Shown: piece after piece, positions 1 to 64,000 of the stretch
Layout of the letters: every line of letters starts with the position of its first letter
Position numbering within the stretch: position 1 is the stretch's first letter
Origin: an uncultured Bacilli bacterium
Lineage (GTDB): Bacteria; Bacillota_I; Bacilli_A; RFN20; CAG-826
DNA length: 64,000 nucleotides
NCBI GenBank assembly: GCA_944327845.1
Contig: CALVHN010000001.1
Location: 323,089 to 387,088, forward strand
Direction of reading: 5' to 3'
Translations under genes and position numbers: made by a program
Notes under the pieces: generated by a model
Seen by the model: only the letters and a program-made list of their open reading frames with translations
Databases searched by the model: none
What the model was told of the DNA's origin: nothing

Positions 1-1404
1 ACTACCAAAGAATACATTTGTATATCCAGTTTCAGTTGAGAAATATGGATAAACTGTCATAGCACTTGTAGCTTCTAATGAAGCTAAATCATTAACTTTA
101 ACTTTGTTTCCATCACTATAGTAATACCATCCAGCGATAGTTTTACCGCCAGTTACTTTACTAGATAAAGTTAAATCACTATTTGCAGGATAAGCAAAAT
201 CTTCACTATCTACTGTAACTTTATTTGCACCATTATATGTAACAAGGTCATTACCAAAAGTAATGTCAAAATTTTCAAATGATGGCTCAGGATCTGGATC
301 ATCTGGAGATTCAATTGCTTTATAGCTCATTGCAAAACCTAAATCCATTTTAGAAACAGCGTTAGTAATAACAACACCTGTAATGAAATGTCTTTGTTGC
401 AAGTTGCCAGCTGTATTCCATGGGTCGTTTTCTAAGAAATTCTCTAATGAGATATCAACAGTTTCTCCAGCCTTTAAAGTGACAAATTCTGAAGTTTTAC
501 CACCATCAGCGTCAAAGTATCTATTAGTTCCTGGAATTTGAGAAAGTTGTAAAGTAATTTCTTCATCACTAAAGTTTTGAAGAGTGTAATTAACTCTATA
601 CCAGCCACCTTCTCTAGGAACGACATATTCTTTATTTGGATCAGAACTAAAGAATCTAAAATAAGTATTTTCTAAAGTTCCACTATAGGTAAGTCTCTTA
701 CCATATTTGTCTTCAATCTTATATTCTTTGCTATAATTAAAATCACCATCAAGGGTCAATGCTTCACCAAGGCTAGCACCTTCAGTTTCAGTTGCTGGAA
801 TATAAACTTTTGGATCTGAGATAGTATCACCACTATTTGTTCTTCTAAATGGCATAGCAGCATCACAATCTTCTTCAACTAAGTAGCAGGTTAAAACATA
901 CTCCGTTCTACCATCAATATAAAGTGTATCGCCAGCTCTAGAATAAGTATCATTTTCTGGACTATATAATAACCATCCACCAATCTTTAAGCCTGTTTCA
1001 TTAATAACATCATCTTCAGTTGGCAAGTCAAGATTTTCTCTAACAGGAACATCTTTAAGAAGCGCAGCATATTCATCAGTAAATCTAATACCTTCTGGAA
1101 GATCAGTTTTAACTTCAACTTTTGCATCTAATACAGGTACATCTGGTTCATATTCTGAATCATAATCAAAGTCATTACCAAAATCAGGACGAGTTGATCC
1201 TGAATAATCTTCATTCCAATCATAAACATCATCAATTTGAGCTTGTTCAGTTTCTTCTTCGCCTGTTTCACCTTCAGTTGGTTCTTGAGTGGTTTCTCCT
1301 CCTGGAGTTTCTTCTTCAGGAGTTGTTCCACCACAGCCAACTAATAATGAACCGATAAAAGCAAAGGAGAAGATTGATAAGAAAATTTTATTCTTTTTTT
1401 TCAT
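1..1404 (-). CDS. Lipoprotein, partial (C-terminus beyond the window edge). It is the last gene of the sugar-utilisation operon and may be a glycan-binding or surface protein.
   Basis: I checked the frame by hand and found no stop in 468 codons from ATG at 1404-1402 to position 1. The RBS GGGAGA lies at 1415-1420. The N-terminus MKKKNKIFLSIFSFAFIGSLLLVGCGG has a lipobox (LVGC) followed by an E/T/P-rich linker. It is absent from the ORF track because it is truncated by the window edge. Confidence 0.75.
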   Translation of the reverse strand, partial: MKKKNKIFLSIFSFAFIGSLLVGCGGTTPEEETPGGETTQEPTEGETGEEETEQAQIDDVYDWNEDYSGSTRPDFGNDFDYDSEYEPDVPVLDAKVEVKTDLPEGIRFTDEYAALLKDVPVRENLDLPTEDDVINETGLKIGGWLLYSPENDTYSRAGDTLYIDGRTEYVLTCYLVEEDCDAAMPFRRTNSGDTISDPKVYIPATETEGASLGEALTLDGDFNYSKEYKIEDKYGKRLTYSGTLENTYFRFFSSDPNKEYVVPREGGWYRVNYTLQNFSDEEITLQLSQIPGTNRYFDADGGKTSEFVTLKAGETVDISLENFLENDPWNTAGNLQQRHFITGVVITNAVSKMDLGFAMSYKAIESPDDPDPEPSFENFDITFGNDLVTYNGANKVTVDSEDFAYPANSDLTLSSKVTGGKTIAGWYYYSDGNKVKVNDLASLEATSAMTVYPYFSTETGYTNVFFGS

Positions 1405-1436
1405 TATAATTTTTTCTCCCTTTATATAAGAATTAG

Positions 1437-3362
1437 CTATTTTTGCCAACTTCTATTGTTTCCACCTTTTTGTAAGATATAAGAAGAATCTTTTGATGAA
1501 ACTTTCTTAATAACAGCTTCATCATGTAAATCTCCACTCTTAACTGTAATATTATTAACATCTTCCATTTTAAGTTTGAAAGTAATCACTTTATCACCAG
1601 TTTTAGTTGCAACTTCTTTACCATTATTGAATAAAGTAACACTACTTTGATTTGTATATACTTTAACTTTTGTTGTACTTCCAGTACGGTTAATGAAACG
1701 TTTTGAAGTAATATGAACAAATGGTTGATCTGAGAAATAGGCTTTATAAATATAGTAAGCATCCTTTTTAATCTTACGATCAAAAGTAACTAAACCTTTA
1801 TGGTTAAGACCTTTTTCTCCACCTTGATTTCTTCCATCGCTTCCAAAATCAAACATATTCCAGACATGAGTTGCCCAAATATATTTTCTTTTAGCAAATC
1901 CTTTTAACATTTTTTCATGATAAATTGCTTGATATTCTTCAGTATTATCAAATCTACGAGGATGACTTGAATGTAAATTTGGCATACCTTCAGCACCATA
2001 TTCGCTTAATCCAATAGGTGATTTTGGATAGAAGAAATGATACATATCTAAAATCCAATTAGTAACTGGAGTAAATGGTACATACCATCCCCAATATAAG
2101 TTATAGCTTGCTAAGTCAGTGATATGACAAATTCTATTAAAGATTGTCATCATTGAGAAACATGCTACAGTTGTAAGACGAGTTGGATCTTCTTTATGGC
2201 AGAAATCATTTAATTTTTTATGATTTTCTCTTGTTGCTTTGCCAAATTCTTTTCTATACATAGTAATTTCATTAGAAACACCCCAGCAAACAATAGAACA
2301 ATGATTATAATTTTGATAAATTAAATCTTTCATTTGATCAAATGTATTTTGATCACCTTTTGCTAAATATTTAGAAATATAAGGAATTTCAGCCCAAACA
2401 ACTAAACCATATTTATCACATAATTCATAGAAATAATCATCATGTTGATAGTGAGCAAGTCTAACAGTATTAACGCCTAATTCAAGAATAATTTTGATAT
2501 CTTCTTCCATATCTTCTCTTGAAATAGCATTACCTTTTTTAGGACGATCTTGGTGACGAGCAACACCTCTTAATGAATAAGGTTTACCATTTAAAATAAA
2601 GCCTTGGCTTGCACTAACTTTAAATGTTCTAAAACCAACTTTAGTAGAGACTTCATCTTTAACATCGCCATCAACAACTAATTGAGCTTTTACTTCATAT
2701 AAATAAGGATCTTTTAATCCATTCCATAAATGAACATTTTCTATAGTAAGTTTATCGTTTAAATTAGCATTTAAAACTTCGTTACCTTCCATATCAAAAA
2801 CTTTAATAACAACTGTTGGATTTTCAACTGAAGTTGTAACATCTTCAATTTTTAAAATTCCACTAGTTCCAGAAACAACTGGAGTTATTTTAAGAGGGAA
2901 AGAAGCACATTCTCTAAAATTAAAATGTTCTTTTGGTAAAACATATAATTTTACATCACGATAAATTCCGCCATAGAAAGTAAAATCAGCAGCACTTGGA
3001 TAAACATCTTCTAAGTCTCTATTATCTGCTTTGACTTCAATTAAATTTTCACCATCTTTTAATAAATCGGTAATATCTGCATTAAAGCGAGAGTATCCAC
3101 CTTTATGAACTAAAACTTCAGTACCATTAATAATTAAAGTTGCAACTGAATTAACAGCATCAAATTCAATAACGACTCTTTCACCATCATTTAAAACAGG
3201 TTTTTCGATTGTTTTAAAATAACTTGCGACAGTACGGAGGTAATCATTACCTCCGTCTTGTCCATCAATTCCGTTCCAAGTATGAGGAAGGTTAACTAAA
3301 GATTCTTCTTGATTAGGAAATTTAAATTTCCAATTTTCATTTATAACTGTAACTTTTCTCAT
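1437..3362 (-). CDS. Glycoside hydrolase family 2 (beta-galactosidase/beta-glucuronidase type)
   Basis: 641 aa. The N-terminal sugar-binding-like region starts NENWKFKF..LPHTWN. The acid/base motif is WGVSNE and the nucleophile motif is LSEYGAEG, as is typical of GH2 TIM barrels. Confidence 0.85.
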   Translation of the reverse strand: MRKVTVINENWKFKFPNQEESLVNLPHTWNGIDGQDGGNDYLRTVASYFKTIEKPVLNDGERVVIEFDAVNSVATLIINGTEVLVHKGGYSRFNADITDLLKDGENLIEVKADNRDLEDVYPSAADFTFYGGIYRDVKLYVLPKEHFNFRECASFPLKITPVVSGTSGILKIEDVTTSVENPTVVIKVFDMEGNEVLNANLNDKLTIENVHLWNGLKDPYLYEVKAQLVVDGDVKDEVSTKVGFRTFKVSASQGFILNGKPYSLRGVARHQDRPKKGNAISREDMEEDIKIILELGVNTVRLAHYQHDDYFYELCDKYGLVVWAEIPYISKYLAKGDQNTFDQMKDLIYQNYNHCSIVCWGVSNEITMYRKEFGKATRENHKKLNDFCHKEDPTRLTTVACFSMMTIFNRICHITDLASYNLYWGWYVPFTPVTNWILDMYHFFYPKSPIGLSEYGAEGMPNLHSSHPRRFDNTEEYQAIYHEKMLKGFAKRKYIWATHVWNMFDFGSDGRNQGGEKGLNHKGLVTFDRKIKKDAYYIYKAYFSDQPFVHITSKRFINRTGSTTKVKVYTNQSSVTLFNNGKEVATKTGDKVITFKLKMEDVNNITVKSGDLHDEAVIKKVSSKDSSYILQKGGNNRSWQK

Positions 3363-3390
3363 AAGTTAATATATTCCTTCAATTTTTATT

Positions 3391-5271
3391 TTATTTATTT
3401 TCTGAATCATCACTTGATTCACTATTTTTCTTTGCTTTTAAAGCTTGTTTTTCTGCTTTAATTCTTTCTTTTTCAGCTTTCTTTTCTTCTGCGATACGTT
3501 TTTTCTCTGCAAGTTGAGCTTGATATTTTGCTTCTTCTTCTTCGAAATTTAAACCTTTTTTAGCACATTTAGCTTTTAAAGAATTAATACGATCTTCTTC
3601 ATTTTTACGATCAAATTCTTCTTGTTCAAGTCTTAATCTTTCTTCAGGTTCAATCCAAGGAAGACCTTGTTCTAAGCAAGCTTGTTTTTGTCTTTCAGTA
3701 ATAATCTTCTTATCTTCTTCGGAATATTTTTCAACGTTCATGAAGCACATTAAGATAAAGATTAAGAAGTAGCAAAGTGTTTCACCACCTAAGAAAATAA
3801 ATTCCATAGCAACTCCGAAGCTTGGATTAGAATTAATCCATGCATCGTTAGGTTGATAACCAACTGCAGATAAACAACCATTAATAATACCATTAGCAAG
3901 ACCACTCATACCAATCATGATAGAACCATAGATTGTCATAGTAAGTCCATCACTTCTAAATCCATGTTTAGCTTCGTTATGGTCAAGCATATCACCAAGT
4001 AAAGCTAAGGAAATATACATAGCAGGTGTTGAACCTAATGATTTAATAACAAATGAAGTAAGGACAAGTGCAAAATTACCAGGAGCAATAAAACCAAGTA
4101 AGCCACCTAATGTTGAAAGAATTGCACCGAATAATATAGCTTTAGCTTTACCAATTTTATTTGATAAAGGCCAAACAACTAACATACCTAATGCTGTTGG
4201 AATAGCACCAACAATAGAAATTGTACCAGATAAATCTTGTCCAGTTTCATAGCCATAGAAAGCTTGGCAGAAATACATTTGTGAGTTATTTTTAAGCATT
4301 CCGCCTAATTGATATAAGAAATAGAAAGCAATGATAAACCACCAGAATTTATCTTTACAAACTGCTTTAAATTGTTCACTTGTTTTAACAACTTTCTTTT
4401 TTTCAGGAACAGAGTAGGTTCCATCTTCATTTTTTTCTAAAGAAGTTTCTCTTGAAGCAAATTCTTCTTCGGTGACTCTTTCACGAGTGAAATAGTATTC
4501 AAGTAAAATACCACAAGCAGTAAGGATAGCTAAAACCAACATAAAGATTTTCCATCCCATGACACTTCTTTCAATATCAAGAACTTGATCCTCACCTTCA
4601 ACGAGTAAGAACATTTTTAACAAGAATGGAAGAACCATGGAAGTTAAACCCATAGCTGCTAAAGCAGTAGCATTACTAATCGTTGCAAGTAATGATCTAT
4701 CTTTTCTATTTCTTGTAGATAAGTTAACTAATGCACTATGTGATGTGTAATAAAAAGGATAAGACAATGCATAGTAAAGATTATATGCAACTGCTACCCA
4801 AATAAGTGTTCCTACATTAAAGAAACCATCAACAACTTCTAATTGAGGTTGTCCGTTATTATTAATAACAGTGTGAAATTCAGGAAGTAAGCTTGAAGGC
4901 ATCCAGAATGTAAATAAAAGCGCGATAACGATTAATGGTAAAGCGATTAAAAGTAAAGGTCGTGCTTTACCTGCTTTTGTTTTACTTCTGTCCATGAATT
5001 TACCAACTAAGATATTTCCAAGAACAACGAAAATAACCGATACTATTGGAAGTAATATCGAGAATAATGAAGCCCAACTAGTTAAGCCTAAAATGTCAGT
5101 ATAATATCTGTTAAGATATTGGTTCATAACAGAGTTAGAGACAATAGCTAAAACAGGGCCAATAAAGTATCCGATAGCACCTTCTGGAAAAATCTTAGTT
5201 TTTAAAGATTTTACTTTTGAAGAAAGTACAGGACTATCGAAAACACTTGTTTTTTTTGTTTTTTCTGCCAT
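3391..5271 (-). CDS. GPH/MFS-type glycoside-cation symporter with a long charged C-terminal tail
   Basis: 626 aa with about 12 hydrophobic segments and a GPH-like N-terminus. The C-terminal ~120 aa are K/E-rich and look like coiled coil. It sits immediately upstream of the GH2 gene on the same strand. Confidence 0.8.
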   Translation of the reverse strand: MAEKTKKTSVFDSPVLSSKVKSLKTKIFPEGAIGYFIGPVLAIVSNSVMNQYLNRYYTDILGLTSWASLFSILLPIVSVIFVVLGNILVGKFMDRSKTKAGKARPLLLIALPLIVIALLFTFWMPSSLLPEFHTVINNNGQPQLEVVDGFFNVGTLIWVAVAYNLYYALSYPFYYTSHSALVNLSTRNRKDRSLLATISNATALAAMGLTSMVLPFLLKMFLLVEGEDQVLDIERSVMGWKIFMLVLAILTACGILLEYYFTRERVTEEEFASRETSLEKNEDGTYSVPEKKKVVKTSEQFKAVCKDKFWWFIIAFYFLYQLGGMLKNNSQMYFCQAFYGYETGQDLSGTISIVGAIPTALGMLVVWPLSNKIGKAKAILFGAILSTLGGLLGFIAPGNFALVLTSFVIKSLGSTPAMYISLALLGDMLDHNEAKHGFRSDGLTMTIYGSIMIGMSGLANGIINGCLSAVGYQPNDAWINSNPSFGVAMEFIFLGGETLCYFLIFILMCFMNVEKYSEEDKKIITERQKQACLEQGLPWIEPEERLRLEQEEFDRKNEEDRINSLKAKCAKKGLNFEEEEAKYQAQLAEKKRIAEEKKAEKERIKAEKQALKAKKNSESSDDSENK

Positions 5272-5324
5272 AAAAAATTCCTCTCTTTTTATTTAAATAA
5301 AACTGTAATAAGTGTATTCAAATT

Positions 5325-5338
5325 TGAAAGCGCTTTCA
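5325..5338. promoter_or_regulatory. Catabolite-responsive element (cre)-like palindrome TGAAAGCGCTTTCA
   Basis: Perfect 14-bp palindrome matching the CcpA cre consensus WTGNAANCGNWNNCW. It lies 54-67 bp upstream of the transporter start codon (5271). Confidence 0.55.
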
Positions 5339-5697
5339 AGTATTTGTCTTAACTAATTGAATAAATAGCATAACTGAAATCTATTTTTTTATTATAAAAT
5401 TTAAAGAAATCTAACTATAAAATAGCTTAGAAAACATATTGTTTTTAAAAAAATAATTGCAAAAACAATACTTTTTTATAGAAACAATATTTTCACCTTA
5501 TTAGTTTTAAAAATAACAAAATCTTTTTTATTTTACAAAAAACTATTAATTAAAAGACTCTTTTATAATGATAAAAATGTAATTTTTTAAAATTGTATTC
5601 AGTTAAAATTATACTATCCATATTGAAGGAATTTATGAATAAAAAACTACAAAAATAAATTAAATTCTTCAAAAAACCTTGCTAAATCTACATTATT

Positions 5698-6558
5698 TTA
5701 TAAATTTTTATCAAAAGCTCCATTTTCTAAATCATATAAGTTAAAAACAGTTGATAATTCATCAAAAGTTTCTTCTAAATTATTCTTCGCACTATTCCAT
5801 CCTTTACCATCTGTTAACCAAACAAATACAAAATTATCAATAGTTTTAGATTCAATAGCTAATGTTTTATAGCTTCTAGCAGTTTCATTTAATTTGGACC
5901 CATCGCTTCCATAAAAATTACATTCAATTCCATATACTTTATTATTCTTTAAAGCCACAAAATCAAAGCGTTTTTCTACCTTATTTTGATTTGAGAGATT
6001 TGAAAGATCAACACAAAATCTTTTTTCTACCTCGCTTAGATACATTTCTTTAAAGTAAGTTTTATTCTTAATAAAGCCAGCTTTTTTTAAATATGATTCT
6101 ACTAAATCTTCCATTGTATGGCCTGTTCTATTCTTTCTACCATTTGAATCTAAACCAACTTCTACTCCAGTCACATAATCAACTAAATTATGTATTATAT
6201 GATTTTGTAATAATTCAAATAAACCAGTTTTCTCCATAAAAATTACATATTCATCCGGTGAATAATTTGGTTTTTCAAAATTAAATTGATAATTTCCATT
6301 TTCATCATTAATTTTAATTTCTTTTTCTCTTTTAGCTAAAAGAATAGGTATAGCTTTAAGTGTATTTGGATATAATTCAATAATCTTTCTAAATTCTTCT
6401 TTAATATTCTTTGAACCAATTAAGCTATTTAATATATTTAATTCAATCTTTATCGATCCAACATTTTTATAAACTTTATCAAAATCAGTATAGTAGTTCC
6501 AAGTTGCAATACTATCCTTCATTGTTTTTAACCATTTGTCAAAATCTCTCACTCTCAT
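5698..6558 (-). CDS. dpnB: DpnII-family type II restriction endonuclease (GATC)
   Basis: MRVRDFDKWLKTMKDSIATWNYYTDFDKVYKNV..LNSLIGSKNI..VDYVTGVEVG(L)DSNGRKNRTG..NETARSYK closely resembles the DpnII endonuclease as I recall it. I chose the Met at 6558 as the start because a GGAGGTA RBS lies at 6559-6565. The track ORF begins at 6591. Confidence 0.8.
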   Translation of the reverse strand: MRVRDFDKWLKTMKDSIATWNYYTDFDKVYKNVGSIKIELNILNSLIGSKNIKEEFRKIIELYPNTLKAIPILLAKREKEIKINDENGNYQFNFEKPNYSPDEYVIFMEKTGLFELLQNHIIHNLVDYVTGVEVGLDSNGRKNRTGHTMEDLVESYLKKAGFIKNKTYFKEMYLSEVEKRFCVDLSNLSNQNKVEKRFDFVALKNNKVYGIECNFYGSDGSKLNETARSYKTLAIESKTIDNFVFVWLTDGKGWNSAKNNLEETFDELSTVFNLYDLENGAFDKNL

Positions 6559-7327
6559 TACCTCCAATATTTTCAATTCTTTTAATAGCAATTTTCATAA
6601 ATTCTTCTTCTTTTTCTATTCCAATAAATTGTCTTTGATTTAATAAAGCAGCAACACCTGTTGTACCACTTCCCATAAAAGGATCTAATATAATATCGTT
6701 CTTATTTGTTGATGCTAGAATGATTCTATCAAGTAAATCAATAGGTTTTTGAGCAGGATGATGCCCAAAAATTTTCTCATTCTTTTTTGGTAACCCCATA
6801 ACCCATACATCTTTCATTTGCTTTCCATTGTTTATTTCTTTCATTAATTGATAATTAAAAGTATGTTTCCCTTTCTTATTTTTCCCTAAAACTTTCCTTG
6901 CCCAAAGAATTGTTTCAGTTGAATTAGTAAAACATCTACAAGCTAAATTAGGAACAGGATTGGGTTTTTGCCAAGTAATATTATTGATAATAGAAAATCC
7001 TTCTAATTCTAATGCTACTCCAATTGTATAAATATTATGAAAAGTACCACTAATCCAAATGCATCCATCGTCTTTTAAAATTCTTTTACATTTTTTAATC
7101 CAACTTCTATTAAATTTAATTTTTTGATTTACATCAATAGATTTATCCCATTCACCTTTATTAACTGAGACTTGTTTTCCTGAATGACAAGATATTCCAT
7201 TGCTTGATAAAAAATATGGTGGATCAGCAAAAATTAAATCTATTGATTTTTCTTCTAATTTATCAATTATTTTAAAACAATCACCTAAATATAATTTACA
7301 GTTATTTAAACTAAAATATTCTTTCAT
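6539..7327 (-). CDS. dpnA: N6-adenine DNA methyltransferase, beta class (DpnA-like, second methylase of the DpnII cassette)
   Basis: Motif IV (FADPPYF) is near the N-terminus and motif I (DPFMGSGTTGVAA) is near the C-terminus. The gene ends with TGA and overlaps the start of the endonuclease gene by 20 nt. Confidence 0.85.
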   Translation of the reverse strand: MKEYFSLNNCKLYLGDCFKIIDKLEEKSIDLIFADPPYFLSSNGISCHSGKQVSVNKGEWDKSIDVNQKIKFNRSWIKKCKRILKDDGCIWISGTFHNIYTIGVALELEGFSIINNITWQKPNPVPNLACRCFTNSTETILWARKVLGKNKKGKHTFNYQLMKEINNGKQMKDVWVMGLPKKNEKIFGHHPAQKPIDLLDRIILASTNKNDIILDPFMGSGTTGVAALLNQRQFIGIEKEEEFMKIAIKRIENIGGNESERF

Positions 7328-7328
7328 A

Positions 7329-8366
7329 TTAATAATTGGTTATTATTACTTCTTCAACATTACCGCGGCCATTTCCATTCGAATTTATCATTCTTTTAGC
7401 ATTAATTATATGAATATTATAATCTTTATATAATTCTCTAATATAATTTGTATTATGGTTGCTTAACATTACTTTTACATTTTTTTCGTCTAATTTTTTA
7501 AAAATACTTGCTAATCTTGCCTGTTCTTCTTTTTTAAAATTATTTTTATCATAAGAAGTAAATGAATTTTTATCATCTAAAGTATCATAAGGCGGATCAA
7601 AATAAACAAAATCATTTTTATTAGCTTTTTTAGATACAGCTTCTTCAAAATCAGAAAGAAGAATAGTTATCTTATTGTTATTAAAATATTTATATAAATT
7701 ATTAAAATTTTCTTCATCAAAAGTTTTAACTTCCTTCTTTTTCCCTGAAGGGACATTAAAATATCCTTTTGAATTAACTCGATATAGTCCATTAAAACAA
7801 GCTTTATTTAAATAAATCATTCTTGCTGCTCGAATATATATTGGTAATGAATTAAAATCTTCTTCCTTATCCATATTTCTAATTTCATAATAATATTCTT
7901 CAGAATGATTTTCCTCATGTTTTCTAAGCTCTTTTTTTAATAGTTCAAAATCTTCGAAGTTTTGAAAACACTTATAAGCGCACATTAATTCAGTATTTGA
8001 ATCACTAATAACTGCACTATTAGGTGCTAAATAAAATAGCAAAGAACCACCTCCAACAAAAGGTTCAAAGTAAGTATTAAATGAATTAGGTAAATATTTA
8101 CAAAGTTTTTCTAATATCTGAGTTTTACCTCCAGCCCATTTAACAAAAGGATGAATTTTTTTATTATTATTAAAAAGAATTAAAGGTTCTACCTTTAATG
8201 AATTAGATATTTTTTCTAAAGTATCTAAGGTGATATTTACTTTCCCTTGCTCGATTTTTGAAATTTGGGGACGATCAATATTACAAAGCGAAGCTAATTC
8301 ATCTTGTGTAATTCCATTTCTTGTACGAATAAATTTTATGTTATTTCCTACTAAATTCTTTAACAT
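7329..8366 (-). CDS. dpnM: Dam-like N6-adenine DNA methyltransferase (DpnM-like) with a fused N-terminal XRE-type HTH
   Basis: Residues 1-65 (IKFIRTRNGITQDELASLCNIDRPQISKIEQGK) form an HTH_3-type domain. This is followed by KWAGGK, motif I FEPFVGGGSLLF, and motif IV YFDPPYD. Confidence 0.85.
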   Translation of the reverse strand: MLKNLVGNNIKFIRTRNGITQDELASLCNIDRPQISKIEQGKVNITLDTLEKISNSLKVEPLILFNNNKKIHPFVKWAGGKTQILEKLCKYLPNSFNTYFEPFVGGGSLLFYLAPNSAVISDSNTELMCAYKCFQNFEDFELLKKELRKHEENHSEEYYYEIRNMDKEEDFNSLPIYIRAARMIYLNKACFNGLYRVNSKGYFNVPSGKKKEVKTFDEENFNNLYKYFNNNKITILLSDFEEAVSKKANKNDFVYFDPPYDTLDDKNSFTSYDKNNFKKEEQARLASIFKKLDEKNVKVMLSNHNTNYIRELYKDYNIHIINAKRMINSNGNGRGNVEEVIITNY

Positions 8367-8451
8367 GAAATTAAATTATCATAAATGTATAATAAAATCC
8401 ACATTTGATTTATAAATATTTTTATAATGTCTAATAACTAATCTATAAAAT

Positions 8452-8955
8452 TTAATTATTTTTATCAAACAAACTCTTAGGATTCATATAAAAATCCATC
8501 CCAAACACCTCTTTTTTTATAATTTCTCCATCAAGTTTAGTCGATAAAGTAATTGTATCTATATGATTAAAACCTAAGCGATGGTAAAGCTTCATGGCAT
8601 TTATATTTGATGGAGAAACTTCTATTTGAACTCTAGGTCCATTTTGTTTTTTCTTAACAATTTCAATAATATTAGATAAACAATAACTTCCTAAACCTTT
8701 ATTTCGATATTCATCTTTAATATATAAATATTCAATATTATTAAAATATCCATATTTTTCATTTACAAAAACAAATCCAGCAATATCGTCATTATAGCAA
8801 ACTAAGTAACTAATACATTCTGGATCAAGCATCCTTCTTATATCTTCTAAAATATCATTGTCACTAGCTTCAACAAGTTGAGATTTCCAAAAATCTTTTA
8901 ACATCTTAGCGACTTCAGAGATGTCTTTTAATTCTATTTTCTTTAAACTTTTCAT
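8452..8955 (-). CDS. GNAT family N-acetyltransferase
   Basis: It has the acetyl-CoA-binding pattern RNKGLGS and a GNAT-like beta-strand layout. I chose the ATG at 8955 as the start because an AGGAGGA RBS lies at 8961-8967. The track ORF starts at 9021. Confidence 0.7.
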   Translation of the reverse strand: MKSLKKIELKDISEVAKMLKDFWKSQLVEASDNDILEDIRRMLDPECISYLVCYNDDIAGFVFVNEKYGYFNNIEYLYIKDEYRNKGLGSYCLSNIIEIVKKKQNGPRVQIEVSPSNINAMKLYHRLGFNHIDTITLSTKLDGEIIKKEVFGMDFYMNPKSLFDKNN

Positions 8956-9143
8956 ATACTTCCTCCTATTAAAAACCAAAAAAAATAGTGGTTTAGCATT
9001 GTTTTTTAAATTATAACACATTTTTTAGTAATATTCTATTTGCATCAAGTCTAATCCTTATAAAGAAACATTAAATTTTTGAAGGATATTTTTTATCTTC
9101 CTCTTTTCTAAAATAAACATTTCTATTATTATTTTTATCTAGT

Positions 9144-10145
9144 ATGGAATATCAAATTAAAGACTATAAATCAAAACTTAACTTAAAAGAAACCTTTGTT
9201 GCTATTAAATTTTTAAAAGATAATTTTGAAAATTTATTATCTAATTCATTAAATTTAAAAAGAGTGAGCTCCCCTCTTTTTGTTTTAAAATCTACTGGAT
9301 TAAATGATGATTTAAATGGTTATGAAGAACCTGTTAGATTTAATTTAAAATCCTTAGAAGGAGATGTTGAAATAGTTCAATCACTTGCTAAATGGAAAAG
9401 AAATGCTTTAAAAGAATATGGTTTTAATGTATATGAAGGTTTATATACTGATATGAACGCCATTAGAAAAGATGAATTCGTTGATAATATTCATTCAATT
9501 TATGTTGATCAATGGGATTGGGAATTAATTATTAAAAAAGAAGATCGAAATTTAGATTTTTTATTTAATAAAGTTAATAAAATTTATCAATGCTTATTAG
9601 ATTTAGAAAAGTTAATAAATGCAAAATTTCCAATATTAAAAAATAAATTACCCGCTGAGATCTCATTTATTTCTACTAATGAATTATTTAATTTATACCC
9701 ATATCTTTCTTCAAAAGAAAGAGAAAATAAATATTTAAAAGAACATAAAGCAGCATTTATTTATAAAATCGGCTATCCATTAAAGAATAATATGCCACAC
9801 GATGGGAGAGCTAGCGACTATGATGATTGGAATTTAAATGGTGATATTTTAGTATATGATGAAGTTCTTTCTTCAGCACTCGAATTATCTTCAATGGGAA
9901 TTAGAGTAGATAAAGATTCCTTAGTTAAACAAGTAACTTATAAACATGAAGAAAATAAATTAAATACTAAATATCATCAAGATATTTTAAATGATAGATT
10001 GCCTTTAACTATTGGAGGCGGCATAGGTCAATCAAGATTATGTTTATTCTTTTTAGAAAAAGCTCATATTGGAGAAGTTCAAGCTTCATTATGGAATGAG
10101 CATGAATATGAATTAGCTAAAAAATTAGGAATAAAGTTCTTATAA
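9144..10145 (+). CDS. asnA: Aspartate-ammonia ligase (asparagine synthetase A)
   Basis: 333 aa. The sequence is AsnA-like throughout: LNLKRVSSPLFV, DNIHSIYVDQWDWE, GGGIGQSRLCLFFL. Confidence 0.85.
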   Translation: MEYQIKDYKSKLNLKETFVAIKFLKDNFENLLSNSLNLKRVSSPLFVLKSTGLNDDLNGYEEPVRFNLKSLEGDVEIVQSLAKWKRNALKEYGFNVYEGLYTDMNAIRKDEFVDNIHSIYVDQWDWELIIKKEDRNLDFLFNKVNKIYQCLLDLEKLINAKFPILKNKLPAEISFISTNELFNLYPYLSSKERENKYLKEHKAAFIYKIGYPLKNNMPHDGRASDYDDWNLNGDILVYDEVLSSALELSSMGIRVDKDSLVKQVTYKHEENKLNTKYHQDILNDRLPLTIGGGIGQSRLCLFFLEKAHIGEVQASLWNEHEYELAKKLGIKFL

Positions 10146-10240
10146 TTATCATAATTTTTTTATATAAATTCGTTATAAAATTATAAAAAACATTGCAAAT
10201 CTCGCATAAAAATTAAAAATAATTAATTAACAAACAAAAA

Positions 10241-10270
10241 ATCTAGAGAAATTAATCTCTAGATTTTTAT
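10241..10270 (+). terminator. Rho-independent terminator after asnA
   Basis: Hairpin ATCTAGAGA-aattaa-TCTCTAGAT with a 9-bp stem, followed by TTTTAT. Confidence 0.6.
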
Positions 10271-10323
10271 TTAAAAACTATTTAAATAATTTTATTTAAT
10301 TAGTTAGCTTTTTTATTCATTAT

Positions 10324-10640
10324 TTATCTAGCCTCTACTTCAAATGTAATAGTATAGTCTAATTCTGTTCCTTGAGCTTCATTACCAATAGTAAGTGACA
10401 TTGAATATTCAAAATTTAACTCAATAGAGTTATCAAATTCAACATTAAATCCTGCTTTCTTAAGTTTCCTGAATATAATGTTTCATTAGCTGCAGTAACT
10501 TTTAAATCTAAATATTTTAACATTGTGTTAGTAGTGCTTGGAAAATTAAAAATTGATTTGAGTTTTGTATTTTCACAATCAGTACTAACTTTTATTATTT
10601 TTTCTTCTTTTTTACCTGGATAGAAATCTTTAATACTTAT
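10324..10640 (-). pseudogene. Decayed gene fragment downstream of glyA (frameshifted, no start codon)
   Basis: Hand translation of the minus strand gives ..IKDFYPGKKEEKIIKVSTDCENTKLKSIFNFPSTTNTMLKYLDLKVTAANETLYSGNLRK. After a frame change it continues GFNVEFDNSIELNFEYSMSLTIGNEAQGTELDYTITFEVEAR*. No in-frame initiator is present. Confidence 0.3.
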
Positions 10641-10660
10641 AAAATAATGTAGTTTAAAAT

Positions 10661-11923
10661 TTATCTATTTAAAGGAAATTTATTAGTTAATTCTATTACT
10701 TTATTTTTTATTTCTTTTAATTTTTCAGGATTATTTTTATTTATTAATGCTTGATCAATTAAATTACCTACTTTAATAAATTCTTTTTCTTTAAACCCTC
10801 TTGTAGTCATAGCTGGTGTACCAAGTCTTATTCCACTACAATATGCTGGTTTTTCAGTATCGCCTGGGATTGAATTTTTATTACATGTGATATTCACAGA
10901 TTCCAATATTTTTTGAGCATCAAGTCCTGTAATTCCTAATTTTGATTTAACATCAACCATTAAAAGATGATTATCTGTGCCACCACTTATTATAAAATAT
11001 CCTAAATTTTGTAAGGTTTTTGCAAGGATTTTAGAATTTTTAACAACATTTTCTATATATATTTTATAACTAGGATCAAGAGCTTCTTTAAATGCAACAG
11101 CCTTAGCTGCTATTACATGCATTAATGGTCCCCCTTGGCATCCTGGAAATACTTCTTTATCAATCTTTTTAGCTAACTCTTCATTATTTGTTAAAATAAT
11201 TCCACCTCTTGGTCCTCTTAAAGTTTTATGAGTAGTTGAAGTAACAACATCTGCGAAAACAATAGGATTTTGATGAAAACCAGTTGCACAAAGTCCTGCA
11301 ATATGGGCCATATCTACTAATAAATAAGCACCTACTTCATCAGCGATTTCTCTAAACTTTTTAAAATCAATCTTACGAGAATAAGCACTTGCTCCGGCAA
11401 TAATTAATTGAGGTTTAACTTCTTTTGCTATTTTTTCTACTTTTTCATAATTAATTAATCCAGTTTCAATATCTACTCCATATGTATAAGCTTGATAATC
11501 TTTTCCAGAAAAAGATAATTTATAGCCGTGAGTTAAATGTCCACCAGCATCTAAACTCATTCCTAGAATTTTATCACCTTCCTTGATTAAAGCTCTAATT
11601 GCTGCCATATTAGCTTGAGATCCAGAATGAGGTTGAACATTTGCAAACTTTGCATTAAATAATTTTTTAAGTCTTTCAATCGCTAAAGTTTCGACTACAT
11701 CGACAAATTCACAACCTCCATAATATCTTTTGCTTGGATATCCTTCAGCGTATTTATTAGTGAAAATACTTCCTTGAGCTTCTCTTACTGCTAAAGATAC
11801 AAAATTTTCACTAGCAATAAGTTCAATGTTTTCATCTTGCCTCTTAGTTTCATTTTTTAATGCTTCATATATTTCATAATCACCATTCATTAATTCTAAA
11901 TTATCAATCATAGATGTATCCAT
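10661..11923 (-). CDS. glyA: Serine hydroxymethyltransferase
   Basis: 420 aa with the motifs [20 protein letters not shown] and the PLP-lysine region [14 protein letters not shown]. Confidence 0.95.
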
Positions 11924-11929
11924 TCCTTG

Positions 11930-14900
11930 TTATTTTTTAGTTTTAAAATAAACAATGATATCTTCAAATGTTTCAATATTTATATCATTATCAATTTTAT
12001 TAATTGTTGCTCCTTCAATTAAATCAATATTCATTTCAATACTTTTATCAAAAGCGTTATTTTTAATAGTAATATTACTTCCTTGAGGAATATGGAGTTC
12101 TTCTAATCTCTTACAGCCTTTAAAACTATCAATATCAATCTCTTTTACACAATTAGATAATTTAATAATTGCTAAAGAAGTACAATTTTCACATACATGT
12201 TTTGGAAGAATTTTAATTTCAGATTCAGATAAATCTAATGTATATAAAGAATTGCAATCTTCAAATAACCATGAATATAATTCTTTAACACCTTTCCCAA
12301 ATCTAACTTCATCTAAGAAATCACAATTAGAAAAAGCATCATAACTAAAAGCAACTAGAGTTACACCGTATTTTTCTTTAAGTTCATCACTATCAAACAT
12401 TTCAATATTTTTATCTAAAATATTATCTATAACAAGCTCATTATAGTTAATAATACTTCCAGAAATTGATTCTTGATAAAAATCTTTATTATCAAAATTA
12501 ATAACGCCATTACTAATTAAAGTTATATTCCTACCAAGAAAATACTTCTTTAATTCTTCTTCGCTTTCAATTGGAGTATATTCATTTGTTAAATTAAAAC
12601 AATAAGAACTTAATATAATTTCTTCACTATTTATTTTAACTTCTTTTAATTCTATTAAATTAGAAAAAGCTAAGTTCTCAACTTCTTTTAAGCTAGCAGG
12701 TAAATTAATTATTTTAACTTGATTTGAATTAGTAAAAGCAAACTTAGAAACTTTTTTAAGATTATTTAATTTCTCTAAATCTATTTTTTCTAAATATTTG
12801 CTTCCAAAAAACATAAATGAAGGAATTTCTTCTAAGCTAGAAGAAAGATTTAAAGAACCTACATCCCTTAATCCTGTTCCAATAAATAAACCAATTTTTA
12901 TTTTTTTATAATTTTTATTTTCAATAGTGCTAAAATCAATCTTTTCTAAAGAAGCACAATTTTCAAAAGCAAATTGTCCAATTTCTAAAACATCATCAGT
13001 TACTTCTAAAGATTTTGGTAAATTAATTTCTTTTAAAGAATGACAATCTTCTACAAAAGATTCACCTAATTTCTTTACGCTATCAGGAATAATTATTCTT
13101 TTAATGTAATTACAATCATAAAAAGAAAATTCACCAATAGATTCTAATTTAGATGGTAAATGTATATTTCTAAGATTTATAAAACCATTAAAATATAAAG
13201 GTTCTTTAATATCTTTTACATTATTAGAAAGATCAATAGATCGAATATTTTCAATTATTTCATCCTGTTTTAATAATTGTCTTAAGTCATTTTCATTTAT
13301 ATTTTTATCTAAATAATATAAAGCAATGATAGGTTTAAAATAATTATTATTTTTCTCAATATTTTGAAGAGGTAATAAGAAAGTATTAAATTTAGTTATT
13401 TCATTAATTTTATAATATGTTCCATCAATTTTAGGATAATTAAATATAATCTCTTCTTTACATTTATAATTAGTTTCATCAATAAAATTTAAAACATTCA
13501 TAAAGTTTGGAAATGCATTAATTGAATAATTAGCCAAGTTAATCTCTATTTTATTATTTCCATAATATAAATAATTTAATAATTCTCGATTATTCATTTC
13601 TTTTATCTTTTTATTGTTTGTTGCTAAATTTAATAAATTATTGCTTTGATTTAAAGCATTTATTTCATTAATTAACTCAGTATTTTGATAAAATTCCTTG
13701 TAAAACTCAACTTTTTCATTAAAATTAAGAGCACAATAAGAATCTCTTAAGCAAGATAACATTAAAAATATTTTATTATTATTTTCAACTAAAAATATTG
13801 ATTTAAGAGCTAAATGATGTTCGGTATTTGAACTAAATAAATATAAATAATCATCATAATCATATATATCATCTTCAGACATTATCGATAAAAATAAAGT
13901 ATACATAATAATAAATACTTTATCTTTATTATATAAAGCAGATAAAGTTACCGATTGATCATCTTTAATTGAAGATTCACTAGTTATTTTATTTAAAAAA
14001 GATAATATTTCTTTAAAAATATATAGAGTTTTATCTTTTCTATTTTCATCTTCTTTTAAATTATTTAATAAATCATTAAATATTTTATATATTTTTCCTT
14101 TATCTTTATCTAAATAGAATAAATAATCTATGTTTTCACCAAGTCTATTTAAATCACCATCTAAAATTACAGGTAAATAATGAAGAATATCAGAAAATTT
14201 AATTGGATTATTTGAGATATCTTTAAGCATATAATTATATATATTTTGAAGATTTTCATTTAAATGTTCTCTTGATTTAAAAAAGATAAATCTCGCTGAA
14301 TAATAATCACTAAATATTTTTTGATAAAATTTATTCTCATTATCAATTAAGTATGTGTTTTCCTTGATCTTTTTAATTTTATTTTCATCTATTCGATCAA
14401 TTACTAATGAATCTATTGTGTCAAAACCTGCACCTCTAATTGCAACATATTGCAAAAATTCATAGTTTTCAATATTATCTTTAAAATCACTATAATTTAT
14501 TTGAATTAAATCAAATATTGATCTTGATAATAAATTATCTAATTTAATTTCATATTTGTATTTTGGATCAATATTATGTTTAAATTTTTGAATTACTGTA
14601 TTTGCTAAAAATGGATTAATTGAATTATCAAAAGTAATTAATTTAAATGCTTCTTTAATTTTTTCTAAACCATTATCTATAATAGTAATAATTTTTGCGT
14701 TCTTTAAATTATCAATAAATTTATAAGCTTCAGCTTCGCTAAAATCTCTTACTTTAAATACTTTATTAAAACCTAATGTTTCCTTATCTATTTCTCGAAA
14801 AAAATCGCTTTTAGAATTTTCTCTACATCCAATAATGATTGTTGTATTTTTATTTAAAAGAGTATTAATTCCTTTTCTAGGTAATATGTTAGCTAAATTC

Positions 14901-15898
14901 TTTTTTATCTCATCTTTATTTATTTCATCCCAGCTATCAAAAATAAAAAAATTATTATTATATTTTAATAATTTCTTATAGATTTTATTGCTTATTTGAT
15001 TAAAATCCTTGCAAAATCCACATAAAACTTGAAATATTTTAGAATCTAAGATTTTAATTATTGATTTATTCATTGCTTCTTCAAGACTAACACTATGATC
15101 ATAACTAAAGTCAAATATTAAAGGAAAATATGGATTATCTTTCTTTTTAGAATTAATGAATATGTTACATAAATCAATATAAGTTTTAATTAATAATGTA
15201 GATTTTCCACTTCCTGCATCTCCAATTACAAGAAAGCTTTTTTCTTCTTTTTCACCTTTAATTTCTTCTAAAATACTATTTCTTTTCGCTTCCTTTAAGT
15301 TATTTATATTAACTGAATTATCATTAATTGAAATTTCACCTACTAGTGTCTTTTTAGCAATATAAAATTTATTAAATTCTTCGATTGCTTGTTCTGTTAC
15401 ATTTTCTTTTGAGGTTAAATGAGAACAACTTAAAACTTTATTCGCATTAAGAATTTTAAAATATCTTTTTTTAAATATATTTTTAAAGTTCTTAAAATAT
15501 ATCGTTTTAGAAATTGATAATAATAACTTATCCCAGGTAAAAGTTAAAGCAATACATAAAAGAACAAAAATAACTGAAACAATGTCTAATCCTGAATTAA
15601 CATTAAATAATATCTCAACTAATGCTTTTGCAATTCCTATTTCATCTTCATCAAAAAGATCTAAAAATGTTTGTATTACTGCTTTAGTTGTTCCAAATAT
15701 TATTAAAGTTAAAATTACTGCATGACCAATTCCGAAAATAAGCCTATACCATAATTTTTTGCTTCTTAATTCAAAATTTTTATCATCTATTAATTTATGT
15801 TTAACAAAAATTATTTCACATGTAATTTGAATTATTAAAAGTAAAAGATTAATAAATAGTAACAAATACCTTTCCATAACAATAAAATAATAAAACAA
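11930..15898 (-). CDS. Membrane-anchored NACHT/STAND-type P-loop NTPase with C-terminal BspA-type leucine-rich repeats (NLR-like)
   Basis: 1322 aa.
- Hydrophobic helices at about aa 10-125.
- Walker A GDAGSGKST at aa 226-234 (nt 15197-15223).
- Walker B-like FFIFDSWDE at about aa 317-325, followed by IIIGCRE.
- C-terminal ~400 aa of repeats with the pattern F..C..L..I.LP.S...I....F. Confidence 0.7.
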   Translation of the reverse strand: MFYYFIVMERYLLLFINLLLLIIQITCEIIFVKHKLIDDKNFELRSKKLWYRLIFGIGHAVILTLIIFGTTKAVIQTFLDLFDEDEIGIAKALVEILFNVNSGLDIVSVIFVLLCIALTFTWDKLLLSISKTIYFKNFKNIFKKRYFKILNANKVLSCSHLTSKENVTEQAIEEFNKFYIAKKTLVGEISINDNSVNINNLKEAKRNSILEEIKGEKEEKSFLVIGDAGSGKSTLLIKTYIDLCNIFINSKKKDNPYFPLIFDFSYDHSVSLEEAMNKSIIKILDSKIFQVLCGFCKDFNQISNKIYKKLLKYNNNFFIFDSWDEINKDEIKKNLANILPRKGINTLLNKNTTIIIGCRENSKSDFFREIDKETLGFNKVFKVRDFSEAEAYKFIDNLKNAKIITIIDNGLEKIKEAFKLITFDNSINPFLANTVIQKFKHNIDPKYKYEIKLDNLLSRSIFDLIQINYSDFKDNIENYEFLQYVAIRGAGFDTIDSLVIDRIDENKIKKIKENTYLIDNENKFYQKIFSDYYSARFIFFKSREHLNENLQNIYNYMLKDISNNPIKFSDILHYLPVILDGDLNRLGENIDYLFYLDKDKGKIYKIFNDLLNNLKEDENRKDKTLYIFKEILSFLNKITSESSIKDDQSVTLSALYNKDKVFIIMYTLFLSIMSEDDIYDYDDYLYLFSSNTEHHLALKSIFLVENNNKIFLMLSCLRDSYCALNFNEKVEFYKEFYQNTELINEINALNQSNNLLNLATNNKKIKEMNNRELLNYLYYGNNKIEINLANYSINAFPNFMNVLNFIDETNYKCKEEIIFNYPKIDGTYYKINEITKFNTFLLPLQNIEKNNNYFKPIIALYYLDKNINENDLRQLLKQDEIIENIRSIDLSNNVKDIKEPLYFNGFINLRNIHLPSKLESIGEFSFYDCNYIKRIIIPDSVKKLGESFVEDCHSLKEINLPKSLEVTDDVLEIGQFAFENCASLEKIDFSTIENKNYKKIKIGLFIGTGLRDVGSLNLSSSLEEIPSFMFFGSKYLEKIDLEKLNNLKKVSKFAFTNSNQVKIINLPASLKEVENLAFSNLIELKEVKINSEEIILSSYCFNLTNEYTPIESEEELKKYFLGRNITLISNGVINFDNKDFYQESISGSIINYNELVIDNILDKNIEMFDSDELKEKYGVTLVAFSYDAFSNCDFLDEVRFGKGVKELYSWLFEDCNSLYTLDLSESEIKILPKHVCENCTSLAIIKLSNCVKEIDIDSFKGCKRLEELHIPQGSNITIKNNAFDKSIEMNIDLIEGATINKIDNDINIETFEDIIVYFKTKK

Positions 15899-16399
15899 CT
15901 TGGTGTTAATATTAAGTAAAATATCAAATTTGTTTTTATTCTTTTAGTTTGTGGTTATTTTTTTAATAACTATATGATTACTTCTTTCTCTTAATCTATA
16001 ACAATAGCCTATAATTTTTTATAGCATTAGCGTGATACAATAGTCTAGTTCGTATTTAATATTCATCAACAATCTTCTTTTAAAACCTTTATTTATTTTG
16101 ATAATCGTTTTTTTAACTATAGAAAAACGTCTCTTTTTCAAATGTAATTATTGGGGGATTTCTTCAAAAATATTGATACTTTTTAAATGTTATTTTTTTC
16201 ATTATTCTGAGAGCTTTAAAAATCTATTTTAAGTGGATTTCCTGGCTTTGTGAATATATAACTTAGATATAAATTATGGCAGTTCATTAATAGACAACAC
16301 TTTGAAAAGGAAATAACCGTTCGAAAAGTTCATAGAAAACTATAGATATAAAATCATGGCACTTGGTTCACATGTAACTTCGGCATTTACATCAACAAA

Positions 16400-16456
16400 T
16401 AAAAAAGAGCCTCCTACGATATAGTTTGAACCTATACCATGGAAGGCTTTTTTTAT
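16400..16456. terminator. Bidirectional rho-independent terminator in an ORF-free region
   Basis: The structure reads AAAAAA-GAGCCTCC-tacga-TATAG-tttgaac-CTATA-ccat-GGAAGGCT-TTTTTTT. It is an extended hairpin with an internal loop, with A-runs on one side and T-runs on the other. Confidence 0.55.
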
Positions 16457-16744
16457 CTTTACGAATGTTTGAACTCGAAGTACTATTGCGGTAGTTTGAA
16501 CTTTTATGGGTATTTTTGAGTATTTTCGATGGTTATAATGGGAACATAAATTTTAGGATGCGACATAGTGAGCACGTATTGGTAATTTTTGGTATAAAAA
16601 GCTATAATGATGAGGCATTATAGGCGTTTTTCAAAGATTGTCCTTACTGTACGCCTTAAATGCCAAATTTTCTATGTTTTGTACGCCTTAAATACCTTGA
16701 CAAAATCATTTTTTTATGAACCGACATTGTAAAAAGATACAAAT

Positions 16745-17110
16745 TTATTTGAATAAAGCAACAAGAGCAACTATTAACCCTGCTAATCCTATCAGCGTTC
16801 CAACAGCAAAAGAAATGTAGCCAAATATTTTCGATTTTTTTGACTCATTTTTTGCAAGTTCTTCCGATTTTTTTGATTCTTCAAGTTGTTGATTTAATAA
16901 ATTGTTTTGTTCAATTGTTGCACTTAGTTGATTCGATAGCAAAACATTTTGTTCTTCAAGTTTCTTATACATAGGGCTTTCTATTTGCTGTTTCATTTTA
17001 AATTCGTCAATTCGACGCAATTTATCAGCTTCAGCCATGGCGCTTCGAGCAGAATTGATTTTTGAAGTATCGACCATATCTAAATAAATATCATCATTAA
17101 ACATATTCAT
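16745..17110 (-). CDS. Tail-anchored coiled-coil membrane protein, unknown function
   Basis: 121 aa. About 95 aa are charged heptad-like sequence (QQ..LEE..K), followed by a single C-terminal TM helix IFGYISFAVGTLIGLAGLIVALVALF. It is divergent from the nuclease gene with a 56-bp spacer. Confidence 0.6.
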   Translation of the reverse strand: MNMFNDDIYLDMVDTSKINSARSAMAEADKLRRIDEFKMKQQIESPMYKKLEEQNVLLSNQLSATIEQNNLLNQQLEESKKSEELAKNESKKSKIFGYISFAVGTLIGLAGLIVALVALFK

Positions 17111-17166
17111 AAAATATTACACTTTCTTTCCTGTAATTACAAAAAATAAAATGATATGATTCTTTT

Positions 17167-18417
17167 ATGAGTGAAAAAAGAGTAATTCGCGAGCCAGTTT
17201 ATTTTCCTAAGGCAAATGTAGATACCACTAAATACTTATTTATCATCAGCAAAATGTGTGGGCCATTTGCTTTTATGACAATAACTGAGACCGGGTTAAA
17301 GAAGAGCATAATGGATGCGACCGGTGGAGTTAGATTCTTTTTGAAAGAAGCAATGCTTCATGATTATAATGAACAAAAACAGGGACCAGAAAATAAAGTG
17401 ATTGTCCCAGCTCATTTTATTTTAGAGAACACAATAATCGACACAAAAGCCTCTTTATATAGACCTATAACTAAAAAAGGTGATCCAAGAATTTGGTTTT
17501 ACGATCTTAAAAATTATGTCTCAGTTTCTGATTTACTACTACTCTTTTCAGTAGATAAAGAAATATATGTTGTCAATTTATCAAACAAGAAATTATCCGA
17601 TTCAATAATCAATAAAGGTTTTGTTTACGAACAAATAATAAAATCAAGAATAGAAGCAATTAATGCAAGAGATAAATTATTAAGATTACTTAACGAATTG
17701 CATGAAAAGGGATGGGTTAAAGCAACAACTCACGGAGACACAGCTGTTGGAGACACATTAGAACATGAATTGGGAATAAGCAGAAACAATTCCACTCAAC
17801 CAGATTACAAAGGCATCGAATTAAAAGCTTCGAGAATAAATCGTGGCGGCCAAAGAAGGCAAAGAACAAGAATTACTCTTTTTGCTAAGGTACCTGACGA
17901 AGGAATGACATATAGAGAAATTTTGGAGTCTTATGGGAAGGTCCAAATTCCAGATAGACAAACACAACCTAGATTGCAACTATATGACACTTTTAAAGCC
18001 AGCAGAGCCAATGCATATAATCTGTTTTTATTCCCAAACGAATCAAACGAAAGATTAGAGATACTTTATTCTAAATCAGGAGACATTCATGATCCGGCCA
18101 ATAGGTATGTATCGTCTTGGAAATTAGAAAATTTAGCTAATTCATTAAAAGAAAAACATAAAGAGACTTTCTTTGTTAAAGCTAAATCCAAACTTATAGA
18201 TGGCGAAGAATATTTTTTGTACGAAAGTGTCGTCCACACCTCTAATCCAAACACCTCTGTACTATTCGCTTTATTTGAAGAAGATAAAATTACACTCGAT
18301 TTATTGATTCACAAAAAAGAAGATGGTTCTACAAGAGACCACGGTGCACTATTTAAGATGTGGCCACAAGATCTCCCACTACTTTTTGGTGATGAAGAAA
18401 TTATTGATTTGAATTAA
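17167..18417 (+). CDS. Type II restriction endonuclease, MutH/Sau3AI/MvaI-BcnI-like PD-(D/E)XK core with an extra ~180-aa N-terminal domain
   Basis: GDTLEHELGISRNNSTQPDYKGIELKASR aligns with the MutH-type motif (D..G.ELK). The candidate catalytic residues are D213 (17803-17805), E218 (17818-17820) and K220 (17824-17826). The gene is convergent with, and overlaps, a C5-methylase gene. Confidence 0.65.
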   Translation: MSEKRVIREPVYFPKANVDTTKYLFIISKMCGPFAFMTITETGLKKSIMDATGGVRFFLKEAMLHDYNEQKQGPENKVIVPAHFILENTIIDTKASLYRPITKKGDPRIWFYDLKNYVSVSDLLLLFSVDKEIYVVNLSNKKLSDSIINKGFVYEQIIKSRIEAINARDKLLRLLNELHEKGWVKATTHGDTAVGDTLEHELGISRNNSTQPDYKGIELKASRINRGGQRRQRTRITLFAKVPDEGMTYREILESYGKVQIPDRQTQPRLQLYDTFKASRANAYNLFLFPNESNERLEILYSKSGDIHDPANRYVSSWKLENLANSLKEKHKETFFVKAKSKLIDGEEYFLYESVVHTSNPNTSVLFALFEEDKITLDLLIHKKEDGSTRDHGALFKMWPQDLPLLFGDEEIIDLN

Positions 18418-19750
18418 TAGTTTTTAATATTTCCAAAGCAATAGCTTTAGATAGTAATGGAGGAACAGCGTTACCTACTTGAGTATATTGTGGTATCTCT
18501 GTCCTTCTTAACAATCCTCCAGTAGTTCTTTTGCCATAGAAAACAAAACTATCGTCAAAAGATTGAAATCTCGCTAATTCTCTAACGCTAAAAGTCCTAT
18601 TTTCAGTCGGATGAATATAATCATCAGCAATTGTTACAACTGTTGGACTAGGCTTATCGGAATATAATCTTGTCCTAACGTTTTTCTTGGTTAAAAGTAC
18701 ATCAACGAGTTCTTTACTAAGATTCTTGTTTTTATAAATTTTAATTATCTCTTCGCGAGTTTTATTAAGATTATTTGAACATAAGTTTAATAGATTTGGT
18801 AAGTTTGTTAAATCAACACCATTCAAAATAATACTTTTTCTCAATTCTGCAGTTGTTTGGCCTTCCTCGTACAATGAGAATCTTTCAACAACTAAATCTG
18901 AAATATTGGATAACTCCTGATTTTTAGGAGCGCTTATCTTAATTGGCTTACCTGTCAATAAGGAAGGTGTTCTTCCGTTGGAAGATTCTAATTCGAATTT
19001 TGATTTTCTATGTGACTTAGAAGGATGTAATAATAAATCACCTATTGCTTCCATAGCTGATATGCGTTGTTCTTTTTCGAAAATTGGTTTTGGATAAGAT
19101 GGGGCCTTTAGTCCTTTTTTATACGCAATAAAAATAGCTCTTCTTCTATTTTGCGGAACGCCATAATCAGAAGCCGTTAAGATTTTAGGAGACACCACAT
19201 CATATCCTGCTAAATTTAATTCAGATTCTAATAAATGAGGTGCAAGAGAATCTTTGCCAAAGTATTGAATTCCAGTTAAGCCAACAAAACCTTCTAATTT
19301 TGTATCAGTGAATCCTTCAACGTTTTCCATTACAACGTAATTAGGGCGTAGCTCATTAATTACTCTTACGTATTCTCTAAATAAGAAATTTCTTGGATCG
19401 TCTTTGCCTTTTCTTTCTCCGCTTCTAGAGAATCCTTGACATGGAGGACCTCCAAATATGGCGTCAATTTGGACATTTTCAAGGCCTTTATATTTTTCCA
19501 GTTTTTTAATTGATTCTAAAATAAATTTACCACTCAAATCTTTAATATCAGCACGATAGTAAAATGTGTCAATTCCTTGTTTAATTCCCAATTGTTCATG
19601 TCTTTTCTTATAGGTTATTTCCACTTCTTTATTAATATCGCTAGAAAAGGCAATGTCAAAACCAGCTTGAAGCAAGCCTTCACTCATGCCTCCAGCTCCA
19701 CAAAACAAATCAATTGCAATAGGTTTATAAACAAATTTTCTTTCCATCAT
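18401..19750 (-). CDS. DNA (cytosine-5)-methyltransferase
   Basis: The motifs appear in canonical order: I DLFCGAGGMSEGL, IV GGPPCQGFS, VI ENVEGF, VIII QNRRRA, X GNAVPP. Confidence 0.9.
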   Translation of the reverse strand: MMERKFVYKPIAIDLFCGAGGMSEGLLQAGFDIAFSSDINKEVEITYKKRHEQLGIKQGIDTFYYRADIKDLSGKFILESIKKLEKYKGLENVQIDAIFGGPPCQGFSRSGERKGKDDPRNFLFREYVRVINELRPNYVVMENVEGFTDTKLEGFVGLTGIQYFGKDSLAPHLLESELNLAGYDVVSPKILTASDYGVPQNRRRAIFIAYKKGLKAPSYPKPIFEKEQRISAMEAIGDLLLHPSKSHRKSKFELESSNGRTPSLLTGKPIKISAPKNQELSNISDLVVERFSLYEEGQTTAELRKSIILNGVDLTNLPNLLNLCSNNLNKTREEIIKIYKNKNLSKELVDVLLTKKNVRTRLYSDKPSPTVVTIADDYIHPTENRTFSVRELARFQSFDDSFVFYGKRTTGGLLRRTEIPQYTQVGNAVPPLLSKAIALEILKTINSNQ

Positions 19751-19849
19751 AATATATATATTACCTAATTGTTTTTTAAAAGTCCAGGGTTATTATAAAA
19801 TCTTCTATTTTATTCCTAATAATTCATTTTAGAAGAGCTTTATTTAGTC

Positions 19850-20176
19850 TCAAATCTTCTCGGTTGCCACTTTTCTTAAGTCATCAATCGAGCATCCGAA
19901 TATCTTTGAAAACTTAAATAAAAAATCCAGAGTCGGAAGCGTGTTACCCATTTCGTAGTGCCTGACCCTAGGGTAGGAATAGCCGGTAGCGCTGCATATC
20001 TCTACCCTTGAAATATATTGCTGTTCTCTTATTGAACGGATAAGAATTCCCAATAATAATTTGCTGATATTGCCGTATATGTTTCTTCTAAAGAAGATCT
20101 TTTCCCATTTCAAATAGCACATCTTATATACACCACCATAGAAACTCGCATATTCCTCATAACCTGACCTTGCCAT
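19850..20176 (-). CDS. XRE-family helix-turn-helix protein (candidate controller or antitoxin)
   Basis: ISRVEICSATGYSYPRVRHYEMGNTLPTLDFLFKFSKIFGCSIDDL fits the HTH_3 pattern. The gene lies upstream of the C5-methylase on the same strand. Its true start is uncertain. Confidence 0.55.
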   Translation of the reverse strand: MARSGYEEYASFYGGVYKMCYLKWEKIFFRRNIYGNISKLLLGILIRSIREQQYISRVEICSATGYSYPRVRHYEMGNTLPTLDFLFKFSKIFGCSIDDLRKVATEKI

Positions 20177-20411
20177 ATCTAATTTTATTAACAGTGGCTT
20201 TCTCTGCTTCGTTTAGTCCATCCATGTACTCAGCATATAAACTTTTGATTCTCTTAGCGATAACATAATTGTCCGGTCTTTCGAGAGTTCTGCTTATCCC
20301 ATTGCTTTCAAAATTGCTGATACACTTTTCCACCTCGAATAATGTGTATTTAAGAAAGTGCCTGAATCCCTTATCTCCTCTAGCAAGTACAAAACCATAA
20401 TCTGTAATCAT
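20157..20411 (-). CDS. Small hypothetical protein (84 aa) overlapping the following HTH gene by 20 nt
   Basis: The ORF is GC-richer than the genome background and overlaps the downstream ORF as in a translationally coupled pair. I recognised no family. Confidence 0.4.
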   Translation of the reverse strand: MITDYGFVLARGDKGFRHFLKYTLFEVEKCISNFESNGISRTLERPDNYVIAKRIKSLYAEYMDGLNEAEKATVNKIRYGKVRL

Positions 20412-20460
20412 CTTTCGTCATCCTCCTATATGAAGGAATTAAATAATTATGAAAATAAGT

Positions 20461-20587
20461 CAAGTTATTTATAACTTGTTGAATTCGGCTGTCAACACGG
20501 CTGTTCGGGTTCGAACCCTGTTTTTGTTATCGCAAAGTTGACATTTTTGGCAAATTTAAAATTGTTATGTCAAGTGGTTTGCGATAA
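20461..20587. promoter_or_regulatory. Cluster of palindromes and operator-like boxes upstream of the 84-aa/HTH pair
   Basis: - CAAGTTAT-tt-ATAACTTG at 20461-20478.
- Direct CGGCTGT x2 at 20486 and 20498.
- 12-bp palindrome GGGTTCGAACCC at 20507-20518.
- Large inverted repeat TTATCGCAAA-g-TTGACA (20527-20543) ... TGTCAA-gtgg-TTTGCGATAA (20568-20587).
- A third TTATCGCAAA at 20661-20670. Confidence 0.45.
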
Positions 20588-20642
20588 AGAAATTACGATA
20601 TTTTATATATACTAAAGTATATATAAAGTATATATAAATATA

Positions 20643-20677
20643 CAAAAAACACCGAATTTTTTATCGCAAATCGGTGT
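20643..20677 (-). terminator. Possible terminator after tRNA-Arg(CCT)
   Basis: On the minus strand ACACCGA-(15-nt loop)-TCGGTGT is followed by TTTTTT. The large loop makes this call weak. Confidence 0.35.
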
Positions 20678-20690
20678 CAAATTCAGGAAA

Positions 20691-20767
20691 TGGCGTCCCC
20701 AGTTGGAGTCGAACCAACAGCATTTCGCTTAGGAGGCGAACCCTCTATCCGACTGAGGTATGGGGAC
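20691..20767 (-). tRNA. tRNA-Arg (anticodon CCT)
   Basis: Hand-folded cloverleaf of 77 nt. The acceptor is GTCCCCA/TGGGGAC, the anticodon stem is TTCGC/GCGAA with loop CTCCTAA, the T-arm is GTTGG-TTCGACT-CCAAC, and CCA is encoded. Confidence 0.9.
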
Positions 20768-20776
20768 TTAATAAAA

Positions 20777-21508
20777 TTATATACTATTTTTAGTCTTTTT
20801 AATTAATTCACTATAATAAATATCTTTAAATAAGTTAGCACTTAAAGGAACAATAGAAACAATACTATTATTAAAACAATACCAATCATCATCTTTAGAT
20901 TCAAAATTATAGTTTATTTCTCTTTCTATAAGAAAAGTGTTACCACCTACTTTTGAATAATGTTTATCTTTTCTATTAGATAGTCTTACTACTTTTATAC
21001 CTTTAACTTCATCACCTAATGGTAAATTAACATTTAATAAATATTTAAAAGATAATAAATCATTATCAATAATATAATCCATTATTCTATTAAATTCTTT
21101 TTTAAATAAATCAAAATTGAAAGGACAAGAAAAAGCAATAGCTTTTTTATTTTGTCTTAAAGCTTCTAAAGCCGCTCCAATTGTTCCAGAATAAATTGAA
21201 TCATAAGTTAAGTTTTCTCCTTCATTAACTCCACTTACAACTAGATCAAAATCTATATTTAAACAATATAATCCAAAAAATACACAATCAACGGGTGTGC
21301 CTTTAACGTAATAATAATCTTCACCTACTTCTTTAAATTCAATTTCTTTTCCAATTGTTATTGCACTACTTTTTCCACTCATTTTATTAAAAGGAGAAGC
21401 AATAACAACTCTTTCTGCATAATTTAAAAGTAAAACTTTTGTTAATTTAATTGCTTCACTTTCATATCCATCATCATTTACTAGTAATATATTTTTAAAT
21501 TTCTTCAT
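20777..21508 (-). CDS. surE: 5'/3'-nucleotidase SurE
   Basis: N-terminal ILLVNDDGYESEAI and the motifs GTPVDCV and SGVNEGENL are typical of SurE. Confidence 0.85.
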   Translation of the reverse strand: MKKFKNILLVNDDGYESEAIKLTKVLLLNYAERVVIASPFNKMSGKSSAITIGKEIEFKEVGEDYYYVKGTPVDCVFFGLYCLNIDFDLVVSGVNEGENLTYDSIYSGTIGAALEALRQNKKAIAFSCPFNFDLFKKEFNRIMDYIIDNDLLSFKYLLNVNLPLGDEVKGIKVVRLSNRKDKHYSKVGGNTFLIEREINYNFESKDDDWYCFNNSIVSIVPLSANLFKDIYYSELIKKTKNSI

Positions 21509-21550
21509 GATTTTATAATATCAAATTAAAAGCAAAATTAATTATTAAAG

Positions 21551-21570
21551 AAAAGAAAGCGCTTTCTTTT
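21551..21570. promoter_or_regulatory. Perfect 20-bp palindrome AAAAGAAAGCGCTTTCTTTT (cre-like core) between divergent genes
   Basis: The core GAAAGCGCTTTC is shared with the cre-like site at 5325-5338. It lies 43 bp upstream of the surE start and about 100 bp upstream of the 44-codon ORF. Confidence 0.4.
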
Positions 21571-21673
21571 AAAAAATCACTTGTCTTAAATGTAACTTAG
21601 TATTATTATAAACATCCAACTCGAGATAGACCGATCCATCTATGTGTAGAGTTAGTCTCAAAGGAGGTAAAAT

Positions 21674-21808
21674 ATGAAGAGCTTAAAGAAAAAATTAAGA
21701 CTTCATGATCGTCCTTTAAATAAAGCAAACCCAAACAGAAATGAAAATGGATTTATGCAGTTTATAGACGATTATGTTGCATACAGCGATTTATATCGCG
21801 GTATCTAA
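21674..21808 (+). CDS. Small protein, 44 aa (MKSLKKKLRLHDRPLNKANPNRNENGFMQFIDDYVAYSDLYRGI), not in the ORF track
   Basis: A strong RBS AAAGGAGGT lies 6 nt before the ATG. The frame is open to TAA at 21806-21808 and a terminator hairpin follows immediately. Confidence 0.55.
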   Translation: MKSLKKKLRLHDRPLNKANPNRNENGFMQFIDDYVAYSDLYRGI

Positions 21809-21816
21809 GTCTATTA

Positions 21817-21847
21817 AACCTATCGCAAGATAGGTTTTTTATTTTTT
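21817..21847 (+). terminator. Rho-independent terminator after the 44-codon ORF
   Basis: AACCTATC-gcaa-GATAGGTT followed by TTTTTTATTTTTT. Confidence 0.65.
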
Positions 21848-21901
21848 AGAATAGATTTTCTAGCCTTAACAATATAGGAAAAATCAATTAAAATATTAGT
21901 T

Positions 21902-23008
21902 ATGAATAAGAAATATGATTATGTTATAGTTGGAGCTGGATTATACGGTTCCACTTTTGCTAACTTAGCAAAAAAATTAAATAAAAAAGTTTTAGTAATC
22001 GATAAAAGATCAACAATTGCTGGTAATATTTATACCAAAGAAATCGATGGAATTAATGTTCATGTATATGGTGCACATATTTTTCATACTTCAGATAAAG
22101 AAGTATGGGATTATGTAAATTCATTTGTTCCATTTAATAATTATATAAATACAGTTATTGCTAACTATAAAGGTAAACTCTATCATTTACCTTTTAACAT
22201 GAATACTTTTCATGAAATGCGGGGAGTTAATACTAAAGAAGAAGCTCAAGCAATAATTGAAGAACAAATAAAAAAGGAAAATATCAAAGAAATAACTAAT
22301 CTTGAAGAACAAGCTTTATCTTTAGTCGGAAGAGATATATATGAAACATTAGTTAAAGGTTATACTGAAAAACAATGGGGGCAAAAAGCTACCGAACTCC
22401 CTTCCTTTATTATTAAACGTTTACCATTAAGATGGGAATATAATAACAACTATTTTAATGATACCTATCAAGGTATTCCAATTGGTGGATATACAAAACT
22501 TGTGAGAAAAATGCTTGATGGTATCGAAGTAAAATTAAATTATGATTTTTTTGAACATAAAGATGAAATTTTAAATCTTGGTGAAAAAATAATTTTTACT
22601 GGAGCAATTGATGAATACTTTAATTATAAATTTGGTGAACTTGATTATCGTTCATTAAGATTTGAAGTTGAAAAACATAATAAAGAATATTATCAAAATA
22701 ATGCTGTTATTAACTATACAGAATATGAAGTTCCTTATACTAGAATAATTGAACATAAGTATTTTGAAGATCAAAAAACTCCAACCACAATTATCACTAA
22801 GGAATATCCAGATTCATATCAAAAAGGAAAAGAAAGATATTATCCAATTAACAATGAAAGAAATAATGCTTTATATTTAAAATATTTAGAAGAAGCTAAA
22901 AAGCTAAATAATGTTTTCTTTGGTGGACGTTTAGGAAAATATAAATATTTTGATATGGATGATACAATTTTAGAAGCTTTTAAGGACGTTAAAGAATTAG
23001 TTAAATAA
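21902..23008 (+). CDS. glf: UDP-galactopyranose mutase
   Basis: FAD-binding YDYVIVGAGLYGS and GAHIFHT, with overall Glf-like length and C-terminal FGGRLGKYKYFDMD. Confidence 0.9.
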   Translation: MNKKYDYVIVGAGLYGSTFANLAKKLNKKVLVIDKRSTIAGNIYTKEIDGINVHVYGAHIFHTSDKEVWDYVNSFVPFNNYINTVIANYKGKLYHLPFNMNTFHEMRGVNTKEEAQAIIEEQIKKENIKEITNLEEQALSLVGRDIYETLVKGYTEKQWGQKATELPSFIIKRLPLRWEYNNNYFNDTYQGIPIGGYTKLVRKMLDGIEVKLNYDFFEHKDEILNLGEKIIFTGAIDEYFNYKFGELDYRSLRFEVEKHNKEYYQNNAVINYTEYEVPYTRIIEHKYFEDQKTPTTIITKEYPDSYQKGKERYYPINNERNNALYLKYLEEAKKLNNVFFGGRLGKYKYFDMDDTILEAFKDVKELVK

Positions 23009-23009
23009 T

Positions 23010-24230
23010 ATGAAAAACCATCTGAATAATTTTCAAAAATTTTCTTTAAATATTTTTCATCATACATTATCTTTCTTTATGCATTTTATTCCTTTTAAAT
23101 ATGCAAAAATTTTAGAAAATTATCAAGATTTAGCAGAGAAATTGAAGAAAAACAACATAAAAAAGGTAATGATAATCGTTGGAAAAACAATCTCATCTAA
23201 ATATAATCTTCATAAAGATTTAATGGATATTTTAAATAAGAATGGAATTATTTTTCTTCTATATACTAATTTTACAACTACACCTTTAATTAAAGATATT
23301 GAAGATGCTGCTTTAGTTTATAAAGAAAGTAAAGCCCAAGCTTTAATTGCATTAGGTGGAGGAAGCATTATTGATGCAGCTAAAGCTGTTGGAGTTCTTG
23401 TATCAAATGAAGGAAATATTAAAAAATATCAAGGAATCTTTAAAGTAAAAAAGAAACCTCCTTTTATGATTGCAATACCTACTACTTGCGGATCAGGAAG
23501 CGAAACTACTTTTGCTGCTGTTATTAAAGATAATGATTTAAACAATTTTATTATTGTTTCAAATAAAATTGTTCCAGATTATTGTTTATTAGAGCCAAAG
23601 ATGCTTAAATGCTTGCCAGATGATGCATTTAATTATTCAATAATGGATACAATAACTCATGCTATTGAAAGTTATTTAAATATTTCAGCTACAAGAAAAA
23701 CTAAAAAATTTGCTTTAAAATCTTTATCCTTAATAAAAGATAATTTAAATAATGCGCATTCTACTAAAGATGATTTTGTCGCTTATAAAGCGTTACTTGA
23801 AGCTTCATATTTAGCAGGAAGATCTTTTTCAAGAGCAATGGTTGGAAATATACATTCTCTTACTCATGGCATTTGTTCATATTATAATCTTCCTCATGGA
23901 ATGGTTAATGCTATCATTCTTCCTGAAATGTTAAAAGAATATTTAAAATCAAATTATTGTATTAATAAAATTAATAAAATATCAAAAGCTTTAAACCTTC
24001 AAACATTACCTGATAAGATTCATAATGGTCTTAATGTTGTAGATTATATCTTATTACTTAATGGGAAGTTTGATATTCCTCTAGTATTAAAAGAATTAAA
24101 AGAAGAAGATTTTGATAAAATTTCAGATCACGCTTATCAAGAAGCACATTTATTTTATTGTACTCCTTTAATATTTGATATCTCGGACTATAAAGAAATC
24201 TTATATTTAATAAAATCTAATAATAATTAA
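23010..24230 (+). CDS. Iron-containing (group III) alcohol dehydrogenase family protein
   Basis: It has GGGSIIDAAKAVG and the His-rich metal-site region HAIESY..HSLTHG..LPHG. It abuts the glf stop. The true start may be an internal Met. Confidence 0.75.
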   Translation: MKNHLNNFQKFSLNIFHHTLSFFMHFIPFKYAKILENYQDLAEKLKKNNIKKVMIIVGKTISSKYNLHKDLMDILNKNGIIFLLYTNFTTTPLIKDIEDAALVYKESKAQALIALGGGSIIDAAKAVGVLVSNEGNIKKYQGIFKVKKKPPFMIAIPTTCGSGSETTFAAVIKDNDLNNFIIVSNKIVPDYCLLEPKMLKCLPDDAFNYSIMDTITHAIESYLNISATRKTKKFALKSLSLIKDNLNNAHSTKDDFVAYKALLEASYLAGRSFSRAMVGNIHSLTHGICSYYNLPHGMVNAIILPEMLKEYLKSNYCINKINKISKALNLQTLPDKIHNGLNVVDYILLLNGKFDIPLVLKELKEEDFDKISDHAYQEAHLFYCTPLIFDISDYKEILYLIKSNNN

Positions 24231-24232
24231 AT

Positions 24233-24916
24233 TTAAAATTCTTTCTTTTTAAATTTTTTATAAGAAAATAAAATAAAAATAATACTAATTAAAGTAAGGA
24301 TTAAAGTTACAATAATTGAAATAAGTAAACCTTGAAATCCAGTTAAAAACATCGTAGAAAACATATATAAAACAAGAATTGCTGCTACAAAAATGTTTAC
24401 AAAAGACATAATAATATTTTGTTTTACTTGTCCAAAACTTATTAAAAAGAATAAGTTCATCGAAATATAAACGAAAATACCACCTATCATTTGAATGATT
24501 AAAGTTGGTGCTAAATAAGGACTAACAATATTTTTATACGGTGAAACTGTATAAGTTAAAATTAAGGTTAAAATAAATAAAATAAGCGGGAAAACATATG
24601 AAATTGCGCTATATACTAATTTAGAAGTTACAATCGTATCTCTTTTAACTCCGCTTGTTAAAATAAATTTATTAAAGTTACTTCTTTCATCATAAGCAAA
24701 AGATGAACCAAGTAAACTTGAAGGGCAAAATGTATAAACAAAGGAAGTTGTAACAATTGATAATACTAAATTAAAATAATTTTCCTCGTTTGTTATAGAA
24801 GAATCAAAAAGAAAAACTTCGCTTAAATTAATAACAAACATAAATAAAAAAATGACAATGAAAAGAATCATTATTCCTTTTGTGTAGTAATATTCTTTTA
24901 ATAATAAACCTTTCAT
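24233..24916 (-). CDS. ABC-2-type transporter permease
   Basis: 227 aa with six hydrophobic segments. It overlaps the upstream ABC ATPase gene by 4 nt. Confidence 0.6.
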   Translation of the reverse strand: MKGLLLKEYYYTKGIMILFIVIFLFMFVINLSEVFLFDSSITNEENYFNLVLSIVTTSFVYTFCPSSLLGSSFAYDERSNFNKFILTSGVKRDTIVTSKLVYSAISYVFPLILFILTLILTYTVSPYKNIVSPYLAPTLIIQMIGGIFVYISMNLFFLISFGQVKQNIIMSFVNIFVAAILVLYMFSTMFLTGFQGLLISIIVTLILTLISIIFILFSYKKFKKKEF

Positions 24917-25767
24917 AATGTTTTACCTCTTATCATGAAAACAATAGCATCTTCTAAAGTTGCTTCTTTTTGTTTAAAAGGAAGATTATTTTCTCTTTTA
25001 ATTAAAATACTATATGAATTTCCAACTATTTTATATCTTATAAGAATATTTTTATCTATTTGATCAAATTCTTCTTTTGTTAAATTTTCAACAACATTAA
25101 AAGAATTATTTAAAATTTCCTTACTCTCATTAATTGCAATTTTACCATTATGAATTAATAAAATTTTATTACATAATTTTTCAAGGTCAGAAATAATATG
25201 TGAAGAAATAATTATAGCTCTACCTTCAACTTGATTAAATTCTAATAAAATATCAATAACTTCATCTCTAGCTACAGGATCTAATCCGTTCATTGGTTCA
25301 TCAAGCATTAAGAATTTTGCATTATGAGAAAAGGCAATGGCTAAATTTAATTTTGCTTTCATTCCTTTTGAAAGTTCTTTGATCTTTTTATCTTTTTGAA
25401 TATTAAACTTTTCTAAATAAAAATAGTATGTTTTTTCATCCCAATTTTTAAATATATTTTTAAAAATATTGTTAACTTGAATTAAGCTTAGTTTTTCAGG
25501 CAAGCAGATTTCATCTAAAACTACTGAAATTTCTTCTCTTTCAACTTGAGTTAAATCATCATACTCTTTATTAAATATTTTAATTTCACCAGCATTTAAA
25601 TTAATTAAATTTGAAATAGCTTTAAGAGTTGTTGATTTTCCTGCACCATTTTCACCAACAAAACCAACTATATCATTACTAAAAACATCAAAACTTACAT
25701 TGTCTAATGTAAAGTTCTTATATTTTTTTGTTACATTTTTTACTTCTAAAATTTTATTTTCTTCCAT
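24913..25767 (-). CDS. ABC transporter ATP-binding protein
   Basis: Walker A GENGAGKST, signature LSKGMK and Walker B FLMLDEP. Confidence 0.85.
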   Translation of the reverse strand: MEENKILEVKNVTKKYKNFTLDNVSFDVFSNDIVGFVGENGAGKSTTLKAISNLINLNAGEIKIFNKEYDDLTQVEREEISVVLDEICLPEKLSLIQVNNIFKNIFKNWDEKTYYFYLEKFNIQKDKKIKELSKGMKAKLNLAIAFSHNAKFLMLDEPMNGLDPVARDEVIDILLEFNQVEGRAIIISSHIISDLEKLCNKILLIHNGKIAINESKEILNNSFNVVENLTKEEFDQIDKNILIRYKIVGNSYSILIKRENNLPFKQKEATLEDAIVFMIRGKTL

Positions 25768-25791
25768 TTTATTAATAAATCCTTGCTAATC

Positions 25792-26334
25792 TTAATTATT
25801 TTTATAAATTTTAGCAAAATAAAATTGTAAGGCACATAAAGATTTTGCATCGTTAAGTTTATCTAATTTAATTAAATTCATTATTTCTTCTAGACTATAT
25901 TCATAAACATTTAATGCTTCACCTTCATCTAAATGTTGTTCTTTTTTAACTAAAGAATCAGCATAATATAAATAAATTATTTCATCAGTATAAGCACAAC
26001 TTGGATACATTTTTCCTAAATAAACAATATTATTTGCTTGATATCCGGTTTCTTCTTCAAGTTCACGATATGCTGTTTTCATTGGATCTTCATCCAAATC
26101 GCATTTTCCAGCTGGAAATTCATATATTTCTTCATTATAAGGATAGCGAAATTGTTTTTCTAATAAGAATTTCCCATTTGGAAGTTTTGCTAAAATACAA
26201 CTTGCTTTACAATGTCTAACTACTTCTCTAGTAGATGTTTTTCCATTTGGTAATTTAACAGTATCAACAAATAAATTTAAAATTTTTCCTTTAAATACTT
26301 CTTTTGATTCAATTTTTTCTTCTTTTAAATCCAT
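25792..26334 (-). CDS. NUDIX hydrolase (ADP-ribose pyrophosphatase-like)
   Basis: Nudix box GKCDLDEDPMKTAYRELEEETGY. Confidence 0.8.
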   Translation of the reverse strand: MDLKEEKIESKEVFKGKILNLFVDTVKLPNGKTSTREVVRHCKASCILAKLPNGKFLLEKQFRYPYNEEIYEFPAGKCDLDEDPMKTAYRELEEETGYQANNIVYLGKMYPSCAYTDEIIYLYYADSLVKKEQHLDEGEALNVYEYSLEEIMNLIKLDKLNDAKSLCALQFYFAKIYKNN

Positions 26335-26348
26335 ATTGTTATCTCCTC

Positions 26349-27158
26349 TTATTCTTTAACCTTAAGTTCTAAATCATAAGGTTTATTACGTACTATTGTA
26401 TTTGGGGCGATTGATTTTTTAATATAGCAATTGCTACCAATCGTTGAATTTTCACCAATTACTGTATCTCCTCCAAAAATTGAAGCACCTGAATAAATAG
26501 TTACATTATTTTCAATTGTTGGATGTCTTTTAACTGAAGATAGTTTTCTTCCTTCTTTTAAAGATAGAGCACCTAAAGTAACGCCTTGATAAATTTTTAC
26601 ATTATCTCCAATAATAGTTGTTTCACCTATTACAATTCCAGTTCCATGATCAATGAAGAAATTCTTCCCAATTATTGCTCCAGGATTAATATCAATGCCA
26701 GTTCGTGAATGTGCATATTCTGAAATAACTCTTGCTACTGATTTTAAATCTAATTTATATAATAAATGAGCAATGCGATAAGCTGAAATTGCGATAAATC
26801 CAGGATAAGTTAAAACTATTTCACTTTTTGAAGTGCAAGCTGGATCTCCTTCATAAATAGCATTAATATCACCATTAATCATTTCTTTAATTTCATATAA
26901 TCTGCCAAAAATAGAATCAAGTAGTTCGTTTGTATTAATTTTCATATTTTTTAATGCATCATATAGATCAAGACGAGCATCACTTAATAACTTATTTACA
27001 TCATTAATTGTAGGTTTTTCTTTGTAATAATTTAAAAATAGAGCAATTCTTATATCTTTATAAAAATCAATAACTTTAGAACGATCAACATTAACAAAAT
27101 TTGATAGTTTTTCATTTTCAAAATCATTCATTAATTTTTTTGATAAATTTTCAATCAT
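26349..27158 (-). CDS. cysE: Serine O-acetyltransferase
   Basis: Hexapeptide-repeat C-terminal half ([25 protein letters not shown]..) and a SAT N-terminal helical domain. It sits directly downstream of cysK. Confidence 0.85.
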
Positions 27159-27160
27159 CC

Positions 27161-28087
27161 TTAAAATAAACCTCCAACAGATAAATATCTTTCTCCATTA
27201 TCAGGAAGAATAATAACTACATTTTTTTCACTATAGATTTTTTTATCTAATTTAGATAAAGCATAAATTACAGCACCAGAAGATATTCCACAAAATAACC
27301 CTTCCATATTAGCTAATAATCTAGCTCCAAGATAGCTTTCTTCATCGCTAATATCAATAATTCGATCAACTAATTTATTATCAAATAAACCTGGAACAAA
27401 ATTCGCTCCTATTCCTTGAATTTTATGTATACCGCTTTTATTTTGAGTTAAAAGAGGAGAAGATAAAGGTTCAATTCCTATTGTTTCAACGCTTGGATTT
27501 AATTCTTTTAATCTTTTTGAAACCCCTATTAAAGTACCACTTGTTCCAAATCCAGCTAGGAAAACATCTACTTTTCCATTTAAATCATTAATAATTTCAT
27601 TAGCTGTATATTTATAATGAGCATTAATTCCGTTAACATTATTAAATTGATCACAAACAAATGAATTCTTATTTTTTAAAGCTAATTCATTTGCAACTTT
27701 AACACTTCCATCCATACCTAAACTAGCATCAGTTAAAATTACATTAGCCTTAAAAGCCTTCATCATCTGTACCCTTTCTTTTGAAGCATTTTCTGGCATA
27801 ACAATTGTGCATTTTAAATTTAAGTATGCACAAATCATCGCTAAAGAAATTCCAGTATTTCCACTAGTTGCTTCAATTATTTCAGTATTTTCATTGATTA
27901 AATTATGTTTCAATCCATCTAAAATAATTTCTTTAGCAATTCGATCTTTAATCGAACCACTTGGATTGTTTCTTTCAAACTTAGCATATATATTGAAACT
28001 TACACCAAAATATTCTTTTATTTTATCTAGTTTAACAAGCGGTGTATTTCCTATTAAATCTAATACGTTGTTACAAATCATAATCAA
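27161..28087 (-). CDS. cysK: Cysteine synthase (O-acetylserine sulfhydrylase)
   Basis: [11 protein letters not shown]-lysine motif [18 protein letters not shown] and GTSGTLIG. Confidence 0.9.
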
Positions 28088-28132
28088 AACACAATAATTT
28101 TATCTTAAAGTAAAAAATTAATAAATGATTAC

Positions 28133-28405
28133 TCACTCTTTATTTATAAAATTATCTTTTTCTTTATTAGCATCATAATTTATCTTAAGAAAGTTTCCTT
28201 TCTTTAATAAATATGTTCCAAAAAAAGAACCAATTGCTCCTATAATAACTAAGCCAAAAAATACCCATCCTATAATTGAATTATTTGCTAGAATTTCTTC
28301 AATTGACATAGGAACAAAAATTCCAATTAAAAGAATAATAATTGAAAAAATTGTCACTATTGTTCCAAAAATATAATAAAAACGATACTTTTTCTCTTTT
28401 TTCAT
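28133..28405 (-). CDS. Small membrane protein (2 TM)
   Basis: 90 aa with two hydrophobic helices. It sits in an operon-like position. Confidence 0.45.
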   Translation of the reverse strand: MKKEKKYRFYYIFGTIVTIFSIIILLIGIFVPMSIEEILANNSIIGWVFFGLVIIGAIGSFFGTYLLKKGNFLKINYDANKEKDNFINKE

Positions 28406-28414
28406 AACTTTTAT

Positions 28415-29443
28415 TTATAAATAAGTAATTTTAATATTTGAATTATTATTAATTAATTCAACTTTAGCATTAGCACCATTTTTAATAGGTAAGGATGGAG
28501 GTAAGTGCCCTAAATCAACATCCATTAAAATCGGAACATTAAAGCTTTTTAAAATATCGATCGTAGCTTTATATTTATCTAAACCCATAATGTTTTGATC
28601 TTGACATAAAGGTCTTCCAATTAAAAAACCTTTAGTATTTTTAAACCAATCAGCTTCTTTTAATTGAAATAAAGCTCTTCTAATATCTAATGGATTTAAA
28701 TCACAAGCTTCTAAATACCATATGATTTCTTGATTATTTTTATTAAATTCCTTCATATTATCAAATTTAGTACCACATAAAGTAATTAAACAATCTAAAC
28801 ATCCACCTAATAAAATTCCCTTAAATGGACCATTATATTTATATTTTTTAATAATCTTTTTTTCTGTTAAATTATAATCAGTTAATGGATTTTCTTCACT
28901 TGCTAAGCTATTAATTTCATATTTTTTATAACCAATAAATTTATTTGAACCGTTTATTAAACGGAAAGTATCTTTTGAATCATATTTAAAAGGATAATGA
29001 TAAAATTTATTTCCACATGGTCCATAAATTGTCATAACATTGCTAATTGTTGTTAAGGTAAATGTCAAATTTGTATTATCCGAAAATCCAATAAACCATT
29101 TTGGAGGTAATTTCTTCACCATTTCAAAATCAATAAAAGGTAGAATTTCACACATAAGTTCTCCTCCGCCAACAGAAAAAATAACATCAACATCGCTTTT
29201 ATACATTTTATTAAATTCTTCTGCTCTTTTTTTAGGAGTATTTGATGAAACTACACCTTTTTCTAAATAAATATTTTCTCCTTCAACAACTTGATAATTA
29301 AGTGATTTAAAAGTTTCTATTGAAGCTTTAAGTCTAGAATAGTATGGTTCCATTGTACATCCAAAACTTGGTGCCACTAATCCTATTTTTAAATTTTTAC
29401 TAATTTTCTTTGGTTCAATAATCATTAATAATAAGAATATCAA
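28415..29443 (-). CDS. S66 peptidase (LD-carboxypeptidase / MccF-like)
   Basis: KIGLVAPS, nucleophile-Ser motif GFSDNTNL, and DLGHLPP near the C-terminus. Confidence 0.7.
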   Translation of the reverse strand: MIFLLLMIIEPKKISKNLKIGLVAPSFGCTMEPYYSRLKASIETFKSLNYQVVEGENIYLEKGVVSSNTPKKRAEEFNKMYKSDVDVIFSVGGGELMCEILPFIDFEMVKKLPPKWFIGFSDNTNLTFTLTTISNVMTIYGPCGNKFYHYPFKYDSKDTFRLINGSNKFIGYKKYEINSLASEENPLTDYNLTEKKIIKKYKYNGPFKGILLGGCLDCLITLCGTKFDNMKEFNKNNQEIIWYLEACDLNPLDIRRALFQLKEADWFKNTKGFLIGRPLCQDQNIMGLDKYKATIDILKSFNVPILMDVDLGHLPPSLPIKNGANAKVELINNNSNIKITYL

Positions 29444-29601
29444 AGTTTATTATTTTTGCAATATTTTTACTTAAAAATGGAGAAAATATTGTTATTTAAT
29501 TTAAAAACCTCTCTAAATCCGAATATTTTTCTTAATTTATCTTTTTATTTTAATGTTTCAATAAATATACAAATTTTAATTAAAACCCTTAATTTTTACT
29601 T

Positions 29602-29676
29602 TGGCGAGCCTAAGAGGATTCGAACCCCTGACACTAGATTCGGACTCTAGTAGTTTACCGATTAACCTATAGGCTC
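29602..29676 (-). tRNA. tRNA-Arg (anticodon CCG)
   Basis: Hand fold of 75 nt. The acceptor is GAGCCTA/TAGGCTC, the anticodon stem is CTAGA/TCTAG with loop GTCCGAA, the T-arm is AGGGG-TTCGAAT-CCTCT, and CCA is encoded. Confidence 0.85.
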
Positions 29677-29715
29677 ACGCAAATAAAATTATAGTAAATA
29701 AAAATATTTTTTAAT

Positions 29716-29748
29716 AATAAAAAGTTACTGGAATTCAGTAACTTTTTA
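29716..29748 (-). terminator. Terminator after the ferritin gene (hairpin is symmetric and bidirectional)
   Basis: AGTTACTG-gaatt-CAGTAACT with an 8-bp stem, flanked by A-runs and T-runs. Confidence 0.6.
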
Positions 29749-29768
29749 AAATACAAAATAAATTTAAA

Positions 29769-30254
29769 TTAATCTCTTTTACTTAATTGAGAATTCATTT
29801 TTAATAAAGCAGATTTATCATCTTTAACAAAAGAAAATTGTTTAAGCAAATCTCTGCTTCGTTTTTCTTCTTCGACTTGTTCTAAGATGAATGTTTCTAA
29901 AAATAATTTTGTAGGAACTTCATTTAATGTATTTGCAAGTTCATATAAATCATTAATTAATTTAGTAACATATTTTTCGTGCTCAACTTGTACTAATAAA
30001 GGTTTTTCTAAATCTTCATAGTGATTACTAACGCCTTCAATGCCTTTAAAAGAATAATCAAGATCTAAATCTTGCATATGTTCAATAAACTTTTCAGCAT
30101 GTTCAAATTCTTCTTTAGCTTGTTCTTTAAAGTAATGAGCAAAACCATCAAATCCTTCATTTAAATAATAATCGCTCATTCCTAAATAAAGATAAGCACT
30201 ATAAATTTCTTTGTTAATTTGATCTTCTAATAATAAAACTAATTTTTTATCCAT
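29769..30254 (-). CDS. Ferritin (non-haem, Ftn-type)
   Basis: LNKQINKE-like start (LEDQINKEIYSAYLYLGMS) and ferroxidase-centre residues in EEFEHAEKF and LEQVEEE. Confidence 0.85.
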   Translation of the reverse strand: MDKKLVLLLEDQINKEIYSAYLYLGMSDYYLNEGFDGFAHYFKEQAKEEFEHAEKFIEHMQDLDLDYSFKGIEGVSNHYEDLEKPLLVQVEHEKYVTKLINDLYELANTLNEVPTKLFLETFILEQVEEEKRSRDLLKQFSFVKDDKSALLKMNSQLSKRD

Positions 30255-30350
30255 ATTTCCTCCTTAAATTTATTGTCAATATATTTTACTATTATTTAAT
30301 GATTAAAAAAAGAAATATGCTCTGCTTTAAAAATTAAATTTAAGAGAAAT

Positions 30351-30418
30351 TTCCACCTTTTTTCCACCCAAAACATAAAAAAAGCCGATAAAATCGGCGC
30401 TTTTATAAGTTTGGTGCC
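30351..30418. repeat. 68-bp repeat, copy A, downstream of tRNA-Thr(GGT); contains its terminator
   Basis: 64 of 68 positions are identical to 40991-41058 by hand alignment. It includes the hairpin GCCGAT-aaa-ATCGGC (30384-30398), which on the minus strand is followed by T7, and the tandem GGTGGAAA motif (minus strand). Confidence 0.8.
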
Positions 30419-30485
30419 CCCTCGCAGAGTCGAACTACGCATTGATCCTTACCATGGATCCGTTATACCGATTAACTAAGGGGGC
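30412..30485 (-). tRNA. tRNA-Thr (anticodon GGT)
   Basis: Hand fold of 74 nt. The acceptor is GCCCCCT/AGGGGGC, the anticodon stem is GATCC/GGATC with loop ATGGTAA, and CCA is encoded. Confidence 0.9.
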
Positions 30486-30580
30486 AACAAGCTTTATTAT
30501 TTTATATAAAAATAGATATTAAAGCAATAAATTTTATAAAATTATATTTTTAGTAAAAATATCTTAGATTAGAAGGCTTT

Positions 30581-31876
30581 TTAGTCAATTTCAATGCCTT
30601 TTAAATCATAAACTAGAGCGTCGGTGATTTTAATTTTAACAATATCACCTATATTATGTTTGTTTTTCTTTTCAATTAATACTTCACCATCAATATCATC
30701 GGGCGCATTAAAATCACATCTTACTAAGTACGAATTATTTTTAATTCCAATAATTATTGCTTTGTATTCTTTATTAATTAAGCTTTGATTTAATTGATAT
30801 GAAATATCAGCTTGTAATGACATAATTTCATTTCTTCTTTTAATCTTAGTAGATTCTCTTACTTGATGTGGTAATTTAAAAGCGACAGTTCCTTCTTCCC
30901 TTGAATAAGTAAAGACTCCTAAATGATGGAATTTTATTTTGCTAATAAATTCCTTTAATTCATTAAAATCCTTTAAAGTTTCTCCAGGAAAACCAGTAAT
31001 TAAAGTTGTTCTTAAAATTGCATCAGGTATTTCTTTTTTAATTTTAGCAAATAGTTCAATTAAATCTTCTTTTTTATCTTTACGGTTCATTAATTTTAAA
31101 ATTTCATTTGAAGCGTGTTGAATAGGAATATCAAAATAATGTGGTAATTTATTTGATATCTTAAATAATTCGATTAATTCATCACTAATTCCATCAGGAT
31201 ATAAATATAAACAGCGGATAAATTCTAATCCTTCAATTTCGTTTAATTCCTTTAATAACCTCACTAGATTAATATTTTTATCTTTTAAATCTTTTCCATA
31301 GCTTGTAGGATCTTGCCCAATAACAACAACTTCTTTATATCCTTCCTTTACTTTTTCTTTAGTAAAATTAATAAGCTCCTCTATAGGATAAGAAATAAAT
31401 CGTCCACGGATATAAGGAATCGAACAGAAAGAACAAAAATTATTACAACCTTCAGAAATTTTTAAATAAAAAGTATATTTATCAGTTGAAATAACTCTAT
31501 TATTAAAATCAAAATAAGGGTTAATTCTTAAATTAGGAAAGAAATCTTGTAATAATTTAGGCAATGAAGAATATTCATCTTTAAATTTTATATATAAATC
31601 AACTTCAGGAATTTCTTTTTTAAGTTCATCATAATATCTTTCAACTAAACAACCAATAACAATTATTTTCTTCTTTAATTTGACCATTTCTAAAATGGTA
31701 TCGATTCCTTCTTTTTTTGCATCAAGAATGAATCCACAAGTATTTATTATGATACAATCGGATCTTTTAGGATCATTAATAAATTCAAAATCTTCTTGAT
31801 TAAATAAGCCAAGAATTGCTTCACTATCAACAGTATTTTTAACACATCCTAATGAAATTAAACAAATTTTTACCAT
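30581..31876 (-). CDS. rimO: Ribosomal protein S12 methylthiotransferase RimO
   Basis: N-terminal ISLGCVKNTVDSE is RimO-type. It also has the radical-SAM motif CNNFCSFCSIP and a C-terminal TRAM-like domain. Confidence 0.8.
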   Translation of the reverse strand: MVKICLISLGCVKNTVDSEAILGLFNQEDFEFINDPKRSDCIIINTCGFILDAKKEGIDTILEMVKLKKKIIVIGCLVERYYDELKKEIPEVDLYIKFKDEYSSLPKLLQDFFPNLRINPYFDFNNRVISTDKYTFYLKISEGCNNFCSFCSIPYIRGRFISYPIEELINFTKEKVKEGYKEVVVIGQDPTSYGKDLKDKNINLVRLLKELNEIEGLEFIRCLYLYPDGISDELIELFKISNKLPHYFDIPIQHASNEILKLMNRKDKKEDLIELFAKIKKEIPDAILRTTLITGFPGETLKDFNELKEFISKIKFHHLGVFTYSREEGTVAFKLPHQVRESTKIKRRNEIMSLQADISYQLNQSLINKEYKAIIIGIKNNSYLVRCDFNAPDDIDGEVLIEKKNKHNIGDIVKIKITDALVYDLKGIEID

Positions 31877-31878
31877 AT

Positions 31879-33333
31879 TTATCTTTTATACTCCAATATC
31901 TTAGCTTTTAATATTTTTAGTTCTTTTTTAAGTTTATTTAAATTTTTTAATTTAAATTGCCAATTAGGTTCTCCTACTGTTCCAGGAGTATTCATTCTTC
32001 CGTCTTCATCTTTTAAATTTAATAAATCCCAAACTGGTATAAAAACATAATCAGCTTTTAAAGATAAAGCATAGCTTATCATTCTCCAATTAAACGAAGA
32101 ATCATATATTTTTTTAACTTTAAATCTATGTTCTAAGGAAGAATTTTCTTTTTTTGTTAATATTTCTTTCCAAGATCTAATTGTTTGATTATCATGTGTT
32201 CCAGTATAAACTGCTTGATTCTTTTTAACTTTAAAATTCTTATCAAATATCGTAAATTCTAAAATATTCATGCCAGGAAATCTAAATTTATTTCTTAATT
32301 TAATAACCGAATCAAAAAGTTCACCTAAATCTTCTGCAATAATAGTTAGATTAATTTTTTCTTTTTTTAGTAAATTAAAAAATTCCTCTCCATATGCTTT
32401 CTCCCAAGTTCCTATTTCTGCAGTTAAAGATTCTTCAGGTATTTTATAATAAGTGTCAAAAGCTCTAAAATGGTCAATTCTTAAAAAAGAATAAAGATTT
32501 GCACTGTTTTTTATACGATTAATGAGAAAACTAAACTTATCATCTTTCATATAATCCCGATCATAAATAGGATTTCCCCACCTTTGTCCAGTTTTAGAAA
32601 AGTAATCTGGAGGACATCCGCCAACAAATTCTGGTTTACCATTTTCATCAAGTAATAACTCATCTTGATTGCTCCAAGCATCACTTGAATTACTTCCTAG
32701 ATAAAAAGGAATATCTCCCATTAAAGAAATATCTTTTTTAATTGCATAATCCTTTATTTTTTTAAATTGTTTAAAAGCGATAAATTGTTGCCATTCATAA
32801 TATAATATTTCGTTATTAAATGGAGTAAAATCAAAATTATTATATGCAGCATTTTTTTCTAATTCATTCCAAGTCCAGAAGTTAGTATTATTATTTTTCT
32901 TTAATAAAACTAAAAATTGAGCATACTTAATAATAAAAGGATTATTTATTAAAAAAGTTTTAAATTCATTAGAATCAGTATCTTTTTGTATAGAAAAAAT
33001 CTTTTTTAAATAGAATTCTTTAAATTCTCTTACTTTAGAATATTCAACCTTTGTTTCATTAAAGTTAGGAACATCTTTAATTTTAATATCATATCCTTCT
33101 TTAATTAAATCATCTAATGAGATATAAATAGGATCTATTGCATTATTACAAATTGAAGAATATGGACTATTTCCAAATCCTAATGGATTTAAAGGAAGCA
33201 TTTGCCAAATCTTAACATTATTTAATTTTAATAAATCAATTAATTTAAAACATTCATTATTAAATTCTCCTATCCCATATTTAGAAGGTAAGGAAGATAA
33301 AGGTAATAATATTCCACACAATCTTTTATTCAT
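31879..33333 (-). CDS. malQ: 4-alpha-glucanotransferase (GH77)
   Basis: GILLPLSSLPSKYGIGEF, RIDHFRAF and IAEDLG motifs. Confidence 0.85.
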   Translation of the reverse strand: MNKRLCGILLPLSSLPSKYGIGEFNNECFKLIDLLKLNNVKIWQMLPLNPLGFGNSPYSSICNNAIDPIYISLDDLIKEGYDIKIKDVPNFNETKVEYSKVREFKEFYLKKIFSIQKDTDSNEFKTFLINNPFIIKYAQFLVLLKKNNNTNFWTWNELEKNAAYNNFDFTPFNNEILYYEWQQFIAFKQFKKIKDYAIKKDISLMGDIPFYLGSNSSDAWSNQDELLLDENGKPEFVGGCPPDYFSKTGQRWGNPIYDRDYMKDDKFSFLINRIKNSANLYSFLRIDHFRAFDTYYKIPEESLTAEIGTWEKAYGEEFFNLLKKEKINLTIIAEDLGELFDSVIKLRNKFRFPGMNILEFTIFDKNFKVKKNQAVYTGTHDNQTIRSWKEILTKKENSSLEHRFKVKKIYDSSFNWRMISYALSLKADYVFIPVWDLLNLKDEDGRMNTPGTVGEPNWQFKLKNLNKLKKELKILKAKILEYKR

Positions 33334-33454
33334 TTTTAATCCTCAAACAAAGATATTTTATAATAAATAAGAACTTAAAAAAACTTTATTTAAAGAAATT
33401 TAACTTTCTTTAAATAACTTAGAAAAAAATATATTTTAATAAAAATAAAATAAT

Positions 33455-33492
33455 AATAAAAAATTCCTTTAGAAATTAAAGGAATTTTTAAA
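33455..33492 (-). terminator. Terminator after the aminopeptidase gene
   Basis: ATTCCTTTA-gaaat-TAAAGGAAT with a 9-bp stem, flanked by A-runs and T-runs. Confidence 0.55.
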
Positions 33493-33514
33493 AAACATTG
33501 CAAAACTCGACTAT

Positions 33515-34885
33515 TTAATTAGCTTTTAAGAAAGCAAGGTAGCCTTTATATGCTTCAAAAACATCAGCTTTTGAAACAATTTCCATTGGAGCATGCATAT
33601 TTAAAACAGCAATTCCAGCATCAAGAACGCTCATATTCATATTGCCTAAAATATAAGCGATAGTTCCTCCGCCACCTTGATCAACTTTTCCTAATTCAGC
33701 AGTTTGATAATTAACATTATTTTCATCCATTACTTTTCTAATGAATGCAACAAAATCTGGATTAGCATCGTTAGATCCACTCTTTCCTCTAGCACCAGTA
33801 TATTTATTAAAAACTAACCCTTCTCCTAAATAGCAAGCATTTTTAGATTCATTAACTTCTGGGAACAAAGGATCAAAACCAGCACTAACATCGCTTGATA
33901 GCATCTTAGAATTATCAAGTGTATTTCTAAAATCTTTAGCTTTAAGTTCATTTGTAGCTTCTAAGATATCATGAATTGTATTTTCAAAGAAACGAGATTG
34001 AGCGCCAGTTGCTCCAACACTTCCAATTTCTTCTTTATCAACTAAGATTGTGCAAGCAGTAAATTCAGGAACAACATCTAAATCTAAAATTGCTCTAAGT
34101 GATGTATAAGCACAGCTTCGGTCATCATGACCATATCCGGCAATCATACTTCCATCAATACCATAATCTCTAGCTTTTCCAGCTGGAACAACTTCAATTT
34201 CACTAGAAACAAAATCTTCTTCTTCAAAATTATATTTTGCTTTAAGTAAATCTAAAATAAATGATTTAAATTTATCTTTTTCAGCATCTTTTAAAGGACG
34301 ATTTCCAATAGTAACATCAAGTTTTTCACCTTCAATTAATTTAGCAGCAACTTTTGACATTTGGTCAGCAGCTAAATGTGGCAATAAATCAGAAATTCCA
34401 ACTACTGGATCGTTTTCATCTTCGCCAATAACAAAATCAACTTTGCTTCCATCTTTTTTATAAACTACCCCATGTAAGGCAAGAGGAATAGTTACCCATT
34501 GATATTTTTTAACTCCACCATAATAGTGAGTATCGAGCAATATGAAATTGTGATCCTCATATAAAGGATTTTGTTTTAAATCAAGACGTGGTGAATCAAT
34601 ATGAGCACCTAAAATTCTTAATCCATCAGAAACTTTTCTTGTTCCAATTACATAAGCGCATACATTTTTGCCTTTATTTACAAAATAAACTTTATCTCCT
34701 GGTTTTAAAGTTTCAAATTCATTAAATTCTTTAAAACCTTTATCTTTTAATAATTCAATTGAAAAATTAGTAACTTCTCTTTCAGTTTTACATTTAGAAA
34801 TAAATTCTTTATATTCATTTCCAAACTCATAAACTTCTTTTACTTCTTTTTCGCTATATTTTTCCCAAGCATTTTTTCTATACAT
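33515..34885 (-). CDS. M18-family aminopeptidase
   Basis: LGAHIDSPRLDLK, GHDDRSC and NMHAPME motifs. I chose the ATG at 34885 as the start because an AAGGAGGT RBS lies at 34891-34900. The longer track ORF would run through the secG terminator. Confidence 0.8.
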   Translation of the reverse strand: MYRKNAWEKYSEKEVKEVYEFGNEYKEFISKCKTEREVTNFSIELLKDKGFKEFNEFETLKPGDKVYFVNKGKNVCAYVIGTRKVSDGLRILGAHIDSPRLDLKQNPLYEDHNFILLDTHYYGGVKKYQWVTIPLALHGVVYKKDGSKVDFVIGEDENDPVVGISDLLPHLAADQMSKVAAKLIEGEKLDVTIGNRPLKDAEKDKFKSFILDLLKAKYNFEEEDFVSSEIEVVPAGKARDYGIDGSMIAGYGHDDRSCAYTSLRAILDLDVVPEFTACTILVDKEEIGSVGATGAQSRFFENTIHDILEATNELKAKDFRNTLDNSKMLSSDVSAGFDPLFPEVNESKNACYLGEGLVFNKYTGARGKSGSNDANPDFVAFIRKVMDENNVNYQTAELGKVDQGGGGTIAYILGNMNMSVLDAGIAVLNMHAPMEIVSKADVFEAYKGYLAFLKAN

Positions 34886-34955
34886 AGTTTTAACCTCCTT
34901 AAAAGATTTTAATACATAAAATAAAAAAGTAAAAATGATATGATAATTAAAATAA

Positions 34956-34984
34956 AAATAATAAAAAAGGGGTATTACCCCTTT
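34956..34984 (-). terminator. Rho-independent terminator after secG
   Basis: On the minus strand AAGGGGT-aat-ACCCCTT is followed by TTTTTTATTATTTTT. Confidence 0.75.
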
Positions 34985-35008
34985 CAATTAAACACATTAA
35001 TTTAATAT

Positions 35009-35314
35009 TTATCCAATAAATGAAGCAATAATTCTTAAAGCAGTTTGAGTTGCATCTCCTGTAGTTTCAGTACTATCAGCAGGAGCTTCAGTTAAAACGG
35101 TAGATAATAAAGCAAGGAAAAGGAAACAAATTGCAAATCCTAAAGTCAAATAACTAACAATTTTTTCACTACCTCTTTCTTTAGTCTTTACAAAAATATT
35201 TAATCCGCCGCCAGTAATAGCACCAGAAGCACCTTCAGATTTACCACCTTGTAATAAACTTAAAATAATAACAATAAAGGCTATAGCCCAAAAAACATAA
35301 TCATACCGTTGCAT
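35009..35314 (-). CDS. secG: Preprotein translocase subunit SecG
   Basis: 101 aa with two TM helices flanking LLQGGKSEGASGAITGGG, the Gly-rich loop typical of SecG. Confidence 0.7.
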   Translation of the reverse strand: MQRYDYVFWAIAFIVIILSLLQGGKSEGASGAITGGGLNIFVKTKERGSEKIVSYLTLGFAICFLFLALLSTVLTEAPADSTETTGDATQTALRIIASFIG

Positions 35315-35481
35315 AGAATATCCTCCAAGCTCGTAATATTTTATATTATTAATTATAATTATACAATAATGAAAAATTTATTTTTTATTTGAAAATATTG
35401 AGAAAAAAACTACGCTTTTCATTAAAAACACTGCAAATCCTGCTTATTTTATAAAAATACTATATAAATTACGCTTATATT

Positions 35482-35991
35482 TTAATTAGAATCTAAAAAA
35501 TTAGCACAAACCCTATTTCCAATAAATATATTTGAAAACATATGGTTTTCAATTAAATATATTGATGGAGTAGAGAAAAAATAGGTTTCAGAAATTGATG
35601 AAGGTTTAGCATTACTCATCTCTTTAACTAATTCATCTTGATTATAACCACTTTCTTTTTCTTTAAGCTTAGCTCTATTTTCTTTTCCTTGAGCATTTGA
35701 ATTTGAAAACATATTAAAAATGTACCCTTTTATTCCAAGATTATTTTTATTTTCTTCAAGATGATCAAATAAATTTCCTTTAATATCATCACAAAAACTA
35801 CATGAATTTGAATATAAATATATAAAATATCTATCTTCTTCCATACTATAAAAATCATCAAGACTACTTAAATAAAAATCACTATATTCACTATAATTTT
35901 TATCACTTCCTCTAATAGAAGTGATACCACAAGAAAATAGAGAAAATAATAATAAACTTGCTAATCCTAATTTAAATATATTTTTTTTCAT
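35482..35991 (-). CDS. Lipoprotein with a CxxC (thioredoxin-like) motif
   Basis: Signal peptide with lipobox LFSCG and a single CSFC motif. 169 aa. Confidence 0.5.
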   Translation of the reverse strand: MKKNIFKLGLASLLLFSLFSCGITSIRGSDKNYSEYSDFYLSSLDDFYSMEEDRYFIYLYSNSCSFCDDIKGNLFDHLEENKNNLGIKGYIFNMFSNSNAQGKENRAKLKEKESGYNQDELVKEMSNAKPSSISETYFFSTPSIYLIENHMFSNIFIGNRVCANFLDSN

Positions 35992-36004
35992 AAAATCTAA
36001 TTAA

Positions 36005-36088
36005 TGGTGCAGAAGAGGGGAATCGAACCCCCACGCTAGAAGCACAAGATTCTAAGTCTTGCGTGTATACCAGTTTCACCACTTCTGC
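36005..36088 (-). tRNA. tRNA-Leu (anticodon TAG)
   Basis: Hand fold of 84 nt with a long variable arm. The acceptor is GCAGAAG/CTTCTGC, the anticodon stem is CAAGA/TCTTG with loop CTTAGAA, and CCA is encoded. Confidence 0.9.
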
Positions 36089-36222
36089 ATGACCACTATT
36101 ATATTTTATAAACTAAAATAATACTAGAATAATTAAAAACAAAATAAGGATAGTTTACTTATTGTTCTTTAATAATTATTCAACTTATTTTATTGATTTG
36201 ATTAGTTTATAGACAAATTACA

Positions 36223-36282
36223 TTGACTTGTTGAATATTTCACATTAAACTAAAATGACTTTAGATATTAAATATCTAAAGT
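36223..36282 (+). promoter_or_regulatory. Candidate sigma-70 promoter plus an 11-bp-stem leader palindrome upstream of the giant ORF
   Basis: TTGACT (36223-36228), a 17-nt spacer, then TAAACT (36246-36251). This is followed by ACTTTAGATAT-taa-ATATCTAAAGT (36258-36282), which ends about 30 nt before the ATG. Confidence 0.35.
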
Positions 36283-36310
36283 ACTTATATTTTTATTTGG
36301 AAGGAAAGTT

Positions 36311-39300
36311 ATGAAACATTCAAAAGGTTTATCAATACTCTTTGTTAGTTTGTTCACAATTGGAAGTTTTGCTTCAACTATTCCATTTATGCTAAAAAAT
36401 ACTACTCCGCAAGATGAAATAATTGATGGAGAAAATGGAGAAAATAGTGAATCAGAATTAACAAAAGAACAACAAAAAGTTAAAGATGTTAAAGATAATT
36501 TATTTGCAAATTTATCAAAATCAAATTTAAATTTTAATAATTTAACTTTAGATGTTAATCATTTAGGAAGTGAAAATAATCAACTACTTTTAACATTTAA
36601 TGGTGCTGTTGATTATATGGCATTTATGAATTCATACGAAACAAATGATCCTAGCGATGATGTTAATGCTATATTTAATGGTTCAATTAATTTAAAATAT
36701 TTAGATAATTCTATAGATGCACTTTATCCAATTAAACTTGATGAAAATCTTGATATAAAATCAAAAGGAACTGGATATTTATATTTAACTTTTTTAAATA
36801 CTAATTATAAAGTTTCAGGTAAGTTTATTAATGATGTTGTTAAATTTTTACCTACTGTAATTCCAGACTTATCTAATTTAGAAGATACTTTAAACGAAAT
36901 TTCTAAAATCGATATTATTTCGATGCTACCGATGATTATGAATGTTTTAGGTGGTTTTTCATTAGATTCAGACTTAAATCAAGATATAACTGATAATGAA
37001 TATACATTTAATCTTGTAATTACAAAGGATTTACTTGAATCATTTAATATTAATTTCAATCAAGATATTAAATTAAGTTTAACTTGCGATAGTGAGGGCT
37101 TATTAACTCATATTTCTTTAGAAGAATTAAATTTAAATGGAATCTCAATAAGTCTTGATGGTTCAACTAATATGAATCTTGATGAAGAAAATGGTTATAC
37201 TTCTGATTTTAATGAAGATAATTATACAAATGATTTAGATTGCACAACTAACTTATTAACAACAATTGGATCATTAATTAATGAAAAGAAATTTTCAAGC
37301 AATTACAATCTTTCACTTAATGAATATCAAAATGATTCAATAACAAATAATTATAATTTAAATGGTACATTACAAGGAGATATCTCAAAAGAGTCATCCT
37401 TTACTAAAGGTGCAGTTTATGATTTTACAATTGATCAATCTTCAAGTTTTAATAATTCAATCAAACTTAAATATCAAGATGAAACAACATATTTAAATTT
37501 AAATGATGACATTAAGGGAAAAGTTGAAAATTCAACAATTGAAGATATATTTTCAATTTTAAGTAAAGAAACTGATAATCAAAATATTAAAGAATCAACT
37601 GATTCGATTAACTCTATTTTATCTTCAATGCCACTTTATGAAATCATTAATGGTAATTGGTCTAAATATAAAGAATATATCAAATCTTTAACTATTAAAG
37701 ATAAAATAATGGACTTAAAAATAAATGCATCTCTCTTTAACTTACCTAATAAAGATTTTGATATTTTAATTGATTTAAATAATGATAAATTAAATGCTTT
37801 ATCCATTAAAGATTTACCAATAACTCGAAATATAAAATCTGATGGAAATACATATTTAACAACAATAGACTTTGATTTATCTTTAAAGAATTATCAAGAT
37901 TTATTAATAAATAAAGATGAATATGCTTCAATGAAAGTAGCTACTCCTTTATTTAAAACCTTAAAAGATTTAATTGATTCAAAAACTCTTGCCTTAGATT
38001 ATAATCTTGATATTTCTAACTCAAATAATACAAAAACCATTCTAAACGGCGATATTTTTGCAGATTTTAATGATTTAACTAAATTATCAAGCAGTGATTT
38101 TAATGATCCTTCATTAATTTTAAAAGATAAAAATTTAGGTAATTATTCTTTATCTCTTAATACTACAATTAATTCTATTACCCATAATGCAAAATTGAAT
38201 TTCCAAAATAATGGATTATATTTAGATTATTTTGGAATTGATGAAAATCACGCTCGTTCAAGATTATATTTTACTAATCAATCATTAGGTAATATCTTCG
38301 ATTTTATTAATGGATTAAATGGATCAAGTTCAAATACTGAAACATTTGAACCTATTAATGATGTTATTAATTCATTAAATGATTTTACACTTGGAGACAT
38401 CTTTAATATTTTAAAAGCCGATACAATTAAAAATGTTACACAATATATTGATATCTATAATGAAAATAATAAAGATAGTTTAGTTGTTAATATTGATACT
38501 AAATTATTTGATCTTGATGGTGGAAATTTAACATTAATTCTTAATGATAACACTGATGAATTATTAACTTTAAGTGCTTCTATTAACTTAAATGATGATT
38601 CACTTTATAAAATAGATTTAAATTTTAAAAATTATGATGAATCATATTTAATACCTGAACAAGAAATAACAGATTATTATAAAAATATGGATGGAACTGT
38701 TGATTCAATCTTAAATTTAATTAATGGTTTTAATTCATCAATGAAGCTAAATGCTTATTCTTTACCACTTAATAATGACCAAGAAAGGGAGCAATCCCTT
38801 TCTGGTTATGTAAATATTGATACAAATTTTTTTGAAGGTTTTTTTGAATCTTCCACTACTTCTAGCTCTCCATATAAGATAGAATTTCTAAAAGATACTG
38901 AAAATCATATACTTTTTGAATATAACGACTTACTTCAAGCACAATCAAACACTCAAGCAATAACTGATTCAATAAAAGAAATATCAACAATTAAAGAAGA
39001 TAATATTTTATATATCTACCTTGAAAAAATTCTTCCTTTAATAAATTTATTAACATCTAATGATAAGAATTCTTTCAAGATAGATATTACTGATATCATA
39101 AACCTGTTATCTAAGTTAGATGGGAGTCTTACTTTTGAAGTAATTGATTCATATGTATTAAATTTAAACTTAGATATAAATAAGATTCTTTCGAAAATAA
39201 ATAATACATCTTATGAAGAAAGTAAAATTATTTCTTTATCTTTAAATTTTAATCCTTTAATTGAAAATACATATCTTTCATTAATGATTACTTATGATAA

Positions 39301-40282
39301 TATCCAATATGAAATTGATTTAATAAACGGCTTAGTTAGTGATAACAATATTTCTTTTTCAACTGATATTGGAATAATTGATTTAAATGACTTACCAATA
39401 TTAATTAAAATGGGAATCTCAACAACTAATAAAAATGCTTATAAAATAAGTGGAATATTAAATACAAGTACTAGCGGATTAACTGAAATTATTTTAAGCG
39501 TAAATATTAACGCAAATGTTGATGTTTATATTTCAGTAAGTGACAGCATCAATGATTCAAATTTATTAGAAGTTAAATGTTTAATTAATCTTTCAGCTTA
39601 TGTAAATGAAAATAAACCAGCTTTTGGAACAAAAGCTACAAGAGAATACGTTAAAACATCTTTTTACGTTTATCAAATGAATGCTTATATTAAAAGAACT
39701 TTGCAAAACCAAGAAGCAACAAGAAGAAATATCTTTTCAAGTTGGTCTGATTACTCAAGTGTTGGAGATCCATCTGTTCAATATCAAAAAGTTCAATCTA
39801 GCGATATGGTTAAAAATATTGTTTACTACTTATTTGCTTATTCTTTAAGACAAGATAGTTTATATAATCAAATAAATAATATGTTTAGTGGAGCTGATAT
39901 GGATATTAATACACTTCTTGGTTATATTAATAGTTTTGGAAATGTAAGTGCAGAAAATAAATTTCAACTTGTCTTAGATATAATGGGTATTTTAGATTTA
40001 TATGTTGATATTGGATATAATTCACAAAGTTTTGAATTAGAAAATTTACATGTATATACAACTTTTGACATTTTTATTGCTACTTTAAGTATTGATTTAA
40101 ATGTTTCAAATCAACATATTAGTGGCATAGAAGATATCCAAAATGAAATAAATGAATTCGATAATTTTATTTTAAACTTTACTTCAAATGACAATACTAA
40201 AAACTTAAATTGGGTAACTGATCCAACAACCCAACTTTCTGATCCTTCATTTGTTTATACAACAAATTCAAATATTTTTTAG
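36311..40282 (+). CDS. Giant N-terminally anchored or secreted Asn/Asp/Ile/Leu-rich protein, unknown function
   Basis: 1323 aa. The N-terminal hydrophobic segment is GLSILFVSLFTIGSFAS. The remainder is low-complexity-biased with no motif I recognise. An RBS GGAAGGAAAG lies before the ATG. Confidence 0.65.
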   Translation: MKHSKGLSILFVSLFTIGSFASTIPFMLKNTTPQDEIIDGENGENSESELTKEQQKVKDVKDNLFANLSKSNLNFNNLTLDVNHLGSENNQLLLTFNGAVDYMAFMNSYETNDPSDDVNAIFNGSINLKYLDNSIDALYPIKLDENLDIKSKGTGYLYLTFLNTNYKVSGKFINDVVKFLPTVIPDLSNLEDTLNEISKIDIISMLPMIMNVLGGFSLDSDLNQDITDNEYTFNLVITKDLLESFNINFNQDIKLSLTCDSEGLLTHISLEELNLNGISISLDGSTNMNLDEENGYTSDFNEDNYTNDLDCTTNLLTTIGSLINEKKFSSNYNLSLNEYQNDSITNNYNLNGTLQGDISKESSFTKGAVYDFTIDQSSSFNNSIKLKYQDETTYLNLNDDIKGKVENSTIEDIFSILSKETDNQNIKESTDSINSILSSMPLYEIINGNWSKYKEYIKSLTIKDKIMDLKINASLFNLPNKDFDILIDLNNDKLNALSIKDLPITRNIKSDGNTYLTTIDFDLSLKNYQDLLINKDEYASMKVATPLFKTLKDLIDSKTLALDYNLDISNSNNTKTILNGDIFADFNDLTKLSSSDFNDPSLILKDKNLGNYSLSLNTTINSITHNAKLNFQNNGLYLDYFGIDENHARSRLYFTNQSLGNIFDFINGLNGSSSNTETFEPINDVINSLNDFTLGDIFNILKADTIKNVTQYIDIYNENNKDSLVVNIDTKLFDLDGGNLTLILNDNTDELLTLSASINLNDDSLYKIDLNFKNYDESYLIPEQEITDYYKNMDGTVDSILNLINGFNSSMKLNAYSLPLNNDQEREQSLSGYVNIDTNFFEGFFESSTTSSSPYKIEFLKDTENHILFEYNDLLQAQSNTQAITDSIKEISTIKEDNILYIYLEKILPLINLLTSNDKNSFKIDITDIINLLSKLDGSLTFEVIDSYVLNLNLDINKILSKINNTSYEESKIISLSLNFNPLIENTYLSLMITYDNIQYEIDLINGLVSDNNISFSTDIGIIDLNDLPILIKMGISTTNKNAYKISGILNTSTSGLTEIILSVNINANVDVYISVSDSINDSNLLEVKCLINLSAYVNENKPAFGTKATREYVKTSFYVYQMNAYIKRTLQNQEATRRNIFSSWSDYSSVGDPSVQYQKVQSSDMVKNIVYYLFAYSLRQDSLYNQINNMFSGADMDINTLLGYINSFGNVSAENKFQLVLDIMGILDLYVDIGYNSQSFELENLHVYTTFDIFIATLSIDLNVSNQHISGIEDIQNEINEFDNFILNFTSNDNTKNLNWVTDPTTQLSDPSFVYTTNSNIF

Positions 40283-40990
40283 AAAAACTATGTAAATCCC
40301 ACTTATTTTTAAATAGTTTTATACTAAATTCCTTTGTTTTATAAAGATATATTGTTGAATGTATTGCTTCTTTTGCTTGAGTGCTCTAATAGTTTTTAGG
40401 TATATAAAGATTCTTATATCTTGTAACACCTAACTTATTAACAATTTCATTAAACTCAATGGTATTAAACATTTTAAAATGATTTGCTTCTTGTTCAATT
40501 ATTGTCTTTATAAAATTAATAAATGCGTTTAAATCATCACTTAAATAAAGATATTAAACAATTATCAGCATTACTCTTCTAACCTTATTTCTTAATGTGA
40601 TAATTGCTCTTTTAATGAAGTTAGGTTCGCTAATTATGGTTAAAAAAACATAAGTTGCATTATCTTCTAAAATCTTAATAATTTAAAAAGTATTGCTTGT
40701 TTAGTTATAATTCATTTAACTTAAAAATAGTTCCTAGCGAAGTTTATTAGTTCAACTTTTATGAAGCAATAGTTTACTTTTTAGGCCGACTTATTTAAGG
40801 AAAAATTATAGCAATTGAGAAAACAAATAAACTTGCTTGAAAACATATTCTTTAATATAAAAAATTAAGGCAGTTTTATTGTCGCTTTTGACAACTTTTT
40901 ACCATAAAATTGTTTAAAAATTAAGGCTTCAAAAATAATAAATTAATTTTTTGCAAAGTCTAAAAATTCGAGCGATTTTTTTAAAAATTT

Positions 40991-41058
40991 TTCCACCTTT
41001 TTTCCACCCAAGACATAAAAAAAGCCGATATAATCGGCGATTTTACAAGTTTGGTGCC
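40991..41058. repeat. 68-bp repeat, copy B, downstream of tRNA-Thr(TGT); contains its terminator
   Basis: 64 of 68 positions are identical to 30351-30418. The hairpin is GCCGAT-ata-ATCGGC (41024-41038). Confidence 0.8.
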
Positions 41059-41127
41059 TTCTGCCGGAATCGAACCAGCAACCTACTGATTACAAATCAG
41101 TTGCTCTGCCAATTGAGCTAAGAAGGC
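41052..41127 (-). tRNA. tRNA-Thr (anticodon TGT)
   Basis: Hand fold of 76 nt. The acceptor is GCCTTCT/AGAAGGC, the anticodon stem is ACTGA/TCAGT with loop TTTGTAA, the T-arm is GCTGG-TTCGATT-CCGGC, and CCA is encoded. Confidence 0.9.
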
Positions 41128-41135
41128 ATTTGTTT

Positions 41136-41210
41136 TGGTGGGCACTGTAAGAATTGGACTTACGACCCCTACTGTGTGAAAGTAGTGCTCTCCCACTGAG
41201 CTAAGTACCC
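41136..41210 (-). tRNA. tRNA-Val (anticodon CAC) with an unusual T-loop
   Basis: Hand fold of 75 nt. The acceptor is GGGTACT/AGTGCCC, the anticodon stem is CTACT/AGTAG with loop TTCACAC, and the T-arm is GTAAG-TCCAATT-CTTAC (C at position 55). CCA is encoded. Confidence 0.8.
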
Positions 41211-41245
41211 TTAGCTTCTTATATTTAATACGACATTTAATTTAA

Positions 41246-41322
<77 letters not shown>

Positions 41323-41392
41323 ATAACTTAAAAGTCGCTTAAATAATATACACTACTTTTAAATATTAAACAAGATATAAAGTATAATTTTT

Positions 41393-42076
41393 TTATAAAA
41401 TTTGAGTCATTCGATAGCCACGACCAATATCTGTTCGAATAAGCTTTTCAGAATTCTCATCTTTTGCAATTTTCTTTCTAATACCGGCCATAAAAACACG
41501 TAAGCCATTTTGATCTTGTCCATCAGGTCCCCATACATGAGAAATAATATAATGATGATCAAGTGTTTTATTTAAGTTGTTAGCTAGCAAACATATAATT
41601 TTATATTCAAAATTAGTAAATCTTACTTCAACGCCATTAATGTAAACAGTTTTTGCATCGTAATCGATAGTTAAAGAACCATTTTTAAAAATATGTTTCT
41701 CTTCTTTTTTTAAATAACGAAATTGATTTTTAATACGTGCATTTAATTCATAAAAATTGCAAGGTTTTACCATATAATCGTTTGCACCAGTTTCTAAAGC
41801 CATAACTTTAGTTTCAATATTACTAATTTGAGAACAAACAATAATTGGTAATTCGTTATTGAAACTACGAATTGTTTCAATAGCATACATCCCATTTCTT
41901 CCAGGTAATCTTAAATCAATAATCATTAAATCAATTGTTGATTTAATGCAAGCATCAATTGCATCCTGTGCACCATTAACACTAATTATTCGATAATCAT
42001 CCTTTAAGAATGACTTTAATTGTGATTGAAATATTTTATCATCATCAACAATTAATATGATTTTTTTCTTTTTTTC
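41393..42076 (-). CDS. OmpR/PhoB-family response regulator (no kinase gene adjacent)
   Basis: Receiver domain (ILIVDDD.., DLMIIDLRLPG, YMVKP) and winged-helix C-terminus (LRVFMAGIRKKI..IRTDIGRGYRM). I chose the start at MEKKKKI. The track ORF starts at 42115. Confidence 0.8.
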   Translation of the reverse strand, partial: EKKKKIILIVDDDKIFQSQLKSFLKDDYRIISVNGAQDAIDACIKSTIDLMIIDLRLPGRNGMYAIETIRSFNNELPIIVCSQISNIETKVMALETGANDYMVKPCNFYELNARIKNQFRYLKKEEKHIFKNGSLTIDYDAKTVYINGVEVRFTNFEYKIICLLANNLNKTLDHHYIISHVWGPDGQDQNGLRVFMAGIRKKIAKDENSEKLIRTDIGRGYRMTQIL

Positions 42077-42154
42077 CATACATTTAATTATACTTACTAT
42101 TAAGTTTATATTCAATTAAACTTAATTTTAATCTTCTTTCCTCTAACTTTTTTA

Positions 42155-42186
42155 TAAAAAAAGTCCTCATTAGAAGGACTTTTTAT
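42155..42186 (-). terminator. Terminator after the ABC exporter pair
   Basis: AGTCCT-cattaga-AGGACT flanked by A7 and T5. On the minus strand the hairpin is followed by TTTTTTT. Confidence 0.5.
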
Positions 42187-44144
42187 TCTAATTCGAAAGC
42201 ACCAGTATAAAGTTGATAATAAACTCCACCTTGTGCAATTAAATCATCATGATTTCCTCTTTCAATAATTCTACCATGATCTAAAACCATAATAACGTCA
42301 GAATTTTGAATCGTAGAAAGTCTATGAGCGATAACAAATACTGTACGGCCTTTCATTAAATTATCCATACCTTTTGTAACAATAGCTTCTGTTCTAGTAT
42401 CAATTGATGAAGTAGCTTCATCTAAAACCATAACAGGAGCATCGTTTACTGCAGCTCTAGCAATAGAAAGCAATTGTCTTTGGCCTTGAGATAAATTACT
42501 TCCATCATTAGTTAAATAGGTTTGATAACCTTCTGGTAAACGTTCGATAAAACCATGAGCATTAGCAAGTTTTGCAGCTGCGATACATTCTTCATCGGTT
42601 GCATCAAGTTTACCATAACGAATATTATCCATAATTGTTCCTGAGAATAAATTAGTATCTTGAAGAACCATTCCTAACGATCTTCTTAAATCTTTTTTAG
42701 AAATTTTATTAATATTAATTCCATCATATCTAATTTTTCCATCAGCAATATCATAGAATCTATTTAATAAGTTAGTAATTGTAGTTTTACCAGCACCAGT
42801 TGCACCAACAAAAGCAACCTTTTGTCCAGGATAAGCATATAAAGTGATGTTATGTAAAACGATTTGATTTGGAACATATCCAAAATCAACATCAAACATT
42901 CTAATATCACCTTCAAGCAATGTATAAGTAACAGTTCCATCAGCTTTATGAGGATGTTTCCAAGCCCAGATTGTTTGTTCTTTACGGTTATTTACTTCAA
43001 CAATATTACCGTTTTCATCGTACTTTGCTCGGCATAACTTAACATATCCATCATCAACTTCTTGCTCTTCATCAAGAATTTGATAAATACGTTTAGCTCC
43101 TCCTGTAGCTAAAGCGATGGTATTAATTTGGTTGGACATTTGAGCGACGGAATTAGTAAATTGTCTAACCATAGGTAAGAATGAAACAATAATTCCAACC
43201 CAAGTTGCTACTTCAATACCATAATATAAACTTCCTTCGCTATTAGCGGTAAAAGATAAGTTTGGAACATTATATAAACATAATAAAGTGCCAACAACTG
43301 CAACAATGATATACATTAAATTTCCAATATTTCCAATAATAGGCATTAAGATATTGGCATAACCATGTGCTCTTGTTGAAACAGATTGTAACTCATCTAA
43401 TATACCATTATATTTTTGAATACTTTCACTTTCGTGATTAAATGATTTAATAACTTTTAAACCATTCATCATCTCTTCAATAAAACCTTCTTGTTTACCA
43501 ATATAAACTTGTTGTTTAATAAAGTTTTTCGAGCTATTTCCACCAATATGTCTAGCATTTAAAAACATAAAGATAGCACCAATTATTACAATAAATAATA
43601 ACCATATTGAAGAAATCGACATAATAACTAAAGCGGCAAGGAAAGTGACGGAACACATTAATATTTCTGGAACAGAAGAAACAATAAATTCTCTGATTGT
43701 ATCAACATCGTTTGTATAAACCGACATGATATCACCTTTATCATGAGTATCAAAAAATCTTATTGGTAAATCTTCCATGTGTGAGAAAATTTTTCTTCTT
43801 AATTCATCAAGATATTTTTGAGCAGTAATAGCGTTAATTTGAGCAAAAGTAAATGCTGCACAAATTGAAATAAAATAACAACAAATTAATACGATAATAA
43901 GATTTAAAATCTCATCCCAATAAAGTTCAAAAGCATTAGTAATACTTCCACTTTTTAATCCAGCTTCAGTTAATATTTTAACAACATTTTGTAAAACTAA
44001 AGGAGCGACAATATTTCCTAAAGCAACTAAAAATGTACATAAAAAGGAAATAATTAAAGCAACCTTATGTGATAAAAAATAATCAATAATCAAGCGAATT
44101 AAAGCTGGTTTATTTTTATGTTTTACATTATTAATATTAGGCAT
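42183..44144 (-). CDS. ABC exporter subunit (TMD-NBD fusion), consensus-site half of a heterodimer
   Basis: Six TM helices plus an NBD. Walker A is GATGAGKTT, Walker B with catalytic Glu is VMVLDEATS, and the signature is the variant LSQGQ. It overlaps the upstream partner by 8 nt. Confidence 0.85.
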   Translation of the reverse strand: MPNINNVKHKNKPALIRLIIDYFLSHKVALIISFLCTFLVALGNIVAPLVLQNVVKILTEAGLKSGSITNAFELYWDEILNLIIVLICCYFISICAAFTFAQINAITAQKYLDELRRKIFSHMEDLPIRFFDTHDKGDIMSVYTNDVDTIREFIVSSVPEILMCSVTFLAALVIMSISSIWLLFIVIIGAIFMFLNARHIGGNSSKNFIKQQVYIGKQEGFIEEMMNGLKVIKSFNHESESIQKYNGILDELQSVSTRAHGYANILMPIIGNIGNLMYIIVAVVGTLLCLYNVPNLSFTANSEGSLYYGIEVATWVGIIVSFLPMVRQFTNSVAQMSNQINTIALATGGAKRIYQILDEEQEVDDGYVKLCRAKYDENGNIVEVNNRKEQTIWAWKHPHKADGTVTYTLLEGDIRMFDVDFGYVPNQIVLHNITLYAYPGQKVAFVGATGAGKTTITNLLNRFYDIADGKIRYDGININKISKKDLRRSLGMVLQDTNLFSGTIMDNIRYGKLDATDEECIAAAKLANAHGFIERLPEGYQTYLTNDGSNLSQGQRQLLSIARAAVNDAPVMVLDEATSSIDTRTEAIVTKGMDNLMKGRTVFVIAHRLSTIQNSDVIMVLDHGRIIERGNHDDLIAQGGVYYQLYTGAFELE

Positions 44145-45975
44145 TTTGATTACCTCCTATTTGATTTTGAATATCAAAAATTTCTTTATAGATATCATTT
44201 GTCTTTAATAATTCTTCATGATTACCAATTCCACTAATCTTACCATTATCTAAAACAATAATCTTATCAGCATCCATTACTGAGCTAACTCTTTGAGCAA
44301 TTATAATTTTAGTGGTGTTTGGCAAGGTTTTTCTAAGTCCACTACGAATATAGGCATCAGTTTTAGTATCAACAGCACTTGTTGAATCATCTAAAATTAA
44401 GATTTTTGGTTTCTTTAAAATGGCTCGAGCAATACACAATCTTTGTTTTTGACCACCAGAGAAATTGCTTCCTCCTTGTAAAACAATGCAGTTATATCCA
44501 TCTTTTTTATCAAGAATAAAAGAATCGCATTGAGCAATTTTACAAGCCTCTGCAATTTCTTCATCAGTTGCATTTTTATTACCCCAACGTAAGTTTTCAG
44601 CAATAGTTCCAGAAAATAAAACATTCTTTTGTAAAACCATCGAAACTTGGTTTCTTAAACTAACTAAATCATAATCTTTAACATTAACTCCACCAACCTT
44701 AACTTCTCCAGTTGTTGTGTCATAAAATCTTGAAATTAAATTAACTAATGTTGATTTAGAAGAACCAGTTCCTCCAATAATACCAATCATTTCACCTTCT
44801 TTGATTTTGATATTAATATCGCTTAAAGCATAATTTTTAGCGGTATCTTTATATTTAAAATTAACATTATTAAATTCAATATTACCAGTTTTAACTTCTT
44901 TAATAGCATTTTCTTTATTTTTAATTGTAGGTTCTTCAATTAATACCTCATAAACTCTCTTCATTGAAGCAATAGAGAATGCAACATTAAAGAAAACCAT
45001 CGATAGCATCATAAGTGAAGATAAAATTTGAGCTCCATAAGTAATTAAAGCCGACATTTGTCCAACATTAAATCCTGAAGTTTCTCCATTTGTAATACCA
45101 TTTAAAATTGCTAATGAACCAAAAGAAATAATTAAAGACATTGATAAATACATCGTTATATACATTAATGGATTTGTTAAAGCGATTAATCTTTCAGCTT
45201 TAATAAAACCTTTCATTACATTTTGTGATGCATTTTTAAACTTATCTTTTTCATATTCTTCTCTAACATAAGTTTTAACAACTCTAATTCCTCTAACGTT
45301 TTCATTAATCGATTCATTTAAACGATCATATTTTTTAAATACTTTTAAGAAAATAGGTGTAACAAAATAAATTACTAATATTAAGGCAATTGCTAAGACT
45401 GGAACAGTAATTGCATAGATCCAAGCCATATTAGGAGCCATAATTGCTGCCATTATAATTGAAAAAATAAGCATTAAAGGTCCTCTTAAACCGACTCTAA
45501 TTATCATCATAAATGCTAATTGAATATAGAAAACATCGGTTGTTTGACGAGTGACTAAACTTGGAATTGAAAATTTATCAATATTTTTGAAAGAGAATGT
45601 TGTTAACTTATTAAAAATATCTTCTCTAACATTTCTAGCATAACCAACACTAGCTCTTGCAGAAAATCTACCAGCAAATATACCACATAATAAAGAAACA
45701 ATTGCTAAACCAAGTAAAATTCCAGCATACATTAAAATTGTTGGTAAAAAATCATTTGTTGCAACATCGCCCTCTCCAAAATCAGTCATAGTGTTAATAA
45801 GTAACGACATAATAAAAGGAATAATACATTCTAATAAAGTTTCTAAAACAATAAAAATAATTGATAAAATCGTATCTTTTTTATATTGTCTTATACATTT
45901 TAAGAAACGTTTTATGATGTCTCGATATTTAAAATTAGCAACTTCATAACTTTCTAATTTTTCTTCTTTTGTCAT
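44137..45975 (-). CDS. ABC exporter subunit (TMD-NBD fusion), degenerate-site half of a heterodimer
   Basis: Walker A is GGTGSSKST and the signature is FSGGQ. Walker B ILILDDSTS has Ser in place of the catalytic Glu. Confidence 0.85.
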   Translation of the reverse strand: MTKEEKLESYEVANFKYRDIIKRFLKCIRQYKKDTILSIIFIVLETLLECIIPFIMSLLINTMTDFGEGDVATNDFLPTILMYAGILLGLAIVSLLCGIFAGRFSARASVGYARNVREDIFNKLTTFSFKNIDKFSIPSLVTRQTTDVFYIQLAFMMIIRVGLRGPLMLIFSIIMAAIMAPNMAWIYAITVPVLAIALILVIYFVTPIFLKVFKKYDRLNESINENVRGIRVVKTYVREEYEKDKFKNASQNVMKGFIKAERLIALTNPLMYITMYLSMSLIISFGSLAILNGITNGETSGFNVGQMSALITYGAQILSSLMMLSMVFFNVAFSIASMKRVYEVLIEEPTIKNKENAIKEVKTGNIEFNNVNFKYKDTAKNYALSDINIKIKEGEMIGIIGGTGSSKSTLVNLISRFYDTTTGEVKVGGVNVKDYDLVSLRNQVSMVLQKNVLFSGTIAENLRWGNKNATDEEIAEACKIAQCDSFILDKKDGYNCIVLQGGSNFSGGQKQRLCIARAILKKPKILILDDSTSAVDTKTDAYIRSGLRKTLPNTTKIIIAQRVSSVMDADKIIVLDNGKISGIGNHEELLKTNDIYKEIFDIQNQIGGNQNA

Positions 45976-46001
45976 AAAATTTCTCCTTTCTTAATAAAAA
46001 A

Positions 46002-46034
46002 GTTAATAAATTTGCACCAAGGAAATTTATTAAC
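46002..46034. promoter_or_regulatory. 12-bp-arm inverted repeat upstream of the ABC exporter operon
   Basis: GTTAATAAATTT-gcaccaagg-AAATTTATTAAC, located 27-59 bp upstream of the start codon at 45975. Confidence 0.35.
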
Positions 46035-46235
46035 AAATATAAGACCTATAGATATCTATAAGTATGTAATATTTTAGTTAAACAAAAAGCAGTTTTCAAC
46101 GATTTTAATTTTTGTAAACGCTTACTTTGTATCATAAAAAATATGATAGATACATAAGCTATAAGATATATTTTTATTACTTAACTTTTAAAATCAATTA
46201 TGATATATTTTTAACGATTTTTAGGAGGGTTCTAG

Positions 46236-48065
46236 ATGAAAATTAAAAATATTGCAATTATCGCACATGTTGACCATGGTAAAACTACACTAGTTAATCA
46301 ATTATTAAAATATTCTGGAACTTTCCGAGAAAACGAAAAAGTTGATGATTTAAGCATGGATTCTAATCCTCTTGAAAAAGAAAGAGGAATTACTATTGTT
46401 TCAAAGCCAACTTCAATTAAATATCAAGATTATAAAATCAATATTTTAGATACTCCAGGCCACGCTGATTTTGGTGGAGAAGTCGAACGTATAATGCATA
46501 TGGTTGATGGATGCTTACTTTTAGTTGATGCTTTTGAAGGAACAATGCCTCAAACAAGATTTGTTTTAAAAAAAGCAATCGAAGCAAATATTAAACCAAT
46601 CGTTGTTATTAATAAAATTGATCGTGCAAACGCTTCTCCAAGCAAAGCTGTTGATGAAGTTTTATCTTTATTTATTGAACTTGGTGCAAGCGATGAAATG
46701 TTAGATTTTAAAGTTGCTTATACTTCAGCTTTAAATGGAACAAGCTCTTTAGATCCATCTCCTTCTTCTCAAGTTCCAGGAATGGATGCAATCTATAATT
46801 TAATTATTAATGAAATACCAGATCCAAAAGTAGAAGAAAATGGTCCATTCCAAATGCAAGCAGCATTACTTGATTATAACGACTATGTCGGAAGAATGGG
46901 GATTGGAAGAATTCAAAGAGGAAGTGTAAAAGTTAATGATATTGTCTCTTGCATGAGACTTGATGGAAGTGTAAAACAATTTAAAGTATTAAAACTTTTT
47001 GGTTTTTATGGTCTTAAACGAATAGAAATTAATGAATGCTCTGCTGGAGATATTTGTGCAATTGCTGGTTTAACTGATTTAAATGTTGGTGAAACAATTT
47101 GTGATAAATCAAACCTTGATCAACTTCCGCTACTTCATATTGATGAACCAACTTTACAAATGACATTTGGTACTAATTCTTCTCCTTTTGCTGGAAAAGA
47201 AGGTAAATTTTTAACCTCAAGGCAAATTGATGAAAGATTATTTAAAGAATCTCAAAGAGATGTTTCTTTAAAAGTTGAAAAAATTCCAAATTCCGAAAAT
47301 TGGATTGTTTCAGGAAGAGGTGAACTTCATTTAGGAATCTTAATTGAAAACATGAGAAGAGAAGGATATGAACTTGAAGTTTCAAGACCAAAAGTCATTA
47401 TTAAAGAAATTGATGGAGTTAAATGTGAGCCATACGAAGATTTAATAATTGAAATTCCTAATGATTTTGTTGGTGATGTTATGACTTCTTTAGGAACAAG
47501 AGATGCTGAATTATTAAATATGGATACTGGTGATTCAACAACAAAATTATCATATATTATTCCTTCTAGAGGATTAATTGGTTTTATTTCTAATTTCTTA
47601 ACTCTTACAAAAGGATATGGAATTATAGCTCATACTTTTAGAGAATATCGTGAAGCAAATCAAGGAAAAATTGGCGAACGTTCAATTGGAGTTTTAGTTG
47701 CAACTGAAGGAGGAAATTCTACTCCTTATGCTTTAAAACACGTTGAAGAAAGAGGCGTAATGTTTGTTGGACCTGGAACACAAATATACGAAGGAATGAT
47801 TGTTGGAGAAAATAAATATGATGCTGATTTAGCAGTTAATGTTTGTCAAACTAAAAATTTAACTAACCAAAGATCAGCAACAAAAGATCAAACAATTGTT
47901 TTAAAAACTCCAAGAAAAATGACTTTAGAAGATTGTTTAGATTATATTAATTCTGATGAACTTGTTGAAATTACCCCTTCAAATTTCAGAATGAGAAAGA
48001 AAATCTTAAATTTAGCTGAAAGAAAAAAATATGAAGCAAAAATAAAATCTCAAGAAAATAATTAA
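46236..48065 (+). CDS. typA: Translational GTPase BipA/TypA
   Basis: [29 protein letters not shown] and NKID motifs. It is 609 aa with BipA-type C-terminal domains and a GGAGGG RBS. Confidence 0.95.
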
Positions 48066-48093
48066 AAAAGTCTGCTAAACGCAGATTTTTTTA
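48064..48093. terminator. Bidirectional terminator between convergent typA and the FtsX permease gene
   Basis: AAAAAA-GTCTGC-taaac-GCAGAT-TTTTTTT. Confidence 0.55.
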
Positions 48094-48094
48094 A

Positions 48095-50911
48095 TTATTC
48101 AATAGATTTTAAAGATTCAGACATTTGAATCTTTTTAATTCTTAAAGATATTAAAATATTAACAACTAAAGATACTATAATAGAAATTACAAAAGATAAT
48201 AAGAATGTATACCAATAGATTGTATAACTCCAAGCAACTAAACGAGTTTTATTAGCACCTAGTACCATTATTTCTAAAGGTAAGCCAATTGCCATGCCTA
48301 ATAAACATCCAATAAAAGTTAAAATCATTGATTCAATAATTAAAGAAAGAGCAATTTCTTTTTGAGAGAAACCTAAAACTTTTAAAGTTGCAAGATCTCT
48401 TAATCTTTCTTGATAATTTAAGATAGATAAATTAATTAAAACAACAACTGCTAATAATAAAGCAAAAACTTTTACAGTATTTGTCATATAGCGAATACTT
48501 GACATATAGGATTCAACACGGTTTAAATTATCTTTATAACTATAAATAGAAGAAATTCCATCAAGAGTCATTATCTCTTCTTTTAAATCTTCTTCACTTC
48601 TTGCCCAATTCCCATCTTCATCTTTAATAACATTTATCCAATTTGAATTTCGATAATTTACTAGTTCTATAGTTTCTGAATAAATAAAAATTCCTCTTGC
48701 TGCAAAAGTATAAAATACTTTACTTACATTAAATTCATATAATGTATTATTAAAAAGTATACTTAATGTCTCGCCTTCATTAATTCCAATTTCATCGGCA
48801 ATTGCTTTAGATAAACCACAATTATAAATTATACTTCCATCATCTAAAATCGTTGTTGGATCCCAAGAAGTATATCCAAAATTAGGTGTTTCCTTTGAAA
48901 AATAATAAATCATTTCATTTGAACTTTTATCATCAAAAGAAGCTGTAGTTTGTAAAGAAGCAAACTCATAAACACTTTCAATACCTTCTACTGATTCTAA
49001 AACTTCTTTCATTTCTCCAGCATTAGGATTTGAAGTATAGGTTGTAGTTAAATCAGCACCTAAAATATTATGAATATCAACATCAACGCCATAATTTAAA
49101 GTATCTTCAATACCAAAACCACAAATTAATAAACCACTACATCCCATAACACCAATAATAACCATTATTGATTTAGTAAAATGAACTCGAATATTTCTTA
49201 AAGCCATCATTAATAAAGTTGATTTAATTTTTGATGTTTTTCTCTTTTTAATTCTTATATTAGGAGTTTTTGGTCTCATTGATTGAGTAGGTGAGATTGA
49301 AAGTTCTTTAAAAATAATAATTACTGTAATTAAAGCAACCATTATTAATATTCCAAATAAAGTAATTAATGAACTTAGAGTTGGAAAAACATAGGTTATT
49401 TTAGGTAATTCATATAATAATTCATATTTAATATTCATAACTTGAGGAATTAATAAAGGACCAATAATAAAACCAAGTGCTATTCCAATTAAGCTAACAA
49501 TACTAAATAGTGAAATATAATAAAATAATATCTTCCATTTAGGAATTCCTAGCGCTTTCATTGTTCCAATTTGTGTTCTTTCTTTTAAAATCATTTGAGT
49601 AATTGTCGTTAAAACAACTAAAATTGCGACAACGAAAAAGATAATTGGAAAAGTAAGACACATTTGTTTTGCTTGATTAATATCATTTTCAAGAACAAAA
49701 CACGATGGATAATTATCTTTATCAAGAATTGCTATTAATTGCGATTGGGTAGCGTTTTCCTGACTATTTTTATTATTAAAATAACTTGTTAAGTTATTTT
49801 CTATTTCTTTTAAATCTTGATTATTATCAAGTTTTATTATGTATTGATTATATATTCTTTTTAAAAGATTCGATAAATCATTGTCTTGAGCTTCAAAAAT
49901 ACTATATTGAAAATAAGAAATAATCATTTTTCGATAATTTTCTATTGTTTCTGCGTTTGTTTCAATATAAGCCAATAAAACTAGCTTTAAAGCTTCATCA
50001 TTAACATTTTCGTTTATAAGCTTAACTAAATTATCATAGGTAAAATTATTTCCTATAAAACTAACTATTGAAGTAAATAAAGTTTTTGAACCCATTAAAA
50101 AGTAAGTTGTATTAAATTCTCCATTTTGAGCATTTTCTGGATGATTCATAATTCCAGTAATTTCAACAGGGAAAGAAATAGAATTATTCGAAAAAATATT
50201 AGAAATTTGCAAGGTTATTGTTTCAAGAATGTAAGTTTTATTAGTTTTTAAAAACTCGATAATGGAACTAATTTGTTCGCTTGTTGATTCTAACGTTGAT
50301 TCTAAATAATTAACGATTACATCGTAATTTTCAGTAATAAAATCAGTAATTATTGATTCAAAATTTTGAAAATATGAAGTATCAAAAGATACATCAATCT
50401 CATCACCAATTCCTATTTTTTCTTCATTATATTGATTGTGAAAATCAATAAATGCTTTATCTACATAAAAGAAATCTTCTAAATTATTTGAAACATTGCT
50501 ACTTTGGAATTCTAAATTATAAGGTTTATTTATGTTAGGTAAAGAATAATAAATTAAAGCATTACTAACCTTATCACCTAGCATTGAAGGCATCATTAAT
50601 CGAGTTTCAAGATTAGATTCTTCTCCAATTATTTCTTGAATTTTTGTTTGTTCATTTTCTAAACTATCATTTGAAAAATCGTTTATATTTGGGTTAAAAG
50701 TGAGCCAAATATCAGCTAAATTACCATATTCCTGAGAATAAACTTGATCTACTCTTTTTTGAATTGATTCATAATTTGCATCAAGACCAACATATAAAGT
50801 TACAGAAATTCCAATTATAAAAATAATTGAAATAAATTGTTTGATATTTCCAATAAAATCACGAAAACATTTTTTAACTAAAGTCTTAAATAATCTCATA
50901 TTATTTACCAT
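48095..50911 (-). CDS. FtsX/MacB-type ABC permease with duplicated FtsX domains and large extracytoplasmic domains
   Basis: 938 aa. An N-terminal TM is followed by a ~380-aa soluble region and 3 TM helices, then the layout repeats. It overlaps the ATPase gene by 7 nt. Confidence 0.8.
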   Translation of the reverse strand: MVNNMRLFKTLVKKCFRDFIGNIKQFISIIFIIGISVTLYVGLDANYESIQKRVDQVYSQEYGNLADIWLTFNPNINDFSNDSLENEQTKIQEIIGEESNLETRLMMPSMLGDKVSNALIYYSLPNINKPYNLEFQSSNVSNNLEDFFYVDKAFIDFHNQYNEEKIGIGDEIDVSFDTSYFQNFESIITDFITENYDVIVNYLESTLESTSEQISSIIEFLKTNKTYILETITLQISNIFSNNSISFPVEITGIMNHPENAQNGEFNTTYFLMGSKTLFTSIVSFIGNNFTYDNLVKLINENVNDEALKLVLLAYIETNAETIENYRKMIISYFQYSIFEAQDNDLSNLLKRIYNQYIIKLDNNQDLKEIENNLTSYFNNKNSQENATQSQLIAILDKDNYPSCFVLENDINQAKQMCLTFPIIFFVVAILVVLTTITQMILKERTQIGTMKALGIPKWKILFYYISLFSIVSLIGIALGFIIGPLLIPQVMNIKYELLYELPKITYVFPTLSSLITLFGILIMVALITVIIIFKELSISPTQSMRPKTPNIRIKKRKTSKIKSTLLMMALRNIRVHFTKSIMVIIGVMGCSGLLICGFGIEDTLNYGVDVDIHNILGADLTTTYTSNPNAGEMKEVLESVEGIESVYEFASLQTTASFDDKSSNEMIYYFSKETPNFGYTSWDPTTILDDGSIIYNCGLSKAIADEIGINEGETLSILFNNTLYEFNVSKVFYTFAARGIFIYSETIELVNYRNSNWINVIKDEDGNWARSEEDLKEEIMTLDGISSIYSYKDNLNRVESYMSSIRYMTNTVKVFALLLAVVVLINLSILNYQERLRDLATLKVLGFSQKEIALSLIIESMILTFIGCLLGMAIGLPLEIMVLGANKTRLVAWSYTIYWYTFLLSFVISIIVSLVVNILISLRIKKIQMSESLKSIE

Positions 50912-51675
50912 TCAATTTCATTTGGTTTTTTAGGATTTTCTTGAACTTGATCTGAAACTATTTTTCCATCACTTACTTGAATAATTCTATCAGCGATAAC
51001 TGAAATAGCTTTATTATGAGTAACAATAACTACTGTTTTTCCCTGCTCTTTTGCTACTTTATAAAGTAAACTAATAATTTGAGCACCTGTTTTAGAATCA
51101 AGAGCACCAGTAGGTTCATCAGCAAGCAATATTTCAGGATTTTTAACTAAAGCTCTAGCAATTGCAACACGTTGTTGTTCACCGCCAGAAAGTTGAGAAG
51201 GAAAATTATTTTTTCGATCACCTAAACCAACAAGATTTAACACTTCTTCAACATTATAATGCTTATTAACTAAGCTTGATGCTATATAAACGTTTTCATA
51301 AGCAGTTAAAGAAGGCATTAAATTATAAAATTGAAAAACAAAACCAATTACATTCCTTCTATATTTAGCTAAATTAGTTTCATCAAGTTGAGTAATATCA
51401 ATATTTTTATCATTCTCATTTAAAATAAAGCTTCCTTTACTTGCTCTATCCATTCCACCTAAAATGTTTAATAAGGTAGATTTTCCAGCTCCACTTGGTC
51501 CTAAAATAACAGTAAGTTCACCTTTATTAATTGTAAATGAAGCATCATCTAAAGCTTTAATAACTGCTTCATCATGCTTTTCATCCCCGTATATTTTACT
51601 TATATTTTTTAAAATAATATGTGGGATTTGCATAGTTTTTTTATTGTTTTCTTGATTTTTAATTTCTTCTTCCAT
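50905..51675 (-). CDS. ABC transporter ATP-binding protein (MacB/LolD-type)
   Basis: Walker [11 protein letters not shown]-loop, signature LSGGEQQR and Walker [13 protein letters not shown]. Confidence 0.9.
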
Positions 51676-51685
51676 ATTTAAACTC

Positions 51686-53281
51686 CTATAAAAGTGGTGA
51701 GAAAATTCTTAGTATACCCCAAAACATTCTTTTAAAAACTGATTTATTTATCCATTGGCCTAAGTATTGCTTTTTAGAAACTAAAAATAACTCATCGAAG
51801 TCATTTTTAATATCTTTAATTATATGACCTTTATAAAAAACAATTCCGTTTTCAAAATGTAAATATAAACTTCGATATTCAAAATTTATCGTTCCAGTCA
51901 TTGCAATTTCATCATCAACTAAAATCATTTTTGCGTGATTAAAACCAGGCGTATATTCATAAATCTTTATACCTTCAGATAGAAGCATTGAATAATAACT
52001 TCTAGTTAAACTAAATACGATTTTTTTATCAGGAATTCCTGGAGTTAAAATTCTAACATCAATTCCAGATTTTGCAGCTGTTGTTAAAGCTGTAATAAGT
52101 TCTGTGTCTGGATTTAAATATGGTGTAGAAATATAAACATATTTTTTAGCTCTTGAAATCATTTGAAGATAAGCAGTCTTTGCACCATCTTCACCATCAA
52201 AAGGAACCTCACCAAAATTTTGAACAAATGCATCTTTTTCTATTTTAATAGGTTCAAATAAACATTCCTTATTCTTAGAAAAAGAATATTTTTTAATCTC
52301 GTTTACGTCTTTAATTGGATCTTTAGTAATTAAGGCCCAGTTTGATAAAAATAAAGTTGTTAAGCTAGTAACACCTTCTCCTTTTATTAATACAAAATTA
52401 TCTTTCCAATTTCCAAATCTTTTTTTAATGTTGATATATTCATCAGCTAAATTGCATCCACCAGTAAAGCCTCTAACACCATCAATTACAATAATTTTAC
52501 GATGGTCGCGTGAATTTTGTCTTATATCAACCAAAGGTCTAATTCGATTGAAAGCAAAACATTTTATTCCATCTCGTCTTGCTCTTTTAAAAAAATTAGC
52601 TTCAACTTTAGCTACACTTCCAAAATCATCATAAATTAATCTAACATCAACACCAGATTTAGCTTTTTCTCTTAAGATGTCATATATTTTTCCAAACATA
52701 TATCCATCTTCAATAATGAAATACTCAATAAAAATAAATTTTTGAGCCTTAGATAATTCTTGAAGGATATAAGGATAAGCTAATTCTCCTAACTTAAAAT
52801 ACTGTGTTTCGGTATTTTGATATAAGCTTGCTTCGCATTCCTTGTATAAATAACGAGCAATGGCCCAAGAATCACCATTCAACTTTTTAAGCTTATCCAA
52901 AGTTTTTTCTGAAGCATCTTTTCCTGCCCACAATTCAAGTTTAATCTTATTCAAACGAAGTTTTCTTTTTCTTTTAGTTGTTATTTTATTTGCATAAAGT
53001 AAATAAATTATTGCTCCACCAACAGGAATTGTAATAATAACAACTAACCAACTAAGCTTAAAATTTATTTGAACTTTATTATTAAAAATAAATAAAGCTA
53101 AAACAGTATTTACTAAATAAAGTACTAAAAAAGGAATAACAAAATACCAAGAATCTAAATTAACAAAAAAAGGTAAGATAAATAAAGATACAATTAAAAC
53201 TGTACCTAAAGCAAAAACTAAAGACGCGATATAAAGCCTAATTTTTGATGGCTTTCTTTTTTCACCACGTTTATCTCTCAT
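51686..53281 (-). CDS. cls: Cardiolipin synthase (two HKD motifs)
   Basis: N-terminal TM helices, with HKD motifs HRKIIVIDG and NHAKMILVDD. Confidence 0.9.
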   Translation of the reverse strand: MRDKRGEKRKPSKIRLYIASLVFALGTVLIVSLFILPFFVNLDSWYFVIPFLVLYLVNTVLALFIFNNKVQINFKLSWLVVIITIPVGGAIIYLLYANKITTKRKRKLRLNKIKLELWAGKDASEKTLDKLKKLNGDSWAIARYLYKECEASLYQNTETQYFKLGELAYPYILQELSKAQKFIFIEYFIIEDGYMFGKIYDILREKAKSGVDVRLIYDDFGSVAKVEANFFKRARRDGIKCFAFNRIRPLVDIRQNSRDHRKIIVIDGVRGFTGGCNLADEYINIKKRFGNWKDNFVLIKGEGVTSLTTLFLSNWALITKDPIKDVNEIKKYSFSKNKECLFEPIKIEKDAFVQNFGEVPFDGEDGAKTAYLQMISRAKKYVYISTPYLNPDTELITALTTAAKSGIDVRILTPGIPDKKIVFSLTRSYYSMLLSEGIKIYEYTPGFNHAKMILVDDEIAMTGTINFEYRSLYLHFENGIVFYKGHIIKDIKNDFDELFLVSKKQYLGQWINKSVFKRMFWGILRIFSPLL

Positions 53282-53320
53282 GACTATAATTTTAAAATAA
53301 AAATATAATTATTTTAATAA

Positions 53321-53977
53321 TTAAAATAAGAATTTGTTTATTTCATTAAAATCATCAATTAAAGCTACGTTTTCTATACTAGATAATAGCTTTCTTGAAT
53401 TATGCCCTTTTGTATAAAGTAAAACTTTAAAACCTAGTGTTTTCCCAACTTGATAATCATGTAAAGTATCACCAATTAATAAACATTCAGAAGGATTTAT
53501 TTGATATTTTTTAATATAATCCTCGGCAACTTCAATCTTACTTTTTGCGTGAATATTATTTAAACCAATGACTCCATCAAAATAATCAAATATTTGAAAA
53601 TATTTTAATTGTTTTATTAATAAATTAATTTCAGAAGCAGATAAAACATATAGTTTATATTGTTTATCTTTTAATTCCTTTAATATTGAAACAACATTTT
53701 TTGATAAGGAGGTTTCATTTTTTTCTCTTAGATTATAATGTTTAAAAAAATAATTAGCCATTTCACTAAATTTATCATCTGGCACGCCTAAATAATCATA
53801 AAATGATTTTATTGGAAATTTAAAATTATCCAGATATTCTTCTAGAGTAATCTGCCTTAAATTAAGTTGAGCAACTATTTCTTTTTCTAAACAAAAAGAA
53901 AGATTTACATCATCCAATAATGTTCCATTAAAATCAAAAAAAATATGTTTTATCATCAATATCCTTGTAAAACTCAA
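53321..53977 (-). CDS. HAD-superfamily hydrolase (phosphatase)
   Basis: Motif I FFDFNGTLLDD, motif II LSAS, and motif IV GDTLHD. Confidence 0.75.
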   Translation of the reverse strand: MSFTRILMIKHIFFDFNGTLLDDVNLSFCLEKEIVAQLNLRQITLEEYLDNFKFPIKSFYDYLGVPDDKFSEMANYFFKHYNLREKNETSLSKNVVSILKELKDKQYKLYVLSASEINLLIKQLKYFQIFDYFDGVIGLNNIHAKSKIEVAEDYIKKYQINPSECLLIGDTLHDYQVGKTLGFKVLLYTKGHNSRKLLSSIENVALIDDFNEINKFLF

Positions 53978-53985
53978 TTATTTTA

Positions 53986-55254
53986 TTAAAATTCAGAATA
54001 CTTCATGGCTTTTTCAATGTCATCAACTTCTTTAATAATATTGCCACTTAAATTATAAGACCCTTCTTCTGTTACTAAAATATCATCTTCAATTCTTACA
54101 CCAATTCCATATTCTTCAAAATATAATCCTGGTTCGCAAGAAATAATATTTCCTTTTTCAAGAGGTTTCTCTCTTAATGATGGATCGTGTGTATCAAGAC
54201 CGATATGATGAGAAATTGAATGGAAATAATATTTTTTAATATCTTCTTTTTCTTTAATTAATCCTTCTTTTAAACATTCATTTGCTAAAAATTCAATAGT
54301 TAAATTATTTAATTCTTTTAATGTAATACCAGGTCTAATCTTGCTAATAATATACTTATTACATCCTAAAACAATGCTATAAATTTTCTTTTGGAGAGGA
54401 CTAAATTTTCCACTTACAGGGTAAGTTCTAGAAATATCAGCACAATAACCATTGTTTTTTCCACCTAAATCAAAAAGAATCAAATCATCATTATTAAGTT
54501 TTGATTTTAAAGAGGTGTAATGTAAACATGTGGCATTTTTTCCACTTGCAGCAATTGTAGGGAAACTTAAAGGTGCAAAATCATAATCTTGGATTGTGTA
54601 GAAAAATAAAGCAGCTAATTGATATTCATAAAGGTTTGGTTTTAAAGTCTTCATAATTTTCTTTAAACCGATGTTTGTTTTAGTGATTGCTTCAATAAAT
54701 TCGTCAATTTCAGCTTGCGATTTAACCATCCTTAATTCGATTATGCTTTGATAAACATCTTTAATATTAAGATAAGGATAATTATTTTTAAGACCATAAG
54801 AAAAATCATCAATATCTTTATCTTTGCTTATTTTTTGCTCACCATCAAAATCAAGATATAAAGTTTTTATATCGCCATAAATTTTTTCTCTCCTATTTAA
54901 AATTAAATCAAGTTTTGAATCAAAAGAATCAACAATTAAGACATTTTCAATTCCACTTAAATTTGTTGCTTCTTCTATAGTTAGTCTTCTTCCAGTCCAT
55001 TTTTCTTTTAATTCATCACGAGGCTGAATAAATAAAAATTCTTTCATTAAACCATCGCTTTTTATTAAAACATAAATGGAATTTTCTTGTTCAATATTTG
55101 TTAAATAATAAAAATTACGATTAGCTAAAAAAGGATAATCTTCATCTGCACTACTTTTTTTTGCAACACCAGAAAATAAAATTGTAATGCTATTATCGTC
55201 GATTTTCTCAAATAAGTTCTTTCTTCTTAAAGAAAATTCATATGCACTTATCAT
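53986..55254 (-). CDS. Xaa-Pro aminopeptidase / M24B peptidase
   Basis: The metal ligands follow the M24 pattern: FDLGG..YCADISRT, HHIGLDTHD, EPGLY and IRIEDD. Confidence 0.85.
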   Translation of the reverse strand: MISAYEFSLRRKNLFEKIDDNSITILFSGVAKKSSADEDYPFLANRNFYYLTNIEQENSIYVLIKSDGLMKEFLFIQPRDELKEKWTGRRLTIEEATNLSGIENVLIVDSFDSKLDLILNRREKIYGDIKTLYLDFDGEQKISKDKDIDDFSYGLKNNYPYLNIKDVYQSIIELRMVKSQAEIDEFIEAITKTNIGLKKIMKTLKPNLYEYQLAALFFYTIQDYDFAPLSFPTIAASGKNATCLHYTSLKSKLNNDDLILFDLGGKNNGYCADISRTYPVSGKFSPLQKKIYSIVLGCNKYIISKIRPGITLKELNNLTIEFLANECLKEGLIKEKEDIKKYYFHSISHHIGLDTHDPSLREKPLEKGNIISCEPGLYFEEYGIGVRIEDDILVTEEGSYNLSGNIIKEVDDIEKAMKYSEF

Positions 55255-56078
55255 TATTTTTCTTCCTCCATAATTTTATTAACTATCTCATTAAATTCAT
55301 TAATTTCAACATTAACTGCCTCACCATTATCAATCTTAACTGAAGTTTCAGAAATTAAAGGTAAACGTCCTAAAATTTTAAGATTATTTTCTTTAGCATA
55401 AGTTTCTAGTTTTGATTTGCCAAATAAATAAATCTTTTCATTGCATTTTGGACAAGTAAGATAAGACATATTTTCAATAATTCCAATAATTGGAATGTTC
55501 ATCATTTTGGCCATATTAATTGCTTTTTTAACAATTAATGAAACTAAATCTTGAGGGGTTGAAACAATTATTATTCCATCTAATGGAATCGATTGAAAAG
55601 CTGTTAAATTAATATCACTTGTTCCTGGTGGCATATCAATAAATAAATAGTCTAAATCTTCCCAAAGAACATCTTTATAAAATTGAAGTAATAATGTGGA
55701 AGCTAATCCTCCTCGCCAAATAATTGGATCATCTTCATTAGCTATAAGCATATTTGAAGAAATAATTTTAATTCCTTCCTTAGTAATAGCTGGAAAAATT
55801 AAACTATTTCCATCTCCGTAAGCTTGTTCATGGATATTAAAAGATTGTGGAATGGATGGTCCAGTTATATCTCCATCTAAAATTCCAACTTTTTTATTTA
55901 ATTTATTAAATTTTGAAGCAAGCATTGATGTTACAAAGCTTTTACCAACCCCACCTTTTCCACTAACAATAGCGTAAGTGTGTTTAATAAAACTTCGATC
56001 ATTTAATTTAACTTTTTCTATTCTACTAGAACAATTTTCAACAGTGCATCCTTCGCAATTATGATTGCAATCTGACAT
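55254..56078 (-). CDS. Mrp/ApbC-type Fe-S cluster carrier ATPase
   Basis: Deviant Walker A SGKGGVGKS, CxxC (CPKC) in the C-terminal half, and a Cys-rich N-terminus. Confidence 0.85.
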   Translation of the reverse strand: MSDCNHNCEGCTVENCSSRIEKVKLNDRSFIKHTYAIVSGKGGVGKSFVTSMLASKFNKLNKKVGILDGDITGPSIPQSFNIHEQAYGDGNSLIFPAITKEGIKIISSNMLIANEDDPIIWRGGLASTLLLQFYKDVLWEDLDYLFIDMPPGTSDINLTAFQSIPLDGIIIVSTPQDLVSLIVKKAINMAKMMNIPIIGIIENMSYLTCPKCNEKIYLFGKSKLETYAKENNLKILGRLPLISETSVKIDNGEAVNVEINEFNEIVNKIMEEEK

Positions 56079-56080
56079 AA

Positions 56081-56683
56081 CTAATCCTCCATAATAATCT
56101 CTTTAATATAAGAATTTTCTATCTTTAAACTTGGATAAAATAATGTTTCAAGTTCATTCTCATTAAAATCTAAGGGTGAACGAAACTCGATGAATATTTT
56201 ATCATTAAAAAATGTTTTATTGATAATAAGATTGTTTATATTTAAATAATTTTTAAATGAATCAAATGATTGATAATCAATTGAAGCTTCAACAAATTTA
56301 AAAGTAGATAATTTTACTTTTTTTGCTAAATTAACTACTTCTTTAGCAGCTAATGAATAGGTCCTTAATAATCTTCCACTTCCAAGTAAAGTGCCACCAA
56401 AATATCTAACAACAAATAAAGCAACGTTCTTAAGTTCATTCCCTTTTAATACATTATAAATAGGTAAACCAGCTGTAGAACTAGGTTCACCATCATCACT
56501 ATATTTATATGTATCATTTAAAATATAAGCATAGCAAATATGCCTAGCTTTTTTGTGTTCTTTTTTTAAATTTTTATAAAAATAATCGAAATCTGCAAGG
56601 TTTTCAATATGAATTAAATAGCTTATAAACTTTGACTGAAGAACTGAAACTTCATACTTTTCACTTTTTAAAATCGTATACAT
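56081..56683 (-). CDS. IMPACT/YigZ-family protein
   Basis: RHICYAY..DDGEPSSTAGLPI and the GG..LG..GL pattern are typical of UPF0029/YigZ. Confidence 0.7.
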   Translation of the reverse strand: MYTILKSEKYEVSVLQSKFISYLIHIENLADFDYFYKNLKKEHKKARHICYAYILNDTYKYSDDGEPSSTAGLPIYNVLKGNELKNVALFVVRYFGGTLLGSGRLLRTYSLAAKEVVNLAKKVKLSTFKFVEASIDYQSFDSFKNYLNINNLIINKTFFNDKIFIEFRSPLDFNENELETLFYPSLKIENSYIKEIIMED

Positions 56684-56726
56684 TTTTCTACCTATACCAA
56701 AGATAATATATTATAATATACACAAT

Positions 56727-57671
56727 ATGAGTAATAAAATTAAATGCAAAAAATGTAATCTAACAATTGATGATGATTCAGTAACTTGTCCATACTGTGG
56801 TTATCCAATTAATGAAGAGAATCCTCAACCACAAGAACAAGAAAAAGAATCAAAAGAAGAAAATCAAGAAGAAGTCAGTCAAGAAGAACAGGAAGTTATT
56901 GATTTTATTAACTCAGTAAACGAAAAAAGTAAAGAAAAACATAGTTTTTTTAAATTTCCATCAAGAGAAATTGAACTTTCTATCCCAAAAAGACTATCTT
57001 TATTTTTATTAGGTTTTATTGGATTATCGCTGTTTTCCTATCTTATTCAAATAATAATAAATGCAATAAATCCTAATTACTTAATTCTCTCTCCTACTAT
57101 CGCTGCAGTTAATTTTGGCTTGTATTTTATTGCTTTTGGAATAATGGTAATGATTTTAAATATTGATAATCTTAAATTATTATCAGAATTTAAAACGATG
57201 AATACTTGGTCAAGTGGTTTATTAAATGGAATTACATTAATGATAATTTCTTCAATAGTCACTTCTATTTTTTATAGTTTTTCAAGCGGTGCAACAAGCA
57301 ATGCAAACGAATCCTCCATTGAATCAATAACTAATTTATATCCAATACTTTCAATCATCGTATTTGGAATTATTGGACCAATCGTAGAAGAATTTACTTA
57401 TCGTGCAGGTTTATTTTCACTTCTTAAAAAATTTGGAAGAATACCTGCTTATATCATTTCAATTATAATTTTTGGATTGTTACATTTTAGTTTTGATTTT
57501 TCTAGTACTGAAAATTTAATAAATGAATTAATCAACTTACCTTCTTATATGATAGCAGGTGGAATTTTATGTTTTATATACGAAAAACATGGTTTAGGTG
57601 CTTCAATTATTTCTCACGCTACCAATAATTTAATATCCGTTCTCTTAACTATTATCATTTCTATAATATAA
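56727..57671 (+). CDS. CPBP-family intramembrane metalloprotease with an N-terminal zinc ribbon
   Basis: CKKC..CPYC zinc ribbon, followed by TM helices. The CPBP motifs are EEFTYRAGLF, FGLLHF and HATNN. Confidence 0.75.
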   Translation: MSNKIKCKKCNLTIDDDSVTCPYCGYPINEENPQPQEQEKESKEENQEEVSQEEQEVIDFINSVNEKSKEKHSFFKFPSREIELSIPKRLSLFLLGFIGLSLFSYLIQIIINAINPNYLILSPTIAAVNFGLYFIAFGIMVMILNIDNLKLLSEFKTMNTWSSGLLNGITLMIISSIVTSIFYSFSSGATSNANESSIESITNLYPILSIIVFGIIGPIVEEFTYRAGLFSLLKKFGRIPAYIISIIIFGLLHFSFDFSSTENLINELINLPSYMIAGGILCFIYEKHGLGASIISHATNNLISVLLTIIISII

Positions 57672-57680
57672 GATTTAACT

Positions 57681-58595
57681 ATGGAAAAAACGTTAAAATT
57701 ATCAAATTTCGTTTTAAAAGTTCTTGCTTGCATTTTTATGACATTAGACCATATTGGTCTTTGTTTAAGTATTTTTTTACCTCAATCTCCAGGATTAAAT
57801 GTTGCAATTTATATTTTAAGAATTTTAGGGCGCCTTGCTTATCCAATATTTTTCTTTTTAGCAATTGAAGGAGCTAGGAAAACATCTAATATTTTTAAAT
57901 ATATTGCTCGTCTTGGAATAATATTTATTTTAATTTCAATAAGTATTATTTTTATTGAGTTTGTTATTTTTAAAGATACAACATTAGGTTTTTATAATAT
58001 TTTTACAACTCTAATTTTAGTTGTTTCAACTTATTATTTACTTGTAAGAACAAATAAATTATGGCAAAAATTTCTTGCTATAATTCCTATTTTTATTTTA
58101 ATAATTTCGTCTTTAATTGAATTTAATGTTATTTACTTTACTAATACTACTTTTGAAAAAATAATCACTTCGATTGTTCCAGATTATTCAACAATAACTT
58201 TACTTTTAATTTTCTTCTATTTTATCATTTACTTTATTTTGAATTATCGAATCGATAAAACTTATAAAATAATTGAAGCTAGTAAAAATGTTTATAGTAA
58301 CGAAGAATATAATGCTTTCTTAGAAAAAAAGAATGACTTATATCTAACAAGTACAAAAATATCTATGAGCATATCAATTGTATTTTCAAGTTTGATATGC
58401 TACCTTTTAACATATATAGATAGAATTGCTGAAACTACATTATATGCTTTATCTACTTATATGATATTCTCTGTTATATTCATTATTCTATATAATGGAA
58501 AATTAGGATTAAGCAATAAATATATTAAATATGGTTTCTATCTATATTATCCAATTCATTTATTAATTTTATTTGGAATTTTTAGTTTAATTTAA
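57681..58595 (+). CDS. TraX-family integral membrane protein
   Basis: N-terminal LKVLACIFMTLDHIG resembles the TraX signature. It is polytopic and 304 aa long. Confidence 0.55.
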   Translation: MEKTLKLSNFVLKVLACIFMTLDHIGLCLSIFLPQSPGLNVAIYILRILGRLAYPIFFFLAIEGARKTSNIFKYIARLGIIFILISISIIFIEFVIFKDTTLGFYNIFTTLILVVSTYYLLVRTNKLWQKFLAIIPIFILIISSLIEFNVIYFTNTTFEKIITSIVPDYSTITLLLIFFYFIIYFILNYRIDKTYKIIEASKNVYSNEEYNAFLEKKNDLYLTSTKISMSISIVFSSLICYLLTYIDRIAETTLYALSTYMIFSVIFIILYNGKLGLSNKYIKYGFYLYYPIHLLILFGIFSLI

Positions 58596-58608
58596 AGGAG
58601 GATTAAAA

Positions 58609-58911
58609 ATGTTATTAGAATTAACAACAATTGAACAATTTAATGAATTAATTACAAAAGGTAGAGTTTTAGTCGATTTCTTTGCTACATGGTGTGGTCC
58701 TTGCAAAATGCTTGCACCAGAACTTGTTGAATTTGCTGAAAGAGATCCTAATATTACTATTGTTAAAGTAGATGTTGATAAATTTAATTCACTTGCTGCT
58801 CAATATAATGTTAGAGCAGTACCAACATTAGTTTATTTTAATGATGGAAAAATAGTTAAAACTACATCTGGTTATATGGATGTAAATTCTTTAATTAATT
58901 TATTTAAATAG
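58609..58911 (+). CDS. trxA: Thioredoxin
   Basis: WCGPCK active site. 100 aa, with an AGGAGG RBS. Confidence 0.9.
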   Translation: MLLELTTIEQFNELITKGRVLVDFFATWCGPCKMLAPELVEFAERDPNITIVKVDVDKFNSLAAQYNVRAVPTLVYFNDGKIVKTTSGYMDVNSLINLFK

Positions 58912-58920
58912 TTTTTATCT

Positions 58921-58962
58921 TTCTTACATTCTAGCCAAAGCTAGAATGTAAGAATTTCTCTT
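58921..58962 (+). terminator. Long hairpin terminator after trxA
   Basis: TTCTTACATTCTAGC-caaa-GCTAGAATGTAAGAA with a 15-bp stem, followed by a T-rich tract. Confidence 0.6.
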
Positions 58963-59018
58963 ATCTTAAAAATATCTATTGAATAATTTAAAAGATATTA
59001 ATATAATAATTAAACGTT

Positions 59019-59092
59019 GCGGGCGTAGTTCAATGGTAGAACATTAGCCTTCCAAGCTAAATACGCGGGTTCGATTCCCGTCGCCCGCTCCA
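59019..59092 (+). tRNA. tRNA-Gly (anticodon TCC)
   Basis: Hand fold of 74 nt. The acceptor is GCGGGCG/CGCCCGC, the anticodon stem is TTAGC/GCTAA with loop CTTCCAA, the T-arm is GCGGG-TTCGATT-CCCGT, and CCA is encoded. Confidence 0.9.
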
Positions 59093-59106
59093 GAAGTTAT
59101 TCATAT

Positions 59107-59131
59107 AGCCGATTAAAAATCGGCTTTTTTA
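59107..59131 (+). terminator. Rho-independent terminator after tRNA-Gly
   Basis: AGCCGAT-taaaa-ATCGGCT followed by TTTTTT. Confidence 0.7.
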
Positions 59132-59148
59132 TTATCATAGAGGTAAAT

Positions 59149-59736
59149 ATGTTAGAAATTGTACTTGCAACAAATAACCAAAATAAAATAAATGAATATA
59201 AAAAAATATTAAAAGATTTACCAATAAAACTATATTCACTAAGTGATTTAAAAATAGATAATGATCCAGAAGAAACTGGAAAAACGTTTAAAGAAAACTC
59301 CTTAATTAAAGCAAAAAGCTTGCAAAACTGCACTAAAAAAATTATTTTATCTGATGATTCAGGTATAGTTATTGATGCATTAGGTGATGAATTTCCAGGT
59401 ATTTATTCAAAACGCTATGCTTTAAGTTTAGGTGGATTTGAAAAATGTAATTCTTTTTTAACACTTAATTATGCTAATAGTCCTGCAAAATTTACTTGTT
59501 GCATTTGCGTTTTAAATTTAACTGATGACCCTTTATATTTTATTGGAGAATGTAAAGGAAAAATAACAAATTATGTAACTAAAAATAATGGTTTTGGTTA
59601 CGATCCGATATTTTTACCTGATGGATATAATAAAACTTATGGTGAATTAACAAGCGAAGAGAAAAATAATATTTCTCATCGAAAAAGAGCTATCTTAAAA
59701 ATGATAGATTATTTAAAAGAGAATAATTATATTTAA
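59149..59736 (+). CDS. rdgB: Non-canonical purine NTP pyrophosphatase (RdgB/HAM1 family)
   Basis: IVLATNNQNKINEY, DDSGI..D.L and GFGYDPIF..SHR motifs. Confidence 0.85.
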   Translation: MLEIVLATNNQNKINEYKKILKDLPIKLYSLSDLKIDNDPEETGKTFKENSLIKAKSLQNCTKKIILSDDSGIVIDALGDEFPGIYSKRYALSLGGFEKCNSFLTLNYANSPAKFTCCICVLNLTDDPLYFIGECKGKITNYVTKNNGFGYDPIFLPDGYNKTYGELTSEEKNNISHRKRAILKMIDYLKENNYI

Positions 59737-60686
59737 CTATTGTTTTTCCTACTCTTTTTATAAAAAACAAAGAAGAAAATACCTGCAATTGCTAATGGAA
59801 TTAAAGAGCAATAAAGTAAAATATTATTTTTAATTGAGATTCCTACTAAAAATAAAATTGCAGCAATTAAAAGGAAACCAACGATGATTCCACCAAAGAT
59901 ATAAATTGTTCTTATTTTATCAGTATTTGGTATTGCTACTCTTAAATCATCAAGTTCGATATCTTCAATATTAAAATCAATATTTTCAATTAATTCATTT
60001 TCAAAATTGATAACGCCAACTCCATTAACCTTAAAATTTGACTTTTTTAAAGTTTCAATTGAAGATAAGAAATCATTAAATCTATTCAAAAAACTAGTGT
60101 TTTCCTGGATGAAAATATCAAATTCTTCTTTTTTACAAAGTGAAAAAGAATCGTTAAAAAAGTTTAATAATTTTTCTATCTGTAAAATTCCTTCTTTATA
60201 ATATTGAAAATAAGTATTGTTATAAAAAATTTCTTTTTGATACATTAATCTATTTTCTACTTGATTAATGAAATTATCACATTGATCTAAAACATAAATA
60301 ACAAATTCTAAAAATATATAAGTATTAGTACTATCTAGAACAATATCATACTTATTTAGTATCTCAATTACATTATTAAATTCTAAATTATCAAATGTTT
60401 GCCCATATATTTTAGAAAGACACATGCCTACAATAGAAGATAAATCATTGCTAACAAGACTTAAACATTCTTCATATAAATTATAACTCTCTTGATAATC
60501 CATTTTATTATAGCAAGCGTTATAAGCTCTTTTTTGATAATCACGATATAATTCTTTTGCTAACTTATAACCTGATTCATAAGGAAAATTAATTCCACAT
60601 TTAGAACAAAATACATTTTTTCCTTCACTACTTTTAGAAACACTAATTACTTTTCGACAATTTGGACAAATTATTTTCATGGTCAT
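59733..60686 (-). CDS. Zinc-ribbon membrane protein, unknown function
   Basis: N-terminal CPNC..CSKC zinc ribbon, a ~230-aa soluble region and two C-terminal TM helices. TATAAT lies 1 nt before the first ATG, so the mRNA may be leaderless from the second ATG. Confidence 0.55.
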   Translation of the reverse strand: MTMKIICPNCRKVISVSKSSEGKNVFCSKCGINFPYESGYKLAKELYRDYQKRAYNACYNKMDYQESYNLYEECLSLVSNDLSSIVGMCLSKIYGQTFDNLEFNNVIEILNKYDIVLDSTNTYIFLEFVIYVLDQCDNFINQVENRLMYQKEIFYNNTYFQYYKEGILQIEKLLNFFNDSFSLCKKEEFDIFIQENTSFLNRFNDFLSSIETLKKSNFKVNGVGVINFENELIENIDFNIEDIELDDLRVAIPNTDKIRTIYIFGGIIVGFLLIAAILFLVGISIKNNILLYCSLIPLAIAGIFFFVFYKKSRKNNS

Positions 60687-60787
60687 TATTATACTTTAAA
60701 ATAATTTTTTAAAAAAGATTATCACTTGTGATTTTTTATTTTCTTAAAAATATAAAGTTTTAGAAAGGTTTTTTAAGAAAAAAATAA

Positions 60788-60817
60788 GAAAAATAAAAAG
60801 TTCAGTATTCACTGAAC
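60788..60817 (-). terminator. Rho-independent terminator of a short minus-strand transcript
   Basis: On the minus strand GTTCAGT-gaat-ACTGAAC is followed by TTTTTATTTTT. Confidence 0.5.
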
Positions 60818-61210
60818 TCATTTTTTCCTGACTTTATACTATCACAGTGAAACAAAACGCGTCCCTACTAGTGAAATAATACAATTACTAAAAACGTTAC
60901 CATTTTCACTCCTAATTTATTTCTTCATCACCGTTTCAGTACTTAATTCCATTATATCAAAATCTCATTTTGCACCGTGTTAATTGCATTAAAAAATATA
61001 CTTGAACTTTAACGATCACGATTGAAGAACCATCTTTACTTGACAGAATTTTGAAAGAATATTGGTTATATATATTGATAGGTGTTATCGTCTTATTAAT
61101 ATTATTTATAATCATCAGTATCGCTACCAAGAAAAAGAAAAAATCAAAGAAACGCAAAAATAAAAAGCAAGATTAATTTTTGCTTTCTATTTTGCTTTAT
61201 TGTTATTAAA

Positions 61211-62044
61211 TTAAAATTCCTTTTGTTCTTTTTTAGTGAAAGTCTTTAAAGAACCAATCGTTCCTCCATCGCATAAAATATCTTCTCCAGTTAGATATCC
61301 AAGACGAGGATCAATCAAATATTTAAATAACAATGCAATCTCTTTAACATCTCCAAATCTTTGAATAGCGGCATTTTTAAGGAATGCTTTTCCTTGTGCA
61401 CTTTCAAGTTCTCCCATCGGTGTTTCAAAGTTTCCAGGAGAGACCGAAATGATTCTTATACCTTTCTTATACATATCTTTAGCACATCTTTTAGTGTACC
61501 AGACGACGAAATTTTTAGAGATTGGATAGGCTAAACTTGTCTCCATCTTTTTACCAAACATTCTTGATTTTTTAACAAGTTTTTTTACAAATTCATCGCT
61601 ATTTATGAATATTTTTGGATAATGTTTAAGTGGAAGCAACATATTAGGAAGCATATAAGCTGCCATCGATGAAACATTTAAAATAACTCCATTTTCCATC
61701 ACATCTTTGAATGCTTGGTTGACAAGATGTGTTCCCAAAGCGTTGATTTTGACGATAGTTTCAGCATCTCCCATGTGAGGAGAAACTCCGGCAGCGTGAA
61801 TGACCGCTAAGATTTCGCCTTTATTTTTTGCAAATTGAGCAAGTTTAAGAACTTCATCTTTTTTAGAGACATCGCAAGCGAATGGATAGATTGTATATCC
61901 TAAATCATTATATTTTTCGCTCGCCTTTTCTAATTTAGATAAGGTTCTTCCTGTGATAATAATTATATAATCCTTTCCAAGTTCCTCGATGGTCGCAAGC
62001 CCCATTCCGCTTCCGCCACCAGTAATAACTATAACTTTTTTCAT
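61211..62044 (-). CDS. Short-chain dehydrogenase/reductase (SDR)
   Basis: Cofactor motif VITGGGSGMGLA, an SDR-length protein, and the catalytic YxxxK region (YPISK). Confidence 0.85.
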   Translation of the reverse strand: MKKVIVITGGGSGMGLATIEELGKDYIIIITGRTLSKLEKASEKYNDLGYTIYPFACDVSKKDEVLKLAQFAKNKGEILAVIHAAGVSPHMGDAETIVKINALGTHLVNQAFKDVMENGVILNVSSMAAYMLPNMLLPLKHYPKIFINSDEFVKKLVKKSRMFGKKMETSLAYPISKNFVVWYTKRCAKDMYKKGIRIISVSPGNFETPMGELESAQGKAFLKNAAIQRFGDVKEIALLFKYLIDPRLGYLTGEDILCDGGTIGSLKTFTKKEQKEF

Positions 62045-62119
62045 ATTTATTTAACTCCTTTTGTTAATATTATAGGAGCATTCAATGAGGTATTAAATAT
62101 TTTTCGTTTTAATGCAAAA

Positions 62120-62156
62120 TAAAAACGTATGCCCTATAAAGAAACATACGTTTTTA
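62120..62156 (-). terminator. Terminator after alsD
   Basis: ACGTATG-(13-nt loop)-CATACGT flanked by A-runs and T-runs. Confidence 0.5.
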
Positions 62157-62178
62157 CATTGTTCATCAGTTTGAACAA

Positions 62179-62895
62179 TTATTTTTTAGAGTTTCCTTCG
62201 ACTGCTTCAGTTTTCTCTTTTAAATCTTCCTTTAAATTCCATTTAGCGAAGTTTTTATTTTCTGGCATCAAAACTTCCCATGTATCCAATTTATTGATCT
62301 TAACTAAAGCGTTGTTAGAAGAGACATTTAAGATATGACCACCTAATTTAAAGTCTTTAGAAAGGAAATGAATGTGCCATCCTGGAAGGTTCATTCCTTC
62401 AACATAATTAGGACTATAGATACCTACAACTACACCTTCGACATCGTGGTATTCAAATTCTCTTTGGTCGCATGCGACTTTATATAATGGTTCATATGGT
62501 TCTTCTTGTTTGAAGCAACTTCTAACTCTCACATTGAATTTACCATCCATAACGATCATATAGAAGTAATTTTTTGAAGGTAAATGAGCTTCTAAATCCT
62601 TTTTAAATTGTTCGATTGAATCAAATGTAACAGGAAGAGCTTCAACCTTATAATCGAATTTAGCAGTACAGCTAAATGGAACTTTATCTTCTTTATGCAT
62701 TTCGATTACTTTTCCAGTAGCTTGTCCGTTATAAGCTTTCCCTTTATAGAAGATAGCTTCACCATTTAATCCATCGAAAGTTCCGATTCCAGTATCGGTT
62801 TCCTTTAAAATTTCTTCAACAGTTTTAGCTCCATAATAATCTCCCATCATGAGAGCATTCAACGTCGAAACTTGTAATAATTTATTTGTTTTCAT
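62179..62895 (-). CDS. alsD: Alpha-acetolactate decarboxylase
   Basis: LQVSTLNALMMGDYYG, GIGTFDGLNGE and GWHIHFLSKDFKLGGH closely match AlsD/BudA. Confidence 0.9.
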   Translation of the reverse strand: MKTNKLLQVSTLNALMMGDYYGAKTVEEILKETDTGIGTFDGLNGEAIFYKGKAYNGQATGKVIEMHKEDKVPFSCTAKFDYKVEALPVTFDSIEQFKKDLEAHLPSKNYFYMIVMDGKFNVRVRSCFKQEEPYEPLYKVACDQREFEYHDVEGVVVGIYSPNYVEGMNLPGWHIHFLSKDFKLGGHILNVSSNNALVKINKLDTWEVLMPENKNFAKWNLKEDLKEKTEAVEGNSKK

Positions 62896-64000
62896 CGTTA
62901 TTCCCTCCTTTTTCTTCTAAATTTATATTTTCTTCATGAATAACGTTATCATTGTTTGTTTGTTTAACATCTACATTTATTTGAGGTTTAGTTTCCTCAA
63001 CTTTTGTAACATCAACATCTTTCTTTTCTTCAACATTACTTGCATCTTTTTTATGAGATTTAATGTGGAAGATCTTTGAATAAATATCGTGGAAATGATG
63101 ATGGGTACGATAGTTTCCGTTTTCATCATATACCGCTTCAAGTAATTCAGGATGAGATCTAGAGAATACTCTAATCGCATCATCGTGATTATGTTTGAAG
63201 TAGTTATTCATAGTCCACTTCGTAAAGAATGGAGCAAGAATGTTTGTGATAAACAATACGAACGCCAAAATTGCAGTCGCATTCTTTGCAGCTTCTGCTC
63301 CAGTAACTCCACCGAAGTTATATGTTGCAACCATCGCTGGAATAGAAAGAGCAACACCTGCTAATGAACAAGATCCGACCGAAGCATAGCCTGGTCTTTT
63401 TAAGATGAAACGATCGACGATAAATGGGATAATCAATGTAACTGCCCAGTAGATGACAACAAGCAATAAAGCAGCTAATATGACATCACCTTGGAATGCG
63501 TTTACAAGATCGATAGTCGAACCAAATTGGAATCCTAAGAATGGAAGGATTATAGCATTTCCGCCTTTAAATACGTCTCTAATCTTGTGGTCTAAATTTC
63601 CTAATAAGACACCAAGGAAGAAAGGAATTAAAAGCGAGATAATTTGCAAAACGCTAGTTAATACATTTCCTTCACCGCTTCCAAAGCAGCTAAGGAAGAT
63701 AAATGGAACAAGTGGCATTGAGAAGATCAACATGATAGGAAATGTACCTTTATCGCTATCATCACCATAAGGTTGAATGATACCCATATAAAGGGCGGCA
63801 TTTGCTGAAGTTAAACAGCAAACGAGAGTGATTGCATCGATTCCAGCGAACCCATTGACTCCTGCAAAGACAAATACCAAAGCACAAATAATGTAAGCTG
63901 GGATCAATCTTGCAAGTATAATCCATATACCTCTTTTACCTACTTCGATAAAATCTCTTCCAGTTATCGTAGTACCTGTACAAAATAGCATAAGTCCGAT
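62882..64000 (-). CDS. KdgT-family (2-keto-3-deoxygluconate-type) permease, N-terminus beyond the window, with a ~100-aa His/charged C-terminal tail
   Basis: GVLLGNLDHKIRDVFKGGNAIILPFLGFQFGSTIDL aligns with the B. subtilis KdgT segment [36 protein letters not shown] as I recall it. The ORF stays open to the window edge and overlaps alsD by 14 nt. Confidence 0.75.
   Translation of the reverse strand: MGLMLFCTGTTITGRDFIEVGKRGIWIILARLIPAYIICALVFVFAGVNGFAGIDAITLVCCLTSANAALYMGIIQPYGDDSDKGTFPIMLIFSMPLVPFIFLSCFGSGEGNVLTSVLQIISLLIPFFLGVLLGNLDHKIRDVFKGGNAIILPFLGFQFGSTIDLVNAFQGDVILAALLLVVIYWAVTLIIPFIVDRFILKRPGYASVGSCSLAGVALSIPAMVATYNFGGVTGAEAAKNATAILAFVLFITNILAPFFTKWTMNNYFKHNHDDAIRVFSRSHPELLEAVYDENGNYRTHHHFHDIYSKIFHIKSHKKDASNVEEKKDVDVTKVEETKPQINVDVKQTNNDNVIHEENINLEEKGGNNDENK

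Follow-up and report, generated by a model that had tools for sequence, protein, structure and literature searches.

Bacterial NACHT proteins defend against phage, and are built from N-terminal effectors, including TIR domains, and C-terminal repeat sensors, including leucine-rich repeats (LRRs) (10.1101/2022.07.19.500537). Surveys of bacterial NACHT/STAND proteins already list LRR sensors, TIR effectors, and transmembrane (TM) regions (10.1101/2022.07.19.500537; PMC13581612). Kibby et al. read the TM regions of bacterial NACHT proteins, which are C-terminal or inserted, as sensing elements (10.1101/2022.07.19.500537), and the 2026 STAND survey has "TM" among the domain labels in the legend of an extended-data figure (PMC13581612). 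Here we analyze a gene for a TM-NACHT-LRR protein in a 64,000-nucleotide stretch of DNA (the window) from an uncultured Bacilli bacterium. A preliminary description of this DNA considered the pairing of an N-terminal membrane module with an LRR sensor to be possibly new, which holds insofar as we found no characterized membrane-anchored NACHT-LRR protein in the literature searched, although the LRR, TIR, and TM parts are individually familiar from the surveys above.

Gene structure and selection

The coding sequence spans positions 11930–15877 on the minus strand (stop codon at 11930–11932) and encodes 1315 amino acids; all features below lie on that strand. According to the list of open reading frames and their translations, the frame continues uninterrupted to position 15898, where an in-frame TTG (15896–15898) offers an alternative start that would add seven residues. 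The 1322-residue frame at 11930–15898 described earlier, with no strand given, is therefore real and intact, but its start is likely the ATG at 15875–15877, which gene callers chose on 17 independent metagenome contigs with an identical 1315-residue product. Because this ATG replaces the TTG, residue numbers used here are seven lower than those first reported. The DNA of the gene has approximately 20% GC, compared with a window mean of 26%. By direct reasoning from base composition, about one random codon in ten would be a stop at approximately 20% GC, so an open frame of 1315 codons is not a product of chance. Comparison with a 98.4%-identical allele (L001) revealed 37 synonymous and 26 non-synonymous codon differences (pN/pS of ~0.16), and the gene is therefore under purifying selection. 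A frameshifted copy is present in two assemblies.

A NACHT-clade STAND NTPase core

The P-loop NTPase domain comprises aa 206–392 (14702–15262). Pfam NACHT (PF05729) aligned at aa 216–389 and passed the gathering score of 26.7 marginally, the full protein scoring 27.5 bits and aa 1–870 scoring 28.6 bits. Six relatives scored above that level at 30.1–47.4 bits (P0011, P0014, P0015, P0017, P0018, and the N-terminal ORF of L006), and several others fell below it. The Walker A motif GDAGSGKST (aa 219–227; 15197–15223) has G219, G222, G224, and K225 invariant in 11 family members. The Walker B motif FFIFDSWDE (aa 310–318; 14924–14950) carries the NACHT-style D-x-x-D-E acidic pair, with D314, S315, D317, and E318 invariant and aligned with DGFDE of NOD2, while the segment IIIGCRE (aa 347–353; 14819–14839) contributes an invariant sensor-1-like arginine, R352, aligned with the arginine of "TSRP" in NOD2. 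All three motifs had been picked out in the preliminary description, and all fall at columns that are invariant across the family. Koonin and Aravind reportedly defined the NACHT clade in 2000 by a D-[GAS]-x-D-E Walker B and a sensor-1 arginine after the next strand, and the family alignment contains both, as D314-S-W-D317-E318 and R352.

The best match of the family profile in the PDB was NOD2 (E = 3.8e-4), whose nucleotide-binding domain aligned over Walker A, Walker B, and the sensor-1 arginine. When the core was modeled with AF2 (pLDDT 70, pTM 0.71), a structural search likewise returned NOD2 first (Foldseek E = 1.6e-7), followed by Avs4 (1.3e-4) and Avs5 (3.5e-4). The five best rows, representing these three structures, were all STAND proteins, with Cdc6/ORC and Clp ranking lower. 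Features of the STAND superfamily are present in order, namely Walker A and Walker B, then a helical region, then the LRR. Judged by sequence profiles and predicted fold, the NTPase is a STAND NTPase of the NACHT clade, and the likeness to NLRs, Avs, and bacterial NACHT proteins proposed earlier is borne out. Immediately N-terminal to the domain is a family-conserved segment (aa 136–205; 15263–15472; LP..K..C.Y and F..LYI.KK), modeled as helices and a beta-hairpin, in which L143, K147, F168, I173, and K175 are invariant (alignment A1). This is the point at which relatives with different N-termini start to align.

N-terminal membrane module

Three TM helices were predicted by hydropathy (Kyte–Doolittle 19-residue means), at aa 5–23 (15809–15865; 2.51), aa 46–64 (15686–15742; 2.05), and aa 96–114 (15536–15592; 2.37), refining the three to four hydrophobic helices previously noted to three. 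Helix 1 leads into a basic loop (7 K/R vs 3 D/E), helix 2 into an acidic loop predicted to lie outside (2 K/R vs 6 D/E), and helix 3 into a juxtamembrane segment that is strongly basic (8 K/R vs 1 D/E), a charge pattern of the N-out/C-in type. Because of this last segment, the C-terminal part of the protein is predicted to be cytoplasmic. The same three-helix pattern occurs in relatives P0008, P0013, P0014, L007, and L006, and no good lipobox was found in the window protein. When searched against PADLOC-DB 2.0, the TM module of the window protein and those of four relatives had no match at E ≤ 10, and that of L007, the remaining one of the five relatives examined, gave a stray match to BrxL alone (E = 0.003). 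The full protein also matched no PADLOC-DB 2.0 model at E ≤ 0.01 (Avs, bNACHT, TM effectors, and others). A three-helix anchor of this kind could serve as a tether only.

Helical middle region and LRR domain

Downstream of the NTPase is a helical middle region of approximately 480 residues (aa 393–870; 13268–14701), in which no Pfam match was found. It is mostly helical in the AF2 model, as anticipated, with pLDDT of 80–92 over protein aa ~512–712 (model residues ~380–580), and in alignments A1 and A2 contains the family-invariant motifs NPF (421–423), TYL (508–510), YQ (518–519), KD (638–639), S..RDS (708–713), and RE.LN (764–768).

The C-terminus consists of about 14 BspA-type repeats, readable from the translation and matched in three stretches by Pfam LRR_5 (PF13306; E = 1.4e-45, 154.7 bits), as the preliminary description had read them. 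They form two blocks: block 1 (aa 871–1100; 12578–13267) has about nine repeats, with the best LRR_5 stretch at aa 877–983, and block 2 (aa 1171–1315; 11933–12367) has about five, matched by LRR_5 and LRR_8 (aa 1205–1243) and bearing invariant W1203-x-FED and H1227..N1231-C. Between them lies a non-repeat insert of about 70 residues (aa ~1101–1170; 12368–12577) that is alignable between family members and in which D1132 is nearly invariant. Many LRR residues are invariant, and the domain as a whole is fairly conserved in the family; it lacks the hypervariability that a surface for binding pathogens is often expected to have. Pfam searches found no other effector-like domain in the 1315 residues.

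A rare family with exchanged N-termini

The family is very small and extremely patchy in distribution, with 16 matches (~11 full-length) among 1.84 billion cluster-representative proteins and two loci among 185,579 species genomes. Members were found in Anaeroplasma and in MAGs of uncultured Bacilli. Throughout the family the core and LRR are conserved and the N-terminus alternates between the 3-TM module and a TIR or TIR-like domain, which occupies the same position in about half of the family. Neither a TM segment nor a signal peptide is present in the TIR-type relatives, which retain the same LRR and whose clades are nested among TM-type proteins in a neighbor-joining tree of the core. TIR identity is clearest for the N-terminus of P0018 (TIR_2, E = 2.2e-16, 60.9 bits vs a threshold of 28; ThsB_TIR, 24.1 vs 21.2). 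The N-terminus of P0017 scored below threshold (TIR_2, E = 1.6e-5, 25.8 bits vs 28), and those of the P0010, P0012, and P0015 types had no Pfam match and returned flavodoxins and TIRs intermixed in a fold search. All non-TM N-termini nevertheless align on a FI.Y beta-strand, with a conserved Glu in six of seven, and the best PDB matches of their profile were the TIR domains of tir-1/SARM1. Profile and fold evidence is thus suggestive of a TIR identity for the P0017, P0010, P0012, and P0015-type N-termini. The switch between 3-TM and TIR follows the pattern in which bacterial immune STANDs swap their effectors. That a TIR or TIR-like domain fills the same slot in sister proteins points strongly, on grounds of position, to the TM module as the effector, the role tentatively suggested for it at the outset.

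Genomic neighborhoods

The gene does lie between two restriction-modification (RM) systems, as first reported, although glyA, asnA, and a GNAT gene separate it from the DpnII-type system (two methyltransferases and a restriction endonuclease; 5698–8366). On the other side, a 121-aa ORF and a non-coding gap of 870 bp precede an MvaI/BcnI restriction endonuclease and C5 methyltransferase pair (17167–19750). A tRNA-Arg adjoins the gene, and GC content in the window is mosaic (20% for the gene, 33% for the MvaI/C5-methyltransferase RM system, and 37% for an HTH pair). The 121-aa product is tail-anchored with a coiled coil; its gene is located upstream on the same strand and is kept in all contigs that reach it, and it is absent from the other loci of relatives examined.

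No conserved synteny was found across seven independent loci, where neighbors differ every time. A complete Pycsar system (PycC, 1.2e-77, and PycTM) is immediately upstream of L007. L003 and L004 are accompanied by an adjacent RyR-domain protein, a P-loop protein resembling CBASS TIR effectors, a TIR_2-LRR_5 protein, and a YhcG nuclease; the defense genes beside homologs include a PDDEXK nuclease, and L006 neighbors DUF4238/RHS, counted here with defense or conflict genes. At the P0018/L020 and P0008/L019 loci, no defense neighbors were recognized, only housekeeping or unrecognized genes (CysS, CarD, and ParA-like for L020). The context of homologs is partly defense-linked, a qualitative observation on a small sample of seven loci. 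A fixed core position without defense association was not seen, several loci adjoining Pycsar, TIR-type genes, or a PDDEXK nuclease.

Proposed function and alternatives

We propose, with a probability of roughly 55%, that the protein is a cytoplasm-facing, membrane-anchored, NLR-like NACHT-clade STAND NTPase that acts as a single-gene sensor-effector directed at phages or at other mobile elements, its TM module acting on the membrane. We infer an immune role in which the LRR senses a ligand, the protein oligomerizes, and the membrane is disrupted, as follows. At rest, ADP-bound NACHT, the helical domains, and the LRR would keep an inactive monomer in the membrane. The BspA-type solenoid, together with the helical region, would bind an invader-derived ligand, upon which nucleotide exchange would open the NACHT module and drive oligomerization. 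The oligomer would gather the three-helix modules of its many protomers, and these would make a pore or lesion that depolarizes or permeabilizes the membrane and aborts infection. Sister proteins would use the same sensor and switch to cluster TIR or TIR-like domains instead, for NAD+ cleavage or signaling. A more specific version, which we offer tentatively, is a pre-inserted prokaryotic "resistosome": a ligand-triggered NACHT-LRR ring whose 3-TM modules (for example, 15–30 helices) might assemble into a defined ion channel or pore, the counterpart of plant CC-NLR channels, in an Anaeroplasma/uncultured Bacilli group whose member here, the source of the window, is presumably wall-less, on a chassis alternatively wired to TIR NADase or signaling output.

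The TM module might instead be a mere tether for an immune STAND, placing it, for example, where phage entry, injected proteins, or assembly at the membrane could be monitored, with the activity residing elsewhere (NTP consumption, sequestration of phage proteins, or an unlinked partner). Such a role would suit the sensing function assigned to TM regions by Kibby et al., the module's lack of resemblance to any TM effector catalogued in PADLOC, and the retention of the tail-anchored coiled-coil gene upstream. We think it unlikely, as the module fills exactly the TIR slot of sister proteins, the protein holds no other effector-like domain, and the 121-aa neighbor is missing beside relatives at other loci.

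A role outside immunity, as a membrane-associated ATP-dependent switch whose LRR mediates endogenous protein–protein interactions, for instance in regulation or membrane-protein quality control, seems rather improbable. Many STAND clades are not defense-associated (198 of 589 were classed as defense-associated; PMC13581612), housekeeping genes flank both the window gene and L020, and the conserved LRR and low pN/pS would fit such a role. However, the extremely patchy distribution without synteny, the TIR-bearing sisters, the Pycsar, RM, and TIR-type genes adjacent at several loci, the frameshifted copy, and the GC content below the window mean all speak against it. It is more improbable by far that the protein is a surface-exposed adhesin or host-interaction protein anchored by its N-terminal helices, as in other host-associated microbes. 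The BspA-type repeats of surface proteins make up the LRR_5 family (Pfam description; PMC2843621) and the first hydrophobic segment can be read as a signal sequence, but the intervening P-loop NTPase requires cytoplasmic ATP, the positive-inside charges place the C-terminal part inside, there are three hydrophobic segments rather than one and no good lipobox, and TIR-type sisters keep the same LRR with neither TM segment nor signal peptide.

If the sensor-effector reading is correct, this is a membrane-integral NLR-like receptor with a TM effector fused directly to its NACHT switch, joining STAND oligomerization and membrane permeabilization in one polypeptide, an arrangement for which no characterized example was found in the literature searched. 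BspA-type LRRs, usually read as surface adhesins, would then serve as cytoplasmic sensors, and an immune gene would be added to gut bacteria (Anaeroplasma and uncultured Bacilli) with a barely described defense repertoire. Natural TIR-for-TM swaps on one sensor chassis provide a clean system for studying how NLR oligomers drive different outputs, in a family missed by current defense-annotation models.

Comparison with known systems

Like bNACHT proteins, the window protein is encoded by a single gene and has an N-terminal putative effector, NACHT, and a C-terminal repeat sensor (bNACHT16, for example, has an LRR C-terminus), shares the NACHT-type Walker B and sensor-1 arginine, and belongs to a family with TIR as the alternative N-terminus. 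It differs from the bNACHT proteins of Kibby et al. in that its three-helix TM bundle is N-terminal rather than C-terminal or inserted. Its sensor is of the BspA type with two blocks and an insert, its helical region is family-specific, its hosts are not Proteobacteria, and no PADLOC model matches it. The succession of NACHT, helical domains, and C-terminal LRR is that of NOD2 (PDB 5IRM/5IRL), which ranked first in the PDB in the profile search as well as in the fold search, albeit at ~11%–12% identity, with a low global TM-score of 0.29 and another LRR subtype. Unlike animal NLRs, it has no CARD/PYD adaptor domains and is predicted to be an integral membrane protein. With Avs proteins (Avs4, PDB 8DGF; EfAvs5, PDB 9JAP), the second- and third-best fold matches, it shares a STAND NTPase and swappable N-terminal effectors, and ligand-induced oligomerization is the accepted activation mechanism of Avs; Avs sensors are, however, mostly TPR-like helical repeats, and the NTPase here scores as NACHT rather than as an Avs clade.

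The proposed logic resembles that of PycTM and the CBASS 2TM/4TM effectors, in which activation clusters short helical membrane modules, the membrane is compromised, and infection is aborted, although the TM module here has no sequence similarity to PADLOC TM effectors and is covalently fused to its sensor. Plant CC-NLR resistosome channels such as ZAR1 follow the same clustering logic, but ZAR1 helices insert only after assembly, whereas the module here is predicted to be in the membrane before activation. The protein most likely belongs to the known bNACHT/Avs kind, within which its combination of TM, NACHT, and LRR is rare and uncharacterized.

Gene call and domain architecture of the NLR-like protein

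The gene that the preliminary description placed at 11930-15898 is a single open frame by both ORF listing and translation; it lies on the minus strand, and the plus-strand translation of the same coordinates is full of stops. The start was moved from the TTG used there to an ATG at 15877, seven codons downstream, which gives a protein of 1315 aa and is the start called in all 17 public metagenome contigs encoding the identical protein; residues are accordingly numbered from this ATG (the earlier numbers minus 7). The organism is strongly AT-rich and reads TGA as stop, and no rRNA was found in the 64,000-nt window. The gene has a GC content of 20.4%, compared with 26.4% for the window, and at such composition approximately one in ten random codons would be a stop, so an open frame of this length is not a chance one. 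An allele from another sample (L001, 98.4% identical) differs from it by 37 synonymous and 26 non-synonymous codons, and the resulting pN/pS of ~0.16 indicates purifying selection.

The motifs previously read from the sequence, namely Walker A (G219-DAGSGK225-ST), Walker B (FFIF-D314-S-W-D317-E318), and the segment IIIGC-R352-E, were all recovered, and the NACHT profile PF05729 matched aa 216-389, if marginally (27.5-28.6 bits; gathering score 26.7), while NPHP3_N and nSTAND models scored slightly under their thresholds. Also borne out were the C-terminal BspA-type leucine-rich repeats (LRR_5 at aa 871-1315, E = 1.4e-45), laid out by eye as ~9 repeats, a non-repeat insert of ~70 aa, and ~5 further repeats. 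The intervening helical region (aa 393-870) had no Pfam match and carries sharply conserved family motifs in the family alignment (A1). No PADLOC or NCBIfam model covers the protein.

A PDB search with the single sequence of aa 1-870 gave no match. With a profile of the family core (alignment A2), the best PDB match was rabbit NOD2 (5IRM/5IRL, E = 3.8e-4), in an alignment spanning both Walker motifs (at Walker B, DSLDE over DGFDE) and the sensor-1 arginine. When the core was modelled with AF2 (pLDDT 69.9, pTM 0.71), the best Foldseek match was likewise NOD2 (E 1.6e-7), followed by Avs4 (E 1.3e-4) and EfAvs5 (E 3.5e-4), and generic AAA+ proteins (Cdc6/ORC, Clp) ranked behind these. Since global TM-scores were low (~0.29), as is to be expected with a multi-domain model, the ranking rather than the superposition was taken as evidence. 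Assignment of the NTPase to STAND/NACHT is well supported.

A rare family with an exchangeable N-terminal module

The family was revealed by an exhaustive phmmer search that used aa 1-870 as query and covered 1.84 billion cluster representatives, which returned only 16 proteins, approximately 11 of them full-length relatives (1284-1471 aa, ~30% identity). A word-index search with the full protein had been swamped by LRR proteins, yielding one allele (98%) that matched the N-terminal 870 aa, and the same search with A2 found nothing, presumably due to low-complexity AT-rich words crowding the candidate list. Alignment of the relatives to the window protein begins at ~aa 136 and continues to the C-terminus, LRR included, and the NTPase motifs (Walker A, Walker B, and R352) and those of the helical region all fall at invariant columns of A1. 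Scans of genome contigs gave no match with the single sequence and two loci with the alignment; scans of viral contigs returned LRR-only matches (L008 and L009) that are not family members, and so no sign of a phage-borne family. Members with a named host come from Anaeroplasma (Mollicutes) and an uncultured Bacilli MAG, and the others from unassigned metagenome contigs.

Two further proteins are of note. A 1323-aa ORF at 36311-40282 (plus strand), suspected from its length to be a paralogue, proved unrelated to the window protein; it has a signal-peptide-like N-terminus, is N/S/D-rich, has no Pfam, NCBIfam, or PADLOC match, and may encode a surface protein of unknown family. In P0002, a metagenomic protein of 1758 aa, LRR_5 repeats occur together with a reverse-transcriptase domain (PF00078); its match to the window protein is limited to the LRR (26% identity, 29% coverage).

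Hydropathy places three N-terminal transmembrane (TM) segments in the window protein (aa 5-23, 46-64, and 96-114), not the four also allowed for in the preliminary description. The loops following TM1, TM2, and TM3 have K/R:D/E ratios of 7:3, 2:6, and 8:1, and by the positive-inside rule the N-terminus would be outside, loop 1 inside, and loop 2 outside, so that everything after TM3, the NTPase and LRR included, is predicted to be cytoplasmic. Sequence comparison of the module with known TM effectors showed no likeness.

Across the family, the N-terminal 130-230 residues cannot be aligned (A1). Seven members are TM-type (the window protein, its 98% allele, P0008, P0013, P0014, and the proteins of loci L007 and L006) and share a layout of TM1, basic loop, TM2, acidic loop, TM3, and basic juxtamembrane segment; P0019 has two hydrophobic segments above threshold, and P0011, with an apparently truncated N-terminus, has one. 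No hydrophobic segment occurs in P0010, P0012, P0015, P0017, P0018, or the Anaeroplasma-type loci L003 and L004. The N-terminus of P0018 is a TIR_2 domain (E = 2.2e-16, 60.9 bits vs 28), for which ThsB_TIR also passed; P0017 scored slightly under the TIR_2 threshold, and the other TM-less N-termini had no Pfam match, aligning with P0018 and P0017 on the first strand, (I/L)FI.Y. A glutamate is conserved in six of the seven. The best PDB matches for a profile of all seven were TIR domains (tir-1/SARM1 and TLR), if weak (E = 0.04), and AF2 modelled the P0010 N-terminus, with low confidence (pLDDT 62), as a flavodoxin-like fold that flavodoxins and TIR domains match about equally. TIR identity is therefore established for one clade (P0018) and plausible for the other TM-less clades.

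A rough neighbour-joining tree built on the core has the TIR-type clades branching among TM-type sequences. The 3-TM module and an enzymatic death or signalling domain thus alternate at one position of a conserved scaffold of switch and sensor, as has been reported for effectors of the bacterial NACHT and Avs proteins (10.1101/2022.07.19.500537; PMC13581612).

Genomic context in the window and at homologous loci

The NLR-like gene (11930-15877, minus strand, GC 20%) does sit, as proposed earlier, between two restriction-modification (R-M) systems: a C5 methyltransferase with an MvaI/BcnI endonuclease on one side (17167-19750, GC 33%) and, beyond glyA, asnA, and a GNAT gene, a DpnII-type system on the other (5698-8366). 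Past the former lie an overlapping pair of HTH_3 and 84-aa genes (19850-20411, minus strand, GC 37%) and a tRNA-Arg (20691-20767). The mosaic GC content and tRNA flank fit a variable island, and no convincing att-like direct repeat of the tRNA-Arg 3' end that could bound an island integrated between 11.9 and 20.7 kb was found. By exact-protein look-up, every contig with this glyA allele also has the NLR-like gene. The 84-aa and 108-aa (HTH_3) genes, whose GC content is far higher than that of the window as a whole, look like a toxin-antitoxin pair or the regulator pair of a mobile element. Next to them, besides the tRNA-Arg, is a tRNA T-arm-like fragment (GGGTTCGAACCC, ~20486-20522, plus strand), and an integration event may have left this arrangement as its scar.

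Upstream of the NLR-like gene is a non-coding gap of 870 bp (15878-16744), in which searches for promoters, terminators, and RNA families gave nothing above chance or threshold, the only RNA match being a sub-threshold one to sRNA sau-19 (29 vs 80 bits). The gap contains a 17-nt direct repeat, TGTACGCCTTAAAT[G/A]CC, at 16648 and 16680, and a hairpin with a T-run near 16398-16466. Next on the same strand is a 121-aa coiled-coil ORF (16745-17110, minus) with a C-terminal hydrophobic tail anchor and weak similarities to EssA/SseC, which is retained in every contig extending that far and missing at relatives' loci. Contigs from three independent assemblies (L011, L015, and L001) stop 0.9-1.2 kb from the NLR-like gene on its upstream side, those of L011 and L015 at ~1.23 kb, where the 121-aa gene meets MvaI, and that of L001 at 921 bp; other assemblies continue through the region. 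These breaks suggest that the MvaI/C5-methyltransferase system is strain-variable.

Among relatives, locus L007 has a complete Pycsar system (8268-9484, minus strand; PycC E 1.2e-77, PycTM E 8e-25) directly upstream of a 1610-aa TM-type member, with DUF3800 and RHS genes downstream. L004 encodes a YhcG PDDEXK nuclease, an adjacent RyR-domain protein, a trypsin-like protease, and a TIR_2-LRR_5 protein, and L003 (an Anaeroplasma bactoclasticum MAG) has the RyR-domain protein too, together with a P-loop protein that gave a match to a CBASS TIR effector. The RyR-domain protein (~720 aa; L003 4591-6744, L004 7259-9436), for which PADLOC has no model, adjoins the TIR-like homologue at both loci, on its downstream side in one case and its upstream side in the other; it may work with the homologue as a linked partner or be a conflict gene in its own right. 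The TIR_2-LRR_5 protein of L004 (18423-21782, plus strand, 1119 aa; LRR_5 array E 7e-199) lacks an NTPase domain and lies ~5 kb from the homologue; in these bacteria, several putative immune genes seem to share BspA-type LRRs as a recurring building block. Neighbours at L006 are DUF4238 and an RHS toxin. The family member at L006 and L005 is split by a frameshift (~11100-11230) near an A-run right after the NPF motif, identically in both samples; a pseudogene, phase variation, and an assembly error common to both are all possible explanations.

Proposed mechanism and alternatives

The best-supported reading of the window protein is a single-polypeptide, NLR-like sensor-effector. The LRR, together with the helical region, would bind an invader-derived ligand, upon which the NACHT domain would exchange nucleotide and oligomerise; the clustered N-terminal modules would then act, in some members through TIR activity and in the window protein through a multi-helix membrane lesion that aborts infection. 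Oligomerisation is carried over by analogy from characterised Avs proteins, bNACHT proteins, and NLRs, and the putative membrane lesion is proposed by analogy with PycTM, CBASS TM effectors, and plant CC-NLR channels.

That the 3-TM module merely tethers the protein is unlikely, though the foremost of the alternatives, and what speaks most strongly for a role in output, beyond anchoring, is that TIR and 3-TM modules share one slot. Slightly less probable again is a STAND protein with a non-immune role. On this point, neighbours differ at every family locus, so homologues hold no conserved syntenic core position, which, if free of defence genes, the preliminary description would have counted against its reading; the association with defence genes, which is qualitative, is seen at five of seven loci, the exceptions (L019, encoding P0008, and L020, encoding P0018) having unrecognised or housekeeping neighbours only. 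A surface adhesin, as BspA-type repeats might bring to mind, is highly improbable: it is contradicted by the charge topology and by the ATP-dependent domain, and the TM-less TIR sisters retain the same LRR.

Comparison with known systems

The preliminary description suggested that the pairing of a TM module with an LRR sensor may be new. This stands for the combination of an N-terminal 3-TM module, NACHT, and a BspA-type LRR_5 sensor, and full-text literature searches found no paper linking BspA-type LRRs with NACHT or describing such a protein; it does not extend to LRR sensors and swappable effectors, which are already known in bacterial STANDs. New as well are the large family-specific helical region, the natural swap of 3-TM for TIR, and the family itself, which is rare, absent from PADLOC, and seen so far in Anaeroplasma, uncultured Bacilli MAGs, and unassigned metagenome contigs. 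Interest in the protein would grow if a model of a pre-inserted pore were true. The kind of protein is already known: bacterial NACHT proteins include LRR (bNACHT16) and TIR among their repeat sensors and effectors (10.1101/2022.07.19.500537), a 2026 STAND survey lists "TM" among the domain labels of an extended-data figure legend (PMC13581612), and both the bacterial NACHT/NLR-related and the Avs STANDs likewise join swappable effectors to repeat sensors.
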